From Botryllus schlosseri (Eukaryota), in assembly GCA_051294905.1 (NCBI GenBank), contig CM119371.1, forward strand, positions 310,001 through 374,000: a stretch of DNA of 64,000 nucleotides, in the 5' to 3' direction. The stretch's first letter is position 1. Each line of letters starts with the position of its first letter. The notes beneath the pieces are model-generated. The model saw only the letters and a list, made by a program, of their open reading frames with translations. It was not told where the DNA came from and made no database searches. Made by a program: the position numbers and the translations under genes. Positions 1 to 64,000 of this stretch are shown here, piece after piece.

Positions 1-1666
1 CTGTCTCCTGAGAGAGAGTGCCGCAAGGTCCAAAGGTTTGGAACTACTGATATAGAAGTCACGTTGTTAAAAATATTCGAACCAGTCATGGTCCTCTTCT
101 CAGTGAATTCTTAAAAATTGCTGCTATTGGTATATTCCCGATTTAAGGCAGGGGCACCAAACTCAAACTCGGCCACATCGGTATGACGAGCCAGATATCG
201 GCCTCACTCAATGTATAACCTGCGATATTCTCTCCCAGTTCCCAATCTAATCTATTCCAACCCCAATCTACGCGTCTACACTTTGTGAGGCTATAGCTAA
301 CTAACCTACGGACCGTAGGTTAGTCATTTATAGTGAGCCATATTTCTCTATCGCCCTCTCCTGACCCATATCACTATTCCGCCAAAACTTTTGTTATATT
401 CTGGCTGTTACTGAAAAAGCTTCTGACCCCAGCGGCAGATCAATCTCCTTCACTGCAAAACCATTACTGCTGTATACTTTTCCTGCTGTACGCAGGTTGT
501 TTCTGTTGTTGTTGCAAGTACGGTACTCTTGTGTTATTGTATTATGACGTAACCCACTTAACAGAGGGTTCACCCTTAGGTCAAGGGAAAGTGATTCGGT
601 GACCATTCATTGCGTATGAATCACTAGCATAAGCTGTATTAGTTTGTACTTTGTAGCAGAGATGAGCGGACTTGAATTTCTATGTCCTAATCCAATCCAA
701 ATCCGACAAAATTTCACAAATCCTGTTTTTTCAAATCTCTAATCCTAATCCATGCTCATGGCGTCCTTCTGGCGTTCCTTCTTCGCCAACGCCTCTACAC
801 CCTTGGAATATTTCATTAATGTTGTGTGCTGTGTTCTCGGCTATTTATAACCGACTATTTGCTCGTTAACGTTTGTTTTGTATCGTTACTACCTTACTAT
901 CGTATCTTGCCTGTCTACTAGTTGTTGTTGTTTTTTGTTATTATTACGTCATAGACACAAAATAGTTCTTACATTTCGAATTTGATCCACCCCATCACTG
1001 ACGTCCGCTACTGATGAGGGTCATCAAACTCGATCATGCATTTGTAGAGATGTTATCCCAATCTTATCTAGAATCTTAGCCAAATTTACTGGGGCCAGAA
1101 ACTTTGCGCACCCTACTGTTCACGAAATGCAATCTAACAGTTTTTGAGCAAGTGAAAATACTAATGCGAACCAGAATTTTGTAATTCGTAGCTTCTTTAC
1201 TTTTGCATTTATTTTAATTTCACAAACCTTATCGGTATCATCCTTTTGGCTGACGCCTCACATTTCGTTTGCCTCACTCAGATATGAGTATATTCGTTTG
1301 ATAACATTTCATTGACTGTCTTGTAGCCTATTCGCTGTTAGTCGTTGCCAGTCACTTATTTCTATTCTCTGTTTGTATTTTCCAGTACTCATGATTAGGA
1401 ATAGTTCGAATACGTTCAAGTTTTTATTTAATTAAACGGTAATCTATGTATCACGAATGAAACATGAATTGCTTGAAATTGTAGTTAATTATGTCGCTGC
1501 GGTTGTCAAAGAACACCTCTGTACCGAATCAATAACACGTTCAACAGTAATTGTAATTATAAATGTAAATAATTACATGTTTAACAGTAATTAAATTGTA
1601 ATGGTAATTTGATATTTTTAGCATCAAGTAATTTTAATTGTAATGTAATTGAAACATGCAAGGGAG

Positions 1667-3137
1667 CAGAGTTGGATCAATTGTAATTTCTAATTGTAAT
1701 TGACTGTAGTGAATTACATTTTTCAATGTAATTGTAATGTAATTATAATTGAAGCATTTTTATTTTGTGTAATTGTAATTGTAATTGTAATTTAACAAAA
1801 AATTTGCCTAATTACAATTTCAATTACATTAAATTGCTATTGAGACCTGACAAGCACAACATAAAATAATTGACTTATAATGCATTCTTTTTAAATGTCG
1901 ACAAGGAATTTGGTGGATCCATTCGCGGAAGCCCTTGACTGCGCCCTTGCGGGCGAAGTTTTTATATTTTTACCGCTATGCTGGCCTCGGCTGCCATTGT
2001 ATACAATTAATAGATTACTAACCAACGGATGGATTCGCAACACGTGACTCACGATTTAATACGCCGAGAAGCGAACTGCTGCGCCGGCTAAAAGCAGCAG
2101 AGTTGATAGTCCCATAGCTGGCGATCCAAGCGTCGAAATTTGATATGTATGGTCCTAATCGAAAGCTAGTGTCGCACTGATTCCGTAATAAAAGTATATT
2201 TCCTGGCAATGGTACCATCCCAAAATAGTCGTGAAAGTCTGGGAATCGGCATTGTTCTGAACAATCGCTGGGCGTAATTGGTCATTGTTGTGGTCATGCT
2301 GCTGCGGCGCTTTCACTTTTCAGAACAAACGGCCTTAAACGGCTATTTTGGAGCAGTTACATTGCCCTGACGAGATTTTAATTTGTATTTTCGTAATTAG
2401 TGCATCAATAGCTTACGATAAAGACCAGATGCATCAAAGTTAGACGCTTGGAGCGCCAGTTCTAGGACTACAAAGTTATGCTGCTTTTAGCCGGCTCTGC
2501 AGTACGTTTGTCGGTGCATTCATCCGTGACTCAGACCTTGCGCATCTATCCGTGGGTTGGCAATCTACAGTGCGATTTCAGATCACGATGTTGCATCGTT
2601 ACTTCGTCTGGCTAACTAACCAGACCATTGTATATTATATAACGTCTTATCTGACAAAGCACGGTTTTGTTTTTACTCCTCATCCTAATTGCTACGTCCC
2701 TCGATAAAAATAATATTATTTCTTTAATTATATACCATATACGCAATTCCAGCACGTGCATATGGGCATATTATAATACTTTTTTCAACGACATACTGCA
2801 TACTGGAATAGTTTGAAAACGTTTTTTCTTTTTATTAATTAACGGGTATTTGCGTATCATGAATGAAACATGAATACTTGAATTGTTGTTAATTACGACG
2901 CCACGGTTATCAAGGAGCACGGTTGAATTTATGATTATTCAATTACGTGTTCAACAGCAGCAATTGTAATTGTAATTGTAATGTAATTGAAGCATGCAAG
3001 GAGTAATTGTAATTGTAATTGTTATTTGATATTTTTAGCATGGAGTAATTGTAATTGTAATGTAATTGAAACATGCATGAAAGTAATTGTAATTGTAATT
3101 GTAATTGAGCTGAAATAATGTAATTGATCCAACTATG
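1667..3137. mobile_element. hAT-type non-autonomous element with (GTAATT)n subterminal arrays, inserted into a copy of its own family (outer right end at 3199)
   Basis: CAGAGTTGGATCAATT...AATTGATCCAACTATG with TSD caagggag/caagtgag. Segment 1398-1660 is a diverged direct copy of ~2805-3080. A second terminus AATTGATCCAACGCTG ends at ~3199. Confidence 0.75.
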
Positions 3138-3978
3138 CAAGTGAGTAATTGTAATTCTTATTGTAATTGAACAGAATTAATGTAATTGATCCAACGCTGG
3201 TGTGCATACCATATGTGTGGTACTGTTGGACTACCAGTAAAGTTAGTCAGACAGACTTGTACAAACTTCTCATTTATTTAGTTGATGGTCAACCAAATAA
3301 GACTATTTTACTAGTTTTAGTTCTAGTTCCAGTTGCTGATTTTGAAAATTTAGTAGTTTTGATTCTCGTTATAGCTGCGGATTGTAAAAATTGACTAGTT
3401 GTACTTCTAGTTGCGCTTTTTCAAAACCCAGCAGTTTGTACAAGTTTGGTGTCTAGTTGCATTTCCAAGTACCAGTACCAATAGACGAAATTCCAATAGT
3501 GTGATTACTTTACTGTTCTTCGAAATGACAATGAAATGTCGGGCTTGGTCGTCTGATTCTCGACTCATATGACTTGGTTCGAGTCAAGCACAACAAGCTT
3601 CGCTCCACCGTTTGCTCAAATATCTATAATGGCCAGACGACGATACGACACTCTAATGATTTCGAAATAAGTGGTATTCATCCGCTGACATGCCACCGAT
3701 AATATTTACTGGCCACTGCGTTATAATGTTTTATCGAGTCAAAATCGAGTCAATACACGGATTGAATCGAGCGTAGTCGAGTCATTTACGTATTTTACGA
3801 AAATGAATCGGGTAAAGTGAAGTCATCAGAAAATCATGACTCGAGTCATTACAGCTTTGCCCCAGATATACACGACCTATGTTGACTATGTGGCGGGGCT
3901 GCATTATAGGACATTTGAAGACAATGACCATTGATTTTATGAAACAGCTGCACTACATAGTACCGGATAAAACACTCA

Positions 3979-5823
3979 CGTTGGTCCGTTGGAATTGCTT
4001 CAATTCCGGAATTCATATTGTAGTTGATGGTGGTCTTGTGAATTTGATCTCCTGCCACGACGTTGACCGTGCTGTTTATGATCCGTTGATTGATGTTTTC
4101 GTCTTCCGCCAAACTTGCAGATCCTGAGATACGCGCGAATATTACGTTCGATATTCCGATGCATACTAATTTGTAAGCATTTTTAGATCAAGTAACGATC
4201 ATGGAAACTTCTCAGAATATCTTACTAATATTAGATTCAATTGAATAGTATATTCAATTGTATATTGAAGTTATGTACCTCCAAGAAGCTCTTCTAATAT
4301 ATGCAGCGCCCGAATATTCTTATTATATTTCAATAATTTGAATGGATGGTTCATGGAACAGAACTTGAATATAGTTTTTAATACATCCATTGAGAATGCA
4401 ACTTGCGTTAAAAAACTATCGCGATGAAAGATTCTCTATATTAGGTAAAGGCCGCACTAATTTCCATCTGTCTGCACCGGAATCGACTTATAATGAAATC
4501 CCCCGACCGCGCTTGTGTCAGCAGAAGGAAATTTGTAGTCAATCAGAAAATTGGCCACTAGCTGCTCTCGCGGTTTGCCTGTATTTCATGTTGTTTATTT
4601 CTATGACGCCATAATTGGTTGTATGCAATGTAGCTAGATGCATGTTTTGGAAATTCTCGATTTGCTGACGATTGCCCTTGAAGAGTGTCAGCTCGAAAAG
4701 CTTCGGGTTTTAATATATCTCTACAATGAATATATTATTAAAATATATATTAAAGTTCTGTACCCCAAAGAGTCTCTACATCCATTGTAGTAGAATATAT
4801 ATTGAACTCGAAGAGTTTCGGGAGTTAACGGCACATCAAAAAGATTTTACCATAGTTAAAAGTAAAACCAAAAAGGATAAGTATGACAGAACAATCACAG
4901 ACCATGAGATCCGCATTGTGACTATTTTATAACAATATTAAACTCTGAAGTACAGTGTTCGCCATACGGTATGGTTGCCAGTAAATTCGGCCCTCGGTAT
5001 ATTCTGTCCTCGGATAATTTTGTATTAAAATGTATAACAACCCGTTAATATGAATTAATTACATAATAAATCTGTTATTAAGTGATTTGAAGATTAGGGT
5101 ATGCGTAGATCGCGTAATCGCGGGGGATGCCGTGGGTAATTACGGGACTGATTAATTTTTATACAAAATTCATTTTTATAAAAAATTCACCGAGGGCTGA
5201 ATTGACCGAGGACCGAATTTCCGAGGGCCAAATTTACTAGTCGAATTTACCGAGGGCCAGATTTACTGGCAATCTACGGTACTATAGCTGCAGCGCAATT
5301 TATAAATAAACAGTTGTTATCACGAAACAAAACAAACTAATGAGAAATTCGTGAGGTATGGACAAAATCTTTTTTGTCAGCATAAAATAGGTTTTTTCAA
5401 TTGAATAATGATATAGACTAACACTTTTAAATGAAACAAAGATCTGCCTCGCACAATGACCGTCAACATATTGTCATTAATCATAGTGTTGTGCGCAGGC
5501 GAAATTTTCACTTAAATGTTCACCAATCGACGAAGCATATGCTTGGAGTAATTCTCATAACAATCTCTTTTGGCAGTTAATTTGCATTGGCGTGTGAGCT
5601 CTACGTGGTCATTTGCGCATGTTGTTAAGCGAATAAATTCTGGAATATGCTGCTTTACACGCTCAAACAATCAATAGGTAACTTAAATATGATTTTATAT
5701 GAATAATATTGAGAAAATATAGGAACTCAAATATTCTAGCAATTACTTACTGCCTTCTTCGGGTAATAATGGTAGAGGCACATCATCCACACCAGAAATC
5801 CGTTCTTCTCCCCCTTCCGCCAT
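3979..5823 (-). CDS. Probable first two coding exons of a host gene (~5823-5751 and ~4123-3980), product unknown; downstream exons not identified
   Basis: ATG GCG GAA GGG: MAEGGEERISGVDDVPLPLLPEEG|gtaagt joins in phase 1 to cag|RSASLAEDENINQRIINSTVNVVAGDQIHKTTINYNMNSGIEAIPTDQ|gtgagt, with strong consensus splice sites. Confidence 0.55.
4973..5274. mobile_element. MITE with ~15-bp subterminal tandem repeats (superfamily unassigned)
   Basis: Inverted ends GGTTGCCAGTAAATTCGGCCCTCGGTA, repeats of CCGAGGGCCGAATTTA-like units, flanks tacggtat/tacggtac. Confidence 0.75.
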
Positions 5824-6733
5824 GATCACGATCACGTAACGTTAAATAATTGCTATATCACACAATACTAAGAATGCAAACACGGTGAATAGCCAACACT
5901 ATTTCAGAAATTGTATTTGAGTACTGCTTGAATAAATTCTCTATTTATCATAAACCAGGACAGCCGAGTCGTAGAGCGTACCAAATACTCCATTATATGG
6001 TGTCCGACGACACGAACCAACGGAAACCAGATCGGACTCACTTGAACTCTACATCACAGAAATGCAAAACTTGTAATACTCGAAGCCTGAACTGTTTGAG
6101 AAAGCTGTTGAAACAAAATCCACGTGATGACCACTAACATGTCGCAACGATTTCCTGCTTTCCAGTAATAGTAGTGTTGATGTCATCATATGTTTCGAAA
6201 ATAATCCATCCCTTATTTGACAACAACATTGTTGAGGTGATATGCAACAATATATGTGGTTTTTTAATGCATGTGTTGGATGTAGCCTACTGATACTGGT
6301 GACGCAACATCTTGTGCTTCCTTGATAATACACAATACTCGAGTATATAGAATAGATCTACGATACGATATGTTGCATTCTGGCCCTGTTGGTTTCTACA
6401 ACACTTTAAAACAGTTGATTGGTCACACATTAGTCTGTATGTGCGTGAACGATACCCACACCAGCATCAATCGGTTTATGGCTGTCTCGTATAAAGGATT
6501 TGATCGGTTGCCTTCATTAGCTTATTCTCCACACAATGGTACGGGCAAATATAGTGTGAGTCAGCTTCGTTTGAACGACTCTACATGTGAAACTCATTTT
6601 CGTTCATGTATAGATTGATTATACGGTAGTTCGAAAAAGTTATCATACACGTCATAACACACAATAATAATTATAATAACCAGATCACTGGCGATCCCAA
6701 CGAATAGTTTGATGGCATATAGAAGGTTATGAC

Positions 6734-7332
6734 CAGTGGTGGCCTTACCATTGGGGGGCCGTGGGCGAGACTTCCTGGAATCCCTATAAGTAATTAATCC
6801 GCAGGCCCTTTCGCATCTAATGTTACCAACTTGATACTAGTACTTCATATTAAACGGGATTACCTGATGTTTGTATGACACTATGACAAGGCTTTGAAGC
6901 AGGCCGGAATGTTGAATTGCTTATCTCATGAGCCTTTTTTTATCACAAATTGTAAAAGAACTGAACCAGTTAACTATAGCTCACGCATTCATGTTGAAGA
7001 TCTATGGCCGCGCAAACTAATAGAATAGCGATACAGCTGCTGTAGGCTAAATAGACCCACGCTAGTCTGAAAAGCTATATCGGCTTACATTGCAATAAGC
7101 CAGCACACTTCGTCAAGGTTTGATCCATGGCACTGCATTAGGTGATTGCATGGTTGCAAGGATATAGACTACATCAGAACTAGGTACTTATACCGCATGC
7201 AGAGACCGGATGATTATCGGGATATGGGGCTTTTCAAACAAATGCAGAGATTCGATAATTGACCAGAAAGGGGGGCCCGTCGACCAGGGGGCGGGCGACC
7301 ACCCACCTCACCAACCCCAAAAGCCACCACTG
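6734..7332. mobile_element. Non-autonomous DNA transposon (8-bp TSD)
   Basis: CAGTGGTGGC...GCCACCACTG with TSD gttatgac/gttatggc. Confidence 0.75.
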
Positions 7333-8526
7333 GTTATGGCTGTTGATGAGAGAATACTCAAATATTTAACTAGGACTATATACAGAGCAATAGCTATATG
7401 AACTGCGGGTAAAATAAAACATCAGACGCTTTCACGCCCTCCACTGAACTACAGTGAGGTTGAGCGGTAGTTCTCTTCAAGAATAACGTGATTGACGAAG
7501 CAGGGGTGAGGTTATGATAGTTATATGAGGTGTCAGACCAGGGTGGTAACCATACAATGTCCCCTCTAAGCAGTGCACGTGCGCACAGAAAATCTATGTC
7601 GCGCACAAAAAACACGAAGTGATGACCTTTCTTTTAGTCGTTACGCACTGTTTTCCAAGGGGCTGCGCAGTGACTAGGCCAGTGTGCGGAGACCCATCAA
7701 AAATTAGAGGGAACTTTGGTTGTAACTAAGTCACAAGGTTACGAGTCACAGGGAAATCTTAGTCTCAGAGTTTTGACTCTAGTCAAATTGACTAATTCTC
7801 AATTCAGCACTGGATCAAGTCCCATGCTATGTCATTGTCGCGCTTTTGAGTTTCAAGCTCTAGTCGTGTCCATGGTACTTTTTATACAACTGCAGCATGG
7901 TTTTCCTCACAAAAAGCATTTTCTGGTCCCAATGTATCCAATAGCACCATTACTGTTAGACGAAAAACAAATAATGTGGCAACTATACTCTTCTTCGCAG
8001 TTACAATGACACTCCGTATTAGCAGTCCGAGTCTCATAACTTCTCCAGTCGGCGGGCGAAATATAGGAAAATTAGGTAATTGTCTGGCCGGATTGCTGAA
8101 TCGATAAATTATTCGCCCATTTATCCACATACAGGCCTACAAGGAATGATTCGTATTTAATGAATGCATTTTAACGACGGCAATGTCACTTCAGAGCCAT
8201 TTCTCGTCGATATTGACGAAGACAATGTGGATTTGAGGATACCATTGTCATACAGGCACCACCATGTCTGCTTCTATCTGATCAATCAACACACGGTGCA
8301 ATCCTTGATTAAGATTTCAAGGCGTTCGATAACCTCGGTACCCCTAATTTACCAAGATATCAATTCATCAGGGTTGAGTAGGTGACAAAATAGCCTCGTT
8401 GTTCAACTGTGTGGCCTAAATATTGTCGATATTGATTTCATGCGGTCCGCGTCCTATACGAAATTTTCCAAGTGGCCCGCGAACCGTTTTAAGTTGGGGA
8501 CCATTGATATATAAGCGGAGTCTTCC

Positions 8527-8949
8527 TAGGTTTACCATACGTCCTCTTTTAAGAGGATTTTTCCTCTTTTTTGCTTTTTTGAAAGTGTTCTCGGAGGACG
8601 CCCAAATGTCCTCTTTTTTGAGATTTTGTCCTCTTTTTTGAGAATTTTGGTTAAATATATGGCAAAATCGAATGAGATACTGTAAATTAACACTGAAGCA
8701 GCACTTCAGCGGCTATTTCGGGAGACCAGCCGAAACGTTAACTATTTTGTTAGTCAACCAACTGATAATGTGAAAGGAAAAACTGTATTTTAGGTGCTGA
8801 GTGAGAAAGTTGACCTGTCTTTTATTTTAGTTAACCGGCCGCGAAGTGGGAGAAATTTACCATTTTTTCAGAATTTTCCTCCGGTTTTGCAAGTCTGAAA
8901 ATTTTGAAAAAGTGTCCTCTTTTTAGATTTCCAAAATATGGTAACCCTA
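8527..8949. mobile_element. hAT-like MITE with TAGGGTTACCATA ends and GTCCTCTTTTT repeats (relatives at ~38700-38809 and 46803-47078)
   Basis: Inverted termini and shared internal sequence among the copies. The 46803-47078 copy has TSD attgacaa/attgacac. Confidence 0.75.
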
Positions 8950-9543
8950 CTTCTTACAAAATCCTAGAAGTGTGTCGTGCTACTATAGTCGGCGGTTACG
9001 TAATGACAAATAAGAATATCAGTCTGGTGTAAACGACCATTGTAGTCGACAAACAACATGATTACCACAAACGACATTAGGGTGGTTGATTACATCGTGA
9101 ATGTCGATAATGCAAGTCTTCTCGCTTCGACGAACTTACGCGTAAGCTCCACTCTCGCACACTGCACATACACGAAGGCTATATCATAACATACAGTCAC
9201 TAAAATTTGACGGAGTAAGCAAGTAGTGGGAATTCTCGGCAGACTGGGGCCGCGGGCCAAATTATCATGTAAGACGTCAATCTCTGCGTGGGCCTTACAA
9301 AATCCCTTCGCGGACCGGATTCGGCCCGCGGGCCGTATGTTGCCCGCCCCTGATATAGGCTATAGTCATGCGCAATGACTAGAGCAGTGGTTCCCAACCT
9401 TTTTCCAGCCACGTACCATTTTGAGGTTTTATGCAGTGCTCGCGTACCACCTATATAAGTTACTCGCGTTTCCACCATTTATGACGTCATACTCACGTAT
9501 TTGGCCTATGCGAGGTGTATTAACAAATTCTATTAAACTAGGC

Positions 9544-10821
9544 CAGGGATGTCAAACATACGGCCGCCAGACGATTTTATCCGGTCCGCATAGCAATTCT
9601 GAGTACATTGAAAAAAGATTATATTATACATCACATCCACATTAATAAACCAAATTATAACGTCCGCGTTGACAGTTAAATATCTTATATTCATCACAAC
9701 GCATACGCAGGGCTAACGCCAGATTATGACTAACGCAGGGGTGGCCAACCTTTTTGCCATTCACGGCCGCATTTCGACCACTCGCGTAGCCTACGGTTGT
9801 ATTCCAGGGCATAGTCGTAATGAACGAGCTGGACGCCAAATACCCAGGTTAAAGTGTCTATGTCCATTTCTGGTGTACTCCGGACAAATCTATTTAATGA
9901 TAGGCTTACTATGCGCACCAAAATCGCGAGTGGTCACTGGTAATGTTAAGGAAGGAAGTGCTCATAGTGGCGCGAAGCGCGAAAAGAATTCAGATTCACC
10001 AATGAATATCGTCATTGATATTAGTAGTTTTACATATTACCATCAAACATTTATCCTTTCTCATCCCGTGTGATCAGATTCACTGATATAGAGTTGATGT
10101 AGGGGCGTTTTCGAAAATTTAAAGCAAGTTATAAATTATGATGCATCTTCGGGTGGGCCAATAGGTATTAGTCACTTTGTAGCATGCTGTTATTTCTTGA
10201 CCTCCCATCAGGATTGTTAGTATAGTGAGGAGCACACGATTCCGAGCTGATATTTCCATGTGAGGCGCATCATTTTCACTGATGTTTGCATCTGTATTGT
10301 GGGGCTCTGATTGCAAAGGGTGATACTGTATAAAAATCGAAAAACGTAGTTGCATTGAATCGCGCGCAGCGTGAAGAAAATTTCAAGATTAATTAAAATC
10401 TTTCAAGAAATCGGGATTCAATTCGGAAATTCGAATTGCATGTCGACGGCCACCAACACATACTAATTGAATTCCGTGTCTACGGCCGCAGGTTGGCCAC
10501 CTCTGGACTAAAGCAAAGGGAACACTGAAATATGACTACTTGTATCGCCGGTAATGCCATTGTTTTAGCGGTTCTTAACTGTATTCAACCGGACAAACAT
10601 CGTATTTTCGACAATTTCATTGCTCGCAAATATTGGTGTTGCGACTCGCTAGAATGAAACCCCTACGGTCCGTGTATTATCTATATATGCTTGATAATAA
10701 AGTATTCCAGCGAGAAGCAATGGCACGAGGCAACATTTTGGATTCCGTTGACTGGTCCGGCCAGCGAGCGATTTCATGACTTCGATCCGACCCGCGATGC
10801 AATTTGAGCTTGACACCTCTG
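9544..10821. mobile_element. Non-autonomous Buster-type hAT element
   Basis: CAGGGATGTCAA...TTGACACCTCTG with perfect TSD AACTAGGC. Confidence 0.88.
9736..10505. mobile_element. Buster-type MITE nested in 9544-10821; same family as 21858-22396
   Basis: CAGGGGTGGCCAACC...GGTTGGCCACCTCTG with TSD gactaacg/gactaaag. Internal similarity to 21858-22396. Confidence 0.88.
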
Positions 10822-10937
10822 AACTAGGCATTATCAGCCAGGGTTGATGGAATGTATGGAATTGTGTTTTTCACCACCAGTCATAAGAAGAACAACATAA
10901 TGAAATAAAAACACAGCACAACAAAAAGTCAATTTAT

Positions 10938-11147
10938 TTACTGCGATGGCTGTACTTGTTTATTTTCCACTAGCTTGTCGATGCGTGGCATACGTTTGCT
11001 TACAGCGCATCGAAAGCCATGTATGTTCGCAACAAGTCGGTTTCGTTTCTTCGACTTGATAGCCATCAGGGGTGAAAATCCTTGCTCGCATTCCCACGTA
11101 TAAGGGAAAATTAGCAGCTGGGAAATAGCGCGGGACGACGGCTTCAA
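10938..11147 (-). pseudogene. C-terminal fragment of a Buster/Charlie (ZBED8/FAM200-like) hAT transposase
   Basis: LLIFPYTWECEQGFSPLMAIKSKKRNRL...RCAVSKRMPRIDKLVENKQVQPS matches the Buster-family C-terminus. Confidence 0.85.
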
Positions 11148-12025
11148 AAAAACTCAAAATCAACCTCACCTGAACTAATTACTCCCTTCGGTCGAAAAAA
11201 GCAGAATCTACTCGCGTACCACCTGGAAGACCTTCGCGTACCACTAGTGGTACGCGTACCACAGGTTGGGAACCACTGTGATACACCATGCGTTAGTACA
11301 ACGACGAAGCCGTTTCTGCTAGTGCGGAATAGTGTTGTTGCACACAGGCGAATAGCTTATTTTGAAAAAAAACAATAATTTGAAACTGACATCAATTTCA
11401 GCATTCAACCGTCAGCCACGTGTTGCACATCTATCCATAGATTAGTTATCAATACCTATATCTATAGCTACTGTTCGGTCAACTGGAAAGTTACACAGCA
11501 CATTGCATTGAAATAGCAGTGACGTAACGTTAGCAGTCTTCTCACAACTTTTCTGCAATCCTAGTTAAAACTCCAGAATCAAAGCAAGAGGCTTGGATGC
11601 ATGATTATGCATTTTTGTTTTACTTCTAATCCAATTCCTGGTTTTCCTGTAAAGGCGACTGTAGGCCTATTGTGTGAAACAAGCCAAGCTTGCTGTACGG
11701 TACAGACATTTGCTATTCTCATGTCCTTAATAAGAATGGACCATGATTTGGAACTTGATGCGATGTCCGAGTTTTCTCGAATTTAGTCATTTTAATCTAA
11801 TTTGTATACAAACTGTAGCTATAATTCTAATTTAAATCTAATTTGCAGACAACTGCTGTGTAGCTATAATCCTTACTCTACTCTGATTCGGAAATATATC
11901 TAACTGTAATTCCAATCTAATCAGGAAAAGCTAAAATATTTCTAATTGTCCAAGTCTTTTTGTGAAGTCCTTGTCAGGTATGATCGTTGCACTTGAATAA
12001 TTCTGTTTGTATATTATGATTTCAG

Positions 12026-12185
12026 ATAGCTGGATTCAGCTCAGTTGGAGGCGACACAATTGGCCAATCTGTCAGATCCATCATGAAAAAGGTCGCTACT
12101 ACCCGTGTGTGGAGCAGTTACAGCCGTGTTGGAAAATCTGAGAAGGAGGCTTTTAACAAGCTCGCGTTGTACAAGATCATATATA
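12026..12185 (+). pseudogene. Isolated DUF4806-like exon, probably a transposon accessory-gene remnant
   Basis: ttcag|IAGFSSVGGDTIGQSVRSIMKKVATTRVWSSYSRVGKSEKEAFNKLALYKIIY|gtgag matches the GG...V+.IM+K+....(W/Y)S..G...K.AF..L pattern I associate with DUF4806. Neighbouring exons were not found. Confidence 0.6.
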
Positions 12186-12734
12186 GTGAGCAACATTTAT
12201 GTTTACCTTCGAACCTATCTATATGTGTTCAGTAGCCTACCTTAGACCCCATGTAAATGTTGAGCTAGCTCAGTGGTTCTCGAACTTTTTTGACAAGCTA
12301 CCTTGACAATAGCTAAAATCTTCGCCACCACCCCTTTATCGTCATATCAAAAATATTAAAACGAGCAGCCAGAATATTAGCGACCCCAACACATTGTTTG
12401 GCGGCATGCAGGGCATTCTGGCTACACTATGATACCAGCCTGAACTATCGCGTCTCCAGCAGGACTGTCGTGTGTGCGCAGCGTGTGCGAATGTTGGCCT
12501 GACCGCGGACTTTAGGCTTTTGATGACTAAAATATCAGTTCCGACATGTTGGCGTAGCCAGGAGCCATCTTTGTATATGACCATAAAGTAGAATATCTCG
12601 TAAAGGATTTATTTGTCTTGATATTTTTTTAGCGCTGCGCTCGATTTATTGCCAATCGATTTCTTGCTTTTAGTATTGATGTCTCCTCCTGAAACGTCTT
12701 ATTTACGGAATTGATATTAGCTATATTCGCAATT

Positions 12735-13635
12735 ATGCGAGAACGTGTCGTCCGACATACGACTTCGCGTCTGCACTCGCGAAAAGATCGTCGGCGATGA
12801 AACCTTTGCACAAAGTGATAGACGCACTTTCACTGAACTCTTCGATATTGATACGTCCAAGCGTTGATTAATCATGTCCTGGCCAAATGAGCCCAGCAGT
12901 TTACAGCGTCGACCCACAATATATGCAACTAACAATGTTTTATTGACCTAATTCTTTCATTAACTTTAATAATATTTTCGCGCTTTGCGCGACTAGGACA
13001 TGTTTTCATGACATAATTGTTAACGATTTTGATGTGTGGTAATATGAGTCCTTTTTTACCGTTACCTATAATCCGGTTCGTTCCTATCGAACGACTAAAA
13101 AAGCACATCAACATTCAAGTGGCCCACGCAATGGTTTGGAAATCTCATGTGGCCCGTTGGCCGAAAAGGTTGGCCACCCCTGATGTACGGTATCAATAAA
13201 TTTTTGTCAATCATTATTCAATCGATTAACCAATTCAGTGTCATGGTTCAGTTATTCAAATGTAACACGATGTAATGTTATTCAACAGAATGTTATGTAA
13301 TTTAACATTGCAAGTCTATTATGGTTAGTGCAGGGGTGGCCAATCGTTTTCAAAAGTCTATTATGGTTTGTGCAGGGGTGGCCAACCTTTTCAAATTTTT
13401 TCAAAGTTCACGAGACAATTAGGTCAATGAAATAATGTTAGTTGCATATATTGTGGGCCGTCGCTGTATACCGCTGGGCTTATTTGACCAGGACATGATT
13501 AATCAACGCTTCGACATATCAATATCGGAGAGTTCAGTGAAAGCGCGTCTATCACTTTGTGCAAAGGTTTCATCGCCGACGATCTCTTCGCGAGTGCAGG
13601 CGCGAAGTCGGATGTCGGACGACACGTTCTCGCAT
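12735..13635. repeat. Inverted pair of same-family hAT MITE fragments (~12735-12955 vs ~13413-13635)
   Basis: Near-identical ORF-track translations on opposite strands (MLVAYIVGRRC...). CAGGGGTGGCCAACC termini at 13182 (-) and 13373 (+). Confidence 0.85.
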
Positions 13636-14691
13636 TCCATTTTGCTGGGTAAAAGACGGATTAATCGGTCATTTATCTTCAATCAAATAATATAAAGTTA
13701 AATATAAATGCAAAATGCGTTTTATCACTCACACGTAGAACTGCTAATAGCATATGTGAGTAACTTTATAGCTACACGCTACGTTCTATTATCAGCCGAA
13801 ATAGAGGATCGAATACAAAGCCTCGAGAAGTTGCAATAAATTGATAAGGGACAATATACTACCCTTCCGTGAGAATAGGGACGCATAGACAATATTCGTT
13901 CGATTTAAATTATACAGGAGAGTTGGTAAAAGATAGCACCGCGCAATTTAACCACTGTGCTGTCTGAGAAACAAAGATACCTTGCTAACAGAATAAACTA
14001 CTACTACGACGACAACGCAAGCATAAGCTGTGACCGTTTCGTTTGCGGTCAATTAAATTATGATGTAACAACAGGATCAGTGAAAGGTGCGATCAGTGAA
14101 TGGCTGTTTGCTCTCACAAGTGATACCGGCATATCGCAAAAAATCCGAACGTACATAAGATATAGGGTGATTTAATTGACACCGTTTACTTCACCGTTCA
14201 CTTGATTACTTGAAATTGACTCGTGAATTTTACTCCGAGTCACGAGTCAATCCATATATCTCGAGCGCCGAGTCGAGTCAAGTCATTTTTGCAAAGTGAC
14301 TCGAGTCATCCCAACACTGCGTAGTACTAAGAACTATCTAAACAGGATCGAGCATGTCTTTAACATTCAATGTTGTTGTTTCTCTGTAGGGTTCTATGAG
14401 GAAAAAGGCAGAAAGCAGCGTCTTATCCTCGTCATCAGAAGATGAAGAAGACACATAATCAGTTGGCTTGATTATTTTTTCATTCGCTTCTTTGACATCG
14501 TTTCGTTCTGAATTATTTTCTTTGAGTTTCGTTGACACTGTTTTATGTATGAATTATAAGTTCATCAAAGGCAATGTGTACTGTGATACGTGTATGCGTC
14601 CGCAGCCACCGTCAGGTATGCCTAAATATGGGAATACAGGGATGTTAGTATCTCAGGATGTTTTTCTGACCATCGATTGTACGTTCTAAAG

Positions 14692-15092
14692 CAGTGGTTC
14701 CCAACCTTTTTCGACCCATCGCCGCCTTTTCAAGGTCAACACCGATCATCGCCCCCCAAATTTTGTGCACCGATAATTGGTCATACATACTGTAATCACC
14801 GGCGGGTTGACTAAAAAAAAAAAAAAAAAGGTCATCTTTCACCGCTCAGAGCTGAAAATAACGTTTTGTCGCTCCGCATTGCTAGGTGGATGACTAAAAA
14901 AAAAAAAAAAAAAAAAAAAAGGTCAGCTGTTTTTTCGCGTCATCGCCCCCCTATCGCCCCCTTCGCTATTTTCGCCCCCCGTCGCCCCCTTTGTCCATTT
15001 TCGCCCCCCTGTCGCCCCCTTCGTCATTTTCGCCCCCCTAGATCGCCAAATCGCCCCCTGGGGGGCGATATCGCCCACGTTGGGAACCACTG
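14692..15092. mobile_element. Young Buster-type MITE with TCGCCCCC arrays and two poly-A tracts
   Basis: CAGTGGTTCCCAAC TIRs and perfect TSD TTCTAAAG. Confidence 0.92.
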
Positions 15093-15295
15093 TTCTAAAG
15101 CATTGTAGATACACAGTTTTATCTACGTTTTATTAACGATCCCGATTTGCTTGAAGAACGCGTTAAAACGCGTCGACACAAAAACCGACTTAAAACTATC
15201 CTGCTAGTCTTTAACATGAACCAAATAAAAACGTTTTTTAACCTCAATGGGCTGTTTCGTGTTTGCTGGGACAAGATCAATGTTGAGGGTGAGAT

Positions 15296-16367
15296 TAGGG
15301 TTGCCATACGTCCGGAATTTCCCGGACATGTCCAGAATTTCACTGTTAAAACTGCGTCCGGGAGGAATTTCCAAAATATGCCTAAATGTCCGGAATTTTG
15401 AAGGCTTGAAGAGAGCTCACAATTTTTTCGTAAATCAGCATAAACAACATTATTTTTGAGCAGATTTATGCTACATGAAAATTTTCTTCGCGCTGCGCGC
15501 GATTTAGTATATAATGTATGTTGGTTATGAGGACTAAACACCATCGCAAAAACTGCGATAAAAAATAACTAAAAATAACATTCATTTACAAAAATAAGTC
15601 TAATTGTAATCGCAATTAAAAGATAACGTATATTCATAGAGTCGGCTTAGGCCATTTGGATGCTTTATTCAAATATAGACGTTCTAAATCTGTGGTAGTT
15701 TGCCTTTAGTATGGGGTAATCAGCTTCGAAAATAGACCATGAGTAAGTCTGGAGAAATATGCCAACCTTTAATTATTAATCAGCTCATCAAATTTTGAAC
15801 TGGACCCCGGAACATTTTCGAATTGGAAATGAAATCACGACCATAAAAGGTCGGAAACCCCCGGATGTGCGGCGTTTATATAGCTCGGTGGTGCAGTGCG
15901 CATAATCTTATCGGTGTGGCATGAACATGACTTAGCGATGTACAATTACGCTCATTACATTTCCGAAGTCATCATCCTCCACCAGGTCCACCGCTAACTC
16001 GCTGATCATGTAGTATATCGAAGAACCAATATTATTGATATAATTCATTCAAATAATTTAACGGCCAAATGCATTTAGTAAGCCCCCACAATTTGCATCG
16101 ATTAACTGACGGTGGACCCAAGATCAGTGTTTATTTTGTCGGGAAGGGTGCTGAAAAAAGTGTGGCTTCGGCCCTAGTTACAACTTACAACATACAACCA
16201 CATACTCCTGAACTGGATCATGACCACTGACCACCTCTAGTTGATAGACAAAGCTTTGCTTGTGTGACGTCATCTTGATCGACAATGTGCTCATACCGCA
16301 TTTTGAAATCCGCTAGGGGGCGCTAAAGAGCGTCCGGAATTTGTCAAACCAAAATATGGCAACCCTA
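15296..16367. mobile_element. Non-autonomous hAT element
   Basis: 13-bp TIR TAGGGTTGCCATA, GTCCGG subterminal repeats, perfect TSD GGTGAGAT. Confidence 0.92.
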
Positions 16368-18511
16368 GGTGAGATAGTCTTTCAGATTAGATTAAAATTA
16401 GATTACTGGCATTTCACTCACTTCTGTGTTGATAGAGAAAACCCACTTCAAGTGTTTGGAAAGCAAAGTCACTCTTTAAAAACCTGTGATCACCTCTCTT
16501 TACGATTTTTGTGGACAGGCTTCTCTTCTCATGCCACTTTGCTAACACACAATCAAAATGACAAATCCTGTTACCAGAGCTTCATTTTATATGTCACACC
16601 ACATTTGCAGGATGTTGTGGAAGTAAGATATTTTTGAATCGGGTAGAGTTCAGAGAAGGCTTGACGTACACTGTTCGTTTAAACTGGATGACACATATCT
16701 TATTACCTTGTAAGGTCTTCTGAGATAACTGAACTTTAACAAACCTGTCAGGTAGCGTTCTGGTGGCCTGATTTGGGCACACAAGCCGGCATTTGTTTTT
16801 CCATCTTTTTTCTAGAGTGGCCGAATCTTCCGACGAATATTATCTTTAAACGATGTCGGTTGGGATTTTATTGAGTATAGGAATCATTCGAGAAGTCATT
16901 TCGTTTTTTAGCTTCCGTTCTGTGAGAAATTCCGCTGTACGCTTTTCTTTGATTTCAGGAGCTATCCTAGAAGGTAGGAATCGGTTGATATGACCGATAA
17001 TTACAGCCATCGTATCTGATATCCTAATATATTTTCAGAAATAGCACCAAGGCTATTAGAGATGTCAATAGTTTGGAGCAGTGGTTCTCACAGTTTTTAG
17101 GGCTCGAACAAATTTTGTGTTACTTTACATTCCGCAACCCAGGATTTGCACACAGTAAAATGCATTTCTGACACAAGTAAGCCCATGCAACTATTTTACG
17201 AGCATGTATGAATCCGACAAGGTGCAGACAAAAGGACGGTCGATATCAAAGTAGGCTACCTATACTTTTCCGGAGTACTCCAGTAGATTTGATTAGATCT
17301 GCTAACCATATTTAGGCAGAACCACTTACTTTTTCGACTTTGGATTTTGCAAACTAGAAGTCGGTTTTGGGATAGGTTCCGGGCACTTTTACGTATAAAT
17401 TTACATAACGGTGAAGTAGCGTCTGTATCACGGTCATTAAATTTATTTTCAAAAACGACACCAATTATTGAAAACATTTCTTCGCTCATTTTTAATTCAG
17501 TATTTTGCATTATCAATCAGTGCTGCCAATTAGCCACAATCGACAACACATGGCATGCGATTTGATTAGTTAGTTGCATATCTTCAAATGTCGTAGTTCG
17601 AGTTCTAGTTGCACATCTCAAAAATCCAGTGGTTTGAACTAGTTTGCTGATTTAAATTATTTTAGGAAGTGTGTAGGCCTATACCAGTGATTCTCATTTG
17701 CTGAAAGATGACCAAGTGTTGTCAAGCAGGAATGACGGCAGAAAATAAAGCAGATAACGATCAAAGTTAATGTCGGATATAATATCGCAAATATCAGCAT
17801 TGATAGGAATTTTACCTGTTTCCCAATTAAAATTCAACTCTTGGCCTGTGACCGGTCTAAAAATGTTGGGATTGATATCGATTGAAACTTCTCAAAGCTT
17901 TCAAAGCGTGTTCGATCATTTCTGTGTGAAGTTGGTGAATGCGAATCAGAGATATCTTCTAACTTCTAACATGTACGCTGGAATTCTTCAGATCTCGTAT
18001 CACTCGTGATTCCGTGATGACTACACCTCGCCGATCCATGAATTGGAACAGAAGTCCCTGAAAACATGATTGCATCAGTTTATCGAAGCACTTAAAAGGT
18101 AAACGTGTTAGTTAATAGCAAGGAAAAGCTAAACAGTCGAGTATGCTATTTTGGACAGTTTTGATTTGCTTCCTTTTGGCAAAAAATAAGCGTAGACACT
18201 GCTTTATCCAAATTAACCGAAAAATCAATTTCCTTTTCATGGCAACCCATTGAACCCTTACACTAATCTGAAAGCCTTTGTAAACCCCATATTTTTGTCA
18301 AGTCACAAAAACCTATTACAATACACATCTAATACATTACTATAGAACTCTAGTGCACGGAATGACTTATGCATCAAGCTTCGATGTTAAGAAAAACAAA
18401 ACCGTTAAAACATGATCATCACACAAAATACACGACTGTAAGTCAGTGTGACTTCTGTTGTATGAGACGGATGTGTGTTTACTTCTAGTGAAACTCGAGA
18501 CTGGCTCAGAG

Positions 18512-19023
18512 CAAAGTTGTACAACTAGATAATTGTAGGTATCAATTACACCAATTAGAGGAAATTACGGAAATCTAATTAGAATATACTTTGTGAAATG
18601 TCTCTTTGCTCTAATTTTAATTCTAATCCAACTCGTGGAATGTTTCTAACCTCTAGTTTAAATTCTGATCAAATTTCTGGTTTTCCCAAAAACGCTACAA
18701 GGGAACTGTATCGTGCAAATCGAGTCAAGCTTGCTGTACAGACCGTTGTCGTTCTCATGCTTATGAGATTGAGGTACATTTAATATGAACTGGACTTCAT
18801 TCCATGTTCAAGTTTTTGCGAATTAAGTGATTTTAATTCCAATCTAATTTTGGAAAATTGTGTAGATTTAACACTGATTCTAATTTTAATTTGAAAAAAA
18901 GTCTAGTTATAATTATAATTCTAAATCTAGTAGAGTTTGTAAAAAAACAACTGTAGCTTTTAGCCATCATTCATTTCCAATGTAATTTTGAAAAGTTGAA
19001 AATGATGTAGTTGTTCTAATCTG
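18512..19023. mobile_element. Older MITE with TCTAATT repeats (relatives at ~11570-11955 and ~41300-42320)
   Basis: Degenerate inverted ends, TSD gctcagag/gctcatag, and a shared internal block (...gaaacgagccaagcttgctgt...gacatttgctatt.tcatg). Confidence 0.65.
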
Positions 19024-19619
19024 GCTCATAGAGCCCCTGGAGTCATCGTGTGAAACCCCGGTTAGGAATCATTGCTTCGAGATAACCTAATTGGAAAGTA
19101 CGTTAATAGTTGTGATTATGACATACCTACAACTCTTTGACACATCTAGGAAGATTGTGAGCACAAAGTCGAATTGTGTGCGTTGCATTTTTCAGTTTGG
19201 CCCCGCTTTGCATTTTCAATCTTCGCACGTTTCTTCTATTCTATTGCGTTGAGACCATCAGCGGCTGGCGTTCCTACACAAAAAATCACAGGTGGTCATT
19301 AAGTCAGCATCGCACTTTTCTACTAGTGGTAACCATAGATGGCTATACTTTCTAAGTAGCTCCACGCAGGGTTGCTGATTCGACTTGAGTAAATTCTTGA
19401 AATGACTCGACTCGAGTCAATTTTTGCATTGACTCGACTTGAACTCGAGTCATTGCGTATGACTCTAACCTTGACACATGACTCAAGACTGGGACGGCCA
19501 AGACAGACATTTTATTATAACTTCGAAATATAGTGAAGCCACCGCATCATTGGTATGTCTTCCATTAGTCCTGATACCTGGAAAATACGGCCAGGAGGAG
19601 TTAGGACTGAGGAAAAGTA

Positions 19620-21724
19620 CACTGTAAAAAATAAAAACCTCGATTTACCGCGAAATGTTTGGAAGCACGGTAGCCAGACATTTCGTGGTAATCTAACATT
19701 ACCGTTAGTCAATGCAAATTCAACTTACACTCGTCCAGTGATCTCACTTTACACGCCAGACTGTAATGTTACAGTCCCCTCCGGGTATATCCAATCTACA
19801 TGTTCTCCTGTACATTTGAGAGCGAGACCGCCTACCTACCTACCTACCTACATGCTGTCCCTGCAAATCAGGATACATACCAGCTTGTAAATTAACGTAC
19901 GTACATCCATACCTATGGCAAAGCAACCCGATGCTAAAATATCGCAAAATTTTCTTCACACTTCCAAAACGACAGTGGAACAAACTGTATATTCATTCAT
20001 GATATCACGATGAAGGGGTAATCGATGGAAAAGTATTGCTGCTGGAGGTCTAATTCTTCTTCAGGAGACATGCAGTAACACGAGTGGTCGCAAGAAAAGA
20101 TGAATTAATTCCACCACCGGCGAAACTTCAAATTATTTCTTTTTCTCGTCCTCATTCCTTCTGTGTAACTAGTATCTTGCAGTTCCACTAAAAAGAATTC
20201 ATGAGTAAGTCGCTATATAAAGCAAAGTTCCTAACCTAGACATGACATTATAAAGACTACTAAGACAAATAGGCTAACAAAAATATAAGGTAACATGTTT
20301 TGAAGTACCGGTACTGGTACATTGTGTGATGAAGGCTCCGCCTTGTACATGATATAGCAGAGATTCATGACTTAGTTTATCTAATGTATTGAAGCAAAAG
20401 GTTCCTCACCAATTCCACTCTGGATATGAGGTGGCATGTGTGCCAAACAAATCCGGCAGTGGATGAAAACATCTCTATGTTATGGCCCGAAAATGACATA
20501 AACAAGCCAACAGTTTCAACTCCTCCGCGGCGGAGTATGTGGTGTCACAGGTCACTATATAAGTCGACTAGTATCCCAAAATAGAACAGAGAATGCGGAG
20601 GATGAAATATTTCAATCATGAAATCAAAGTGGTGTGCACATTGCACAGTCGCAGATATTCACGGTAACAAATACTATGTCGTACTGTACCTTTAACGATG
20701 CGTATCCCATTCAGCGTTCCTAGGAATCTCCCACGATCGTGTCCGCTTTCTTCAAGCACAACAAACTTCGCTCCACCCTTTGCTCAAATCTCAATAATGG
20801 CCAGATAACGATACGACACTTGAACGATTTCGAAATACGTCGTATTCATCTGCTGACATGCCACCAATAATATTTGCTGGCCACGTTATAATGTTTGACT
20901 TAGGTTATTTCTCTTTCATACAGAAACATTTATCATGACATATAGTTCCTTTCTTTTCCATCTAATTTAGTATAAATTGATATTTATCCCAAGTGTTGTT
21001 CACTACTTACTGTACTTACTAAACGAGACGCTCCTTGTGATGTCACAGTTGTGCGTTTGCTGTTTACTACGAATCTCAGAAAACCAGTAACGCGTAACGG
21101 TATCCTATTGTAACCTATTACAGGTCGCCTTGTCCGCCATTAGCAAATGGTCAACTGAGCATGCGGTGCTGATAGTTCTAGTTTCCCGAACAATATTATA
21201 CATCCTAAACTGATTTTCTAACTTATCAGCCGTATCCGTAACAACGAACGTAACCAGCGAGAACGGCCGTATAGCCGTATAGCCTTATAATATAATATAA
21301 TGGCTATGGTGTAACTACATTAGCTACGATTGTCAGTTGTTTCTTGTACCCTACTATGTATTATACTAAAATTGGTACTAGGGCCAACAATTTCCGTACG
21401 ACAGACCCCAGTTTCGCGAACGAGGTTGAATCAAGTCAAATCACCTCGAGAATGAAATATCAGTAACATTCATTTCCCCGTATATATTGGCTGCAACGAT
21501 TATGAAGCTAATCAATCTTCCCAATTGCCTGATAAACTGCAGTTACGAGTAACTGTCAGTAATTTTGCGAAGAAATTCTGGTAACTTGACTTACAGCTAA
21601 ACTAAGGTAATATTACATATCAAAATGTAAAATTACAAGCTACGCACAGTTATTGGCTGCGACCGGTAATTCGTTGTAAAATTGACAGAGATTTCCCAGT
21701 AAATCTACCAGATTTTTTACAGTG
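19620..21724. mobile_element. Non-autonomous CACTA/EnSpm-like element
   Basis: Termini CACTGTAAAAAAT...ATTTTTTACAGTG flanked by ta/tg, with TTAC/GTAA-rich subterminal regions. Confidence 0.6.
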
Positions 21725-21739
21725 TGCGATATTTTATAA

Positions 21740-23112
21740 CAGTGGTTCTCAACCTTTTTTGACTCGCGCCCCCCTTAGAGATGGTCAAAAAAATCGCGCC
21801 CCTCCCCTGACCCCCCTTGCATTTATCGTCATGTCAAAAAGAGCACATCATCTAATAAAGAGGTGGGCAACGTTTTTGATAATCATGGCCGCATTTCGAT
21901 TACTTATGTACGGGGTAGCGTAAAGCCGCATTCCAGGGCATAGCCGCAATGAACGATCTGGACACAAAATTCCTATGGTAAACTGTCCATATCCATTCCC
22001 GGTGAACTCCGGACTATTCTACTTTTCACAATGGCCTATTGTACGCAACGAAATCGCGAGTGGCAATGTTATGAATAGTTGCCGGGAGGTGCATATTGTC
22101 GCGCGGAGCGCGAAAATTTTTCAGGGCTGCGAACGAATTGTTATTTCTTGCCAATTCCCATTCCGGCTCAGATTAAGACGGGCGCTACTGCATTAAAGTC
22201 AAAAAATGAAGTCTTGTTGAATTGCGCGGAGGGCGAAGAAAATTTTTCAAGAATAATTAAAATCTCTCGAAAATGCGGGAGTGAATTCGTAATTGCAATT
22301 TGCATGTCTACGGCCGCCAACATATAGCCTACTAATTGAATTAGGCGTCGAACGCCGCTCAAATTCCCTTCTACGGCCGCAGGCTGCCCACCCCTGATCT
22401 AATAGTATACATAAGGTATATCTTACGCCAATTTTGAATCGGCATTCCAGTTGTTGAGTCTTTTACATGACAAATTTCTCCAAACTTGTTTGAAAATAAC
22501 AAAAAACATTGAACAAGACATCCATTAATTAATTTCAAGGTATCGGTCACCCTGAGACTAATCCTGATGCTGGTCGTGAGTACAGAGCGCAAGGCGTCGT
22601 TCTGTCCTGCCAGGCTAAATTTGATCAGTTTTGGAAATTAATTAAATTGTGTTGATTTATAGCCTAATTGAGGGCGAAACCGGGCAACCTATGTTGCATC
22701 TAATTCTGTCTTAGGCAGTGCAGTTCGCAAGCTACTAACAAGAGCTGCCCAGTGCGCCAAGCTTTAGGCTACTGTCAAAGCTATCAAGCAATGAATGACT
22801 TACACGTGGGAATTGCTCTCTATATCTCCAAAGAATTTCAGAAATTTGCTCAAATCAAGTTGAAATCAGACTATACTCCGTTGAGCGCGGTTACTAGAGT
22901 TTGTATTTTGCAATGAATATGTAATAAATTTCATCTTCATTAATCGTCTTCTCATAATGGATGTGAAACACATGTTCGGACACGTACAATTTATACTGAC
23001 TTTGTCAATTTCTCGCGCCCCCACTATATTGACTTCGTCAATTTCTCGCGCCCCCCCTGAGAGCCTTCCGCGCCCCCCAAGGGGGGCGCGCCCCCCAGGT
23101 TGAGAATCCCTG
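21740..23112. mobile_element. Buster-type non-autonomous element with a nested MITE
   Basis: CAGTGGTTCTCAACC...GGTTGAGAATCCCTG with TSD ttttataa/ttctataa and CGCGCCCCCC repeats. Confidence 0.85.
21858..22396. mobile_element. Buster-type MITE (family of 9736-10505)
   Basis: (A)AGAGGTGGGCAAC...GGCTGCCCACCCCTG with perfect TSD ATCTAATA. Confidence 0.88.
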
Positions 23113-24191
23113 TTCTATAACAATCGAGTACAAGTGAAAAAAGTGGGTTAAATTTGATTGAACTCAAAACTGAACAGTGAACACAATTACTGTGTGTCCA
23201 TGCAGTGCCGACGAACGACCAAAAGGCCATGACGCGTGCATTGTACATGTCGGTCGTGTTTCCATGACCAGGCCTAACCTAACCCTGTCTTGGCCGAACA
23301 AGACTGACATGTACGTTTCTATCTCACTTATTCACTATGAATTTTCACCACATCACAAGATTGCGATGAAATGACTCGATAGGAAGGAGCCGATACGCCT
23401 AGAATCGACCATTCAATCAAACTACCCACTTCGACCTGGAACATGCAGGTAGGCTGAAGTTAAACATATAAAAATGGTTCCGGGAATGAATTTTTTGGGT
23501 TGCAACGCCTTGCATTTCAAGCTCGAAAGCCCGTCTTTTTGAAATGCCGATTCGATCTCCAATATTACTTAGCTCATTTGCAATTCAGTAGTTTGTATGA
23601 CTGCGCAGATTAGTTGAAATGAAATGCCAATGTTGAAACTAAAACACCATAAACAAGCAGTCTGACCCTGTTTGCTGGTATAGTCGAGATTTGTACCGAA
23701 ATTGATGCTACACAAGTATAGTTGACAACATTGACAAAACAGCTACAGCCAGCCTCTTTATGGGTCTATCAATATACACTGTCACTTCAGAACTATAGTT
23801 TGTGGTATAGATGCAGGGAATGAAAATCTAACGTCAGGATCACAAAGGAAAATCAATCCAGAAGTGAATCACAAATCATCTGCAATAGAGGATACCGATT
23901 TTGTGGATGATTCATTGTCACAGGACTATATTTGATACCGGTATATCATTTATGCAATCATCGACTACAATTTGGTTACGGTAGCCTACCGAATTTCGAC
24001 AAATCTTCAGTTGACTTGATCCTTGAATCTTAACTCTAAATCAAGAATAGTACGCCTATTATCTACCATCTTAATACCGGTATATCCATTACCCTAATTT
24101 TCCAAGTATTGCACGCCCCCATGTATAATACGCATTTTAAAATGGCACGCAAATTCTGAAAAAAAAAATAGTCCCAATGTATAGTACGCAC

Positions 24192-24713
24192 CAGGGTTGT
24201 AATAACTCGACTCGAGTCACGATTTTCTAATGACTCGACTTGACTCGACTTGAATCTGTGTATTGACTCGACTTGGACTCGTGTCATTGCGCATGACTCG
24301 AACCAAGTCATTGACTCGAGACTCAAACGGCCAAGACCGATATTTCATTGTAATTCCGAAGCCAACACACTCTTGGGATTTCGCCTGTTGGTACTGGTAC
24401 TTGAAAATGCGACCAGAAACTGCTAAAAGTGAGGAAAATTGGTATATTTTAAAAGCGAACCGTTCGATATCACAAAACAGAGTTATAATAAGTGGGTTTA
24501 CCAAAACTTTATCTGAAAGCTGCGCAGTGAACACGATGACTTGGACTCGGACTCGAGTCATAATTCCATGACTCGGACTCGACCCTCTGCTCACTGACTT
24601 GGACTCGGACTTGACACGATGGTGAATTGGAATGACTCGACTTGACTCGAGTTAAAACTATAAAAGGGAGATTGACTTGTGACTCGGAGACTTGTGACTT
24701 GGATACAACACTG
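24192..24713. mobile_element. hAT-type MITE with GACTC/GAGTC arrays
   Basis: CAGGGTTGTA...TACAACACTG with perfect TSD GTACGCAC. Inverted copy at 26920-27421; decayed relatives near 3500-3857, 7718-7900 and 19367-19520. Confidence 0.9.
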
Positions 24714-25982
24714 GTACGCACCATGCATTCGCAGTACATGAATAGCTGTGTTTTAGTATACGATGTAATTCTCTTTAGCAATGTCACTGTTGAACAATCA
24801 TGACATAACAATCATTAATCACTATACAATTACCGGCATAGTATCTAAAAAATAGTAGATTACAGTCAAAGATTGCGAGGCCGGCGCCGCGATAGTTCAG
24901 GCCAGCGACATAACATCTTGCGCACGAGGCCAGATGCGATTGCCTAGGTTAACGATCATGTCGTGCGCACCAGGCCTGTTGTATATGCGACTGATTACGC
25001 AAGTGATTACATCTTGCGCACATGGCCTGTTGTATATGCGATTGTTTAGGCCTATCGTTGACGGGATGAATTAGCGAGGATTAGCGCGCGCGTGCAGCAA
25101 TCAATGACCTAATTTTGTTCGAGTACAAACGTCAAACTAACTCATCATTAGGTCGCGTGCTGTGCAAGACTGTGCTGTGCAGTTATAGTTTTGAGTTTTG
25201 GATCGGGAGTGCAGATCATCTAAGCCGAGTAGTTTGTAGGTTTACAAGTCAGGTTGAAGAGCTGCAATCCCCGATTGAAAGTGAGCATGAATGCAGCTAC
25301 ATTCAATTTGCTTTCTGTTCAGCGCTTCAATGCAATTTTTCGCTTCTTCTGGGTCTTGAATTGGACGAAAGTACATCCCTTCCACATGCCGATGGTGGAA
25401 TTGATGGCGATATGAATAGAAGATGGCAAAATCGTGACATCAATGTATTCAAATACATGAGTACCATACATACAGGAGACTGAGGAGAGTATGAATTGTG
25501 CTAACCGTATGGATGTGATGACTATATTGATTGTGAGGGCAATTTAGAGACACTAGACCAGGACTTCCTAACCTGGGGATAACGGAGCCATTGGAAGTGT
25601 GCTTATAGTTTAAGAGGATCCATGAAGGGATACTGTTGAAAACACAACTATGAACCTACACTGCCCCTTATAACATTTGTCCTTAGTTTTGTCTTAAATC
25701 CCAATTCTGTCTTATTTTCAGAGCTCAACACCACAAAGTGATGACCATCTATTACTCATAAGGTAGCTTTACAGTTAACAAATAAAGCAAATAACAGCAT
25801 GAGATGCCATAATCAGGACTGGGCGGATATGATAAAGTTTTTTAATTATCCGGTTTCCAATTTTGTTTTTAGGGATCCTCGCAACGACGCAAGAAGATTT
25901 GGGGGACAACGCTACATAGGAGGTGAAAACACACTGCACTTGACTCTGGAATAAATTCATTATGATTCAACACACTATTGAG

Positions 25983-28500
25983 CAGACATGGGGTAATCGC
26001 GATTAGTAATCGTAATCGATTACGGCGATTACAGCATTTTCAAGTAATCGTAATCGCAATCGATTACATTCGAGAAAAATCGAAAGTAATCGTAATCGTA
26101 ATCGACTACTTCACAAATCTAATCGATTGCTTAGTGAAAGAACGATTACTTTGTATTTGTACAAACAATATGACATAGCCGAACATTCGTGAACAAGGAA
26201 GCGATATTATACCACGTTATTGATAGCGCAAACGGTTGATTTTCAAACGCCACTGCTCATTATTACGTCAGAAGTATTAGCTTTGCTCGTCCTTGCGTAA
26301 GAAGTATCTACGCGTAGTAAATATGTATTTTATGTACATTGTTGTGTGGTTGTTAGAACAGTGTAAGCCATGCTGTATATTAGGTTATCAATACACTTCA
26401 GACGCCACTACCGCGCAGCAAGATAATAACCACCACTCTGCCTATTATGTATTGATGTTTGGTTATGCTTAGTTAACTATAACTACGTAGGCAGTTATCT
26501 CTAGTTAAACGCAGTTTTACCGTGGCTGCTTGGCGAGCAGTAGGCCTATCTATGTAGTACACGTATGTATTGTACGTACACCGGACAAAGATTTGAAATT
26601 TTGTACTCGTCAAATAAAACATTACGATGGTTAAAATCAACAGCTGCTGATATATATCATAACCGAGCCGTTCTTTGCCGTTTCTCGTAACGGCAGCTTG
26701 CAGTATCTGTATTAAGTGGAAGGAAGAATTTTAAGTTTACTTTATCCTATTCTCATATGACTCTACTTGAAATGGGCGCCAATCGTTATTTCACAATTAT
26801 TCACTCGGCATTTACACCTGTCGCCATAGCTATCCGCTTATACACCATGTTACCGTGGGTTGTAGGTACAATCAGGACCAAAACAGCAATTCGTCCCCCA
26901 CTCCAATCGTTGGTATCGGTAGGGTTGTAACCAAGTCACAATGTTCCGAATCACAAGTCAATCTCCCTTTCATAGTTTTGACTCGAGTCAAGTCGAGTCA
27001 TTTTCAATTCACCCCCGAGTCAAGTCCGAATTCAAGTCAGCTAGTAGGGGGTCGAGTCCGAGTCATAGTGTTTGATTTGAGTACGAGACCAAGTCATTAT
27101 GTTCACAGAACAGTGTTCAGATCAATCCGGTTCAACCCACTTTTTTCAACTCTGCTCGAGTGATATAGAATGGTTCGTATTCATAATATAGTAATAACTG
27201 ATGGACGAAATACAAATAATGTGATAACTTTACTCTTCTTCGAAGTTACATGGAATGTTTGTCTTGGCCGTTCTAGTCTCAAGTCATATGACTTTGTTCG
27301 AGTCATGCAAAATACCTCGAGTACAAGTCGAGTCAATTTACGCATTTGAAAAAATGACTCGAGTCAAGTCTAGCCACAAAAAAATCGCGACTCGAGTTGG
27401 ACTCGAGTCATTACAACCCTGGGTATTGGGGCCCCAAAGGGTGGTCAGTTTTCAAGTCGATGACTGGATTTCGTCAATACTATTGGTAATTGCATTATAT
27501 TGCTATTCATAAAGATTTACTGGAAGAGCTGGGGACACGTAATTCATAATTATAGCATCTGGTATGTTGGTATAATTACTTTATTGTATGTTGTTAATTC
27601 GTGACCTATCGTCTTTTATATAATCAAAAGATACTGTAGTCGCCCAAACGTAGCAGAATAAAAGAAAAACTTTCGTGAGACGCACACACAAATTGCCATG
27701 TCTTCATTCCTTTGTGAGTGCCCTGGGTGGCAGTTGCATTGTTGGGGCTCAGATCGGAAGTACCGAACTATTCGTCACGCTGGCTACTGACAATGGACAC
27801 ATACCCAAAGTTTTGGCCAAGGTCATTCTTTGGTAGCACACTTTGTGGAGTTGCATGTCGGTCGAAATTGCATACGTCTTTTGGTGTGCTGTGGCGGGGC
27901 AATGACCGCCACCGAAATGCCTATTCCTATAAATTATGCATGCTTTTTTCTTGAGGGGGAGAGGTATGCATTTCAAAATCAAGCTATTTAGAGACAATAA
28001 ATCCAGAAGCTCGAAGAAAATTTTCAAGTCAATTAACTCTGTTGAAAATAATCTATAATAATTTATGTTTATTTACGAAATACTTTTGAGTCCCCTTAGA
28101 GCTCGCTCCTGGTCCTATTGGGGAGTTTGGGGTGTTGCAGTTACGGACCTGGCAAGAATGCCAATCGTTGGGTGCGACGAATAGTCATGTATAGAGTTGG
28201 GCAATGGGTGCATTATGACGTAACAAACAAATAACGTATGATTTACAAGGAAAGTTGTTATCTCATTAGACCTTTTCATCGCAAGCTATATATTGTATTC
28301 CAATATCTCTTCTGAAATTAGTTCTAAGAAGCAAAACAAATGTAACCGTGAGTAATCGTGATTACTTTTGAAATGTAATCGTAATCGTAATCGACTACTT
28401 CCTGATTTTGTTGTAATCGTAATCGTAATCGTAATCGCGGGATTCACAAGTAATCGTAATCGCAATTGATTACATTCATGAAGTAGTCACCCCATGTCTG
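25983..28500. mobile_element. Non-autonomous hAT-type element with (GTAATC)n arrays, containing a nested MITE
   Basis: TIR CAGACATGGGGT with TSD ctattgag/ttattgag. Confidence 0.88.
26920..27421. mobile_element. GACTC-family MITE nested in 25983-28500
   Basis: TAGGGTTGTAA...TTACAACCCTG with TSD ggtatcgg/ggtattgg. Reverse-complement similarity to 24192-24713. Confidence 0.88.
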
Positions 28501-30669
28501 TTATTGAGTAGAAACATCGTCGGTTTGGCGAGACCACGGCTGATATGTGGCAGTACAAAAAATGATTGAAACCACTATAAATTTATGTACCCGAATTCCA
28601 CAGCGATCTTAAAACATATGTAGCGTACTCCAATGGTTAGAAACACATTTTTAAGTCGATCCATTATAAAAATAATGAGAATCCGACAAATATTGTGACA
28701 TAAACAAATAGTAAAACTTTTACTGGTCAAATTGTTACATAATTTTTAAGCAATACGTGTGTTACCAGGAAAACGTTTCATCACAATTCTGTAAATTTTG
28801 TGACTACCGGTACTTCTTTTATCAAGTGACAAGCGTTCAATATCTTGCATTTTGCAATTAAGGTATAAAACTATAAAATATCTGTCGGATATGGCAGAAA
28901 AGTCGTCGCGGAACGGCAATTGAGAACCATCACAAAAGAACCAGGGACTGTAGATTTGTGAAAACTGCAAACCTAGATAGTTGACGATATACCAACTGGG
29001 CCTACTAGCTGCTGGCTTTTTCAGTACGGTAGTTCTAGTTCCAGTTTCGGGGTTTAAAAAGTGAGTAGTTCTAGGTGAGCAATTCAAAAATCCAGCTGAT
29101 TGTCAACCACCGATTCAGTGAGACATATGTTACAAACTAATTTCTACCTTCGCATTGCAGATCTGTCCATGCTCATAAAAAGGCTTGACTAAACCGTCTT
29201 CCGTAACATACAACGACAAATTTGAATAAACACCAGCCGCTCTTCGATAACAGCGGGAAATGTCTTGATGTCGCGTTTCTTTCTGCACTTGACTCCTGAA
29301 AGCGACCAAGCATTAAGACCAAGCATACACAGTATGCGCCTAAAATATAGTTTTACTGGCCTCTTATGAATGGTTGAATGTACCTATTTTTTCCAATGTC
29401 GCCAACTATACTACGAGAGTAGCCATAATCAGCAAATTTATCAATGAGAAAGACACGGCGCTAATTTTTGTTTAAATAACGTCGAATTGCATAAAATTTC
29501 GAGGCAGTTCCATGCTATCTGTGAGAAAGGGCATATTAATTGTAAGCCATATATACAGTAGACACCCATGTTGAGATAGCTGCCGAGATTAATGCCACTC
29601 AAGTAGAATATTGAAATATTTTCAGGAAAACTCAAGGTGGTAGAAAACATTGTTGCTACTCAAGAACAGTACCGTAATGGAATATTAGCTGGGAGAGTCC
29701 AGAGATAGTCCATAACATTGATTCAAATCAGTATAGTTGGCGAATTCTTCAATTGGTGGCAAAAATTTCAAATTAGACAGAAATGAGAGGAAGAATCCTA
29801 TATTATTGTTACACTTGACTGATTTCTATAGACAATGACCCCAACTCCAGCTACATTTAGGGCCAAACATCAAAAATCATCAGACCTAATCTCTTACTTA
29901 CATGACAGAATAGACCAATATTCATACCATAACAGAGTGAACAGTATTTCAACATCAAAATAGCTCAATTATAGACACAATTTCAAATCTGCCTTGAAAA
30001 AGCTTTTCAATTTCACAGTTGAATGATCAATGATCATTAAAAGCTTATTTTTCATCATGCTATAACTTGGAAACTATACTTATGGTATGGTATGTAGGCC
30101 AATTCAATCAAAATAAATTGAAACTAGATGGAGTCCAAATCTATTATCATGGCACAAGCAATCCGTTACGCTGGATTGATCACAACTCAAGGTTAAACTT
30201 GATCAGACTCGCAGCATTGTTTTACAATGATGTAGGCTACATATTGTCTATAGGATTGTGACAATGATTTGCGTACCAGTATTCAAATCTGAATCAAGTA
30301 TCATCAACTCTACTGATTCGAATCAAGTAGTGAAATATGATTTTTTGGACTAATGAAGGTTTACGCCCAGTTCCATCAAAAAATTAATAATTGCATAAAT
30401 TTTCTGAAACTTCGATTGGTCGTATCGCAACATACGAAATATTTTGTACAAAGCTATGAACGTTAGCGGAAATGACATTTCTGTGTAACTGTGATCAACT
30501 TACAACATTGTCACAAAGACAAATAAAATATTTTCGAAAAATACCAAATCATCATTATGTGGTGAAGAGGCGGCCTTATGTTACGTAGTTACATGAAAAG
30601 TAGGCTACATATTCAAGCTTCTTGGTCTCCCATATACTTATTTCGTCATCATGAGTGATTATCAAATAC

Positions 30670-31964
30670 TAGAGGTGGTCAGTAACGAAGTACTTCTACT
30701 TTTTCGAACTACTCAAGTAGTTTTCCTCTACTTCTGGTACTTACTCAAGTAGATCTGATTTTCGCTACTTCTACTTATACTTCGTAAAATTTTGTGATCT
30801 ACTTACTTACTTTTCGCTATTTTCAGTTTGTCAAGTAGAAGTAGTTTAATCCTTAAATGAGGAGGATAGCCTGAGGAATTTCGGGGCTGTTTTGGCGGAT
30901 TTATCAGCACTAATTTTCATAAAAGTTGATTAAAGCCCGGAATTGTCGTCGCGCTTCGCGCGCAGTGGTTACGAAGAGACCAGTATCATTTCATGAAGGT
31001 ATCGTTGAATATAATTTAGGTAGTGGGTTTTCGTGGTTCCGTTCAAACCACATTGTCGCCCGTCGCCCATATGAAATATTTCATCACAGTATATATGGCT
31101 CATCATAACGTTTGAAACTGATGTTTCGCAATCCAGCATTTACTAATCATTTCATAATCTAGCAGTCCATGGCGTGCCCTAATCTGGAAAAGTGGACTCG
31201 GACTTTGTTAGCTACAGAGCTGTTCTAGCATACCAACCTTCCAAACTTTCTGGACTGAAGACATGAAATGCATGTTCCGCTTTTAGAAGTGGTAATTATA
31301 TTCCACTTTCAATTCCCAGTATCATATACTTTGAGTTCTAATTAATATCAGTCATTTTGTCTCGATAACATACATGTTGAAGCGTAAAAGCAAGTGAAGT
31401 AATGCCTTGAATTTCCGGAAATAAAGCTATACAATATGGCATTTATACGATTCACCATATTTTTGATTAACATGTACGAATCACGCAATGTGTTTACACC
31501 GTATCCTATAAAACTCCGTATTGCTCTTCGACTAAACTACGGTCGGGCCTTATAATATGGGGGAGGGCGCCATACAATGATATTTTCTAAAATGTGCTGT
31601 TTGATTAAATAGAGGATTAGTATGGCATTTCCATTTCAATACTATCATTTCCGTCCCATGATGCAGACGAAAGCTTATGCTGTCGAAAATTGGATACCTC
31701 CTGGTATGCATCAATATGAATCAGGCTAGGCCCCTTTCGTATAGCTCAATTTGCACCTTTTGACATTCCATGTGAACGAATTACGATCATTTTCATAACT
31801 ACTTACTTACTTGAGTAGATTTAAAATCACTCAATTCTACTTCTACTTCAAGTAGTTTTGGGTGGCCTATTGAAGAAGTACTTCTACTCGTACTTGAGCA
31901 GATTTTTTCGTCGCTACTTCTACCTTTACTTGAGTACCCTTCTTGGCTACTTTGACCACCTCTG
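30670..31964. mobile_element. Non-autonomous hAT-type element with TACTT arrays (decayed relative at ~42849-45049)
   Basis: YAGAGGTGGTCA TIR and perfect TSD TCAAATAC. Confidence 0.9.
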
Positions 31965-32049
31965 TCAAATACTCGGCGTGAAGCCTAATACTTATTCAGA
32001 GAATCACTCAGGTACCGGTATTCGATTTTGCCCAGATGTTAGCCTAGTA

Positions 32050-33194
32050 CAGAGGTCTCAAACACGCGGCCCGCCAGAGCATTTTGTGCGGCCCGCGACG
32101 ACAATTTAGATTTTCCTCAGTTTTACAATATATAAGAGCCACATATATCTTTACAAGTTCTAAAGTGAAAATTCCCTCTTAAAATGCTCGGAAAGCCTGA
32201 AACTATTCATCAAACTTCACTATCTGCGACCATGCAGTAGAAGATTCACTATTTCGCCACATTTCCAATTCATGATGATAAACCCGGAACCTTCGACGAT
32301 AGTTGTTTACAGCACTATGTTTAGTTAGACGATTCGTGGGAGGCTGACTCGATGGCCATATGATAATGACCCGAGTAGACTCGGAGTGACTCGGAAGGCC
32401 GTGAATTAGTTGGAACCATGGACGCAACAAACTATTCGCGTGTCATGGGAATGGTAATATATCAGAAGGTCGCAGCTTGGTAATTCGCTAATTAAGCAAG
32501 TAGTTATGGCAACCATTGGCAATATGTAAGTTACATCTTGGGTCGCTAAACCATGTTATTAAGGCCACTTAAACGTACCGACTACCGCATAGTGGTACGC
32601 TATAACGATGTAACAACAATAAGTTGATCGGCGTTCCGTCATTTTTATAACTATGACGCATTCAATAATATGTTTATATAGGTATTTTTCTTCTCCAATA
32701 TTCGAAGGTATTTGACAATGAGCTTAATAACCCACTTATCAGAAGTATAACCGAATCTTGGATTGGGCTACGCTGCTAAATCCCAAATGCTGTGATATCA
32801 GATCAATCTCTATTTTCAATCTGTTGAATTCAAAATATTCATAGTAGCTGAAAAATTATAACGTGATAGCTTTTTTGATAACGTTATATATTTGTCCGCT
32901 CACATGGCGTCTATATCTTATAATTAATATATATCACACAATAACACTTCTATTCAAATAGTTATAAATGTAATGATTTTTTTCATGCCAGGCCTAAATT
33001 GATCCAAGAGTAAATCACATTTTTATGATGTGTGTTGAATGTCAGTCTGCTCGGCTCCCTTTCAATAGGACAATTTCATCCCGTCAAGTGAGGCCCATTT
33101 GGAAAGACATGGAATACCCCTATTGATGCTGCGGCCCGCGGCGTCTCAAAACTGAAAAATTGGCCCGCGAGCACATTTGAGTTTGAGACCTCTG
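32050..33194. mobile_element. Non-autonomous Buster/Charlie element
   Basis: 14-bp TIR CAGAGGTCTCAAAC, GCGGCCCGC subterminal motifs, perfect TSD GCCTAGTA. Confidence 0.92.
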
Positions 33195-34778
33195 GCCTAG
33201 TACATATCAGCAAATCTTTTTCCTGCATGATTTCGTCTCCAGCATCATCGTCCATCGGTAATTCCATTTCATGTAAGCAACACAGTAACCCACTAGGCTT
33301 TAGATTTTCATGTCATTTTAGGAGTGCATCTGGTATCTAGCACCGAGTGTGGAAATCATTATTTTTTCAATATTCAGACACTGAAACCATTTTGTGCTCA
33401 CTCAACGATGAAGTTCAATTAGTTTCACATTCCCTGTTACAGTAAAGGTCATAAAATAGCATTATGAAGTGGTGAAGAGCGGATTATGATGTCTAATAAC
33501 AGAATACAAGAAACTCTTGATACTGAAGGGAAAATTTTCATCAATCAAATGGGTCAAGGGTCAATATCAGTCTTAGTAGCCTAGCCCTTTCAAAATTGAT
33601 CATGTATGACATAAACTTGGAAATTTTTAGCGGAATTCTGTCTACACAACAATTAAGAAGTTACTTGTTATATGAAAGCTGGTTGAGGGGAGAAATATGA
33701 CTCACATGCTTTGCCTTATAATATTTAATTGGTAGGCTAATAGACCTAGTCTAAATCAACTCCGTACATAGATACTTCTGAATCCAAGCTGTAATTCAAT
33801 TTCAGATCAAACAAAAATATGATTGGGTATCAATAAAGTGTCAGATTTTGCATATACTTGGATCAAGACATTACAAAGTATTTCTGAGTTGACATGATTA
33901 AACAGCAATTTATTTTAACGGAATTACCTGTAGGCCAAAAGCGGTTATCAGGTTATCATATATAAAAACAAGCTTTTTCTGCTCATTTAACCGTAAAATG
34001 GAAGTTTTTTCAAGCTCATTTGAAATAATCTGTAAATGAGATACTCTGGCAATAAATAGTTGTTCTCATTGTTATGTTACATAATATGATTGTTTTTATC
34101 ATGCAAGAGTTGAGGTAATAAGTTTAGGTACACAGCCCCCAATTTCTCACTCTCATTTCTGTTTATATCATAGGCTTGCTTCAAAACTTGAGTGAAGGGT
34201 TTCATATGAATTCTGTTAAAACATAGAATATATATATATATATATGATGAGTTTGATACCAAAATACGTCTTACAGTAAGTGAGAAACTAGAGTATGGAG
34301 CATAATTTTCAGCAAAATCACCGCATTTTTATAATCTGAAATATTCCCTGTAGTCACAAGTTTTTCAGTAAATAGCCTATTACATAAAAACTCAATTCCC
34401 AAGCATTCACGGGAGGTATAATACGACACTGTTTACAAAAATTTTCAGGTAAACAGAAATGATAGTGAGAATTATGAAATACTTTTGTGCATGTGTGATT
34501 TTCATGGGCTTTACCTTCAGCTACAATCCAGTGTTGGGATGACTCGAGTCACGACTTGACTCGAGTCAGACTCGAGTCACCTTTTTCGTATGACTTGACT
34601 TGACTCGAGTCACTTTGCTAAAATGACTTGACTTGGACTTGACTCGGCGTATCAGAAATGTGGATTGACACGTGACTCGGAGCAAAATTCACGAGTCAAT
34701 TACAAGTCATCACGTAATCGGTGTCGACAAAAATCACCGTATCTTGCATATGTTCGGATTGTTCGCGAAACGCTAGTG

Positions 34779-36282
34779 CAGTGGTTCTTAACCTTTTTTC
34801 GTCCAGCGCCCCTTTCAAAAATTATCGTGCTCCAGCGCCCCCCTCAACTTCATATTGTAAGGAATGTAATAAAGACAACGAGTAAGAGGGACGGCCGTAA
34901 CAGCACTTCGTCAACCCCCCTAAAAACGATTGCCTTGCGCACCCATAGCGTGATAAACCGAACTTCTGAGGGCTTCGCCCCCACGAACCCCATATCGGGA
35001 TTTTGATGGTCAGCAAAGTTTCTGTGGCCTGGTCGCCCTAGGTACCAAAATTTGCTATAATGCATGGTAATTGCATATTTTCTATAATGCATGGTATTTA
35101 CATTTATAAGTCGCTATAAACTTTTTATCCTCTCAGCCCACGTAATCAGATTTACCAGTAGCACTGAGTGAGCTGATGTATAGGAAAATAAGGGGCACGT
35201 AATTAATAATTAAACATATTCGGGCGTTCCCGCAGGTACAATTATTCGTTACCAGGGCCGTAACAGCACTTCGTCAGCCCCCCTCCCCAAACCATTGGTC
35301 CTGGGCCCCCATCGGGTGATAAACCAAACCTCCGGGGGACTTCGCTCCCAGACCCCCATTAGGCTGTCCGCTATTTGCTGATAGCCTGTTAGCTATCTAT
35401 ATTGGGTGTCCATTCACTGAGGGAGCTATGCTCGCCTAGTCGCGCGAAGTGCGAAAAATTTCACTAATTAATGATTGAATTGGTCAATATCATCGGGAAT
35501 TGCATGTAAATTGAGATCAATTTTCATCCTCTCTCTGCTCACGTAAACACATTTACCGGTAGAGCTGAGTTAGGTGCAATGTTCCCTCTAAGCTGCGCAC
35601 GTGCGCAGTGCTGACACGGTCTCTGCGCACAGAAAATCTACGTTGCGCACAACAAATCCGGAGTTATTACCTTTTTTTAGTCGTTACGCACTGTTGTCCA
35701 AGGGTCAGCGCAGTGAGTTGTTGAGTGTGTGCAGACTCATCAAAACTTAAAGCGAACATTGTGAGGTTTCTTGGAAACTGTAGGGCCCGTTACCAATAAT
35801 TAAACATATTCGGGCGGGCGAACCCGTTGGTATGACCTCGTTGCCCCCTGTCTGCGATATCAAAAAATATAGAATCGCTCAACGGGGATATCGCCTAACA
35901 GGAATATCGCTGTCGCCCAATCGTACTAAACTAAAAGACGCACACGATTTCAGATTATTATTTCTTCACTGACATATAATTTTTCCCTGCCAGATGGAAT
36001 TCGTCTTCTGGGGTTCAGATTGCCAAGACAGGAACATTCGGTGTCATTCATTTAGGCACCCATGGACAATTAAACCTATATGTATTCTGAAGGCTATATG
36101 TAACGAAGTTTTCGGTGTTAATTTGCTCTGAATACTCATTAAGGATATGTCCTATCACCACATCATCTACTGCGAAGCCATTTTTCTCCAGCGCCCCCCA
36201 TATCGCCCCCTGAGCATTTCCGCCCCCTTCAACATCGCCAGCGCCCCCTGGGGGGCGCTGGGAGCAAGGTTAAGAACCACTG
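34779..36282. mobile_element. Buster-type element nested in 34529-36993
   Basis: 15-bp TIR CAGTGGTTCTTAACC, perfect TSD CGCTAGTG, internal direct repeats (~34873-35000 vs ~35257-35360). Confidence 0.92.
35577..35761. mobile_element. Small MITE (third nesting level); paralog at ~7555-7718
   Basis: CAATGTTC...GAACATTG ends and TGCGCAC repeats, alignable to the 7555-7718 copy. TSD unclear. Confidence 0.75.
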
Positions 36283-39200
36283 CGCTAGTGTAACGCGTGA
36301 GAGCGACTAACCAATCAATGATCGATCGTGCGTTTTACTGAGCCTCCATCGTTCTCTCACAAATAAATTGACCGCAAATGAAGTGCTAGAAGCTTACAGC
36401 TTACGTTGTCGTAAACTAGTATTAAATTAATTTAGTAGCAAAATGTCTATTTCTGTTCTCTGTTCTTACGTTACCCAAACCTCTTGTTTCATCGAAATTG
36501 AATTCGAATATAGTTTATACATAGTCCTCAACCATTGGCGCAGGCTCGAATTGTATCATATCAATTTGTAGAAGGGTAATGTATTGCATCTTATCAATTC
36601 GTCTCTCTATTCTCTATTTTGACTGGTAACTATAAACTGAGGCTATGCAATTACTTGTGTAGTTTAACAGTGCCTTCTTGCGTGTATTGAATTCTATATT
36701 CGTTCATCGGTTCGGAATCAATGACTACTCGATCTGTATTTCAGACAGCTCGCAAAATGCAATGACGTAATCATGCCTCACAATTCGAAAAAGCAACTTG
36801 ACTTGAATTGTGACTTGACTCGTGACTTGACTTGACTTGACTCGACTTGACTCGAGTCACCTCTAAAAATCGAGTGACTTGACTTGACTCGAGTCACTTT
36901 CGAAAATCGATTGACTTGACTTGACTCGAGTCAAAATGTGCAATGACTTGAAATGACTCGTGACTCGAAGGTAGTGACTTGATCCCAACACTGCTACAAT
37001 CATGGCTGGGCACCAAAGATCAATATTTTCTCACTGGCTTGCTGAATGTATCAATATATTCAACATTCTCAGGTCTAAGTAGCTCATTTAGACTGACGCA
37101 AGTTCAGATCTGCATAAAAACAGCACTTGGACTTTCACGATTAAATGAGCAGAAAGCTTGTTTTCATCATGCGATAACTTGAAAACTTCATTCAAAATGG
37201 ATAAGTGTAGCTATCTACTCAGCAATAGCCTTTCACAAGGTGATGAGTCAAATTTCAGCAAAATCTGCAACTTGATGGATATCGAACTTGTCTTTGGTTC
37301 ATCTGACATGGAATTACCTATATAGGACTACATCAGCCACAAAGAATCCAGTAAGCTGGTTTGATCATTGTTCATGGCTTAAGGTTGAAATTAATTGCGC
37401 TTCCAGCATCATTTTACATTCAGTAATTTTATTCTTGAGCGAGGCAGGAAAGAACTATCGATGCTTCATGGAAACTCAAAAATTATGTTCGATAGAAGCT
37501 GTAAGCCAATATGGAATTGGCGTCTCGTGCAGACTAAAGACTCTACTGAATACACACAGGTGTGAAGCAAGACGCTTTTGAGAACCGTCTCGGCACACCA
37601 AACATATCACGCTAAACGTATCAGGATTCCATTTTCGAGCATATTTATTGAATACATAAACACTTCTTCCTTGCCGAGGGCGATTTTCAGAGTCCGGGGT
37701 TACCGGTGTCGACTATCAAGCCATGACACCATTTCAAAAGATTTCACACCAAACCAAACCTTTCGTAATGTGTTCACACTGATGCAGCCAGAGGCCATCA
37801 CAATTTCGAGTTGGTAACCTCTATTCCTATCGATATACAATACTATACTATTGTATGTGAGCACAGTATAGAAGCGCGAAACGGTACGCCAATAAAGCGC
37901 AGGCCAACAATCAATCAGCATCAAGTAGCTATAGGTTATCGGTTTGCGCATTCGCCCATTCGGCATCGTGGAGATCCATCTATTCTTCCTAATTCAGGTG
38001 TATCACATCATTCTTTTTCGCTTTATCTAGTAATATAAGTGAGTCAGCCTGTACCCTGAAACATATTAGCTATATCTCCAACGTCCGATCGAATGAAAAC
38101 TGATATTAGAACACTCAATCAGCTGATTTCATTCCATGTTTTGACTCAGAGCCATTCATGCACGTGAGACATTAGCTCCACCACGCGGAAGAACGAAAGG
38201 CGTCAAATCGATAACATCATGCAGTTCGATATTGCATTTGGTTTTCTCATCTCTCCGAATTTTATTCTCTCGTACACATCGATATTATCGGATCAGTCAA
38301 TAAGCCCACATTTAAATAGGGTATGTATTATAAACATTCAAAAGAACTATACGGCCAGTAAGGTGAGGAGCCATCGATGCATGATGCCCTCGGAAATCGA
38401 GGAGACCGCTTGCCTAGTAACCCCTTTGTATATATCGTTTTGCACTTGCCCTATGCCAAGGGCGTGCAACTTCTCCGGTCGGTGAGCCGGATATGGGAAA
38501 ATTAAGCTCTTGGCGGGCCAGATTACAGAATATATACATTATCCCTTAATCGGGCCTACTTTCTCGCTCGGCGCCCAAAATACCGTATCTTACTCCACAT
38601 TGACAGGTGGTTAAGTAAAAAAATGGTTAACTTTCCGCATAGCTTCCGAAATACCCGCCGTAGCGTCACTTCGGTGCTGATTTACGGCATATCAGTTGCA
38701 TTTTGCTATAAATATGACCTAAATTCTCAAAAAAGATGACAAAATCTCAAAAAAGAGGACAAAAGGGCGTCCTCCGAGGACACTTTAAAGAGGACGTATG
38801 GTAACCCTACCTTAGTAAATACTGCACGAGAACATCAGTTATATTGGAACGCAGCCCTCTTCGTTAATGTTCGTGGCAGTGTTGGGATTAATTCACTGCC
38901 TTCGAATCGCAAGTCATCTCGAGTCATTGCACATTTTCACTCGAGTCAAGTCTATTCACTTGATTTTCATAGGTGACAAGGGTCGAGTCAAGTCACTCGA
39001 TTTTTGGAGGTGACCCGAGTCACGTCGAGTCAAGTAACTAGTCAAGTCAAGTTGAACTTTCAAAGTACTAGACATGATGATGATTCAAAGTCATTACTAG
39101 GCCGATATTTTTTGACACGTCAAAAAAGTCAAATTTTTTTTACTTAAAAAAAAAACCATTTTCACTCCATCCTACAACGCATGCCTATTAACATTCAAAC

Positions 39201-41159
39201 ATTTAACGACAAATGACGATACATATCCTCACATCTTCACCAAGTCTACCTACCTCTCATTCGAACTAAGTTCTGGCATATGAAACAATTGTTTGGTGTT
39301 TATCCTGATACAACCTTCTGTCAAATTGCACGCATTCGTGTAAAATACATTGTCTCTCCATATCCCGATAACCCAAAAAAATGCAAGGCTCAAACAACTG
39401 ATTAATATTTATTTCAAATCAATTCTCTACTTTTCATAACATGAAAACACAGCCCAATACAACATGAAATCACGGAAATTCGAGCCACTACTCTCCAAGT
39501 GTAAGATGAAGATACTTATCAGGAGTCATTAACAATATTGTTATGACTTGTGGATGATGTCAGTGTAATTGCAAATTAGTCACAATGGACAGTAAGAGTA
39601 TTTTATGGAATGTCAAGCAGCAAATCATAATATCTCAGTAAAAAGGGAATATTGAATCACATTTATAAGATTATCTGAAATTTCGATTGTTATGGATTGA
39701 CAATTTGCCTCTTTTTCAGTTAACTATGGTGCATTAAGTCACTGAGAATCAATTAATCACATACCAATAACAAACGAGCACATCAAGAGGGATGAGCCAA
39801 TTATATTATGCTTGAAGCGTTTAGAAACACCTAAGTAGCAGAAAACATGGTCATTAGTCATAGAAGCGAGAAAAATCGTTGGCTTGAAGTACTGCGACCG
39901 TCATTCTACAGAATGATATCAAGGTCATGAAATATCTTGATAATGGAAGTTTTAAACTCTGTACCTTTAAACACTCTACTGAAGTCAACTGTACTAAAGA
40001 TATAGAGAAAGATCACAAGATGATGATGAAACATGGAGAATCCTACATAATTGTCATTACAATGGATTTCATACACTAGCCTACGCTACATTTATTTTCA
40101 ACAAAATTTTAAATTCTACGTTTTTGGTTTTTTTTTTAAGTATTTAATTTCAATCATAATCCATCACACAAAACGTAAAGACACTACACAGTACACACTG
40201 CACAACTAAGATTATAACAATTTTTTCTTCATTTTTCAATATTTATGCTTTTTATGTAACATCTATTCTAATCAATCATTTTTAAGGTGTAAGACGATGG
40301 AATACATTTATTACATCCCGTTATTAGATTCTACCTTGCGAATCAATCAATATAATAACAAATAAATCAACAGAATGACGGTTTGATCTCTACTGTAGTA
40401 ACACCATCGGCACATTAAAATCACTGTGAAACCTTCATTCTCGGAAATATTTAGGATCGACGTGACGTTTACAGTATTACCATTGTTTTCGTCGAGTTGT
40501 GAAAATTTTTGCGACTGTTTTGGTTACTTAATTGTAAAATGCACAATATAAATGGTTTCGTGCAATTGCATCAATTGAACATGAAATAGTCAGTTTGACT
40601 TTTAAATTACACTCAGTTATTCTGCTGTCCACATATAAACGTAGTTGATGACGAATTGTTGGCTTTTGTACGATTAATTTTGTTGCATTCGTCGCCTTTT
40701 CCAAAACTCGCTGAAAAACAAGTACCTCTGAATAAATCAATATCCTAGTTCATCAATAACATCTGCAAACTATTCGGACTATGTGCCGGAGATGGACTTA
40801 TCTACGCGAGTACGTCATTACCTTGCACAAAATAGATTGGACTTTTTGTAGACGACCTGGTCTCTAGGCTCATAGTCAGATAGGTTTTAGGGATTTAATC
40901 TACAAGTAGATTGTGCATTTATATTCTCGCATTTCGATTCTCAGGTCTCTTGGGCACACAAGTCAATATAAGGTAACATATTCATCAAGCACTCCCATTT
41001 CATGATAATGAACCTGCGGGCAACACATCGTATCCCAGGGAGCGATATTGGCTGGGACGGTTTACTTGCTAGAGTACATTTTGACAGTTTACAATTCAAT
41101 GAGGAAAATTGCGGTGCAGTTAACAATGTCAAGTATTAATGACACTTAAAAAGTATCTC

Positions 41160-42160
41160 TACAGCTTGTTTGATGGAAATTATATTTTTATTGCAACTAG
41201 GATCATCTCTATTGGTGGAAAATTCATCAAAACTAGGGGCTTACGTTCCTTCTTCAAGGTACCGGTAGCCTAAATGGGTGACGATAAGTGCACTACTATC
41301 ATACTTAGATAATTAGACGATTATAGTTGTCTAATTAGACTAGTTAGAGCGAAATGTCGTTAATCTAATTTGAATATATTTTGTGAAATGATTCTCTGCT
41401 CCAATTCTAATCTAATTTGTCAAATTTTTATATGTTCTCATTTTAATTCAAACCCTGTAAATGCTACTGAGAGAACTGTATAGTGCGAAACGAGCCAAAC
41501 TTGTTTCGCAGACATTTTCTATTATCATGCTCACAAGAATAAACCATGATTTGATAGCAATGGAGCTGGATTCAATGACCTAGTTATTGCAGATTCAGTA
41601 ATTTTAATTCCAATCTAATTTGAAAAAATGTATAATTATACCTGCAGTTTTCATGTATTTTAACAGCTTGTTTCATGAAATGTATATTTTTAATGCCACT
41701 AGGATCATCTGTATGAGTGGAAAATTAATCAAAAATAGGTATGTGCGTTTTATCCTAAAGGTTGCCTAAAATAGGTGACGATAAGCGTACTCCTATCAAA
41801 CTTGGATAATTAAATAATTCTAGTTGTCTAATTAGACTAAATACCGCTAAATGCCTGTGATCTAATTCGAATAAAATTTGTGAAATGATTCTTTGCCCTG
41901 ATTCTGTCAAATATTTAGCTGTTCTCATTTCAACGCAAAGCCTATCTCTGGTTCTCCTGTAAATGCTACTAAGAGAATTGTGTAGTGCCAAACGAGCCAA
42001 GCTTGTTGTGAAGACATTTGCTATTATCATGCTCATGAGATTGAACCATGATTTGATGGTAACGGAACTAGAGTCAATGACCTATTTTTTTGCGGATTCC
42101 GTAATTCTAATTACAATCTAATTTAGAAAATGTATATCTCTAACTATAGTTTTAATGTAT
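41160..42160. repeat. Diverged tandem duplication of a ~500-bp unit (flank plus TCTAATT-family MITE part)
   Basis: acagcttgttt..atg.aa.t.tatattttta.tgc.actaggatcatct.tat..gtggaaaatt recurs at ~41161 and ~41662, and the downstream sequence stays collinear. Confidence 0.8.
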
Positions 42161-45100
42161 TTTGAGAAAATTAATGCGATAATTATAATTCTACTATAAT
42201 TTGGAAATAACTGTGTAGCGGCAATTTTTATTCTACTATATGTTGGAAAAAATTGTAACTGTAATTTCAGTTTGAATTCGAATTTGCAAAAGCAGGAAAT
42301 CTTCTAGATGACCGAGTTTGACTGAAACTTAATCTGGAATCTTGTCGATTTGCAGCACAACTCTCGAGCTCAAGGCGAGGGGAACGGGAAATTTGTAAGT
42401 TGTCACTTGCGATTACACAATAAAAGTATTCGACAACCAGTCACAGTAATAATATTTGAAATTCACATAGGCCTACTCCAGTACTTTTCAACCTTTCATT
42501 TAAACTATTGATACTTGCACCCGAGGAAGAAATGATTGGGATCACTCCAACTTCTGTTCGAGTTTAATCAATGACTATTTTGATAGTCTCTTTAGAAATT
42601 ATGTGACAACCTATTACGACCAATAACTCTATTTATTTCACCCCCAGCAGCTAAACAATCCCGACGCATTAATTATCGACCTACGCCGTATTGACATATA
42701 AATTCTTCGAGTATCTCATCAAATCTCAGTTTCATAATACAACAAATATTTCTTCCGATAAAATGAAATCTGTGTGATCTGAATGCAGCAAGTAATCAGG
42801 AATTGAAGTGACGCATTACTGCCGAAGATTAAATTTAGTATATATTGACAGAGGTGGTCGGTAACCAACTATCTCCACTTTTTAAAAGTATAAAAGTACG
42901 GTTCGCCCACTTACACAACTTACTTAAGTAGTTATTAGTTCAGACTACTTTTACTTCTATTTGACAACTTTCATTTTTTTTCAGCAAAACTAGGAGTGAT
43001 GTGAAAAGTATGTTGCGACTCGATGTGAAATGATGCATGACAGCGCTATTATATTCTTGCAGAATAAACCAAGTCTTTTTTTTCACAAAGCTACGTGTCA
43101 TGCACACCGTGTCAACGTTATGATGTCACTATCCGACATCACATCAGTTAATATTGTATATTAATTCAATTAATACACAGTTTGCGTCACAATATTTCTA
43201 AGCTGTTGTTTGAAACCGGATGTGCATGAGAAGGGATCGACGATGTAATGGAAGGATAAATCTCAACTCTCATTTTAGAACGGTCAGACTTCGTAAGATC
43301 TACTCACCTATTATAAAAATCGTAGTCGAGTCGCTTCCAGGCAGCCGTAGCTCGGAACACTGAAATAAGAAATAAGTTATATAGCTTAAAATGCTTGTTA
43401 GCAAAATATGTATGCATCCCATGCTCTGTTGCTGAGCCTATTGCGTTATATCTGAAACAGTCATCAGGCTCGAAGAGAGTTGAAATCATTAAAAAATATA
43501 AATGAATTGTGTGCTACGATACACGGTGGTTTAGTTATGGTAAGTAGACGTACTGAACCTGCGCTTATCTACTAATTCAAATCCGAATCCTATTCCTGAT
43601 GATACATCAAAAGCCAAGTATTTAATTTGTCTTGCGTCCATATCCTCGTCTAACCTGCCATCAATTACAATTTGTATGCCGATTTTTCGGCTCACAAAAT
43701 TTGGGGGCGATGATCGGTGTGGTGCTTGAAAATGGGGCGTTGATTCGAAAAATGTTGGGAAACACTGATCTAAAGCCAGGCAAAAGAGATGACACGTGAC
43801 CTCAATACCATAGAGATGCATAAAGTGGATTCGTAACATCGTGAAATTATTTGTTATAGTTTCCGTTCAAAAGCGGTGGCTTTCAAAGGGAACATTGCTG
43901 CGGCCAAAATGTTTTTCATACTCTCCACTTTCATTTCAGACAACATTATATTTAGAGCGCAGTGTCGTTTTAATGTGTTATAGTTTTGTCAGTGGGCAGT
44001 GAAATAAGAAATCACACACAATATGATGCCCAGGCAGTAGAATGTATATTACGTATATCTAATCCAATTAGATATGAGAATGAGTGAAAGTAACTCTAAT
44101 CCATTTGTAAAACATTCCCTGCAATATGCAGCTAATTATTTACATATTGTCAATCGATTCAAATCACTAAATTTATATTCGATTTATATTCGCACCGGTT
44201 CCACGTTCTGTGAGATACTTTCACAGAACGAATATGAACTCGCATATTCGTTTTCGTATCAAAGGTAAATCGAACAAAGTAATCCCGAATGCTATTTTAA
44301 GAATTATAGTACTTGATTAGGTTGGACAAAACGATTTCGGAATTAATGCAATGTTGTTGATTATAATTCAGTTCTACCTAAAAGAATGCACAATGCCCAT
44401 GAATGATGAAATGATTCGTATCAACGCCAATATAAAAAGTGAGATGCTGTATGACATAAAACCACGAATCCTACAAAGAGGAGGTCAAGAACGAAGTAAC
44501 TCTACTTTATCAGACTACTCAAGTAGTGCTGTCTACTTGCATCGATTAATCAAGGGGTTGTCATTTTAGACTACTTCTGTTTCTACTTCTTGTCACAGTT
44601 GTTAGTCAAAACTACTTACTTTATACAATATTGATTTTGTAAAGTATCAAGTTGTTCCTAGCTGCGTATTCGTCATCGTTTTCAGTGAAATTCTTATAGG
44701 AGCCGCCTTAAATGGCCCATGTATCACGGTAACTGCATGAACATATTTTCAAAGATTCCACTCACTTGCAGTGTCATTAGTCATTTTGCATTAGCCGCGA
44801 AGATATATCTTGCAATTTCGAAAGTAGATAACTCCTATAAACTGCTAAAAGTATGCGGTCCTTCGACCAAATCTACTTTTTGAAACTACTTATTTGACTA
44901 CATTTCAGACTAATACATTTTCCACTTCCACCTCAAGTCCATTTGTTATTTCTTGGAAATTGCTACTTCAACTTGTATATCAGCGGCAGCTTACAACGCT
45001 ATTTATCGTTCTACATGAGTCTTAACTTCGACTACTCTGACTACCTCTAATCATTCATGAACTCGTGTTAGCAACTCTCAGAACCTATCAGAGTCGGTTT

Positions 45101-45735
45101 GGTCACCAGATGTCGCAAATAGCCTACATGAAGTATTAAATTTGTTCCAAAGTTATATAAGTATATGAAAGTGGTTTACAAGTTTCTTTGACTTATCGTC
45201 CCCTTATCAAACTCGATATATCTTTATCACGCCCATAATGGTGGAAGTACTATCAGCAGCGAAGTTGTGCTTTTCTGTAGTACTCATTATTATATACTTG
45301 TTTTGCTTACTCAAGTAGTTTTGTTCGTATACTACCTCTACGTCAACAATTTTTATATGGTGAATACTAATTTATGCATACTTGACATTGTCAAGTAAAG
45401 TAGATTTCGACCAACGTTAACGATGCCTTGCTTCGAAATTGATATACAAGTTCACAATCAGCAACGTGTGAAAGATCATGCCTGAATTTCGTACAACAAT
45501 TAATCGCATTAAGTATGGCTATCGAATGAAACTAAAATTCATGAATACCGTGTGTTATCACATAACCCTGGTAACGACACTATGTCATGCATGAAACTAA
45601 AGCCCCATGATTTCTAGCGTTGGTAACAAATTGGACCTGTTATGTGAATCGCCCATTTCATTAGAAGTGATCGCGCTCATGTAATATAACTAATAAAACG
45701 TATCTAAGATACGATGCAACCAAACTATGACTCAC

Positions 45736-48058
45736 AATATAAAACTTCCAACTCAGTATCGAGATCATTTGCAATCTTCCAGACTTTCTGCAATTCGTTT
45801 CCTTTCAACATATCATCTTTATCGTAATATATCAATGTTACTTTCTTCAAATTTGAGTTGTTGACGAGAGACGAAATCTCATCGAGTGAAGGACGATATT
45901 CTTCTTCGAATATGCATCTGATATATTCGATCTGCGGTGAGAAATTATGACTATTAGTACTATGTCTTACAATTATGCTTACCACTGTGGTTGACTATTT
46001 GACAAGGGGCCATGATGTTTTACAATATACTTTAGATCATGGGTGTCAAACATACGGCCCACGGGCCGCATCCGGCCCTCTAGGATATTCTGAAAAAATG
46101 GCTGTATTATCTGGCACATTTCTAACAAATGTCGAGATTTTTACTACGAAACACTTCCACTCTCCCAAGACAGAAAATGTCGAGCATGTTCATAGTAGAG
46201 GTCGACCGATATTGATTTTGACAGGCCGATACCGATATATATCGGTACACTCACAAGGCTGATACCGATATCATAGGCCAATATTAATACAGAAGGAGCA
46301 GAAAACAATTTCACCAAAAATATTATATATTAAGCAAGAGAGCACTTGTTCATGCTACAGAAAGCAGAAAAACAAACGAGAAAACTGCAATTGAAAACAA
46401 TTATTGCTTTATTGTAATTTGGGATAACCCAAAAAGCAAAACATGATACATTATTAGGGATTATTCCAGGAAAGGTAGATTGTAATGCAGAAAGCATATA
46501 TTTTCTCTGCATGCTCACCCAGTTAAACTCGTCCTGCATGGTTAAATCAGTCATATATCGCCTTTTGCGTCGTAGATTTCTTGTGATTGAGAACACAGAG
46601 CATTGAATTTCCGAAATTTTTGAATTTTTTTAAAATATAAAATATCGGCCGCGAAGCGGGAAAGCTCTAAATATCGGCTTCGATAATCGGCCATGTCGAT
46701 AATCGGTCGACCTCTAGTTCATAGGCCAAATTATAACCATCCGACAGTGGTGTTGAGGTTAGACTGTAGAGAACATCAGCAACAAGTCAATGCAATTGAC
46801 AATAGTATTGCCATATGCCCTCTTTTTTGAAAGTGTTCCTGTTTTGGAAATTTTGGTTGAATGTATGTGAAAATTCAACTGAGAAATTGGAAATGGGTAC
46901 TGGAGAAACTGTCCGGCGGGTCTTTCGTGAGCTGAGCCAAAAAGGTGACCTTTTTTTATTCAATCAACTACAAACTTGGAATAAATTTACCAATTTTTCC
47001 GGATTTCACTCCTGTATTGTAAGTCTGAATTTTTTTTAAAAGGTTTTTTTTTCAAACTCCCAAAATATGGTTACCCTAATTGACACTCACTTCAGAGAAG
47101 GCAAAAAAGTGCTCAGTGAGTTCACAGTTTTATGGAAAAACGGACCACAAAGTATAGTTTTCTGCAGAAGTGGATAATATAATTGTGACACCAAAATATA
47201 ATTTAAATATCTGTGGTCGCACTCCTTTTTCGCTTATGACTCAACATCTCCTTGGCTGCCGGAGAAACCCGAATCGCGATGTAAAAACGATGAACCAAAT
47301 TTCAACGTCTAAGTTTACGTTAAATCGCTTGTATTCCTCACAACGCATAAACAGGACTATATTGTCAGATTCCGGCAAAAACAAAGCTATCATTGCAATA
47401 TGAGAACATATATTGTCGGTGAAGCCGCTGTTTTAGCAATTTATGAAACTATTTAACCGGCCAATCATCGTAATTTCGCCAAGTCGGTATTTTGCGAATA
47501 AAGGTATTGATGGAATAGAACCAGATTGCCCGTGATATAACGCAATTATTATAATGCGTATAAGTTTTATAATTGAGTATTCAAGTGAAAAGCAAGGGTA
47601 TTGATTTAGAGGAAATATTTTGGAATCATTTGACTGGTCCGGCCCGCGAGTGCTCTGAAGGGTTGAATCCTACCCGTGACGCCAGTTGAGTTTGACACCC
47701 CTGCTTAAGATGAACAAATTGCCGGGAACCACAAACTCTGCAACTGCGGTGGATATCTCGGGCATGGAATATAAGTTAATTCATGTGGAGGGGACTCATA
47801 TTCTGCGGCAGAATTCAATGATAAACGTGCGATGGTGGGAGAAGAACGTTCTATATATCCAATGCAACTAATACTGGATGATAAGTACTACCTTCTTTTG
47901 CTGACAAGCTTCTAACATCTTCCTGAATTCATCTGCTTTCTCAACGTAAAACATTGCATGGATATGAATGGGAACGGAAATTGCTCTCCCGCGCTCCAAA
48001 ATTAGTTTGTAATCATCTACGGGTATCTGGCCATTCACGGCAATATCCAGGAGATCCA
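45736..48058 (-). CDS. Probable host-gene exons of unknown product (~48058-47892 and 45931-45736); the upstream exon is cut by the hAT remnant
   Basis: Protein-like open frames LDLLDIAVNGQIPVDDYKLILERG...EACQQKK|gt and ag|IEYIRCIFEEEYRPSLDEISSLV...ELEVLY|gtgagt with matching phase 0. No family recognised. Confidence 0.45.
46038..47703. mobile_element. Buster-type non-autonomous element with two nested MITEs (46196-46716 and 46803-47078)
   Basis: CATGGGTGTCAAAC...GTTTGACACCCCTG with TSD ctttagat/cttaagat. Confidence 0.82.
46196..46716. mobile_element. hAT-type MITE with CCGATA repeats
   Basis: 15-bp perfect TIR TAGAGGTCGACCGAT and perfect TSD GTTCATAG. Confidence 0.93.
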
Positions 48059-48192
48059 ATTGCTCTCTCGCGTCGTACAATTCAGCGTCGGCAAGATGAT
48101 ATCGCCAAACAGTTGACGATCTCCCTGCAGACAAAGGTTAATGAGGAAGCAACTTTATTTTCACTGGCTATCGACGAATCGACTGACATTAA

Positions 48193-48408
48193 AGGGGCAC
48201 TGCGCTCAAAAAATGATGTGGTCTCAAATTGAAGAGTAGAACGAAAAAAAAATTTTGGCCGCAGCCGTTTTCTTCAGAACGCCACCGTAATGGAGCTGCA
48301 ATTTATTGAAATTTCCAGAGTTGCAGCAGTCGCGGCTCCGGATAATCTCTTAACCCGTAACATGGCACGATGACTTCATCGTCGCACTTGCTCGACGCGA
48401 TTACGCAG
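48193..48408 (+). repeat. Left TIR of the Kolobok (216 bp; degenerate extension to ~48470)
   Basis: Reverse complement of 56832-57047 with one mismatch seen (ataatCtctt vs ataatAtctt). After an 8-bp indel, weaker similarity continues for ~60 bp. Confidence 0.95.
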
Positions 48409-48818
48409 AGGACGAACTTTAGATAGTTGTCAGTCGATGTTATGAATGACTCATGTCTTGCACACCAAGGCGGCGCTCAACGTACGGTGTTAGGTCAGGA
48501 GGATTTGTGTCTGGAGCTTGTCACGACTCTATAGTATTTGCCAGTTGAATGATACTGAGATGCCGTTACAGTTGTATATTGATGCAGATACAGCTGTCAT
48601 TTTCAAGATGTATTATTGACTGCACAGTGCACAACCTTTGGAGTAGTGGTCTTGCGGAAGAGACAGACACATGATATTTTGCATCATTTACCCATGGCAT
48701 AGCAACTGTCTTGATACTGTCTAGTTTACTTGTTCAAGACACAGATGTATAGATAATCAACACGAAAATTTCATTCTCATCAAAGTTCCAATATTGTTGT
48801 GGAATTTTTTGTCGTAAC

Positions 48819-51800
48819 TAGGGTTCCGGTAAATATCAATTTGCCTCTGATTCGAAGCGATAAAATCGATCCATAATAAAAACCATGATTTTTTTGATTT
48901 TTATTACTATTTTTACTTAGAACAACTGAAACAACAACAACAATGAGTTTGAGACGATTGAAAATCATCTAAATGAAGGTGCTGCTGCAAATCTCATCAA
49001 CTGAATAATTCGAGGCTCTGAATCTTCATCTGCGTACTGGAAAATATTCAACCCAGCAGAGAAATGTTGGTGACTAGGATTGTCCGATATCTGTTCTAGT
49101 ACCAATCCGACATGTTGCGTCAAATCAGCAGCATCCGTAACGGTTGCATCTTCAGTAGCATCTTCATCATGAGCATAGCTGTTGATGTCTGGAGTGGTCT
49201 CGGCCAGCAAGGCGTTGATTTTTCTCATCGCCTTTTCCACTTTGCCAGTTCCAGAGTCAGTATCCATGAAGTGATCTTTCACTCGAAGCATAACTTCAAG
49301 ATTTGTTTGTGTTAGGCGATTGCGACTCTTGGTTGCAGTTGCTGCCGCAGATGACCAAAGCCTCTCACAAGACGCAGCATGTGGAACGCACGAAAGAACA
49401 GTCCTGGCGAGTTTTGAAAGTTCCGGAGAAAGAACAGCTAAATCCTTCCAGAATAATGCCGGCCGTGCCGTTAAAAACGGTACCCAGATAGTGGATTCTG
49501 CATCAAAAACTCCTAAAAAAAAATCAGGGTAATATCAGAAACGTGCAGTGATAGGTGTGCAGTGTGCACTGGTAGACTCACCTTCTTTACAATCATAGTC
49601 GAACCAGTGTTTGATGAGGTTAGAAGCAGATTCATCATTGAAGCTTGGTTCTATTTTTGAAAATATTTTTTTGGCGAGATCCCGAACAAGCCTTTTGCCA
49701 GTCATGTTCAAGCCACAGCCTCTAACTCGGGGATCTAGAACCCAGGCCACTAGATGATGGTCCTCGACATAGTTTTCTGTTCTTCGTTGCATCTTTGATA
49801 AAACCAGACTCTTCTCATCAGCATCCAGAGCGGTAGTCTTTTTTATCTCAAGCTTGAGCCACATCCAGCCTGATAGGATTAGCCCAGCGGAAGTATTGTC
49901 CAATTCTGAGATGGCTGTAAAAATGCAAGATTTACGATTCAAACATTTCACCTGTTAACTCTTAGTTAAATGTTGGGGAGTAAAAAGAACTACAATCCTT
50001 GTTGTTTCCATTAATAATCAAGATGTTCAAATTGATCATGTATTGTGGTGTAGCGGTAATATGGTAATATCAGTTTATCATCAAGGAATGCAACTTATTT
50101 ACAATATAATTTGAATGAAGTAGCATAGTTATGATTGCCAGTGTCGAACAGTCGTCTCGTTACTTTTTTGCTCAGAGTGTTGTTCAACTGCCTCAATATG
50201 AAGTTTTTCAGCAACTAACCAGTAATGACATAATATGGCTTGAGTAGACCATAGATCGCTTTAGTATCTTCCCAAAATTTCTTATCATTGATGATTGTTC
50301 GGACAGTACATGCACTCGCTGTATTCAAGTGCGGTTTCGACGTTTCTTGAACAAACACAACCTTCAAAATAAGATGACTTCATGCAAATGTCACAGAAAT
50401 CTATGAATTACTTACTTGAATAGCTGTTTCAACATTTATGACATGCTTCAATGTTTCAGAGAAGGAATACCATCTTGACTCGCTAGGTAACCACATGGGG
50501 ATCTTTTCCCGGCCCATATATCGAGAGATTGAGCTACGGAGAGCAACTGATCGTCGGATGAAAGATGCAACAGTGATCACCTTTTCAACTATATTCCACA
50601 CACGACTGATGCCCATCAGGTCTTTAACGAGAAGATTCGACTGGTGAGCCAGACATGCACCTGTCAAGGTTATGCCCGATTCAGAATTCTGAAAAACAAA
50701 TCTCATGGTTATACTAACTCCAAAAACAATGATTACTATTAAAACCAAATGATACAGACATACCTGCACGAGCAATCGTCTCGCTTTCACATAAGCGCTG
50801 GCGCTATCAGACACAAAGTTGAGCAATAGTTTTCCATTGGATTTCATTCCAAGCAGTTCTTTTGCTTTTTGAGTGACATCTTGCACAATGTCTTCACTTC
50901 GTTTGGTTGGATCGGAGGGTTCAACCGCTAACAGTTTCTTTGAACCCAACTCATTAACAATGATCCAACTTGAAAAGCTGCAAAATAGAATTTGAGCATG
51001 TTTTATATTACCTAGATGAGATTTGCTATCAGACAGGCATGCATATTATGCAACATACTTTTGACTGGAACTACTTGTCCATGTGTCACTAACAATCGTC
51101 AGAGTATGAGCATTATTGACAAATTGTTCAATTGCAGTGGATACTTTTGAGTTGAGACCACATAGTATGGAGCCGGATGCCTGTTCTGCGCTCGGCAAAT
51201 TAAAATCTGGTCGCAACGAATGACAAAATCGTCTGAAATGCTCGTTGTTTAGCTGATTCCAAGGTATATTTCCTGTGTAAAATAAAACATGATGCGGGAT
51301 ATTATCACTAAAAAATGAATGTCCAAATGCATGAATACCTGAGATAAATGACAGAACAAGCGACTCGTAACTGGAATATTCTTGGTTCTTCGTCAAGGGT
51401 CTAGTCACATAGTTGGTTATAGTCTTCTGTCCAGAAAAATCTTGCTGCAGCGCATTACTAGAGCCTGGGCCTTCATCAGATTCTTGGAACTCTGACCTCA
51501 ACTTCTGAGGCGTCTTCTTGCAAGTCTAGAGATACAATAATCCACACTTGATTTATTAGACTCCATGACTGAGAAGGTTCAAGCCGTCAATGGAGCGTGT
51601 ACTTTCTTATACACAGCATGACCATGACAAACCACGGTTGCCGATATTAATATTGATTCATCACTACGGTATAGTGCGATCATTTATCACCCATACCCGT
51701 TGCCTCGAAGACTACCACACCTTACCCTAGCCCCAAACCTATCCTATCTACAATACCCCAGCCATAATTGCATGATGATACGTAACATCATAACCCTATA

Positions 51801-52585
51801 ATTATTGACGCCATAAGCTGAGACATGTTCATGGGGAACACTAGCTATTGATAATCTTGTAGTTGTGGATGATGAAGTAGGCTCAAAAGATGTTGTCTAG
51901 GACTATGTGCTAAGTATCTTTCGGTTGACGCGTTGCAGATCAGATATTACCACATCAAGCATAAGCAAGGGTTTTTAGATATGCAAAGAGAATTCGGTAG
52001 CAGTGCTGTGCCCATACCCTGTCAACGTATCACCATGCACATACAGTATTCAAGCGATTACATGAATTGGATTCACTCATAATACAGTAACATGGTATCT
52101 TACCTGCGTATGAGTTTTCATTCTGCTTACTTGACCCATCATATCAGCACCGCAATAAATGCAAACAGCTCTTTTGCTTCGCTTTGGCATTAGAGATGCG
52201 GGAATCTCCCGATATATACTCCAGATTGAGTTTCGTTTTCGCCCTCCCACCATCGCCTTGTAAACAGCAGCACCACGGACACACCGAATCAACAACAAAG
52301 CTCAAGAACTGGCTGATTACCGTCACCGCCTATTGCGAGCACTGTGTTCCCGCCTTGCCCTCGATTCGCTAAACCGTGCCGGTACCGGTGACGAAAAACG
52401 ATGTCCGGGTTGTGTCAATATACATTGGTTGTCCAAAAAATATATTCACGCGTCTTTTTAAAAATAAAAAATAAAAACCAAAAAATCATTTATATCAAAA
52501 CGGTAAAATTAAAATCAAAAATCAAAGGAAAAATCATGATTTAATCACACTGATTTAAATCAGCCTGATATTTACCAGAACCCTA
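48819..52585 (-). mobile_element. Autonomous-looking hAT (Ac-type) transposon nested in the Kolobok, 3767 bp
   Basis: 20-bp TIRs TAGGGTTC(C/T)GGTAAATATCA. Perfect 8-bp TSD GTCGTAAC at 48811-48818 and 52586-52593. A/T-rich subterminal AAATCA-type repeats. Encodes a full transposase. Confidence 0.95.
48965..52253 (-). CDS. hAT transposase (BED zinc finger, DUF659-like core, hAT C-terminal dimerisation region), 8 exons, 686 aa, apparently intact
   Basis: Exons 52253-52104, 51525-51339, 51272-51059, 50977-50764, 50688-50416, 50361-50220, 49914-49582 and 49512-48965 are all GT-AG, total 2061 nt, no stop seen. BED finger IW..Y...CIYC...MKTHTQTC. Core motifs TIVSDTWT, FVSDSASAY, CLAHQSNL, SESRWYS, LDPR and ASCERLWS...KSRNRL. 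Confidence 0.9.
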
Positions 52586-52698
52586 GTCGTAACATTGTTG
52601 TTCTCAGTTTCACAAACGAATCTTCTGTCTCCATCAGTTCATTCATGCAATTCCTTTGACACGTAGATATCGTAAAATTTGTTAAAATTATTAATGGT

Positions 52699-53642
52699 AT
52701 GGAAGAAGATCTTGTTGATGAATTAACTTCTGATGAAGATACAGATGTAGAAGATTTCGATGATATCACGATATTTGGTGAGAGCCTGCCGTATCAATTC
52801 GAGCCACAATATTCAGAGGAGGAATTCGCCCGTCTTGTTGCAACTCAAGAAGCACAAACTCATGTCTCTGTAAGTATTGTACCTGTGTTTCTTGAATGCA
52901 ATTTATCAATCTCATTGTATTGGTCAAAGGAATCGTCAGAAAACCAGAGTCAACTTCGGACACTTGACAACAATGAATGGTGCAGTTGCTTGAACTGTGC
53001 ATCCATGACAAACCAGAATGAACGCGTCTGCTGCAGGGAAATACAACAAATAATGTAGCTTCTGGGGAATGGAGGGTCGACTTGCATAACAGAACATGAC
53101 GATTTTCTCGTACATATACATCCCTCCATTCTTGAAACGTTTTTCAAAGTGAACAGGAAAAATTGGAATAATAACAATCAACCACATGGTCCTGGCAGAA
53201 GGCTTTCTAACAAGTGGGTCCTAGAACATTTTGTTTGTGTTGTTTAGTATTGGACTTATATGTATGCGACAGGGTCTTGGGACTTATGACATGGTTCCTG
53301 GATATAAACGGCAATCTCCTGCATTCTTTACATTTTCTCGCATGCTTTTATATAAATGCCTACACTTTATAAATTGGGAGCATTATACTGTCATATATAT
53401 GCTGCTATTACTTTTCAGCATTATTTTTATTGCTGCAATATACTTTGATTTTTTCCAATTGCAGACAATATCGCTTGGTGTCTTATCGACACATACTGGA
53501 ATGGATTATTGATGGCGACGTTTTGGGTAGCAAAAACAGGATGCCCTTGCCAGCCTGCATCGTGACTGCTATAAGGAAAAAGTACCCTAGTGATGATGGA
53601 CTGTATGTCGGTTTCAAATGGCCGATAGAAAACGAACTGTGA
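52699..53642 (+). pseudogene. KolX-like accessory gene (homolog of the P2X7 cytoplasmic 'ballast' domain), 3 exons (52699-52869, 52930-53213, 53465-53642), ~210 codons with an in-frame TAG at 53056-53058
   Basis: Acidic N-terminus with PYQFEP, then WCSCLNC...ERVCCREI...CITEHDDF and NKQYRLVSYRHILEWI...LGSKNRMPLPACIVTAIRKKYPSDDGLYVGFK, the motif series of the P2RX7 C-terminal/KolX family. Introns are GT-AG. The gene lies tail-to-tail with the transposase. Confidence 0.87.
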
Positions 53643-53942
53643 TTGATAACACTGCGGCTATGCTATATAAGTCGAAATCAGTTCTGTTGCTGTATTATTA
53701 CACAGTGAACTGGAACTGTTTGCATTCTATATTCCACGAATGCCTGCAGGGCCTGATACATCAAGACTTACTCGTTATTTATTAAAATTTATTAAAATAA
53801 ATAATAAAAAAGAAACATCAAAGGACTTTATAGCCAGGGTATTACAACGGGGCAGTCAGGCAGTGTGGAAGAATGAAATTGAGCTATTTAGCACTGCACC
53901 ACATTCCATTCAACTTGAAGATAGGGATTAGTAAGTCACGTT

Positions 53943-55662
53943 CTAGAACGACGTTGAAAGTAATTCCTCTTTAGAGGGGGCTGGTTCTGGTGCAATGCTG
54001 ACTGGATGCACACTTCTTGAAATGTTACTGGGAAAGTTGATGCCAGTGCAATTCTCAGTAGTTCGCCTCAAAAGCTCTCTCGCATAGTGGTTCGTCTTCT
54101 TTTCATACATGTTTTTCAAGATCCACTCTTTTGCTGACCGAGAGTAACATTTTTTGTATCGTGGAGCACCTGCTTAAACAAATAAAAAGTAAGTAGTATC
54201 GTGGAGCACCTGCTTAAACAAATAAAAAGTAAGTAACTAAGTACCTTGACTTGCAAACATTTCATCTGTACAGCAAACCTGCTCGTGTCACCGCCTGAAA
54301 TCTACCAACATTCTCATTGTGGTCCAGGACAGCCAATTTGGTTCGTGCAAGCATCGTGTCATAAGTAAAATGAAGACGTTTAGGTGCAAATTTCAATATG
54401 ACGTTGTGATAAACTTCCAATGATCCTAAAAAAGTAAGGTGTGAATTGTAATGATCTGACCATGCTCCGAAAACTGGTGTGCAGATGTGATGAGTCAAAA
54501 AATTACCAAAAAATTACCAGTATGTTTGAACAGAGTCATCTGCTCCAAATCCCGGATCAAACTTTTGTTTTCTATCAAAGATTTCAATGCTTTGAAACTA
54601 GGAGATCCACATTGCAACCATCTAGTTCTTAGGCACTGATCCCCAGTCAAAGTGCCATGGCTGCAGGAATATGTCTCCCCGTCAACTGTCCACTCATGTT
54701 CGCCGGTGATGTGATGCAGAAGAGATAACCATCTTCTTTTTAGCACCTGCAATTGCATATTGTTATATAAAAAGTTCCTAATTTGTGATGTCAGACATAG
54801 TTGATATGTAGACTTACACTGCTATCTTGACCACAATACTGACAGCACCACCACAAGTGATTAGTGATGCTTCTTGTCCATAGTAGCAAGTCTTCCATAC
54901 CTTTCTTCTTACCCAGAGACACCAACTTTTTTTTCAGTCCTGAGAAACGGTTAGTAAGGCAAAAGAAGATTCAAATAATAACAGTATTCAGTTACCTTTG
55001 CAGACATGCCACACATCAAACTGGTGATTGATTGATGGATATTTATCCTTCAACAATTTCCTGATGCTTGGTGCCCGGTCAGTCACAACGGTTTCAATCG
55101 GCAAACCTTGAGCAAGTAATGCATCCAAGGCACGCTCCATACCAACTTTTTCCATTGCAACACTGCTGGAGCACTCTGTTTTTTGAACCAATTCGACGTG
55201 GACAATCTTCTCAGTCTTCTCCTCCATAAATGAATAAACCATATATTTTGCAGAAAACCCAGGTGAGTCCGATCGCCCATCACCCATCAGTGTAATTGGT
55301 TTACATTGACCCTTCATGTCCCGTAAAACATCCTCCATATGTTCCTCATAGTAGGTCGCAATAGTTGGCAAAATGTATTGCGATTGTATTTCATAAAAAC
55401 GACGTTCCGAAATGTAGTTAGTGTCCAGTAATTTGAAAACATCTGCAATATCAGTGTACGTGGCTCCCGAATATATTGTCGCGCCAACAGTAGAAAGGTT
55501 CATTGCCGACATCTTTCTGATTTCTATCTTGGTCGACGAGATTCCTATGGCACTAAACCACTGTCGTCTTAGTGCAATTTCAGAAGGAATTTTATGAAGA
55601 GTATGCGATTCGTCATTCCTTTTGACATCACACGATGTAACGGCACAACTTCTCCATGTCAT
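53943..55662 (-). CDS. Kolobok DDE transposase, 5 exons (55662-54996, 54939-54818, 54746-54518, 54425-54279, 54169-53943), ~463 aa; THAP domain appears truncated
   Basis: All introns are GT-AG and phases join into an open frame. N-terminus is THAP-like (CAVTSC...LHKIP...RRQWFSAIG). Catalytic motifs GDGRSDSPGFSAKY, VVTDRAPSIRK, HQFDVWHVCK, NHLWWCC, HHITGEHEW and KHTG/SLEVYHNVILKFAPKR, then LAVLDHNEN. Confidence 0.88.
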
Positions 55663-56831
55663 TGCAGCTTGCTATAATGTCAATGTATATTCTATATACT
55701 ATTACGAAGACTCTGAGTAGAGCAAGACAATAACGTAGACAAGTGCTTTTCAACCTTTTTGAGCTCCATTCGTACTTTTTTTTTAAAAACAATTCAATTC
55801 GCACCAGCCAGCTGGAATTTATTACACAAAAAGAAAATGAAAAGCTTATCACTTTTTGTATTTGTAGACCTTCCTGTAGGTACAGAGCGTCATTATTTCA
55901 CATTTAGTGTATCGTATTGCTGATTAATCAAATACTAATATCACTGCAGTAGAAAATTCACAGATATCGCACTTCCGCTGTTCTCAAGGTCTTCGTTGCT
56001 TTTTCTGCGGGTATCGTGCAGTTATTTCTTTCGAAGCTTAAAGGGCGAACCCATGAACAATATTCACTCGCAACAATATCACTTTCCACTAAATCGACGT
56101 ATTATGTCAACGCTATATGAATGTGTGCCGAAATTCCAATACTTCGCATTCAAATCAACACTGGCATCGCACACTATTTCCTATAATGTAGGGTTATCAT
56201 ATTTTGGATTCGGGAAAGGAGGACGTTCGCACAAGTACGAACCGTCATACAGGTTGAAAAGCACTTTATTCTGTAGCCGTTTTTCAGAGAAACAGTAATT
56301 TCTTATCCACAACACGAATACCACCAGTCAGGGTTCCCCATGAACATGACAAAATTCATGACATTCAAAATTGGTGGTTCGGGTACTGTAGGAAAATTCA
56401 TCATCCCTAACCAAAATCCAACGGCACGCAAACCTAACCTGAGCCCACAACTCCGCAGCTGACCCTAAAACATATATAATATATTCATTATATTGTAATG
56501 TTACTAATCCCCAAGCCATAATTTTAAGATACTCTCAAACCCTCATCTTATGATTCTCCAACCTGAAGGCGAAACCAATTATGACCGCTCTGAATTTTGA
56601 AATGTTCAGAGGGCACACTAATTGGTGATGGTAATGTTTTATACATAACATAAGAATAGGACATGATCTATTCCTTCCCTCAAGAAATAGAATACACTAG
56701 GCCCGATTACTAGAAAAATCTAGTGACTGAATATCGTCCGTGGAACGCCGTATCTACACCACCTTGGCGTGTTAGACATATTTGCTTCAGAACATCGGCT
56801 GACTTCTATCTGAAGCTCGTCCTCTGCGTGA

Positions 56832-57047
56832 CTGCGTAATCGCGTCGAGCAAGTGCGACGATGAAGTCATCGTGCCATGTTACGGGTTAAGATATTATCC
56901 GGAGCCGCGACTGCTGCAACTCTGGAAATTTCAATAAATTGCAGCTCCATTACGGTGGCGTTCTGAAGAAAACGGCTGCGGCCAAAATTTTTTTTTCGTT
57001 CTACTCTTCAATTTGAGACCACATCATTTTTTGAGCGCAGTGCCCCT
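56832..57047 (-). repeat. Right TIR of the Kolobok (216 bp; degenerate extension to ~56762)
   Basis: Reverse complement of 48193-48408. Confidence 0.95.
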
Positions 57048-59058
57048 TTAAGGACTCTGCACAATTATTGATCTTCATACGCTCTCTGTCTCCAAATTTT
57101 GAGTTCTGCGAAGATCTGCTCTCAATGGAAACACTCTCCACCCGCACTCGTGGTGAAGACATATTTGGGACTGTTAAGAATGCTTGCATTCGCAATGGAT
57201 TAGACTTGAAAAATCTTCGCGGTATTTGTACAGATGGAGCACCTGCAATGCTAGGTAACACAAATGGCTTTGTGACAAGATTTTCAGAATTCGTGTCGAA
57301 AGAGTACGATAATAACCAGCTCACAAACCTTCATTGTATTATCCACCAAGAAGCCCTGAGTGTCAAATCTGTTGCCTTAAGTGACACTTTGAAAGACGTC
57401 AATCGCATCATCTTGTACATTCGTGCAAATGGTCTTCATCATAGGCAATTTCAAGAACTTCTGCAAGAGCGCGAAACGTCGGCAGAAGACATTCTCTACC
57501 ACGCTGCAGTTCGTTGGTTGTCCCAAGGAGACACATCTCGTCGTGTTCTACAGTTGCGAGAAGAAATACTGGAATTTTATTCCACAAAAAATAAAGACTG
57601 CCCCTTACAAAATGAGAGCTTTGTCATATATTTGGCGTTTCTTGTGGATTTTCTGTCCCATGTTAACATTTTAAACCGAAGCCTACAAGGAAAAAAGCAA
57701 CGATATGCACCATGTACAAAAAAGTATCGGATTTTCGTGACAAATGTCGTCTCCTTAAACTTCATATTCAGCAGCGTAATTTTTTCCATTTTACACAACT
57801 TAAGTCTCTCATCGACAGCTGCGAAATAAAGGTAGAAAAGATTCCGATCACTTTATTTTCGGGGATTTTTGATACTGTGTTGCAGGATTTCGCAGATCGT
57901 TTCAAAGATTTCCAAAAAATCTCACATACATTACGACTTGTTGCCTTTCCACACCTGGTGGAAACGGAAAGTGCTCCGCCACACCTTCAGATGGAGCTGT
58001 TGGAATTGAAGAATGATGAGCAGCTTGTGACAAAGTTCTAGTGCGAGGAAAATTTGATTGACACGTGGAAAATGGCCCATGAATATCCACTTTTGCGAGA
58101 ATTGGCTAGAGAAACTCTTGTTATTTTCGGAAGCACTTACGTGTGCGAGTCTGCCTTTTCGCAAATGAAATACATGAAAAACGAGTACCGAACTCGCTTG
58201 CTGAACGGAAACCTAGAGTCGCAACTAAGACTTATGGTGTCGCGTGAGGTTCCCAATTTTGCAAGTTTGTCATCTCGTATGCAAAATCAAGGAAGTCACT
58301 GATTTCAATGTTAGAGACTTTCCTTAAATAAATTCGTTTCAAAATATGTTTGGTATTTATTAGATATGATAAGATTAGTAGATATTAAGTTTTTAAACAA
58401 AACTAAAATGTCTTCCGAGGGCGGCCAAATGTCCTCGTAGGCAATTATACCGCGTCTTTGTGCTAGTGGATTGCACCAAAGTTGCGTGAAATGTGGATTT
58501 CGGCATTAGCGACGGCAATGGGTATGGCTGACTTTATCAACCCAATGACGTTAACGGGTATTTCGGGATTCAAAACGGAAGATTGAGATTTTTTTAGTCA
58601 ACTCACATATGGCTGGCGGCCGTATGGCGTCGAAGTATTCGAAATGCGGCCGTGGACGCCAAAAAGGTTGCCCACCTCTGACCTATACCTATACGCGTGC
58701 GAATAATTGAATACGCAATTTCGTCGGCGACGACGAACCAGTGCTTAAAACGCCCCAATAATTTGTAATCCGTCATTAGTAATCAGACAATCGAAGCAAC
58801 CTCGTTTACGACGTCAATTTCGACACGCTTGCGCTGAGATATACAATCTTTTCTCTCGACCAGACGAGCGAATTCACGTTCTCCTTCTCTTAATTAAATT
58901 GTATTTGCGCCCATTTTATTTACAAAATAATTCTTGAGTTAGTTCCGCGATAGTCTCTTTAATTAGAGGCTTGGAGCGCGAGAAGGACAGTGTGCTTGTG
59001 TATGCCTGCGAATTGAAAGTCATTCCTGCACAACGTGGGCATATCCATTACTCTAACT

Positions 59059-60737
59059 CAGTGGTTCTCAACCGGTGTGCCGCGGCACACTAGTGTGCCA
59101 ATTGGACTGCTCAGGTGTGCCGCGAGCAAATGTGGTAAACTATGTCGAAGTATAACAAAAATCCCAATTTTGAGTGTGTCATTGTTGTTGTTTTTTATTG
59201 AATTTACCCGATCAAGACACGCGATGCACAATCCGATGCAGTGAACAGACATAAGAATGCCGAGGCGACCGTAGTTACGGTATCTCAATCTGGTATTTCA
59301 ATCTGGCATCCCCATTAGGTCATGGATTGGGTCTTTCTCCGGGCTTTTTATTGTAAAGACGCTCTGAGCACAGCAACGCATAGGGGCGGATAATCTAATA
59401 AATCTGTAACGCTTTGTAACTTGCTACTGCACTATGCCATGAATCAAACTGGGGCCTCCACCGTCAATGGGTGTGATATGCTAGTTTGCCCACATAGTAG
59501 CATCAGTAGCATTTAGGACGTTGATGACTAAACTCGGGTAATTGGACCGTGATATTGAGATGAGGCCGAAGTGTTCACCATTTACTTGTCTACCATCAGA
59601 ACCGTAGACAGAACAGGGACATGACGCAGGTTGATGACCTTTTTATGTTTCTATTTGTAGTCGTATTCTTGCCATGTCTTCGTCATCGATGATCATTTTA
59701 CACCATGCCGATATTACATATTTTGATTCCTGACATGCCAACTTATAGCACGACCCACTTTTTGTAAGACACTGCTTTTGCAGATCGGAGGAGGAGTAGG
59801 AGCCTACTTAAACCTTCAACACCTAGGAAGGCATTCTCTCCATCAAGAAATGAACTCATTTGAAAGTGATGTTCACGTTTAAAAATTAGAATTGCCAACA
59901 TAGCCATTCACATTGCGATTGTTAGGTATAGCGTGCCAGCACAGCAGATAAAATGTAGGCTCAGTGCACAATGTTATGTTGCAGGCGACAAATTCGAGTA
60001 TTGAGAAGTAAAGTTGATCAAATTATATCAGTTACAAATTTCCCCGCCGCTGAGGTTTATTATCCCGATTTGTTGGAACTACGATTGAACTGGGGGTGGC
60101 TGCCAGTAAGACTATTGAGGTATACTATCCTCACAGGTGCTATTACACGATCTGCGTGGAAGTGCGTTTGGCATCCATGTATATTGTATAATACACCTCT
60201 GTATTTGTTAGTGGCGATCGTGATGGACTCTTCAACGCGACGGTTAATTACATCGACAATGCGGTAGTGGGCAGACTTTATTGTCAAGTCAATGTTATGA
60301 AATTAGGCTAAACCTGAAGTTTAAACGAGATCTCAGCAGGCCAGTTATATGGTAACAGAGGTAATAGCTGATAATTCAAAACCTCACACGGAAACGGAGA
60401 AAGCTCTTCTTCCGGCCTGCAATAAAGTTGTAAAAAAATGTTTGGGAATCATTGGAAACGATTCCCATGTCAAATGATACCATTCGTATACGTATTTGTG
60501 AGATGTCCGCAGAGATAAAAGAAAATTCAAGCAGAGAAACGGCTACTTGAGTGCTCCGAAAAGGTAGCAGTACTTCGTCAGTGACCGCCTCTGTTAAACT
60601 ATGGTTGCTGCTATACGCATTCTGGTAGTTTGCCTGTGCCACAAGTCAAAAGCGTTCGGAACCACTGTGCTAGTGTGCCGCGAACTATTTTTAATTTTCA
60701 AAGTGTGCCGCGAGATCAAAAAGGTTGAGAACCACTG
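59059..60737. mobile_element. Buster-type non-autonomous element
   Basis: 15-bp TIR CAGTGGTTCTCAACC, GTGTGCCGCG subterminal repeats, perfect TSD CTCTAACT. Confidence 0.92.
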
Positions 60738-61232
60738 CTCTAACTCAAGGCTTTGCCAACTTTTATCGGAAAATGTAACAATGCAGCTCAAACGTCGTTA
60801 TAATGAGCAAACAATGGTCGCGATGTCAGACTTGGAACCCCATTATGCTGCACGCAAGTTGAGGAATTACTGATTAGATGTGCGCTTTCTCGTTTGCTAT
60901 CATATGTTGAATTACGTTGTCAACTATATTGATGCAACACGATATTCTCGGTGGCGCGAATTCTGAATTTATTCGATTAGTTTGAACGGGAACCTTTTAT
61001 GTTCCAAAAAACTTAATTGCTGGACGGACTCCATCAAGCGCAACGATATCGCGGATCGAATTTCAATCCTTTTATGATATGTATTTCTATTGATAAGGTC
61101 GCGACATGCACCCGTATTGCTCTTGCTGCAATAACACGTGGATAATTAAAATAGCACCATTTTACGATCAAATTCGACTGGCTGATCCGGGCCTACGTGA
61201 TATTAAACAGCGCGTTGTCGGCATTAAAACCC

Positions 61233-62405
61233 CAGGTGCGCAGCCAGGAAGTTTCTCATTTATAACTAGAAATCCCGTCCATTTGAAATGCCAATTCCCT
61301 AATTCGTATTATCGATGCTGCGTACTGCAAATTATCGACAATCATTGGTATGCGAAATGGGTCATCGACATCTCCTCTTTCGGTGGTTTGATTTAGCGCG
61401 TCCACATGCAGGCCTGCTACCGTCCGCAGAAATACTTAAGCCAAACAGTAACAATCTTTGAGTGTAATATTGTTGGTGTTCAATGAACACTGTTCATGTA
61501 TCTTCATCTTGATTAAAACTTATGCCCGGGTCTGAACAAATTTTGCTCGTTGCCATCGCCGAATCTGGGTATTCAGGTATGACTAGCGCACCCTGTAATT
61601 TTAATTAATGCAGATTTGCGGCATGTCTTCAATTTCGTTATCAGCGCAACCATGTCGGCCGATTGTACACTGTACAGTGTACATGTACAGTCCGATAAAA
61701 GTGATACTACTATGTATTTCGCACAGCGTACTGATGCCGATTTCAGCTAGCCAACGATCCTTATTAGATGTACAAATTCGACTTCATCGTTAGAAACGTA
61801 GCTTTCATCGCGCGCTCTGAGAAAGATAATCTCCTATCGCGATTTGGCGACCAAATATACTTTCACCATTTACAAATCAAAGTGCATTATTTGCATCGAT
61901 GGGGGCTGCAAGCCGCGTTTAAAATATTTTGTGAACCATTTTTGTGATAAATATTCTTGTAGCGCAAAGTTGAACAGTGTTTTATTGTGTGTGCAGATGT
62001 GCCTGCTAGTTGGGATTTATACCCGTGCCCATAATATTAATCCAATAACGAGATACTCAATACCAAATAAAAAGCCATTGTGTTGGCGATAAGGGATGAT
62101 TACTGATTGACCGCGCGCGTTTGTAATCATAATTCCGGCCTGTCTTTCGTGTTCCAGAATTGTCGCGCCATATTACTGCTCAGTGTTCAGTCCAGCGACG
62201 AATGCCGAGCGCGCGGCAATCAATCACCTAATTTCGCAATAATCTCAGCGAAAGATCGGGTCGGGTTTCATTGTACGATAAGCGTGCAGTCCGTGTATAG
62301 ACGAATCTCTAATTGGTCGCGGCAGCATTAGAATGGTCATTTCAAATGGACGGGATTTTGCGTTTCAAAAGGAGGGTGTTTCGACACCCCCTGGCTACGC
62401 ACCTG
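61233..62405. mobile_element. Older non-autonomous DNA transposon with bipartite inverted ends
   Basis: CAGGTGCGYAGCCAGG at both ends plus an inverted AAATCCCGTCCATTTGAAATG block (~61270 and ~62338). No TSD recognised. Confidence 0.65.
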
Positions 62406-63244
62406 CCGTCACCACATGCAAAAATAAAAGTCGGTGCCTATGCAACCATATATGGGTGAATTAGCGGTGAAAGTTTTCGGCCGTACATCAACATCACGGG
62501 CTCACTGCCGAATTGCCTGGGTTATTATTCATTGTTTAGTTGTCACAATCCCAAATGTTATCATATTTGATTTGGCAAAGATTCTCATCCACTTCGTCGC
62601 TGTACTCACAGCGTATTTACAATAAAAAGACCCGTTCAAGGTCCAATCCAAGGAAGAGGTTGAAAAAAGCGAGGCAGATCGGACACTGACATTAGACTGA
62701 TTGGTCTGCCAGACTGAGAGACTTCAACTGACCGTTTCGACACCCGCTGACAACTGTTTATCGCATTGTAGGCTACCTAGTTCGTTTTGAGCGGATAAAA
62801 TAATAGAACTACTGTTTATGTCACACTCAGAATTTGGACCCCCTAATTTTTTGTCATACGTCGACTTGATTATTACTAGGGCACCCCTGAGCAGTCTGGC
62901 ACCGGTTGCGGACCAGTTCTAGCGTAGTGAATGCGACTCAGTTTACACGAGTCATAAATTTGTTATATATCACATACAAGTACCGAGAGCTATAGTTTTT
63001 CAGAAAATTTCCGACAAACAAAGCTATGTGGTATCATGAGATTTATATGGCATCCAAGCTTAGAAAGGCTACTTCGCTATAATAAAGTATGGTTCCGCCT
63101 TATAGTTCGAGATTGATGTAAAATAATGGGCAGGAAAGCTGGGAGTAGAGGAGTCCCATGAAGAAAAAAAACTACAAATCTTCACTATACTCTGTTATTT
63201 TGCACAAATGAAATTTTAATACATGCTATACCAGTAGTCGGGAA

Positions 63245-63760
63245 TAGGGCTGGGCATTATGATTCGAGTACTCGAATCTGAATCGAGTATTAATTGTCAT
63301 GATTCGAGTCGAGTAGTAAAAGACGATATTTTCGAGTACTGGAATTATACGCTCCTCGCCACTAGAAGTTTATTTATCAAAGAGGATTATAGTTTTGACA
63401 GTAATTTTCACTGGTGAAGCCTTGAAACCTTGATTGGCCGTATCGTAGCATACGAAACATATAGTACAAAGCTACGAAGTTGCTGGAACTAGCAGCTTTT
63501 CGAAGTCAGCATCGTCTCGCAACATTGCCACCAAGTGCAATACAATCTGTATGGTCGAAAAAATACCAAAATATCTTTAATGTGATGGATAACAGGCATT
63601 ATATTCTTTGCGGTAGCATAAAAGGTACATATTTAAACTTTCACACATCGCGTTATGTTATGACGTCATAATGAGTGATACTCGATTACTCGACTCGACT
63701 CGAAGCATATCACGTGATTCAGAATCGAATCACTCAGGTACTCGATTTTGCCCAGCCCTA
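63245..63760. mobile_element. hAT-type MITE with TCGAGTA repeats
   Basis: TIR TAGGGCTGGGC and perfect TSD GTCGGGAA. Confidence 0.92.
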
Positions 63761-64000
63761 GTCGGGAACCATATTGACCCAATATTTTCAAATGTGACTC
63801 CCAAATAGCCATTATTGTATCTAAATATTGATCGACTTCTCCATTATTCGACTAACAAAACGTTGCGCTACACACCTACATTTTAACGGCGGTATACTAG
63901 AAAGCTATAACCTACCAATCAAGAACATGGATAGCTATATGGTGTTGTTTTTAATTTGAATTTCTAATTGTGAATGTCACTTTCAAGGCAGTTCATTCCT

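Follow-up and report, generated by a model that had tools for sequence, protein, structure and literature searches.

The 8,855 bp at positions 48193-57047 of the analysed window, a stretch of 64,000 nucleotides, are jointly best explained, with a probability of about 0.85, as a damaged, nested copy of a young, high-copy, transcribed Kolobok family of the Kol0 lineage. This lineage, the type of which is Kolobok-1_XT, has been described by Kojima & Bao (2022, PMC9587614). The first-pass annotation had identified the span as a complete Kolobok element with a KolX gene. Its assignment to Kolobok of the Kol0 type is borne out by the TTAA duplication, the RR/YY ends, the presence of KolX and a collinear transposase, but "complete" has to be given up, as the KolX leader has been invaded by a hAT element, the KolX frame contains a TAG codon, and half of the THAP domain and a zinc-finger module are missing from the transposase.

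Results

The element is flanked on both sides by a TTAA target-site duplication (48189-48192 on the left and 57048-57051 on the right, no strand), and its termini, read directly, are AGGGGCACTGCG...CGCAGTGCCCCT, i.e. they have the form AGGGG...CCCCT, in agreement with the Kolobok rule of 5'-RR...YY-3' ends. The TTAA duplication typical of Kolobok is found in both flanks, in the empty-site join and in the diverging contigs of other copies. Fusing the flanks with a single TTAA results in a continuous frame (...AIDESTDIKDSAQLLIFIR...) in the interrupted hAT-like gene, and because excision of the element in silico restores the open reading frame of this older gene, the borders are exact. The left terminal inverted repeat (48193-48408, plus strand) begins with AGGGGCAC and, like the right one (56832-57047, minus strand), comprises 216 nt; the two arms differ at exactly one position (C at 48347 versus 56893). 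Inward of the arms inverted similarity continues for another ~72-80 nt at ~77% identity with an 8-nt indel, the weaker part reaching ~48473 on the left side, and blastn aligned both arms over 289 nt with 91.7% identity overall. A search for internal short repeats within the arm found none. The first-pass annotation had claimed a TTAA duplication with AGG...CCT ends, 216-bp inverted arms with one mismatch, and exact borders with a reconstructable empty site, and it was right on each of these points.

The span is enlarged by a nested hAT transposon of 3,767 bp with the ends TAGGGTTC(C/T)GGTAAATATCA (48819-52585, minus strand), recognised by its Pfam matches to a BED finger, the hAT RNase-H-like region and the hAT dimerisation domain. 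It is bracketed by two copies of its 8-bp duplication GTCGTAAC (left copy 48811-48818, right copy 52586-52593, no strand). Removal of the hAT element and of one copy of the duplication from the 8,855 bp leaves 5,080 bp, matching the 5.08-kb reconstructed element proposed earlier. The insertion falls within the KolX leader, ~100 bp ahead of the ATG of this gene. An RNA-like contig (X8 record 25) spans at least 48619-48810 of the left subterminal region (48409-48810, plus strand) as KolX leader. The nested hAT is absent from other copies of this Kolobok family, in which hAT-free joints were found at 48810>52586 (run X8) and 48809>52587 (run X1). The relatives of the outer gene that is interrupted by the Kolobok element are GTF2IRD2-like hAT proteins, with best matches being 76% identical, and from this nest of three levels (a hAT within the Kolobok element, itself within another hAT) the relative order of the insertions can be read. 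Outside the three transposons the window contains four open reading frames of at least 130 residues.

The two genes of the element are convergent, KolX being located on the plus strand (52699-53642) and the transposase on the minus strand (55662-53943), with GT-AG introns in both. Exon 1 of KolX (52699-52869, plus strand) starts with the ATG at 52699 and encodes an acidic N-terminus in 57 codons. Exon 2 (52930-53213, plus strand) contains the Cys cluster C-x-C-xx-C...CC...C and matches positions 63-101 of the Pfam family P2RX7_C, and exon 3 (53465-53642, plus strand), which includes the stop codon, matches positions 143-192. The coding parts reach 25.6 and 27.0 bits against P2RX7_C, the cut-off of which is 23.5 bits. 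The protein comprises ~210 residues with 7 Cys, so that the ballast-like domain and the 7 Cys of a Kol0-type KolX are present, in a gene that is interrupted here by the TAG. When single sequences were searched against solved structures, phmmer gave only a chance-level match for exon 2 (E 0.5) and P2X7 for exon 3 (E 0.006 over 31 residues); the last 31 residues of exon 3 align with P2X7 residues 567-597. A profile built from 30 KolX relatives, 24 of which match P2RX7_C, however, matches P2X7 residues 470-594 with an E-value of 3.9e-13. The proposed kinship of KolX with the P2X7 ballast is thus supported both by the Pfam match above cut-off and by the profile of its relatives.

The in-frame TAG is codon 100 of KolX (53059-53061, plus strand), a position where both of the two sibling proteins (97% identical) have a Lys. 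Exon 2, which contains the TAG, is unbroken in an RNA-like contig, and bypassing the codon would require an intron of 18 nt.

The transposase gene consists of five exons on the minus strand. In exon 1 (54996-55662) the first half of a THAP domain is fused directly to the catalytic core, which holds the first D, the second D and DVWH. The ITNHLWWC motif is encoded by exon 2 (54818-54939), the H2CH zinc finger (HH...C.H) by exon 3 (54518-54746) and the third catalytic residue (HTGSLEVYHN) by exon 4 (54279-54425), with exon 5 (53943-54169) containing the stop codon at 53945-53943. Splicing yields an open frame of 463 residues with GT-AG at all four introns. An exact 40-bp tandem duplication (54156-54235, no strand) has doubled the acceptor of the last intron along with the initial 14 nt of exon 5. 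The protein aligns with homologues of 675-802 residues across D, D, DxxH, H2CH and E. The catalytic motifs GDGRSDSPG, VVTDRAPSIRK, DVWH and HTGSLEVYHN match those of the homologues and of Kolobok_1_XT1p, as expected for a Kolobok catalytic domain, and the H2CH zinc finger lies between C/DxxH and the last E, just where Kolobok_1_XT1p has it. Compared by eye with the Kolobok_1_XT1p sequence given in Data S5 of PMC9587614, the transposase is collinear motif by motif.

The N-terminus is different. Kolobok transposases usually have a THAP DNA-binding domain with C2CH and an AVPTIF-type box; here only positions 1-42 of the 87 positions of the THAP profile are covered, and neither the second Cys..His nor an AVP box is present. 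Moreover, a CxxC...W.C..H..W.S module located 121-123 residues ahead of the first-D motif was matched by a strict regular expression in 22 of the 44 homologues (the set without a match includes many partial gene models) and is absent from this transposase, where the first D is already residue 127. Relative to its homologues the protein thus has an in-frame gap of roughly 200 residues at ~55525-55531 in exon 1, comprising the second half of THAP, the linker and the conserved zinc-finger module. An RNA-like contig (X8 record 28) stops aligning at 55525 and continues with 553 letters unlike this copy, and we read the half THAP as damage to this copy rather than as a trait of the family. Protein searches returned no near-identical full-length sibling transposase: the best match among longer proteins is 51% identical, and the best relative of similar length has 67% identity in a match starting past the junction. 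For this reason the gap is deduced from distant homologues and one contig.

The region upstream of the transposase ATG (55663-56831, minus strand) is 3-8 times as abundant as the catalytic core in the DNA run. A 22-nt inverted pair within it (55741-55762 and 56245-56266) was considered as a nested element and rejected, as a flanking duplication is absent.

Other copies of the family are visible as contigs whose match ends at 57051, where they pass into unlike sequence (49 in run X1, 13 in run X17 and 4 in run X8). Read depth is 133,813 in the terminal bin versus ~1,700-15,600 in internal Kolobok bins, and a deletion joint, 48678>56770, was found in all four runs, indicating short deletion derivatives. 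Splice joints come from runs X8 and X17, which are taken as RNA by guess only. They comprise the GT..AG joints 52869>52930 (X17 and X8) and 53213>53465 (X8) of KolX as well as CT..AC joints of the transposase in both runs. Among the joints listed, three belong to the transposase, and two of these use donors unlike the homology-based ones: joint 54743>54832 gives an 88-nt form that is out of frame, and joint 54938>55142 (203 nt, in-frame), present in two transcriptome-like runs, leaves out 49 residues, the second catalytic D among them. With convergent genes, GT-AG introns and several joints in transcriptome-like contigs, the earlier claim of a spliced transposase facing a spliced Cys-rich gene is substantiated.

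Discussion

A transposase of this family would bind the long terminal repeats, excise the element and reinsert it at TTAA, thereby duplicating the TTAA. The long arms probably hold the transposase-binding sites as well as promoters for both inward-facing genes. The copy studied here first inserted into an older GTF2IRD2-like hAT element, interrupting its reading frame, and later itself received a second hAT element, ~100 bp ahead of the KolX ATG. In addition the copy bears the nonsense codon in KolX and, as judged from its homologues, an in-frame gap in the transposase (THAP half, linker and CxxC...C..H module). It is most likely unable to move by itself; intact siblings could still mobilise it, because its ends are intact.

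A complete and autonomous element, in which both genes are functional after splicing and the short N-terminus is native, would account for the open spliced frame of 463 codons with GT-AG at all four introns, for the presence of catalytic core, H2CH finger and C-terminus, for the nearly perfect ends and for transcription of the family. Yet it would have to translate a continuous KolX exon 2 carrying TAG where both siblings have Lys, or remove the codon by an 18-nt intron, express KolX from a leader that holds a hAT element, and operate with a half THAP without second Cys and His and without the zinc-finger module that 22 of the 44 homologues have at a constant spacing ahead of the first D. Autonomy is therefore improbable. 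The TTAA duplication is also compatible with piggyBac, which targets TTAA as well. piggyBac ends, however, are CCC...GGG, whereas the AGG...CCT ends observed here fit the RR/YY rule of Kolobok, the Pfam scan gave no match to a piggyBac family, and the transposase is collinear with Kolobok_1_XT1p. According to PMC9587614 a KolX-like gene is carried by a few piggyBac families, but these forms are said to be without most of the Cys residues, all 7 of which are found here, and we regard an element of piggyBac type as very unlikely.

Databases list relatives of the two proteins as ordinary genes, and domesticated Kolobok transposases have been reported in Xenopus (PMC6004289), which might suggest an immobile host gene pair, P2X7-like and THAP-domain, lying by chance between inverted repeats. 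This explanation is barely credible in view of depths in the thousands in the DNA run, varied flanks after the same TTAA, the deletion derivatives, the reopening of the interrupted hAT gene upon removal of the element, and the damage to both genes. A chance origin of arms with such length and identity is impossible.

On Kolobok, Kojima & Bao (2022) also cite Kapitonov & Jurka (2007). The element has in common with the Kol0 lineage the TTAA duplication, the 5'-RR...YY-3' ends and a DDD/E transposase that has DxxH, a zinc finger ahead of the final E and a core collinear with Kolobok_1_XT1p. It likewise carries KolX as its other gene, complete with the ballast-like domain and the 7 Cys. It differs from the described Kol0 members in belonging to another family, its best protein relatives being only 51-67% identical, and this copy differs in its short THAP, the lack of the N-terminal zinc finger, the KolX stop codon and the nested hAT. 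The Xenopus T2-MITEs have a TTAA target and a terminal AGGRR rule (Hikosaka & Konishi 2018, PMC6004289), and the table of that paper gives 16 nt only of the ends of T2-MITEs and XKol. The TTAA target is shared with both, and the AGGGG end fits AGGRR; the XKol transposase, as described there, has the same DDE, THAP and H2CH plan, and the T2-MITEs, like this family, include many short non-autonomous derivatives sharing ends. A close sequence relationship is absent. KolobokP elements, which according to PMC9587614 encode a His-Me nuclease and are bounded by long direct repeats (~450 or 660 bp), belong to the same superfamily, but were rejected, as the arms are inverted here and KolX takes the place of the His-Me nuclease. 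The longest direct repeat in the element is the 40-bp tandem.

Maize MuDR is an element of ~5 kb with arms of ~215 bp and a convergent pair of transposase and accessory gene, and its target duplications are 9-11 bp long. The present element resembles it in its size of ~5 kb, a similar arm length and two convergent genes including an accessory one, and differs in the TTAA duplication and in the accessory gene, that of MuDR being unrelated to KolX. Long Mutator TIRs are described as containing transposase-binding sites and promoters (PMC3310237), and the C/DxxH signature is common to Kolobok and MuDR (PMC9587614). It is conceivable, if doubtful, that the family is a Kolobok counterpart of MuDR, with arms of dual role, a dead-regulator isoform and perhaps the longest arms. 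By analogy the arms, almost identical over 216 nt whereas the adjoining 70-80 nt have drifted to ~77%, would then double as transposase landing pads and twin promoters, the isoform without the second catalytic D would be a catalytically dead regulator of transposition, and the ~290 nt of inverted similarity might exceed that of any KolX-bearing Kolobok reported so far; our literature search found no figures for the arm lengths of Kol0 families.

As a damaged Kol0-type element, the reading that we prefer, the copy is an ordinary, well-preserved example of a known two-gene cut-and-paste type and reveals no mechanism of a new kind. Both the plan with two genes and the link between KolX and P2X7 are already published (PMC9587614). 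It is a cleanly bordered member of the KolX-bearing Kolobok lineage, and because its family is abundant, transcribed, spliced and accompanied by short derivatives, it is a good starting point in the search for an intact, possibly active copy, which, if found, could serve to test the role of KolX. The cytoplasmic ballast of P2X7 has been proposed to descend from KolX, and zebrafish Nanor to be a domesticated KolX (PMC9587614). With the ballast of vertebrate P2X7 and Nanor, KolX shares the Cys pattern and the C-terminal motif LP.C...IR..(F/Y)P...G.Y.GFK; unlike P2X7 it is free-standing, transposon-encoded, equipped with an acidic N-terminus and without a channel domain. KolX is presumably a zinc-binding protein. 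One KolX relative bears the database name "P2X purinoceptor 7-like" and most of the transposase relatives are called "uncharacterized protein", just the mislabelling that the first-pass annotation had predicted, and such names should be treated with caution in annotation.

Borders and target site of the Kolobok element

The Kolobok element at 48193-57047 is a real, exactly bordered, damaged copy of a cut-and-paste DNA transposon. Its inverted arms (48193-48408 and 56832-57047, 216 nt each) differ by a single mismatch, 48347 C against 56893, end in AGGGGCAC...GTGCCCCT and are flanked by TTAA at 48189-48192 and 57048-57051, all of which agrees with the arms and target site described in the first-pass annotation. 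Inward of the arms we observed a further 72-80 nt of inverted similarity (roughly 77%, with an 8-nt indel); by blastn the arm pair totals 289 nt at 91.7%, and no internal short repeats were found within the arm. The flanks provide the strongest evidence that the borders are exact and that TTAA was duplicated: when the element is removed and a single TTAA is kept between its two neighbours, an unbroken frame (...FSLAIDESTDIKDSAQLLIFIR...) is restored, confirming that the empty site can be reconstructed as proposed. The interrupted frame (47927-48192 and 57052-58302) belongs to a third transposon, an older GTF2IRD2-like hAT transposase, whose relatives are GTF2IRD2-like hAT proteins (best 76% identity). 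The C-terminal hAT-type part of this outer gene lies in a different frame at 58042-58302, and the gene is highly repeated, with a depth of about 27,000 in the public sequencing run X1.

Copies and derivatives in public sequencing runs

We compared 48409-58000 with the contigs of four coded runs: X1 (possibly DNA), X17 and X8 (both guessed to be RNA) and X2, which is labelled as a second organism. Contigs matching up to 57051 and continuing into unlike sequence numbered 49 in X1, 13 in X17 and 4 in X8, as expected if many copies occupy different TTAA sites. The terminal bin reached an X1 depth of 133,813, against a range of about 1,700-15,600 for bins inside the Kolobok element. Contigs break at 56923 (51 contigs) and 56925 (49 contigs), indicating that many short derivatives have only the outer ~125 nt in common. 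Internal deletions were seen as joints, where a>b denotes a contig running from position a straight to b: 48678>56770 was found in all four runs, and 48446>56813, with 13 extra letters between, in X17 and X8.

Pieces of the element in X2 differ from it at 1 of 520 nt and at 1 of 313 nt. Under the second organism label (runs X2, X3 and X10) Kolobok pieces are >99% identical, which could reflect a close relative, shared family ancestry or transfer. Upstream of the transposase ATG lies a 22-nt inverted pair (55741-55762 and 56245-56266, 91%), near which contigs break at 55742 and 56224-56226 and X1 depth spikes to 63,055 at 56248; this may be a distinct short repeat of very high abundance, but a search for a duplication flanking the pair found none.

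A hAT transposon nested in the element

The Kolobok span of 8,855 bp holds more than one element. A nested hAT transposon (48819-52585, 3,767 bp) with the ends TAGGGTTC(C/T)GGTAAATATCA is flanked by the 8-bp duplication GTCGTAAC, and without it and one copy of the duplication the span shrinks to 5,080 bp, reproducing the 5.08-kb length suggested earlier. Pfam matches cover the BED finger, the hAT RNase-H-like region and the hAT dimerisation domain, so that the nested element looks nearly whole, and the joints 49511>49581 (69 nt, CT..AC) and 49650>51339 (1,688 nt) in RNA-like runs suggest that it, too, gives rise to spliced transcripts. Other joints skip it (48810>52586 with 8 shared letters in X8, 48809>52587 in X1); hence hAT-free Kolobok copies exist and the nested hAT came after the Kolobok family had spread.

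The transposase gene

The five-exon transposase model on the minus strand (55662-54996, 54939-54818, 54746-54518, 54425-54279 and 54169-53943) was placed by homologues, with borders set at GT-AG sites, and has an open spliced frame of 463 codons. The homologues, 675-742 residues long, stem from fish, crinoid and limpet, the best being 51% identical. Alignment with them identified the catalytic motifs (first D in GDGRSDSPG, second D in VVTDRAPSIRK, DVWH, and E in HTGSLEVYHN) as well as ITNHLWWC and an H2CH finger, and the motif order is that of Kolobok_1_XT1p as given in Data S5 of PMC9587614. In Pfam, Mutator/MULE stayed below threshold and only half of THAP was matched (profile positions 1-42 of 87).

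The frame runs from ...GISST directly into KIEIRKMSAMNL, points between which homologues have about 200 residues; missing are the remainder of THAP, a linker rich in acidic residues and Ser, and a CxxC...W.C..H..W.S module. By strict pattern the module occurs in 22 of 44 homologues, each time 121-123 residues before the first-D motif, and it is absent from this copy, where the first D is residue 127. An X8 contig of 934 nt (record 28) aligns at 55142-55525 only, its other 553 letters, on the upstream side, misfitting this copy; it behaves as a full-length transcript of another copy would. Protein searches found no near-identical sibling transposase.

Among the transposase joints listed, 54167>54277 (109 nt) agrees with the last intron; a further 79 joints of the region may include the canonical forms. 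Two other listed joints occur in X17 as well as X8, with neither in X1: 54743>54832 (88 nt) has its donor 17 nt upstream of the one placed by homology and does not keep the frame, and 54938>55142 (203 nt) is in frame and drops 49 residues, the second D and DVWH among them. The latter form may represent a catalytically dead isoform. Owing to an exact 40-bp tandem duplication (54156-54235), the last acceptor and 14 nt of exon 5 are present twice; the upstream acceptor copy, if used, would shift the frame.

The KolX gene

The three exons of KolX, the second Kolobok gene, on the plus strand (52699-52869, 52930-53213 and 53465-53642), are defined by the contig joints 52869>52930 (intron 1, 60 nt; X17, X8 and one X1 contig) and 53213>53465 (intron 2, 251 nt; X8), both GT..AG. 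One X8 contig covers 48619-48810, crosses a hAT-free junction and continues through all three exons as far as 54096. The start of the KolX leader thus lies at 48619 or farther upstream, which places the nested hAT within the leader. The spliced frame comprises 210 codons with 7 Cys, and codon 100 is TAG (53059-53061). Two 97% identical siblings known from unspliced gene models, P0045 and P0195, both have Lys there, suggesting that the TAG is so far specific to this copy; splicing it out would take an 18-nt intron. The completeness claimed in the first-pass annotation is therefore not supported: the KolX leader carries a hAT, KolX has a TAG and the transposase lacks N-terminal modules.

Pfam P2RX7_C matched both KolX coding parts (25.6 and 27.0 bits, cut-off 23.5) and 24 of 30 KolX relatives. 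Direct comparison with solved structures gave weak matches, and a profile of the 30 relatives matched P2X7 residues 470-594 with an E value of 3.9e-13. The P2RX7_C scores and the profile bear out the proposed likeness to the P2X7 ballast, and the anticipated mislabelling does occur, one Ciona relative being named 'P2X purinoceptor 7-like'.

The ends of the convergent KolX and transposase genes are about 300 bp apart. Across 53643-54169, the X8 contig runs on from KolX as far as 54096, within the last transposase exon. The 3' ends of the two convergent transcripts may therefore overlap, although these contigs carry no strand information.

Relation to described elements and proposed mechanism

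The Kol0 organisation with two genes and the connection between KolX and the ballast were already published in 2022 (PMC9587614), and the present element is a further family within this KolX-bearing lineage. As to arms regarded as unusually long, a literature search found no figures for arm lengths of described Kol0 families. The Xenopus MITE Kolobok-N2_XT is described with palindromic internal repeats (PMC12676858), so that long inverted structure is not unheard of among Kolobok derivatives.

To the observed structure, target site, abundance, derivatives and splicing a mechanism can be added from published descriptions of the family (PMC9587614, PMC6004289): the transposase would act by DDE cut-and-paste, cutting TTAA with a 4-nt stagger, the ends would be recognised via THAP and zinc-finger modules, and KolX would be a putative zinc-binding accessory factor. 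Having neither the DNA-binding modules nor a whole KolX, this copy most likely needs intact siblings in order to move; its ends are still fit for mobilisation. Because the genes converge and the KolX leader extends toward the left arm, putative promoters may lie in or beside the arms, a layout with a parallel in MuDR. In Mutator elements promoters lie in or next to the arms, according to the abstract of PMC3310237.

A diverged relative of the Kolobok end is located at 43874-43971 (74.7% over 91 nt), ending in ...GCGCAGTGTCGTT followed by TTAA, and probably represents one end of a related, older element or MITE.

Follow-up and report, generated by a model that had tools for sequence, protein, structure and literature searches.

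A private nonsense codon in KolX from a young, inactivated Kolobok transposon copy in Botryllus schlosseri

Introduction

What is the short spliced gene at positions 52699 to 53642 of a 64,000-nucleotide stretch of the Botryllus schlosseri genome, and what might its P2X7-like product do for the mobile element that carries it? We refer to the whole stretch (GenBank assembly GCA_051294905.1, contig CM119371.1, positions 310,001 to 374,000) as the window, and all coordinates below are positions within it. A preliminary description, made from the sequence alone, took the gene to be KolX, the accessory gene of a Kolobok transposon, with kinship to the intracellular domain of P2X7 and a single nonsense codon that had knocked it out. 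Our analysis upholds the identity: the gene is KolX, carried by a young but inactivated copy of a Kolobok cut-and-paste transposon, probably of the Kol0 type. The best explanation, to which we give a probability of roughly 85%, joins this identity to a nonsense change private to the copy; a helper role for KolX is proposed with it, at well under even odds.

The homology between KolX and P2X7, and the proposal that KolX is the origin of the P2X7 ballast domain, were published by Kojima and Bao (2022, PMC9587614). The locus itself matters little, being a decayed copy of a multi-copy transposon whose accessory gene belongs to a family with a P2X7 kinship in print since 2022. What is new is modest and comprises the trans-splicing of KolX, signs of purifying selection between its subfamilies, and a fusion of THAP and KolX in a fish.

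Gene Structure and Protein Family

The KolX gene occupies three exons on the forward strand, with a spliced coding sequence of 633 nt, or 210 codons. The coding part of exon 1 (52699..52869) opens with the ATG at 52699 and encodes an acidic N-terminus, in which 19 of 57 residues are Asp or Glu, together with a conserved PYxFEP motif. Intron 1 (52870..52929, 60 nt, GT..AG) is in frame, free of stops, and partly retained in RNA. Exon 2 (52930..53213) carries the cysteine clusters WCSCLNC, VCC (as VCCRE), and CITEH, and is followed by intron 2 (53214..53464, 251 nt, GT..AG), which splits a Lys codon between AA and A. Exon 3 (53465..53642) encodes the YRLVSYR...LPAC...IRKKYP...YVGF tail, found in the window as YRLVSYRHILEW...LGSKNRMPLPACIVTAIRKKYPSDDGLYVGF, and ends in a TGA stop. 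The cysteine motifs and the tail had all been picked out in the preliminary description, and all are present. An out-of-frame ATG lies 5 nt upstream of the KolX start and opens a 10-codon overlapping frame, MVWKKILLMN (window 52694-52726), so that KolX translation would need leaky scanning.

Membership of the P2X7 family is supported at both ends of the protein. Exons 1-2 (with an X at the stop) and exon 3 were scored separately against Pfam P2RX7_C (PF20478, curated cut-off 23.5 bits) and reached 26.4 and 26.8 bits, respectively. With exon 3 as query, rat P2X7 itself is matched (6u9v, residues 567-597, E 0.0063), and a phmmer search of the PDB with exons 1-2 gave chance rows only (E 0.12 and above). 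The homolog search with the protein of exons 1-2 returned a single match, which belongs to the same family but is a translation read through unspliced sequence, and ESM Atlas returned P2RX7_C clusters only. When exon 2 was searched exhaustively without a profile, 158 proteins came up at E <=0.001; of the best 150 listed, 32 have both cysteine motifs and were on that ground counted as full-length. Among these listed full-length relatives, the nearest belong to a crinoid, a loach, a limpet, and a sea squirt and bear names such as 'P2X purinoceptor 7-like'.

The spliced product of an intact sister copy (L002) is 40% identical to a 214-aa crinoid protein (P0017) over 202 residues, with an E-value of 1.5e-52, and 49% identical to the sea-squirt protein. 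Since the relatives align unbroken across both splice junctions, homology confirms the gene model. In an alignment of 32 proteins, seven Cys and one Pro are invariant, and nine further positions (W, E, F, R, Y, R, G, V, and R) are nearly so. The window protein keeps all eight of the former and all nine of the latter, with C72, C74, C77, C88, C89, C106, and C180 filling every invariant Cys column. The encoded KolX protein has three parts, namely an acidic N-terminus, the PYxFEP motif, and a P2X7-type 'ballast' domain with seven invariant cysteines.

The fold was approached through the 40%-identical crinoid relative P0017, for which, rather than for the window protein, an AlphaFold2 model was made (mean pLDDT 84.2). 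In Foldseek, the top 14 rows for this model were all P2X7, with probabilities of 0.97-1.00 and weak E-values (0.017-0.15). VIA-align superposed the model on P2X7 with Z 9.8-10.8 and an rmsd of 3.0-3.6 Å over 116-120 residues, the next, unrelated chain reaching Z 2.4, and residues 58-210 of the model superpose on P2X7 419/472-595. By way of this relative, the modeled P2X7 ballast fold is common to KolX.

Comparison with Known Ballast Proteins and Zinc Ligands

The ballast domain of P2X7 (PDB 6u9v, 6u9w, 8tr5, 9e3m, and others) is thus like KolX in fold (Z about 10.5 for the 40%-identical relative), and it is also alike in the clusters WCxCxxC, CC, CIT, and PxC and in R546, Y550, R578, and F/Y581-P582. 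The P2X7 domain is the tail of an ion channel, whereas KolX is predicted to be a free-standing soluble protein. KolX also has an extra acidic N-terminus with the PYxFEP motif, and it has lost H547, R574, K583, and the eighth cysteine (C573, replaced by Ile). Fish Nanor and Nanor-like proteins (PTHR36981; Rump 2020, PMC7016195) are likewise small, stand-alone ballast proteins of similar length. Nanor, however, is treated as a host gene expressed at the midblastula transition (PMC7016195), whereas the window gene lies in a multi-copy transposon.

For the binding positions, we took the lists of zinc and GDP residues second-hand from Rump 2020 (PMC7016195) and Kojima and Bao 2022 (PMC9587614). Rat P2X7 has three cysteine clusters (PMC7016195), and the P2X7 counterparts of the invariant cysteines hold two zinc ions (PMC7016195, PMC9587614). 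KolX matches all three clusters, the loop in the second, between CC and CITEH, being about 10 residues longer than in P2X7. The putative zinc site of KolX is conserved in sequence, and this half of an earlier expectation, that the zinc- and GDP-binding positions of P2X7 would both be kept, has stood; the nucleotide half fared less well and is taken up with the possible roles of the protein.

Expression and Trans-Splicing

The RNA evidence comes from one raw RNA-seq run, chosen by its species label (X23), and three contig sets. Removal of intron 1 is recorded by 48 reads with 29 start points in X23, and removal of intron 2 by 11 reads with 10 start points, depth within intron 2 being near zero. 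These junction reads supply the spliced transcripts that the preliminary description had called for. Depth over intron 1 is about 1/4 to 1/2 of that in the flanking exon bins of X23, which indicates some in-frame retention. A retained intron 1 would place 20 residues, most of them hydrophobic, after the PYxFEP motif and ahead of the first cysteine cluster.

The 5' end of the message does not come from the element. Sixteen X23 reads begin with the end of the template-switch oligo, continue with ATTGGAGTATTTGGTTGTATTA, and then enter window sequence from 52665. The window has no copy of this 22-letter sequence; the genome has 426, compared with 0 of a reversed control. All 22 letters fall within the 25 of the spliced leader listed as 'Chordata 1' by Bitar et al. 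2013 (PMC3795323, Table 1). Because the leader stands on the reads, is absent from the window, is abundant in the genome, and matches a published leader, we conclude that KolX mRNA is trans-spliced with the host spliced leader at the AG acceptor at 52665..52666 (forward strand). The mature mRNA consists of the leader and then base 52667, 32 nt upstream of the ATG. Intact sister copies yield an mRNA with a trans-spliced leader and both introns removed, encoding a 210-residue protein. By using a host spliced leader, a transposon gene may be able to be expressed without depending on a precise promoter.

The genomic occurrences of the leader are themselves varied. The flanks of the 426 occurrences differ on both sides, and at six leader loci examined (L035-L040), GT follows the leader in three and does not in the other three. 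A GGACC...GGTC hairpin lies 60-100 nt downstream in all six, and Rfam gave no match in these six loci. The occurrences may be leader RNA genes, or they may be in part relics of retro-copied messages.

Genomic Copies and Selection

The KolX region has at least 47 matches in the genome, a lower bound that comes from scoring 40 of 92 candidates. Intact paralogs exist, as had been anticipated: among 29 aligned other copies, KolX is intact in 11, with a start codon, four splice-site dinucleotides, and an open frame. In one further copy the frame is open, but the first donor reads CT; the remaining 17 are broken. A young and expressed family with this share of intact KolX genes offers natural material for a functional test of KolX and of the ballast fold.

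Compared with its subfamily majority over 1101 bp, the window copy has three substitutions, one of which is the nonsense change and one of which is common to a sister copy (L010). With only three substitutions, the window copy is young, and its perfect inverted ends agree with this.

Comparison of the three subfamily majorities gives pN/pS values of 0.22-0.32, nonsynonymous changes being depleted. Subfamilies A and C differ by six nonsynonymous and seven synonymous changes where 79.5% nonsynonymous would be expected (P 0.008, one-sided binomial). The P value is 0.014 for B against C, while the difference between A and B falls short of significance (P 0.09); all three comparisons are small, with 9-14 differences each, and they overlap and are not independent. 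In contrast, the private changes in the youngest subfamily comprise 16 nonsynonymous, three stop, and one synonymous (Fisher P 0.003 for the contrast), and they look neutral or decaying. These counts suggest purifying selection on KolX for as long as the family is active.

Other arrangements of KolX sequences were observed in the genome. Two pairs of copies lie close together in inverted orientation, one 2 kb apart (L023 and L024, G000:C10:2232859-2236969) and one 80 kb apart (G000:C2:26462056-26542659). The former is a local inverted duplication, as judged from an AAG codon and a stop common to both members. The genome has 27 matches above the Pfam cut-off and at least two further KolX families in which the intron position is the same. 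In another family, five identical KolX-like last exons (L055-L059) stand at an exact spacing of 13,395 bp in G000:C18:583619-637342, which suggests a large tandem array containing a KolX-bearing element.

Possible Roles of KolX

Searches of the literature on KolX, on Kolobok with P2X7, and on the ballast domain with transposons found only Kojima and Bao 2022, with no function assigned to KolX. Our tentative preference, drawn from sequence comparisons, is that KolX may serve as a non-catalytic, trans-acting helper of the THAP-DDE transposase, acting at the DNA. A zinc-stabilized KolX adaptor would join the transposase-DNA complex, like the second protein of Harbinger elements, and would be neither an enzyme nor a guanine-nucleotide switch. 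The Myb-like second protein of PIF/Harbinger elements is non-catalytic, is needed in trans, and brings the transposase to the element ends. It resembles KolX in this proposed role and is unrelated to it in fold (Myb/SANT versus zinc-cluster ballast).

The helper role is favored by the pattern of substitutions, by a THAP fusion, and by the gene neighborhood in a limpet. In the fusion, a pipefish protein known as a single predicted isoform from automatic annotation, a THAP domain (E 9.3e-10) is joined through a linker of about 160 residues to a full KolX-like part (E 4.9e-14). In the limpet, a KolX-like gene and a transposase gene lie on one contig with consecutive locus tags. A complex prediction for the limpet KolX-like protein (P0027) and the adjacent transposase (P0168, without its THAP domain) scored 0.01 against a mark of 0.34; no controls were folded beside it and the supplied alignments went unused, which makes the prediction uninformative on binding. 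A separate observation concerns a 457-aa protein with weak matches to P2RX7_C and weak GTPase matches (MMR_HSR1, Septin), all below cut-offs; the pipefish fusion and this protein are the pair P0054 and P0090.

A bolder version, which we hold to be more doubtful, would make KolX an obligatory trans-acting partner of the transposase. It would work through its zinc-cluster domain and acidic PYxFEP tail, would be maintained under selection, and would have a message made independent of insertion site by trans-splicing. If this were true, the P2X7 'ballast' would have begun as a transpososome adaptor, and KolX would be the most tractable handle on the function of the fold.

Alternatively, KolX might be a brake or a host-interaction factor that limits the transposase or counters host silencing, prolonging the life of the family. 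The purifying selection described above and the constant company of the transposase fit any role that benefits the element, and the acidic tail with its short conserved PYxFEP motif resembles a protein docking site. Nothing specific favors this reading, however, and the THAP fusion suggests action at the DNA rather than in the cytoplasm. We regard such a function as unlikely.

Less likely again is a guanine-nucleotide-binding switch, through which transposition would respond to the cellular nucleotide state. The idea draws on the fold in common with the P2X7 ballast, which in rat binds GDP/GTP, with contacts at R546, H547, R574, R578, and K583 (Rump 2020, PMC7016195). In the HMMER alignment of P2X7 with KolX, C572 falls on C180, C573 on Ile, R574 on Val, R578 on R186, F581-P582 on Tyr-Pro, and K583 on Ser. 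R546 would correspond to R152, as inferred from its fixed spacing to a conserved Tyr (Y550/Y156), and H547 to Leu. KolX thus retains two of the five P2X7-type contacts, the arginines R546 and R578, whereas three are changed, and the GTP-binding half of the preliminary description is correspondingly weak. The same contact loss is reported for all ballast-like proteins outside deuterostomes (Rump et al. 2020, PMC7016195), which argues against a switch, while the R-H pair retained in other KolX families of the same genome (RKLRHTSYRN) speaks for one.

The Nonsense Codon of the Window Copy

A TAG at 53056..53058 (forward strand), at residue 100 of 210, is the only in-frame stop in the spliced KolX, just as the preliminary description had placed it, near codon 100, and the KolX frame of the window is therefore not open. 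A private G-to-T change turned Glu100 into this stop; the T is read from the assembly alone and is absent from the reads and contigs examined. In the 29 aligned other loci, the codon is GAG in 26 and AAG in three, with no TAG, which is the sense codon that had been expected of other copies. The stop lies in the variable loop that separates the CC pair from CITEH, and the predicted truncated product would lack cysteines six and seven, along with the entire helical half of the domain. A reading of the TAG as a sense codon was considered and is ruled out, the base being G in all other copies and all reads.

The transcripts examined have G at 53056 in 33 of 33 X23 reads and in all contigs, and so derive from other copies. 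Reads from the window copy were not seen in X23, a run that may come from another individual, and the silence of the window copy is accordingly not proven. This uniform G also invites the suspicion that the TAG is an error of assembly or sequencing and that the KolX frame of the window copy is actually open, all the more as the many near-identical copies of the family make polishing errors possible. The G reads, however, can all derive from the at least 29 other copies, and the other private lesions of the window copy make decay expected. We consider an error improbable, and an open KolX frame would still leave the copy non-autonomous. The private nonsense change, by contrast with what had first been proposed, is not the sole lesion of the copy, which also has a 1.58-kb deletion and an 11-bp frameshift in its transposase gene.

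The Kolobok Element and the Nested hAT

The Kolobok copy spans 48189..57051 (8863 bp, including a nested hAT element) and has the termini 5'-AG...CT-3'. Its ends were set by colinearity with two other genomic copies, which extends up to exactly 48189 and 57051. TTAA target-site duplications flank it on the left (48185..48188) and right (57052..57055), and its terminal inverted repeats of 220 nt (48189..48408 on the forward strand and 56832..57051 on the reverse) are 100% complementary. Such TTAA duplications, 5'-RR..YY-3' ends, and inverted repeats are marks of Kolobok elements (Kojima and Bao 2022, PMC9587614), and together with the PF20478 scores and the seven cysteines they bear out the placing of a KolX with a P2X7 ballast domain within a Kolobok. 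A domesticated host ballast gene merely near transposon debris, for which vertebrate relatives such as P2X7 itself and Nanor give precedents (PMC9587614), can be dismissed, since both the inverted ends and the TTAA duplications enclose the gene and the structure of at least 30 near-identical copies with common ends already refutes it.

The window family resembles the KolX of Kol0 Kolobok elements (type Kolobok-1_XT, PMC9587614) in having a second gene beside a probable DDD/E transposase, TTAA duplications, and RR..YY ends, and in a KolX that resembles P2X7 residues 476-595 with seven conserved cysteines. It differs in residing in a spliced-leader chordate, with an mRNA that is trans-spliced and has two introns, and no tunicate is named in the excerpts examined or in a term search of Kojima and Bao 2022 (PMC9587614). 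The family is a probable member of Kol0.

A remnant of the THAP-DDE transposase gene lies at 53943..55662 on the reverse strand, convergent with KolX and with the two stop codons about 300 bp apart. Its Pfam matches to THAP, Mutator, and MULE are weak and below cut-offs, whereas in a full copy (L034) the encoded protein has an entire THAP finger and, after it, a Mutator-like DDE core. At 37-48% identity, relatives in the databases carry THAP (PF05485) and PF20700. Comparison with the full copy places the junction of a 1.58-kb internal deletion at 55523..55525 (reverse strand), which takes out the later half of the THAP domain together with the exons after that. An identical deletion is found in a sister copy (G000:C1:1066746-1070003), which means that at least one round of copying took place after the deletion arose. 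An 11-bp tandem duplication at 54496..54517 (reverse strand; CAAAAAATTAC twice) shifts the frame of a transposase exon, which is read in split frames in the window versus a single 182-aa frame in the full copy. The whole transposase half of the element is found at only five genomic places. The window copy is non-autonomous and could move, if at all, only with proteins from other copies. A 40-bp tandem duplication at 54156-54235, where the last transposase exon begins, repeats the stretch that encodes AGAPRY.

Within the Kolobok copy sits a hAT element of 3767 bp (48819..52585, reverse strand) with 22-nt inverted ends and an 8-bp duplication, GTCGTAAC, at 48811-48818 and 52586-52593. In-frame stops interrupt its minus-strand frames, among which lies a hAT dimerisation domain (Pfam Dimer_Tnp_hAT, E 4.7e-10). 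The insertion is specific to the window copy, being present in none of the 29 other copies. The last hAT base lies 113 bp upstream of the KolX ATG, and the end of the duplicated target lies 105 bp from it, in line with the spacing of about 105 bp first noted. The hAT was also thought to disrupt the promoter or 5'UTR of KolX. It lies 81 nt upstream of the trans-splice acceptor, and the insertion therefore lies outside the mature 5'UTR, either in upstream sequence that trans-splicing discards or in the promoter region. X23 has no depth across the hAT end (52450-52551), and contigs from two sets (X5 and X8) run upstream of 52587 into uninterrupted Kolobok sequence.

The Kolobok copy in turn interrupts the frame of a further transposase-like gene (window 47927-48188 and 57056-58041). 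Pfam gave no match for the downstream part of the interrupted frame. Across the TTAA, the frame reads ...LAIDESTDI followed by KDSAQLLIFIRSL..., with a DESTD motif that we take to be typical of hAT-type transposases.
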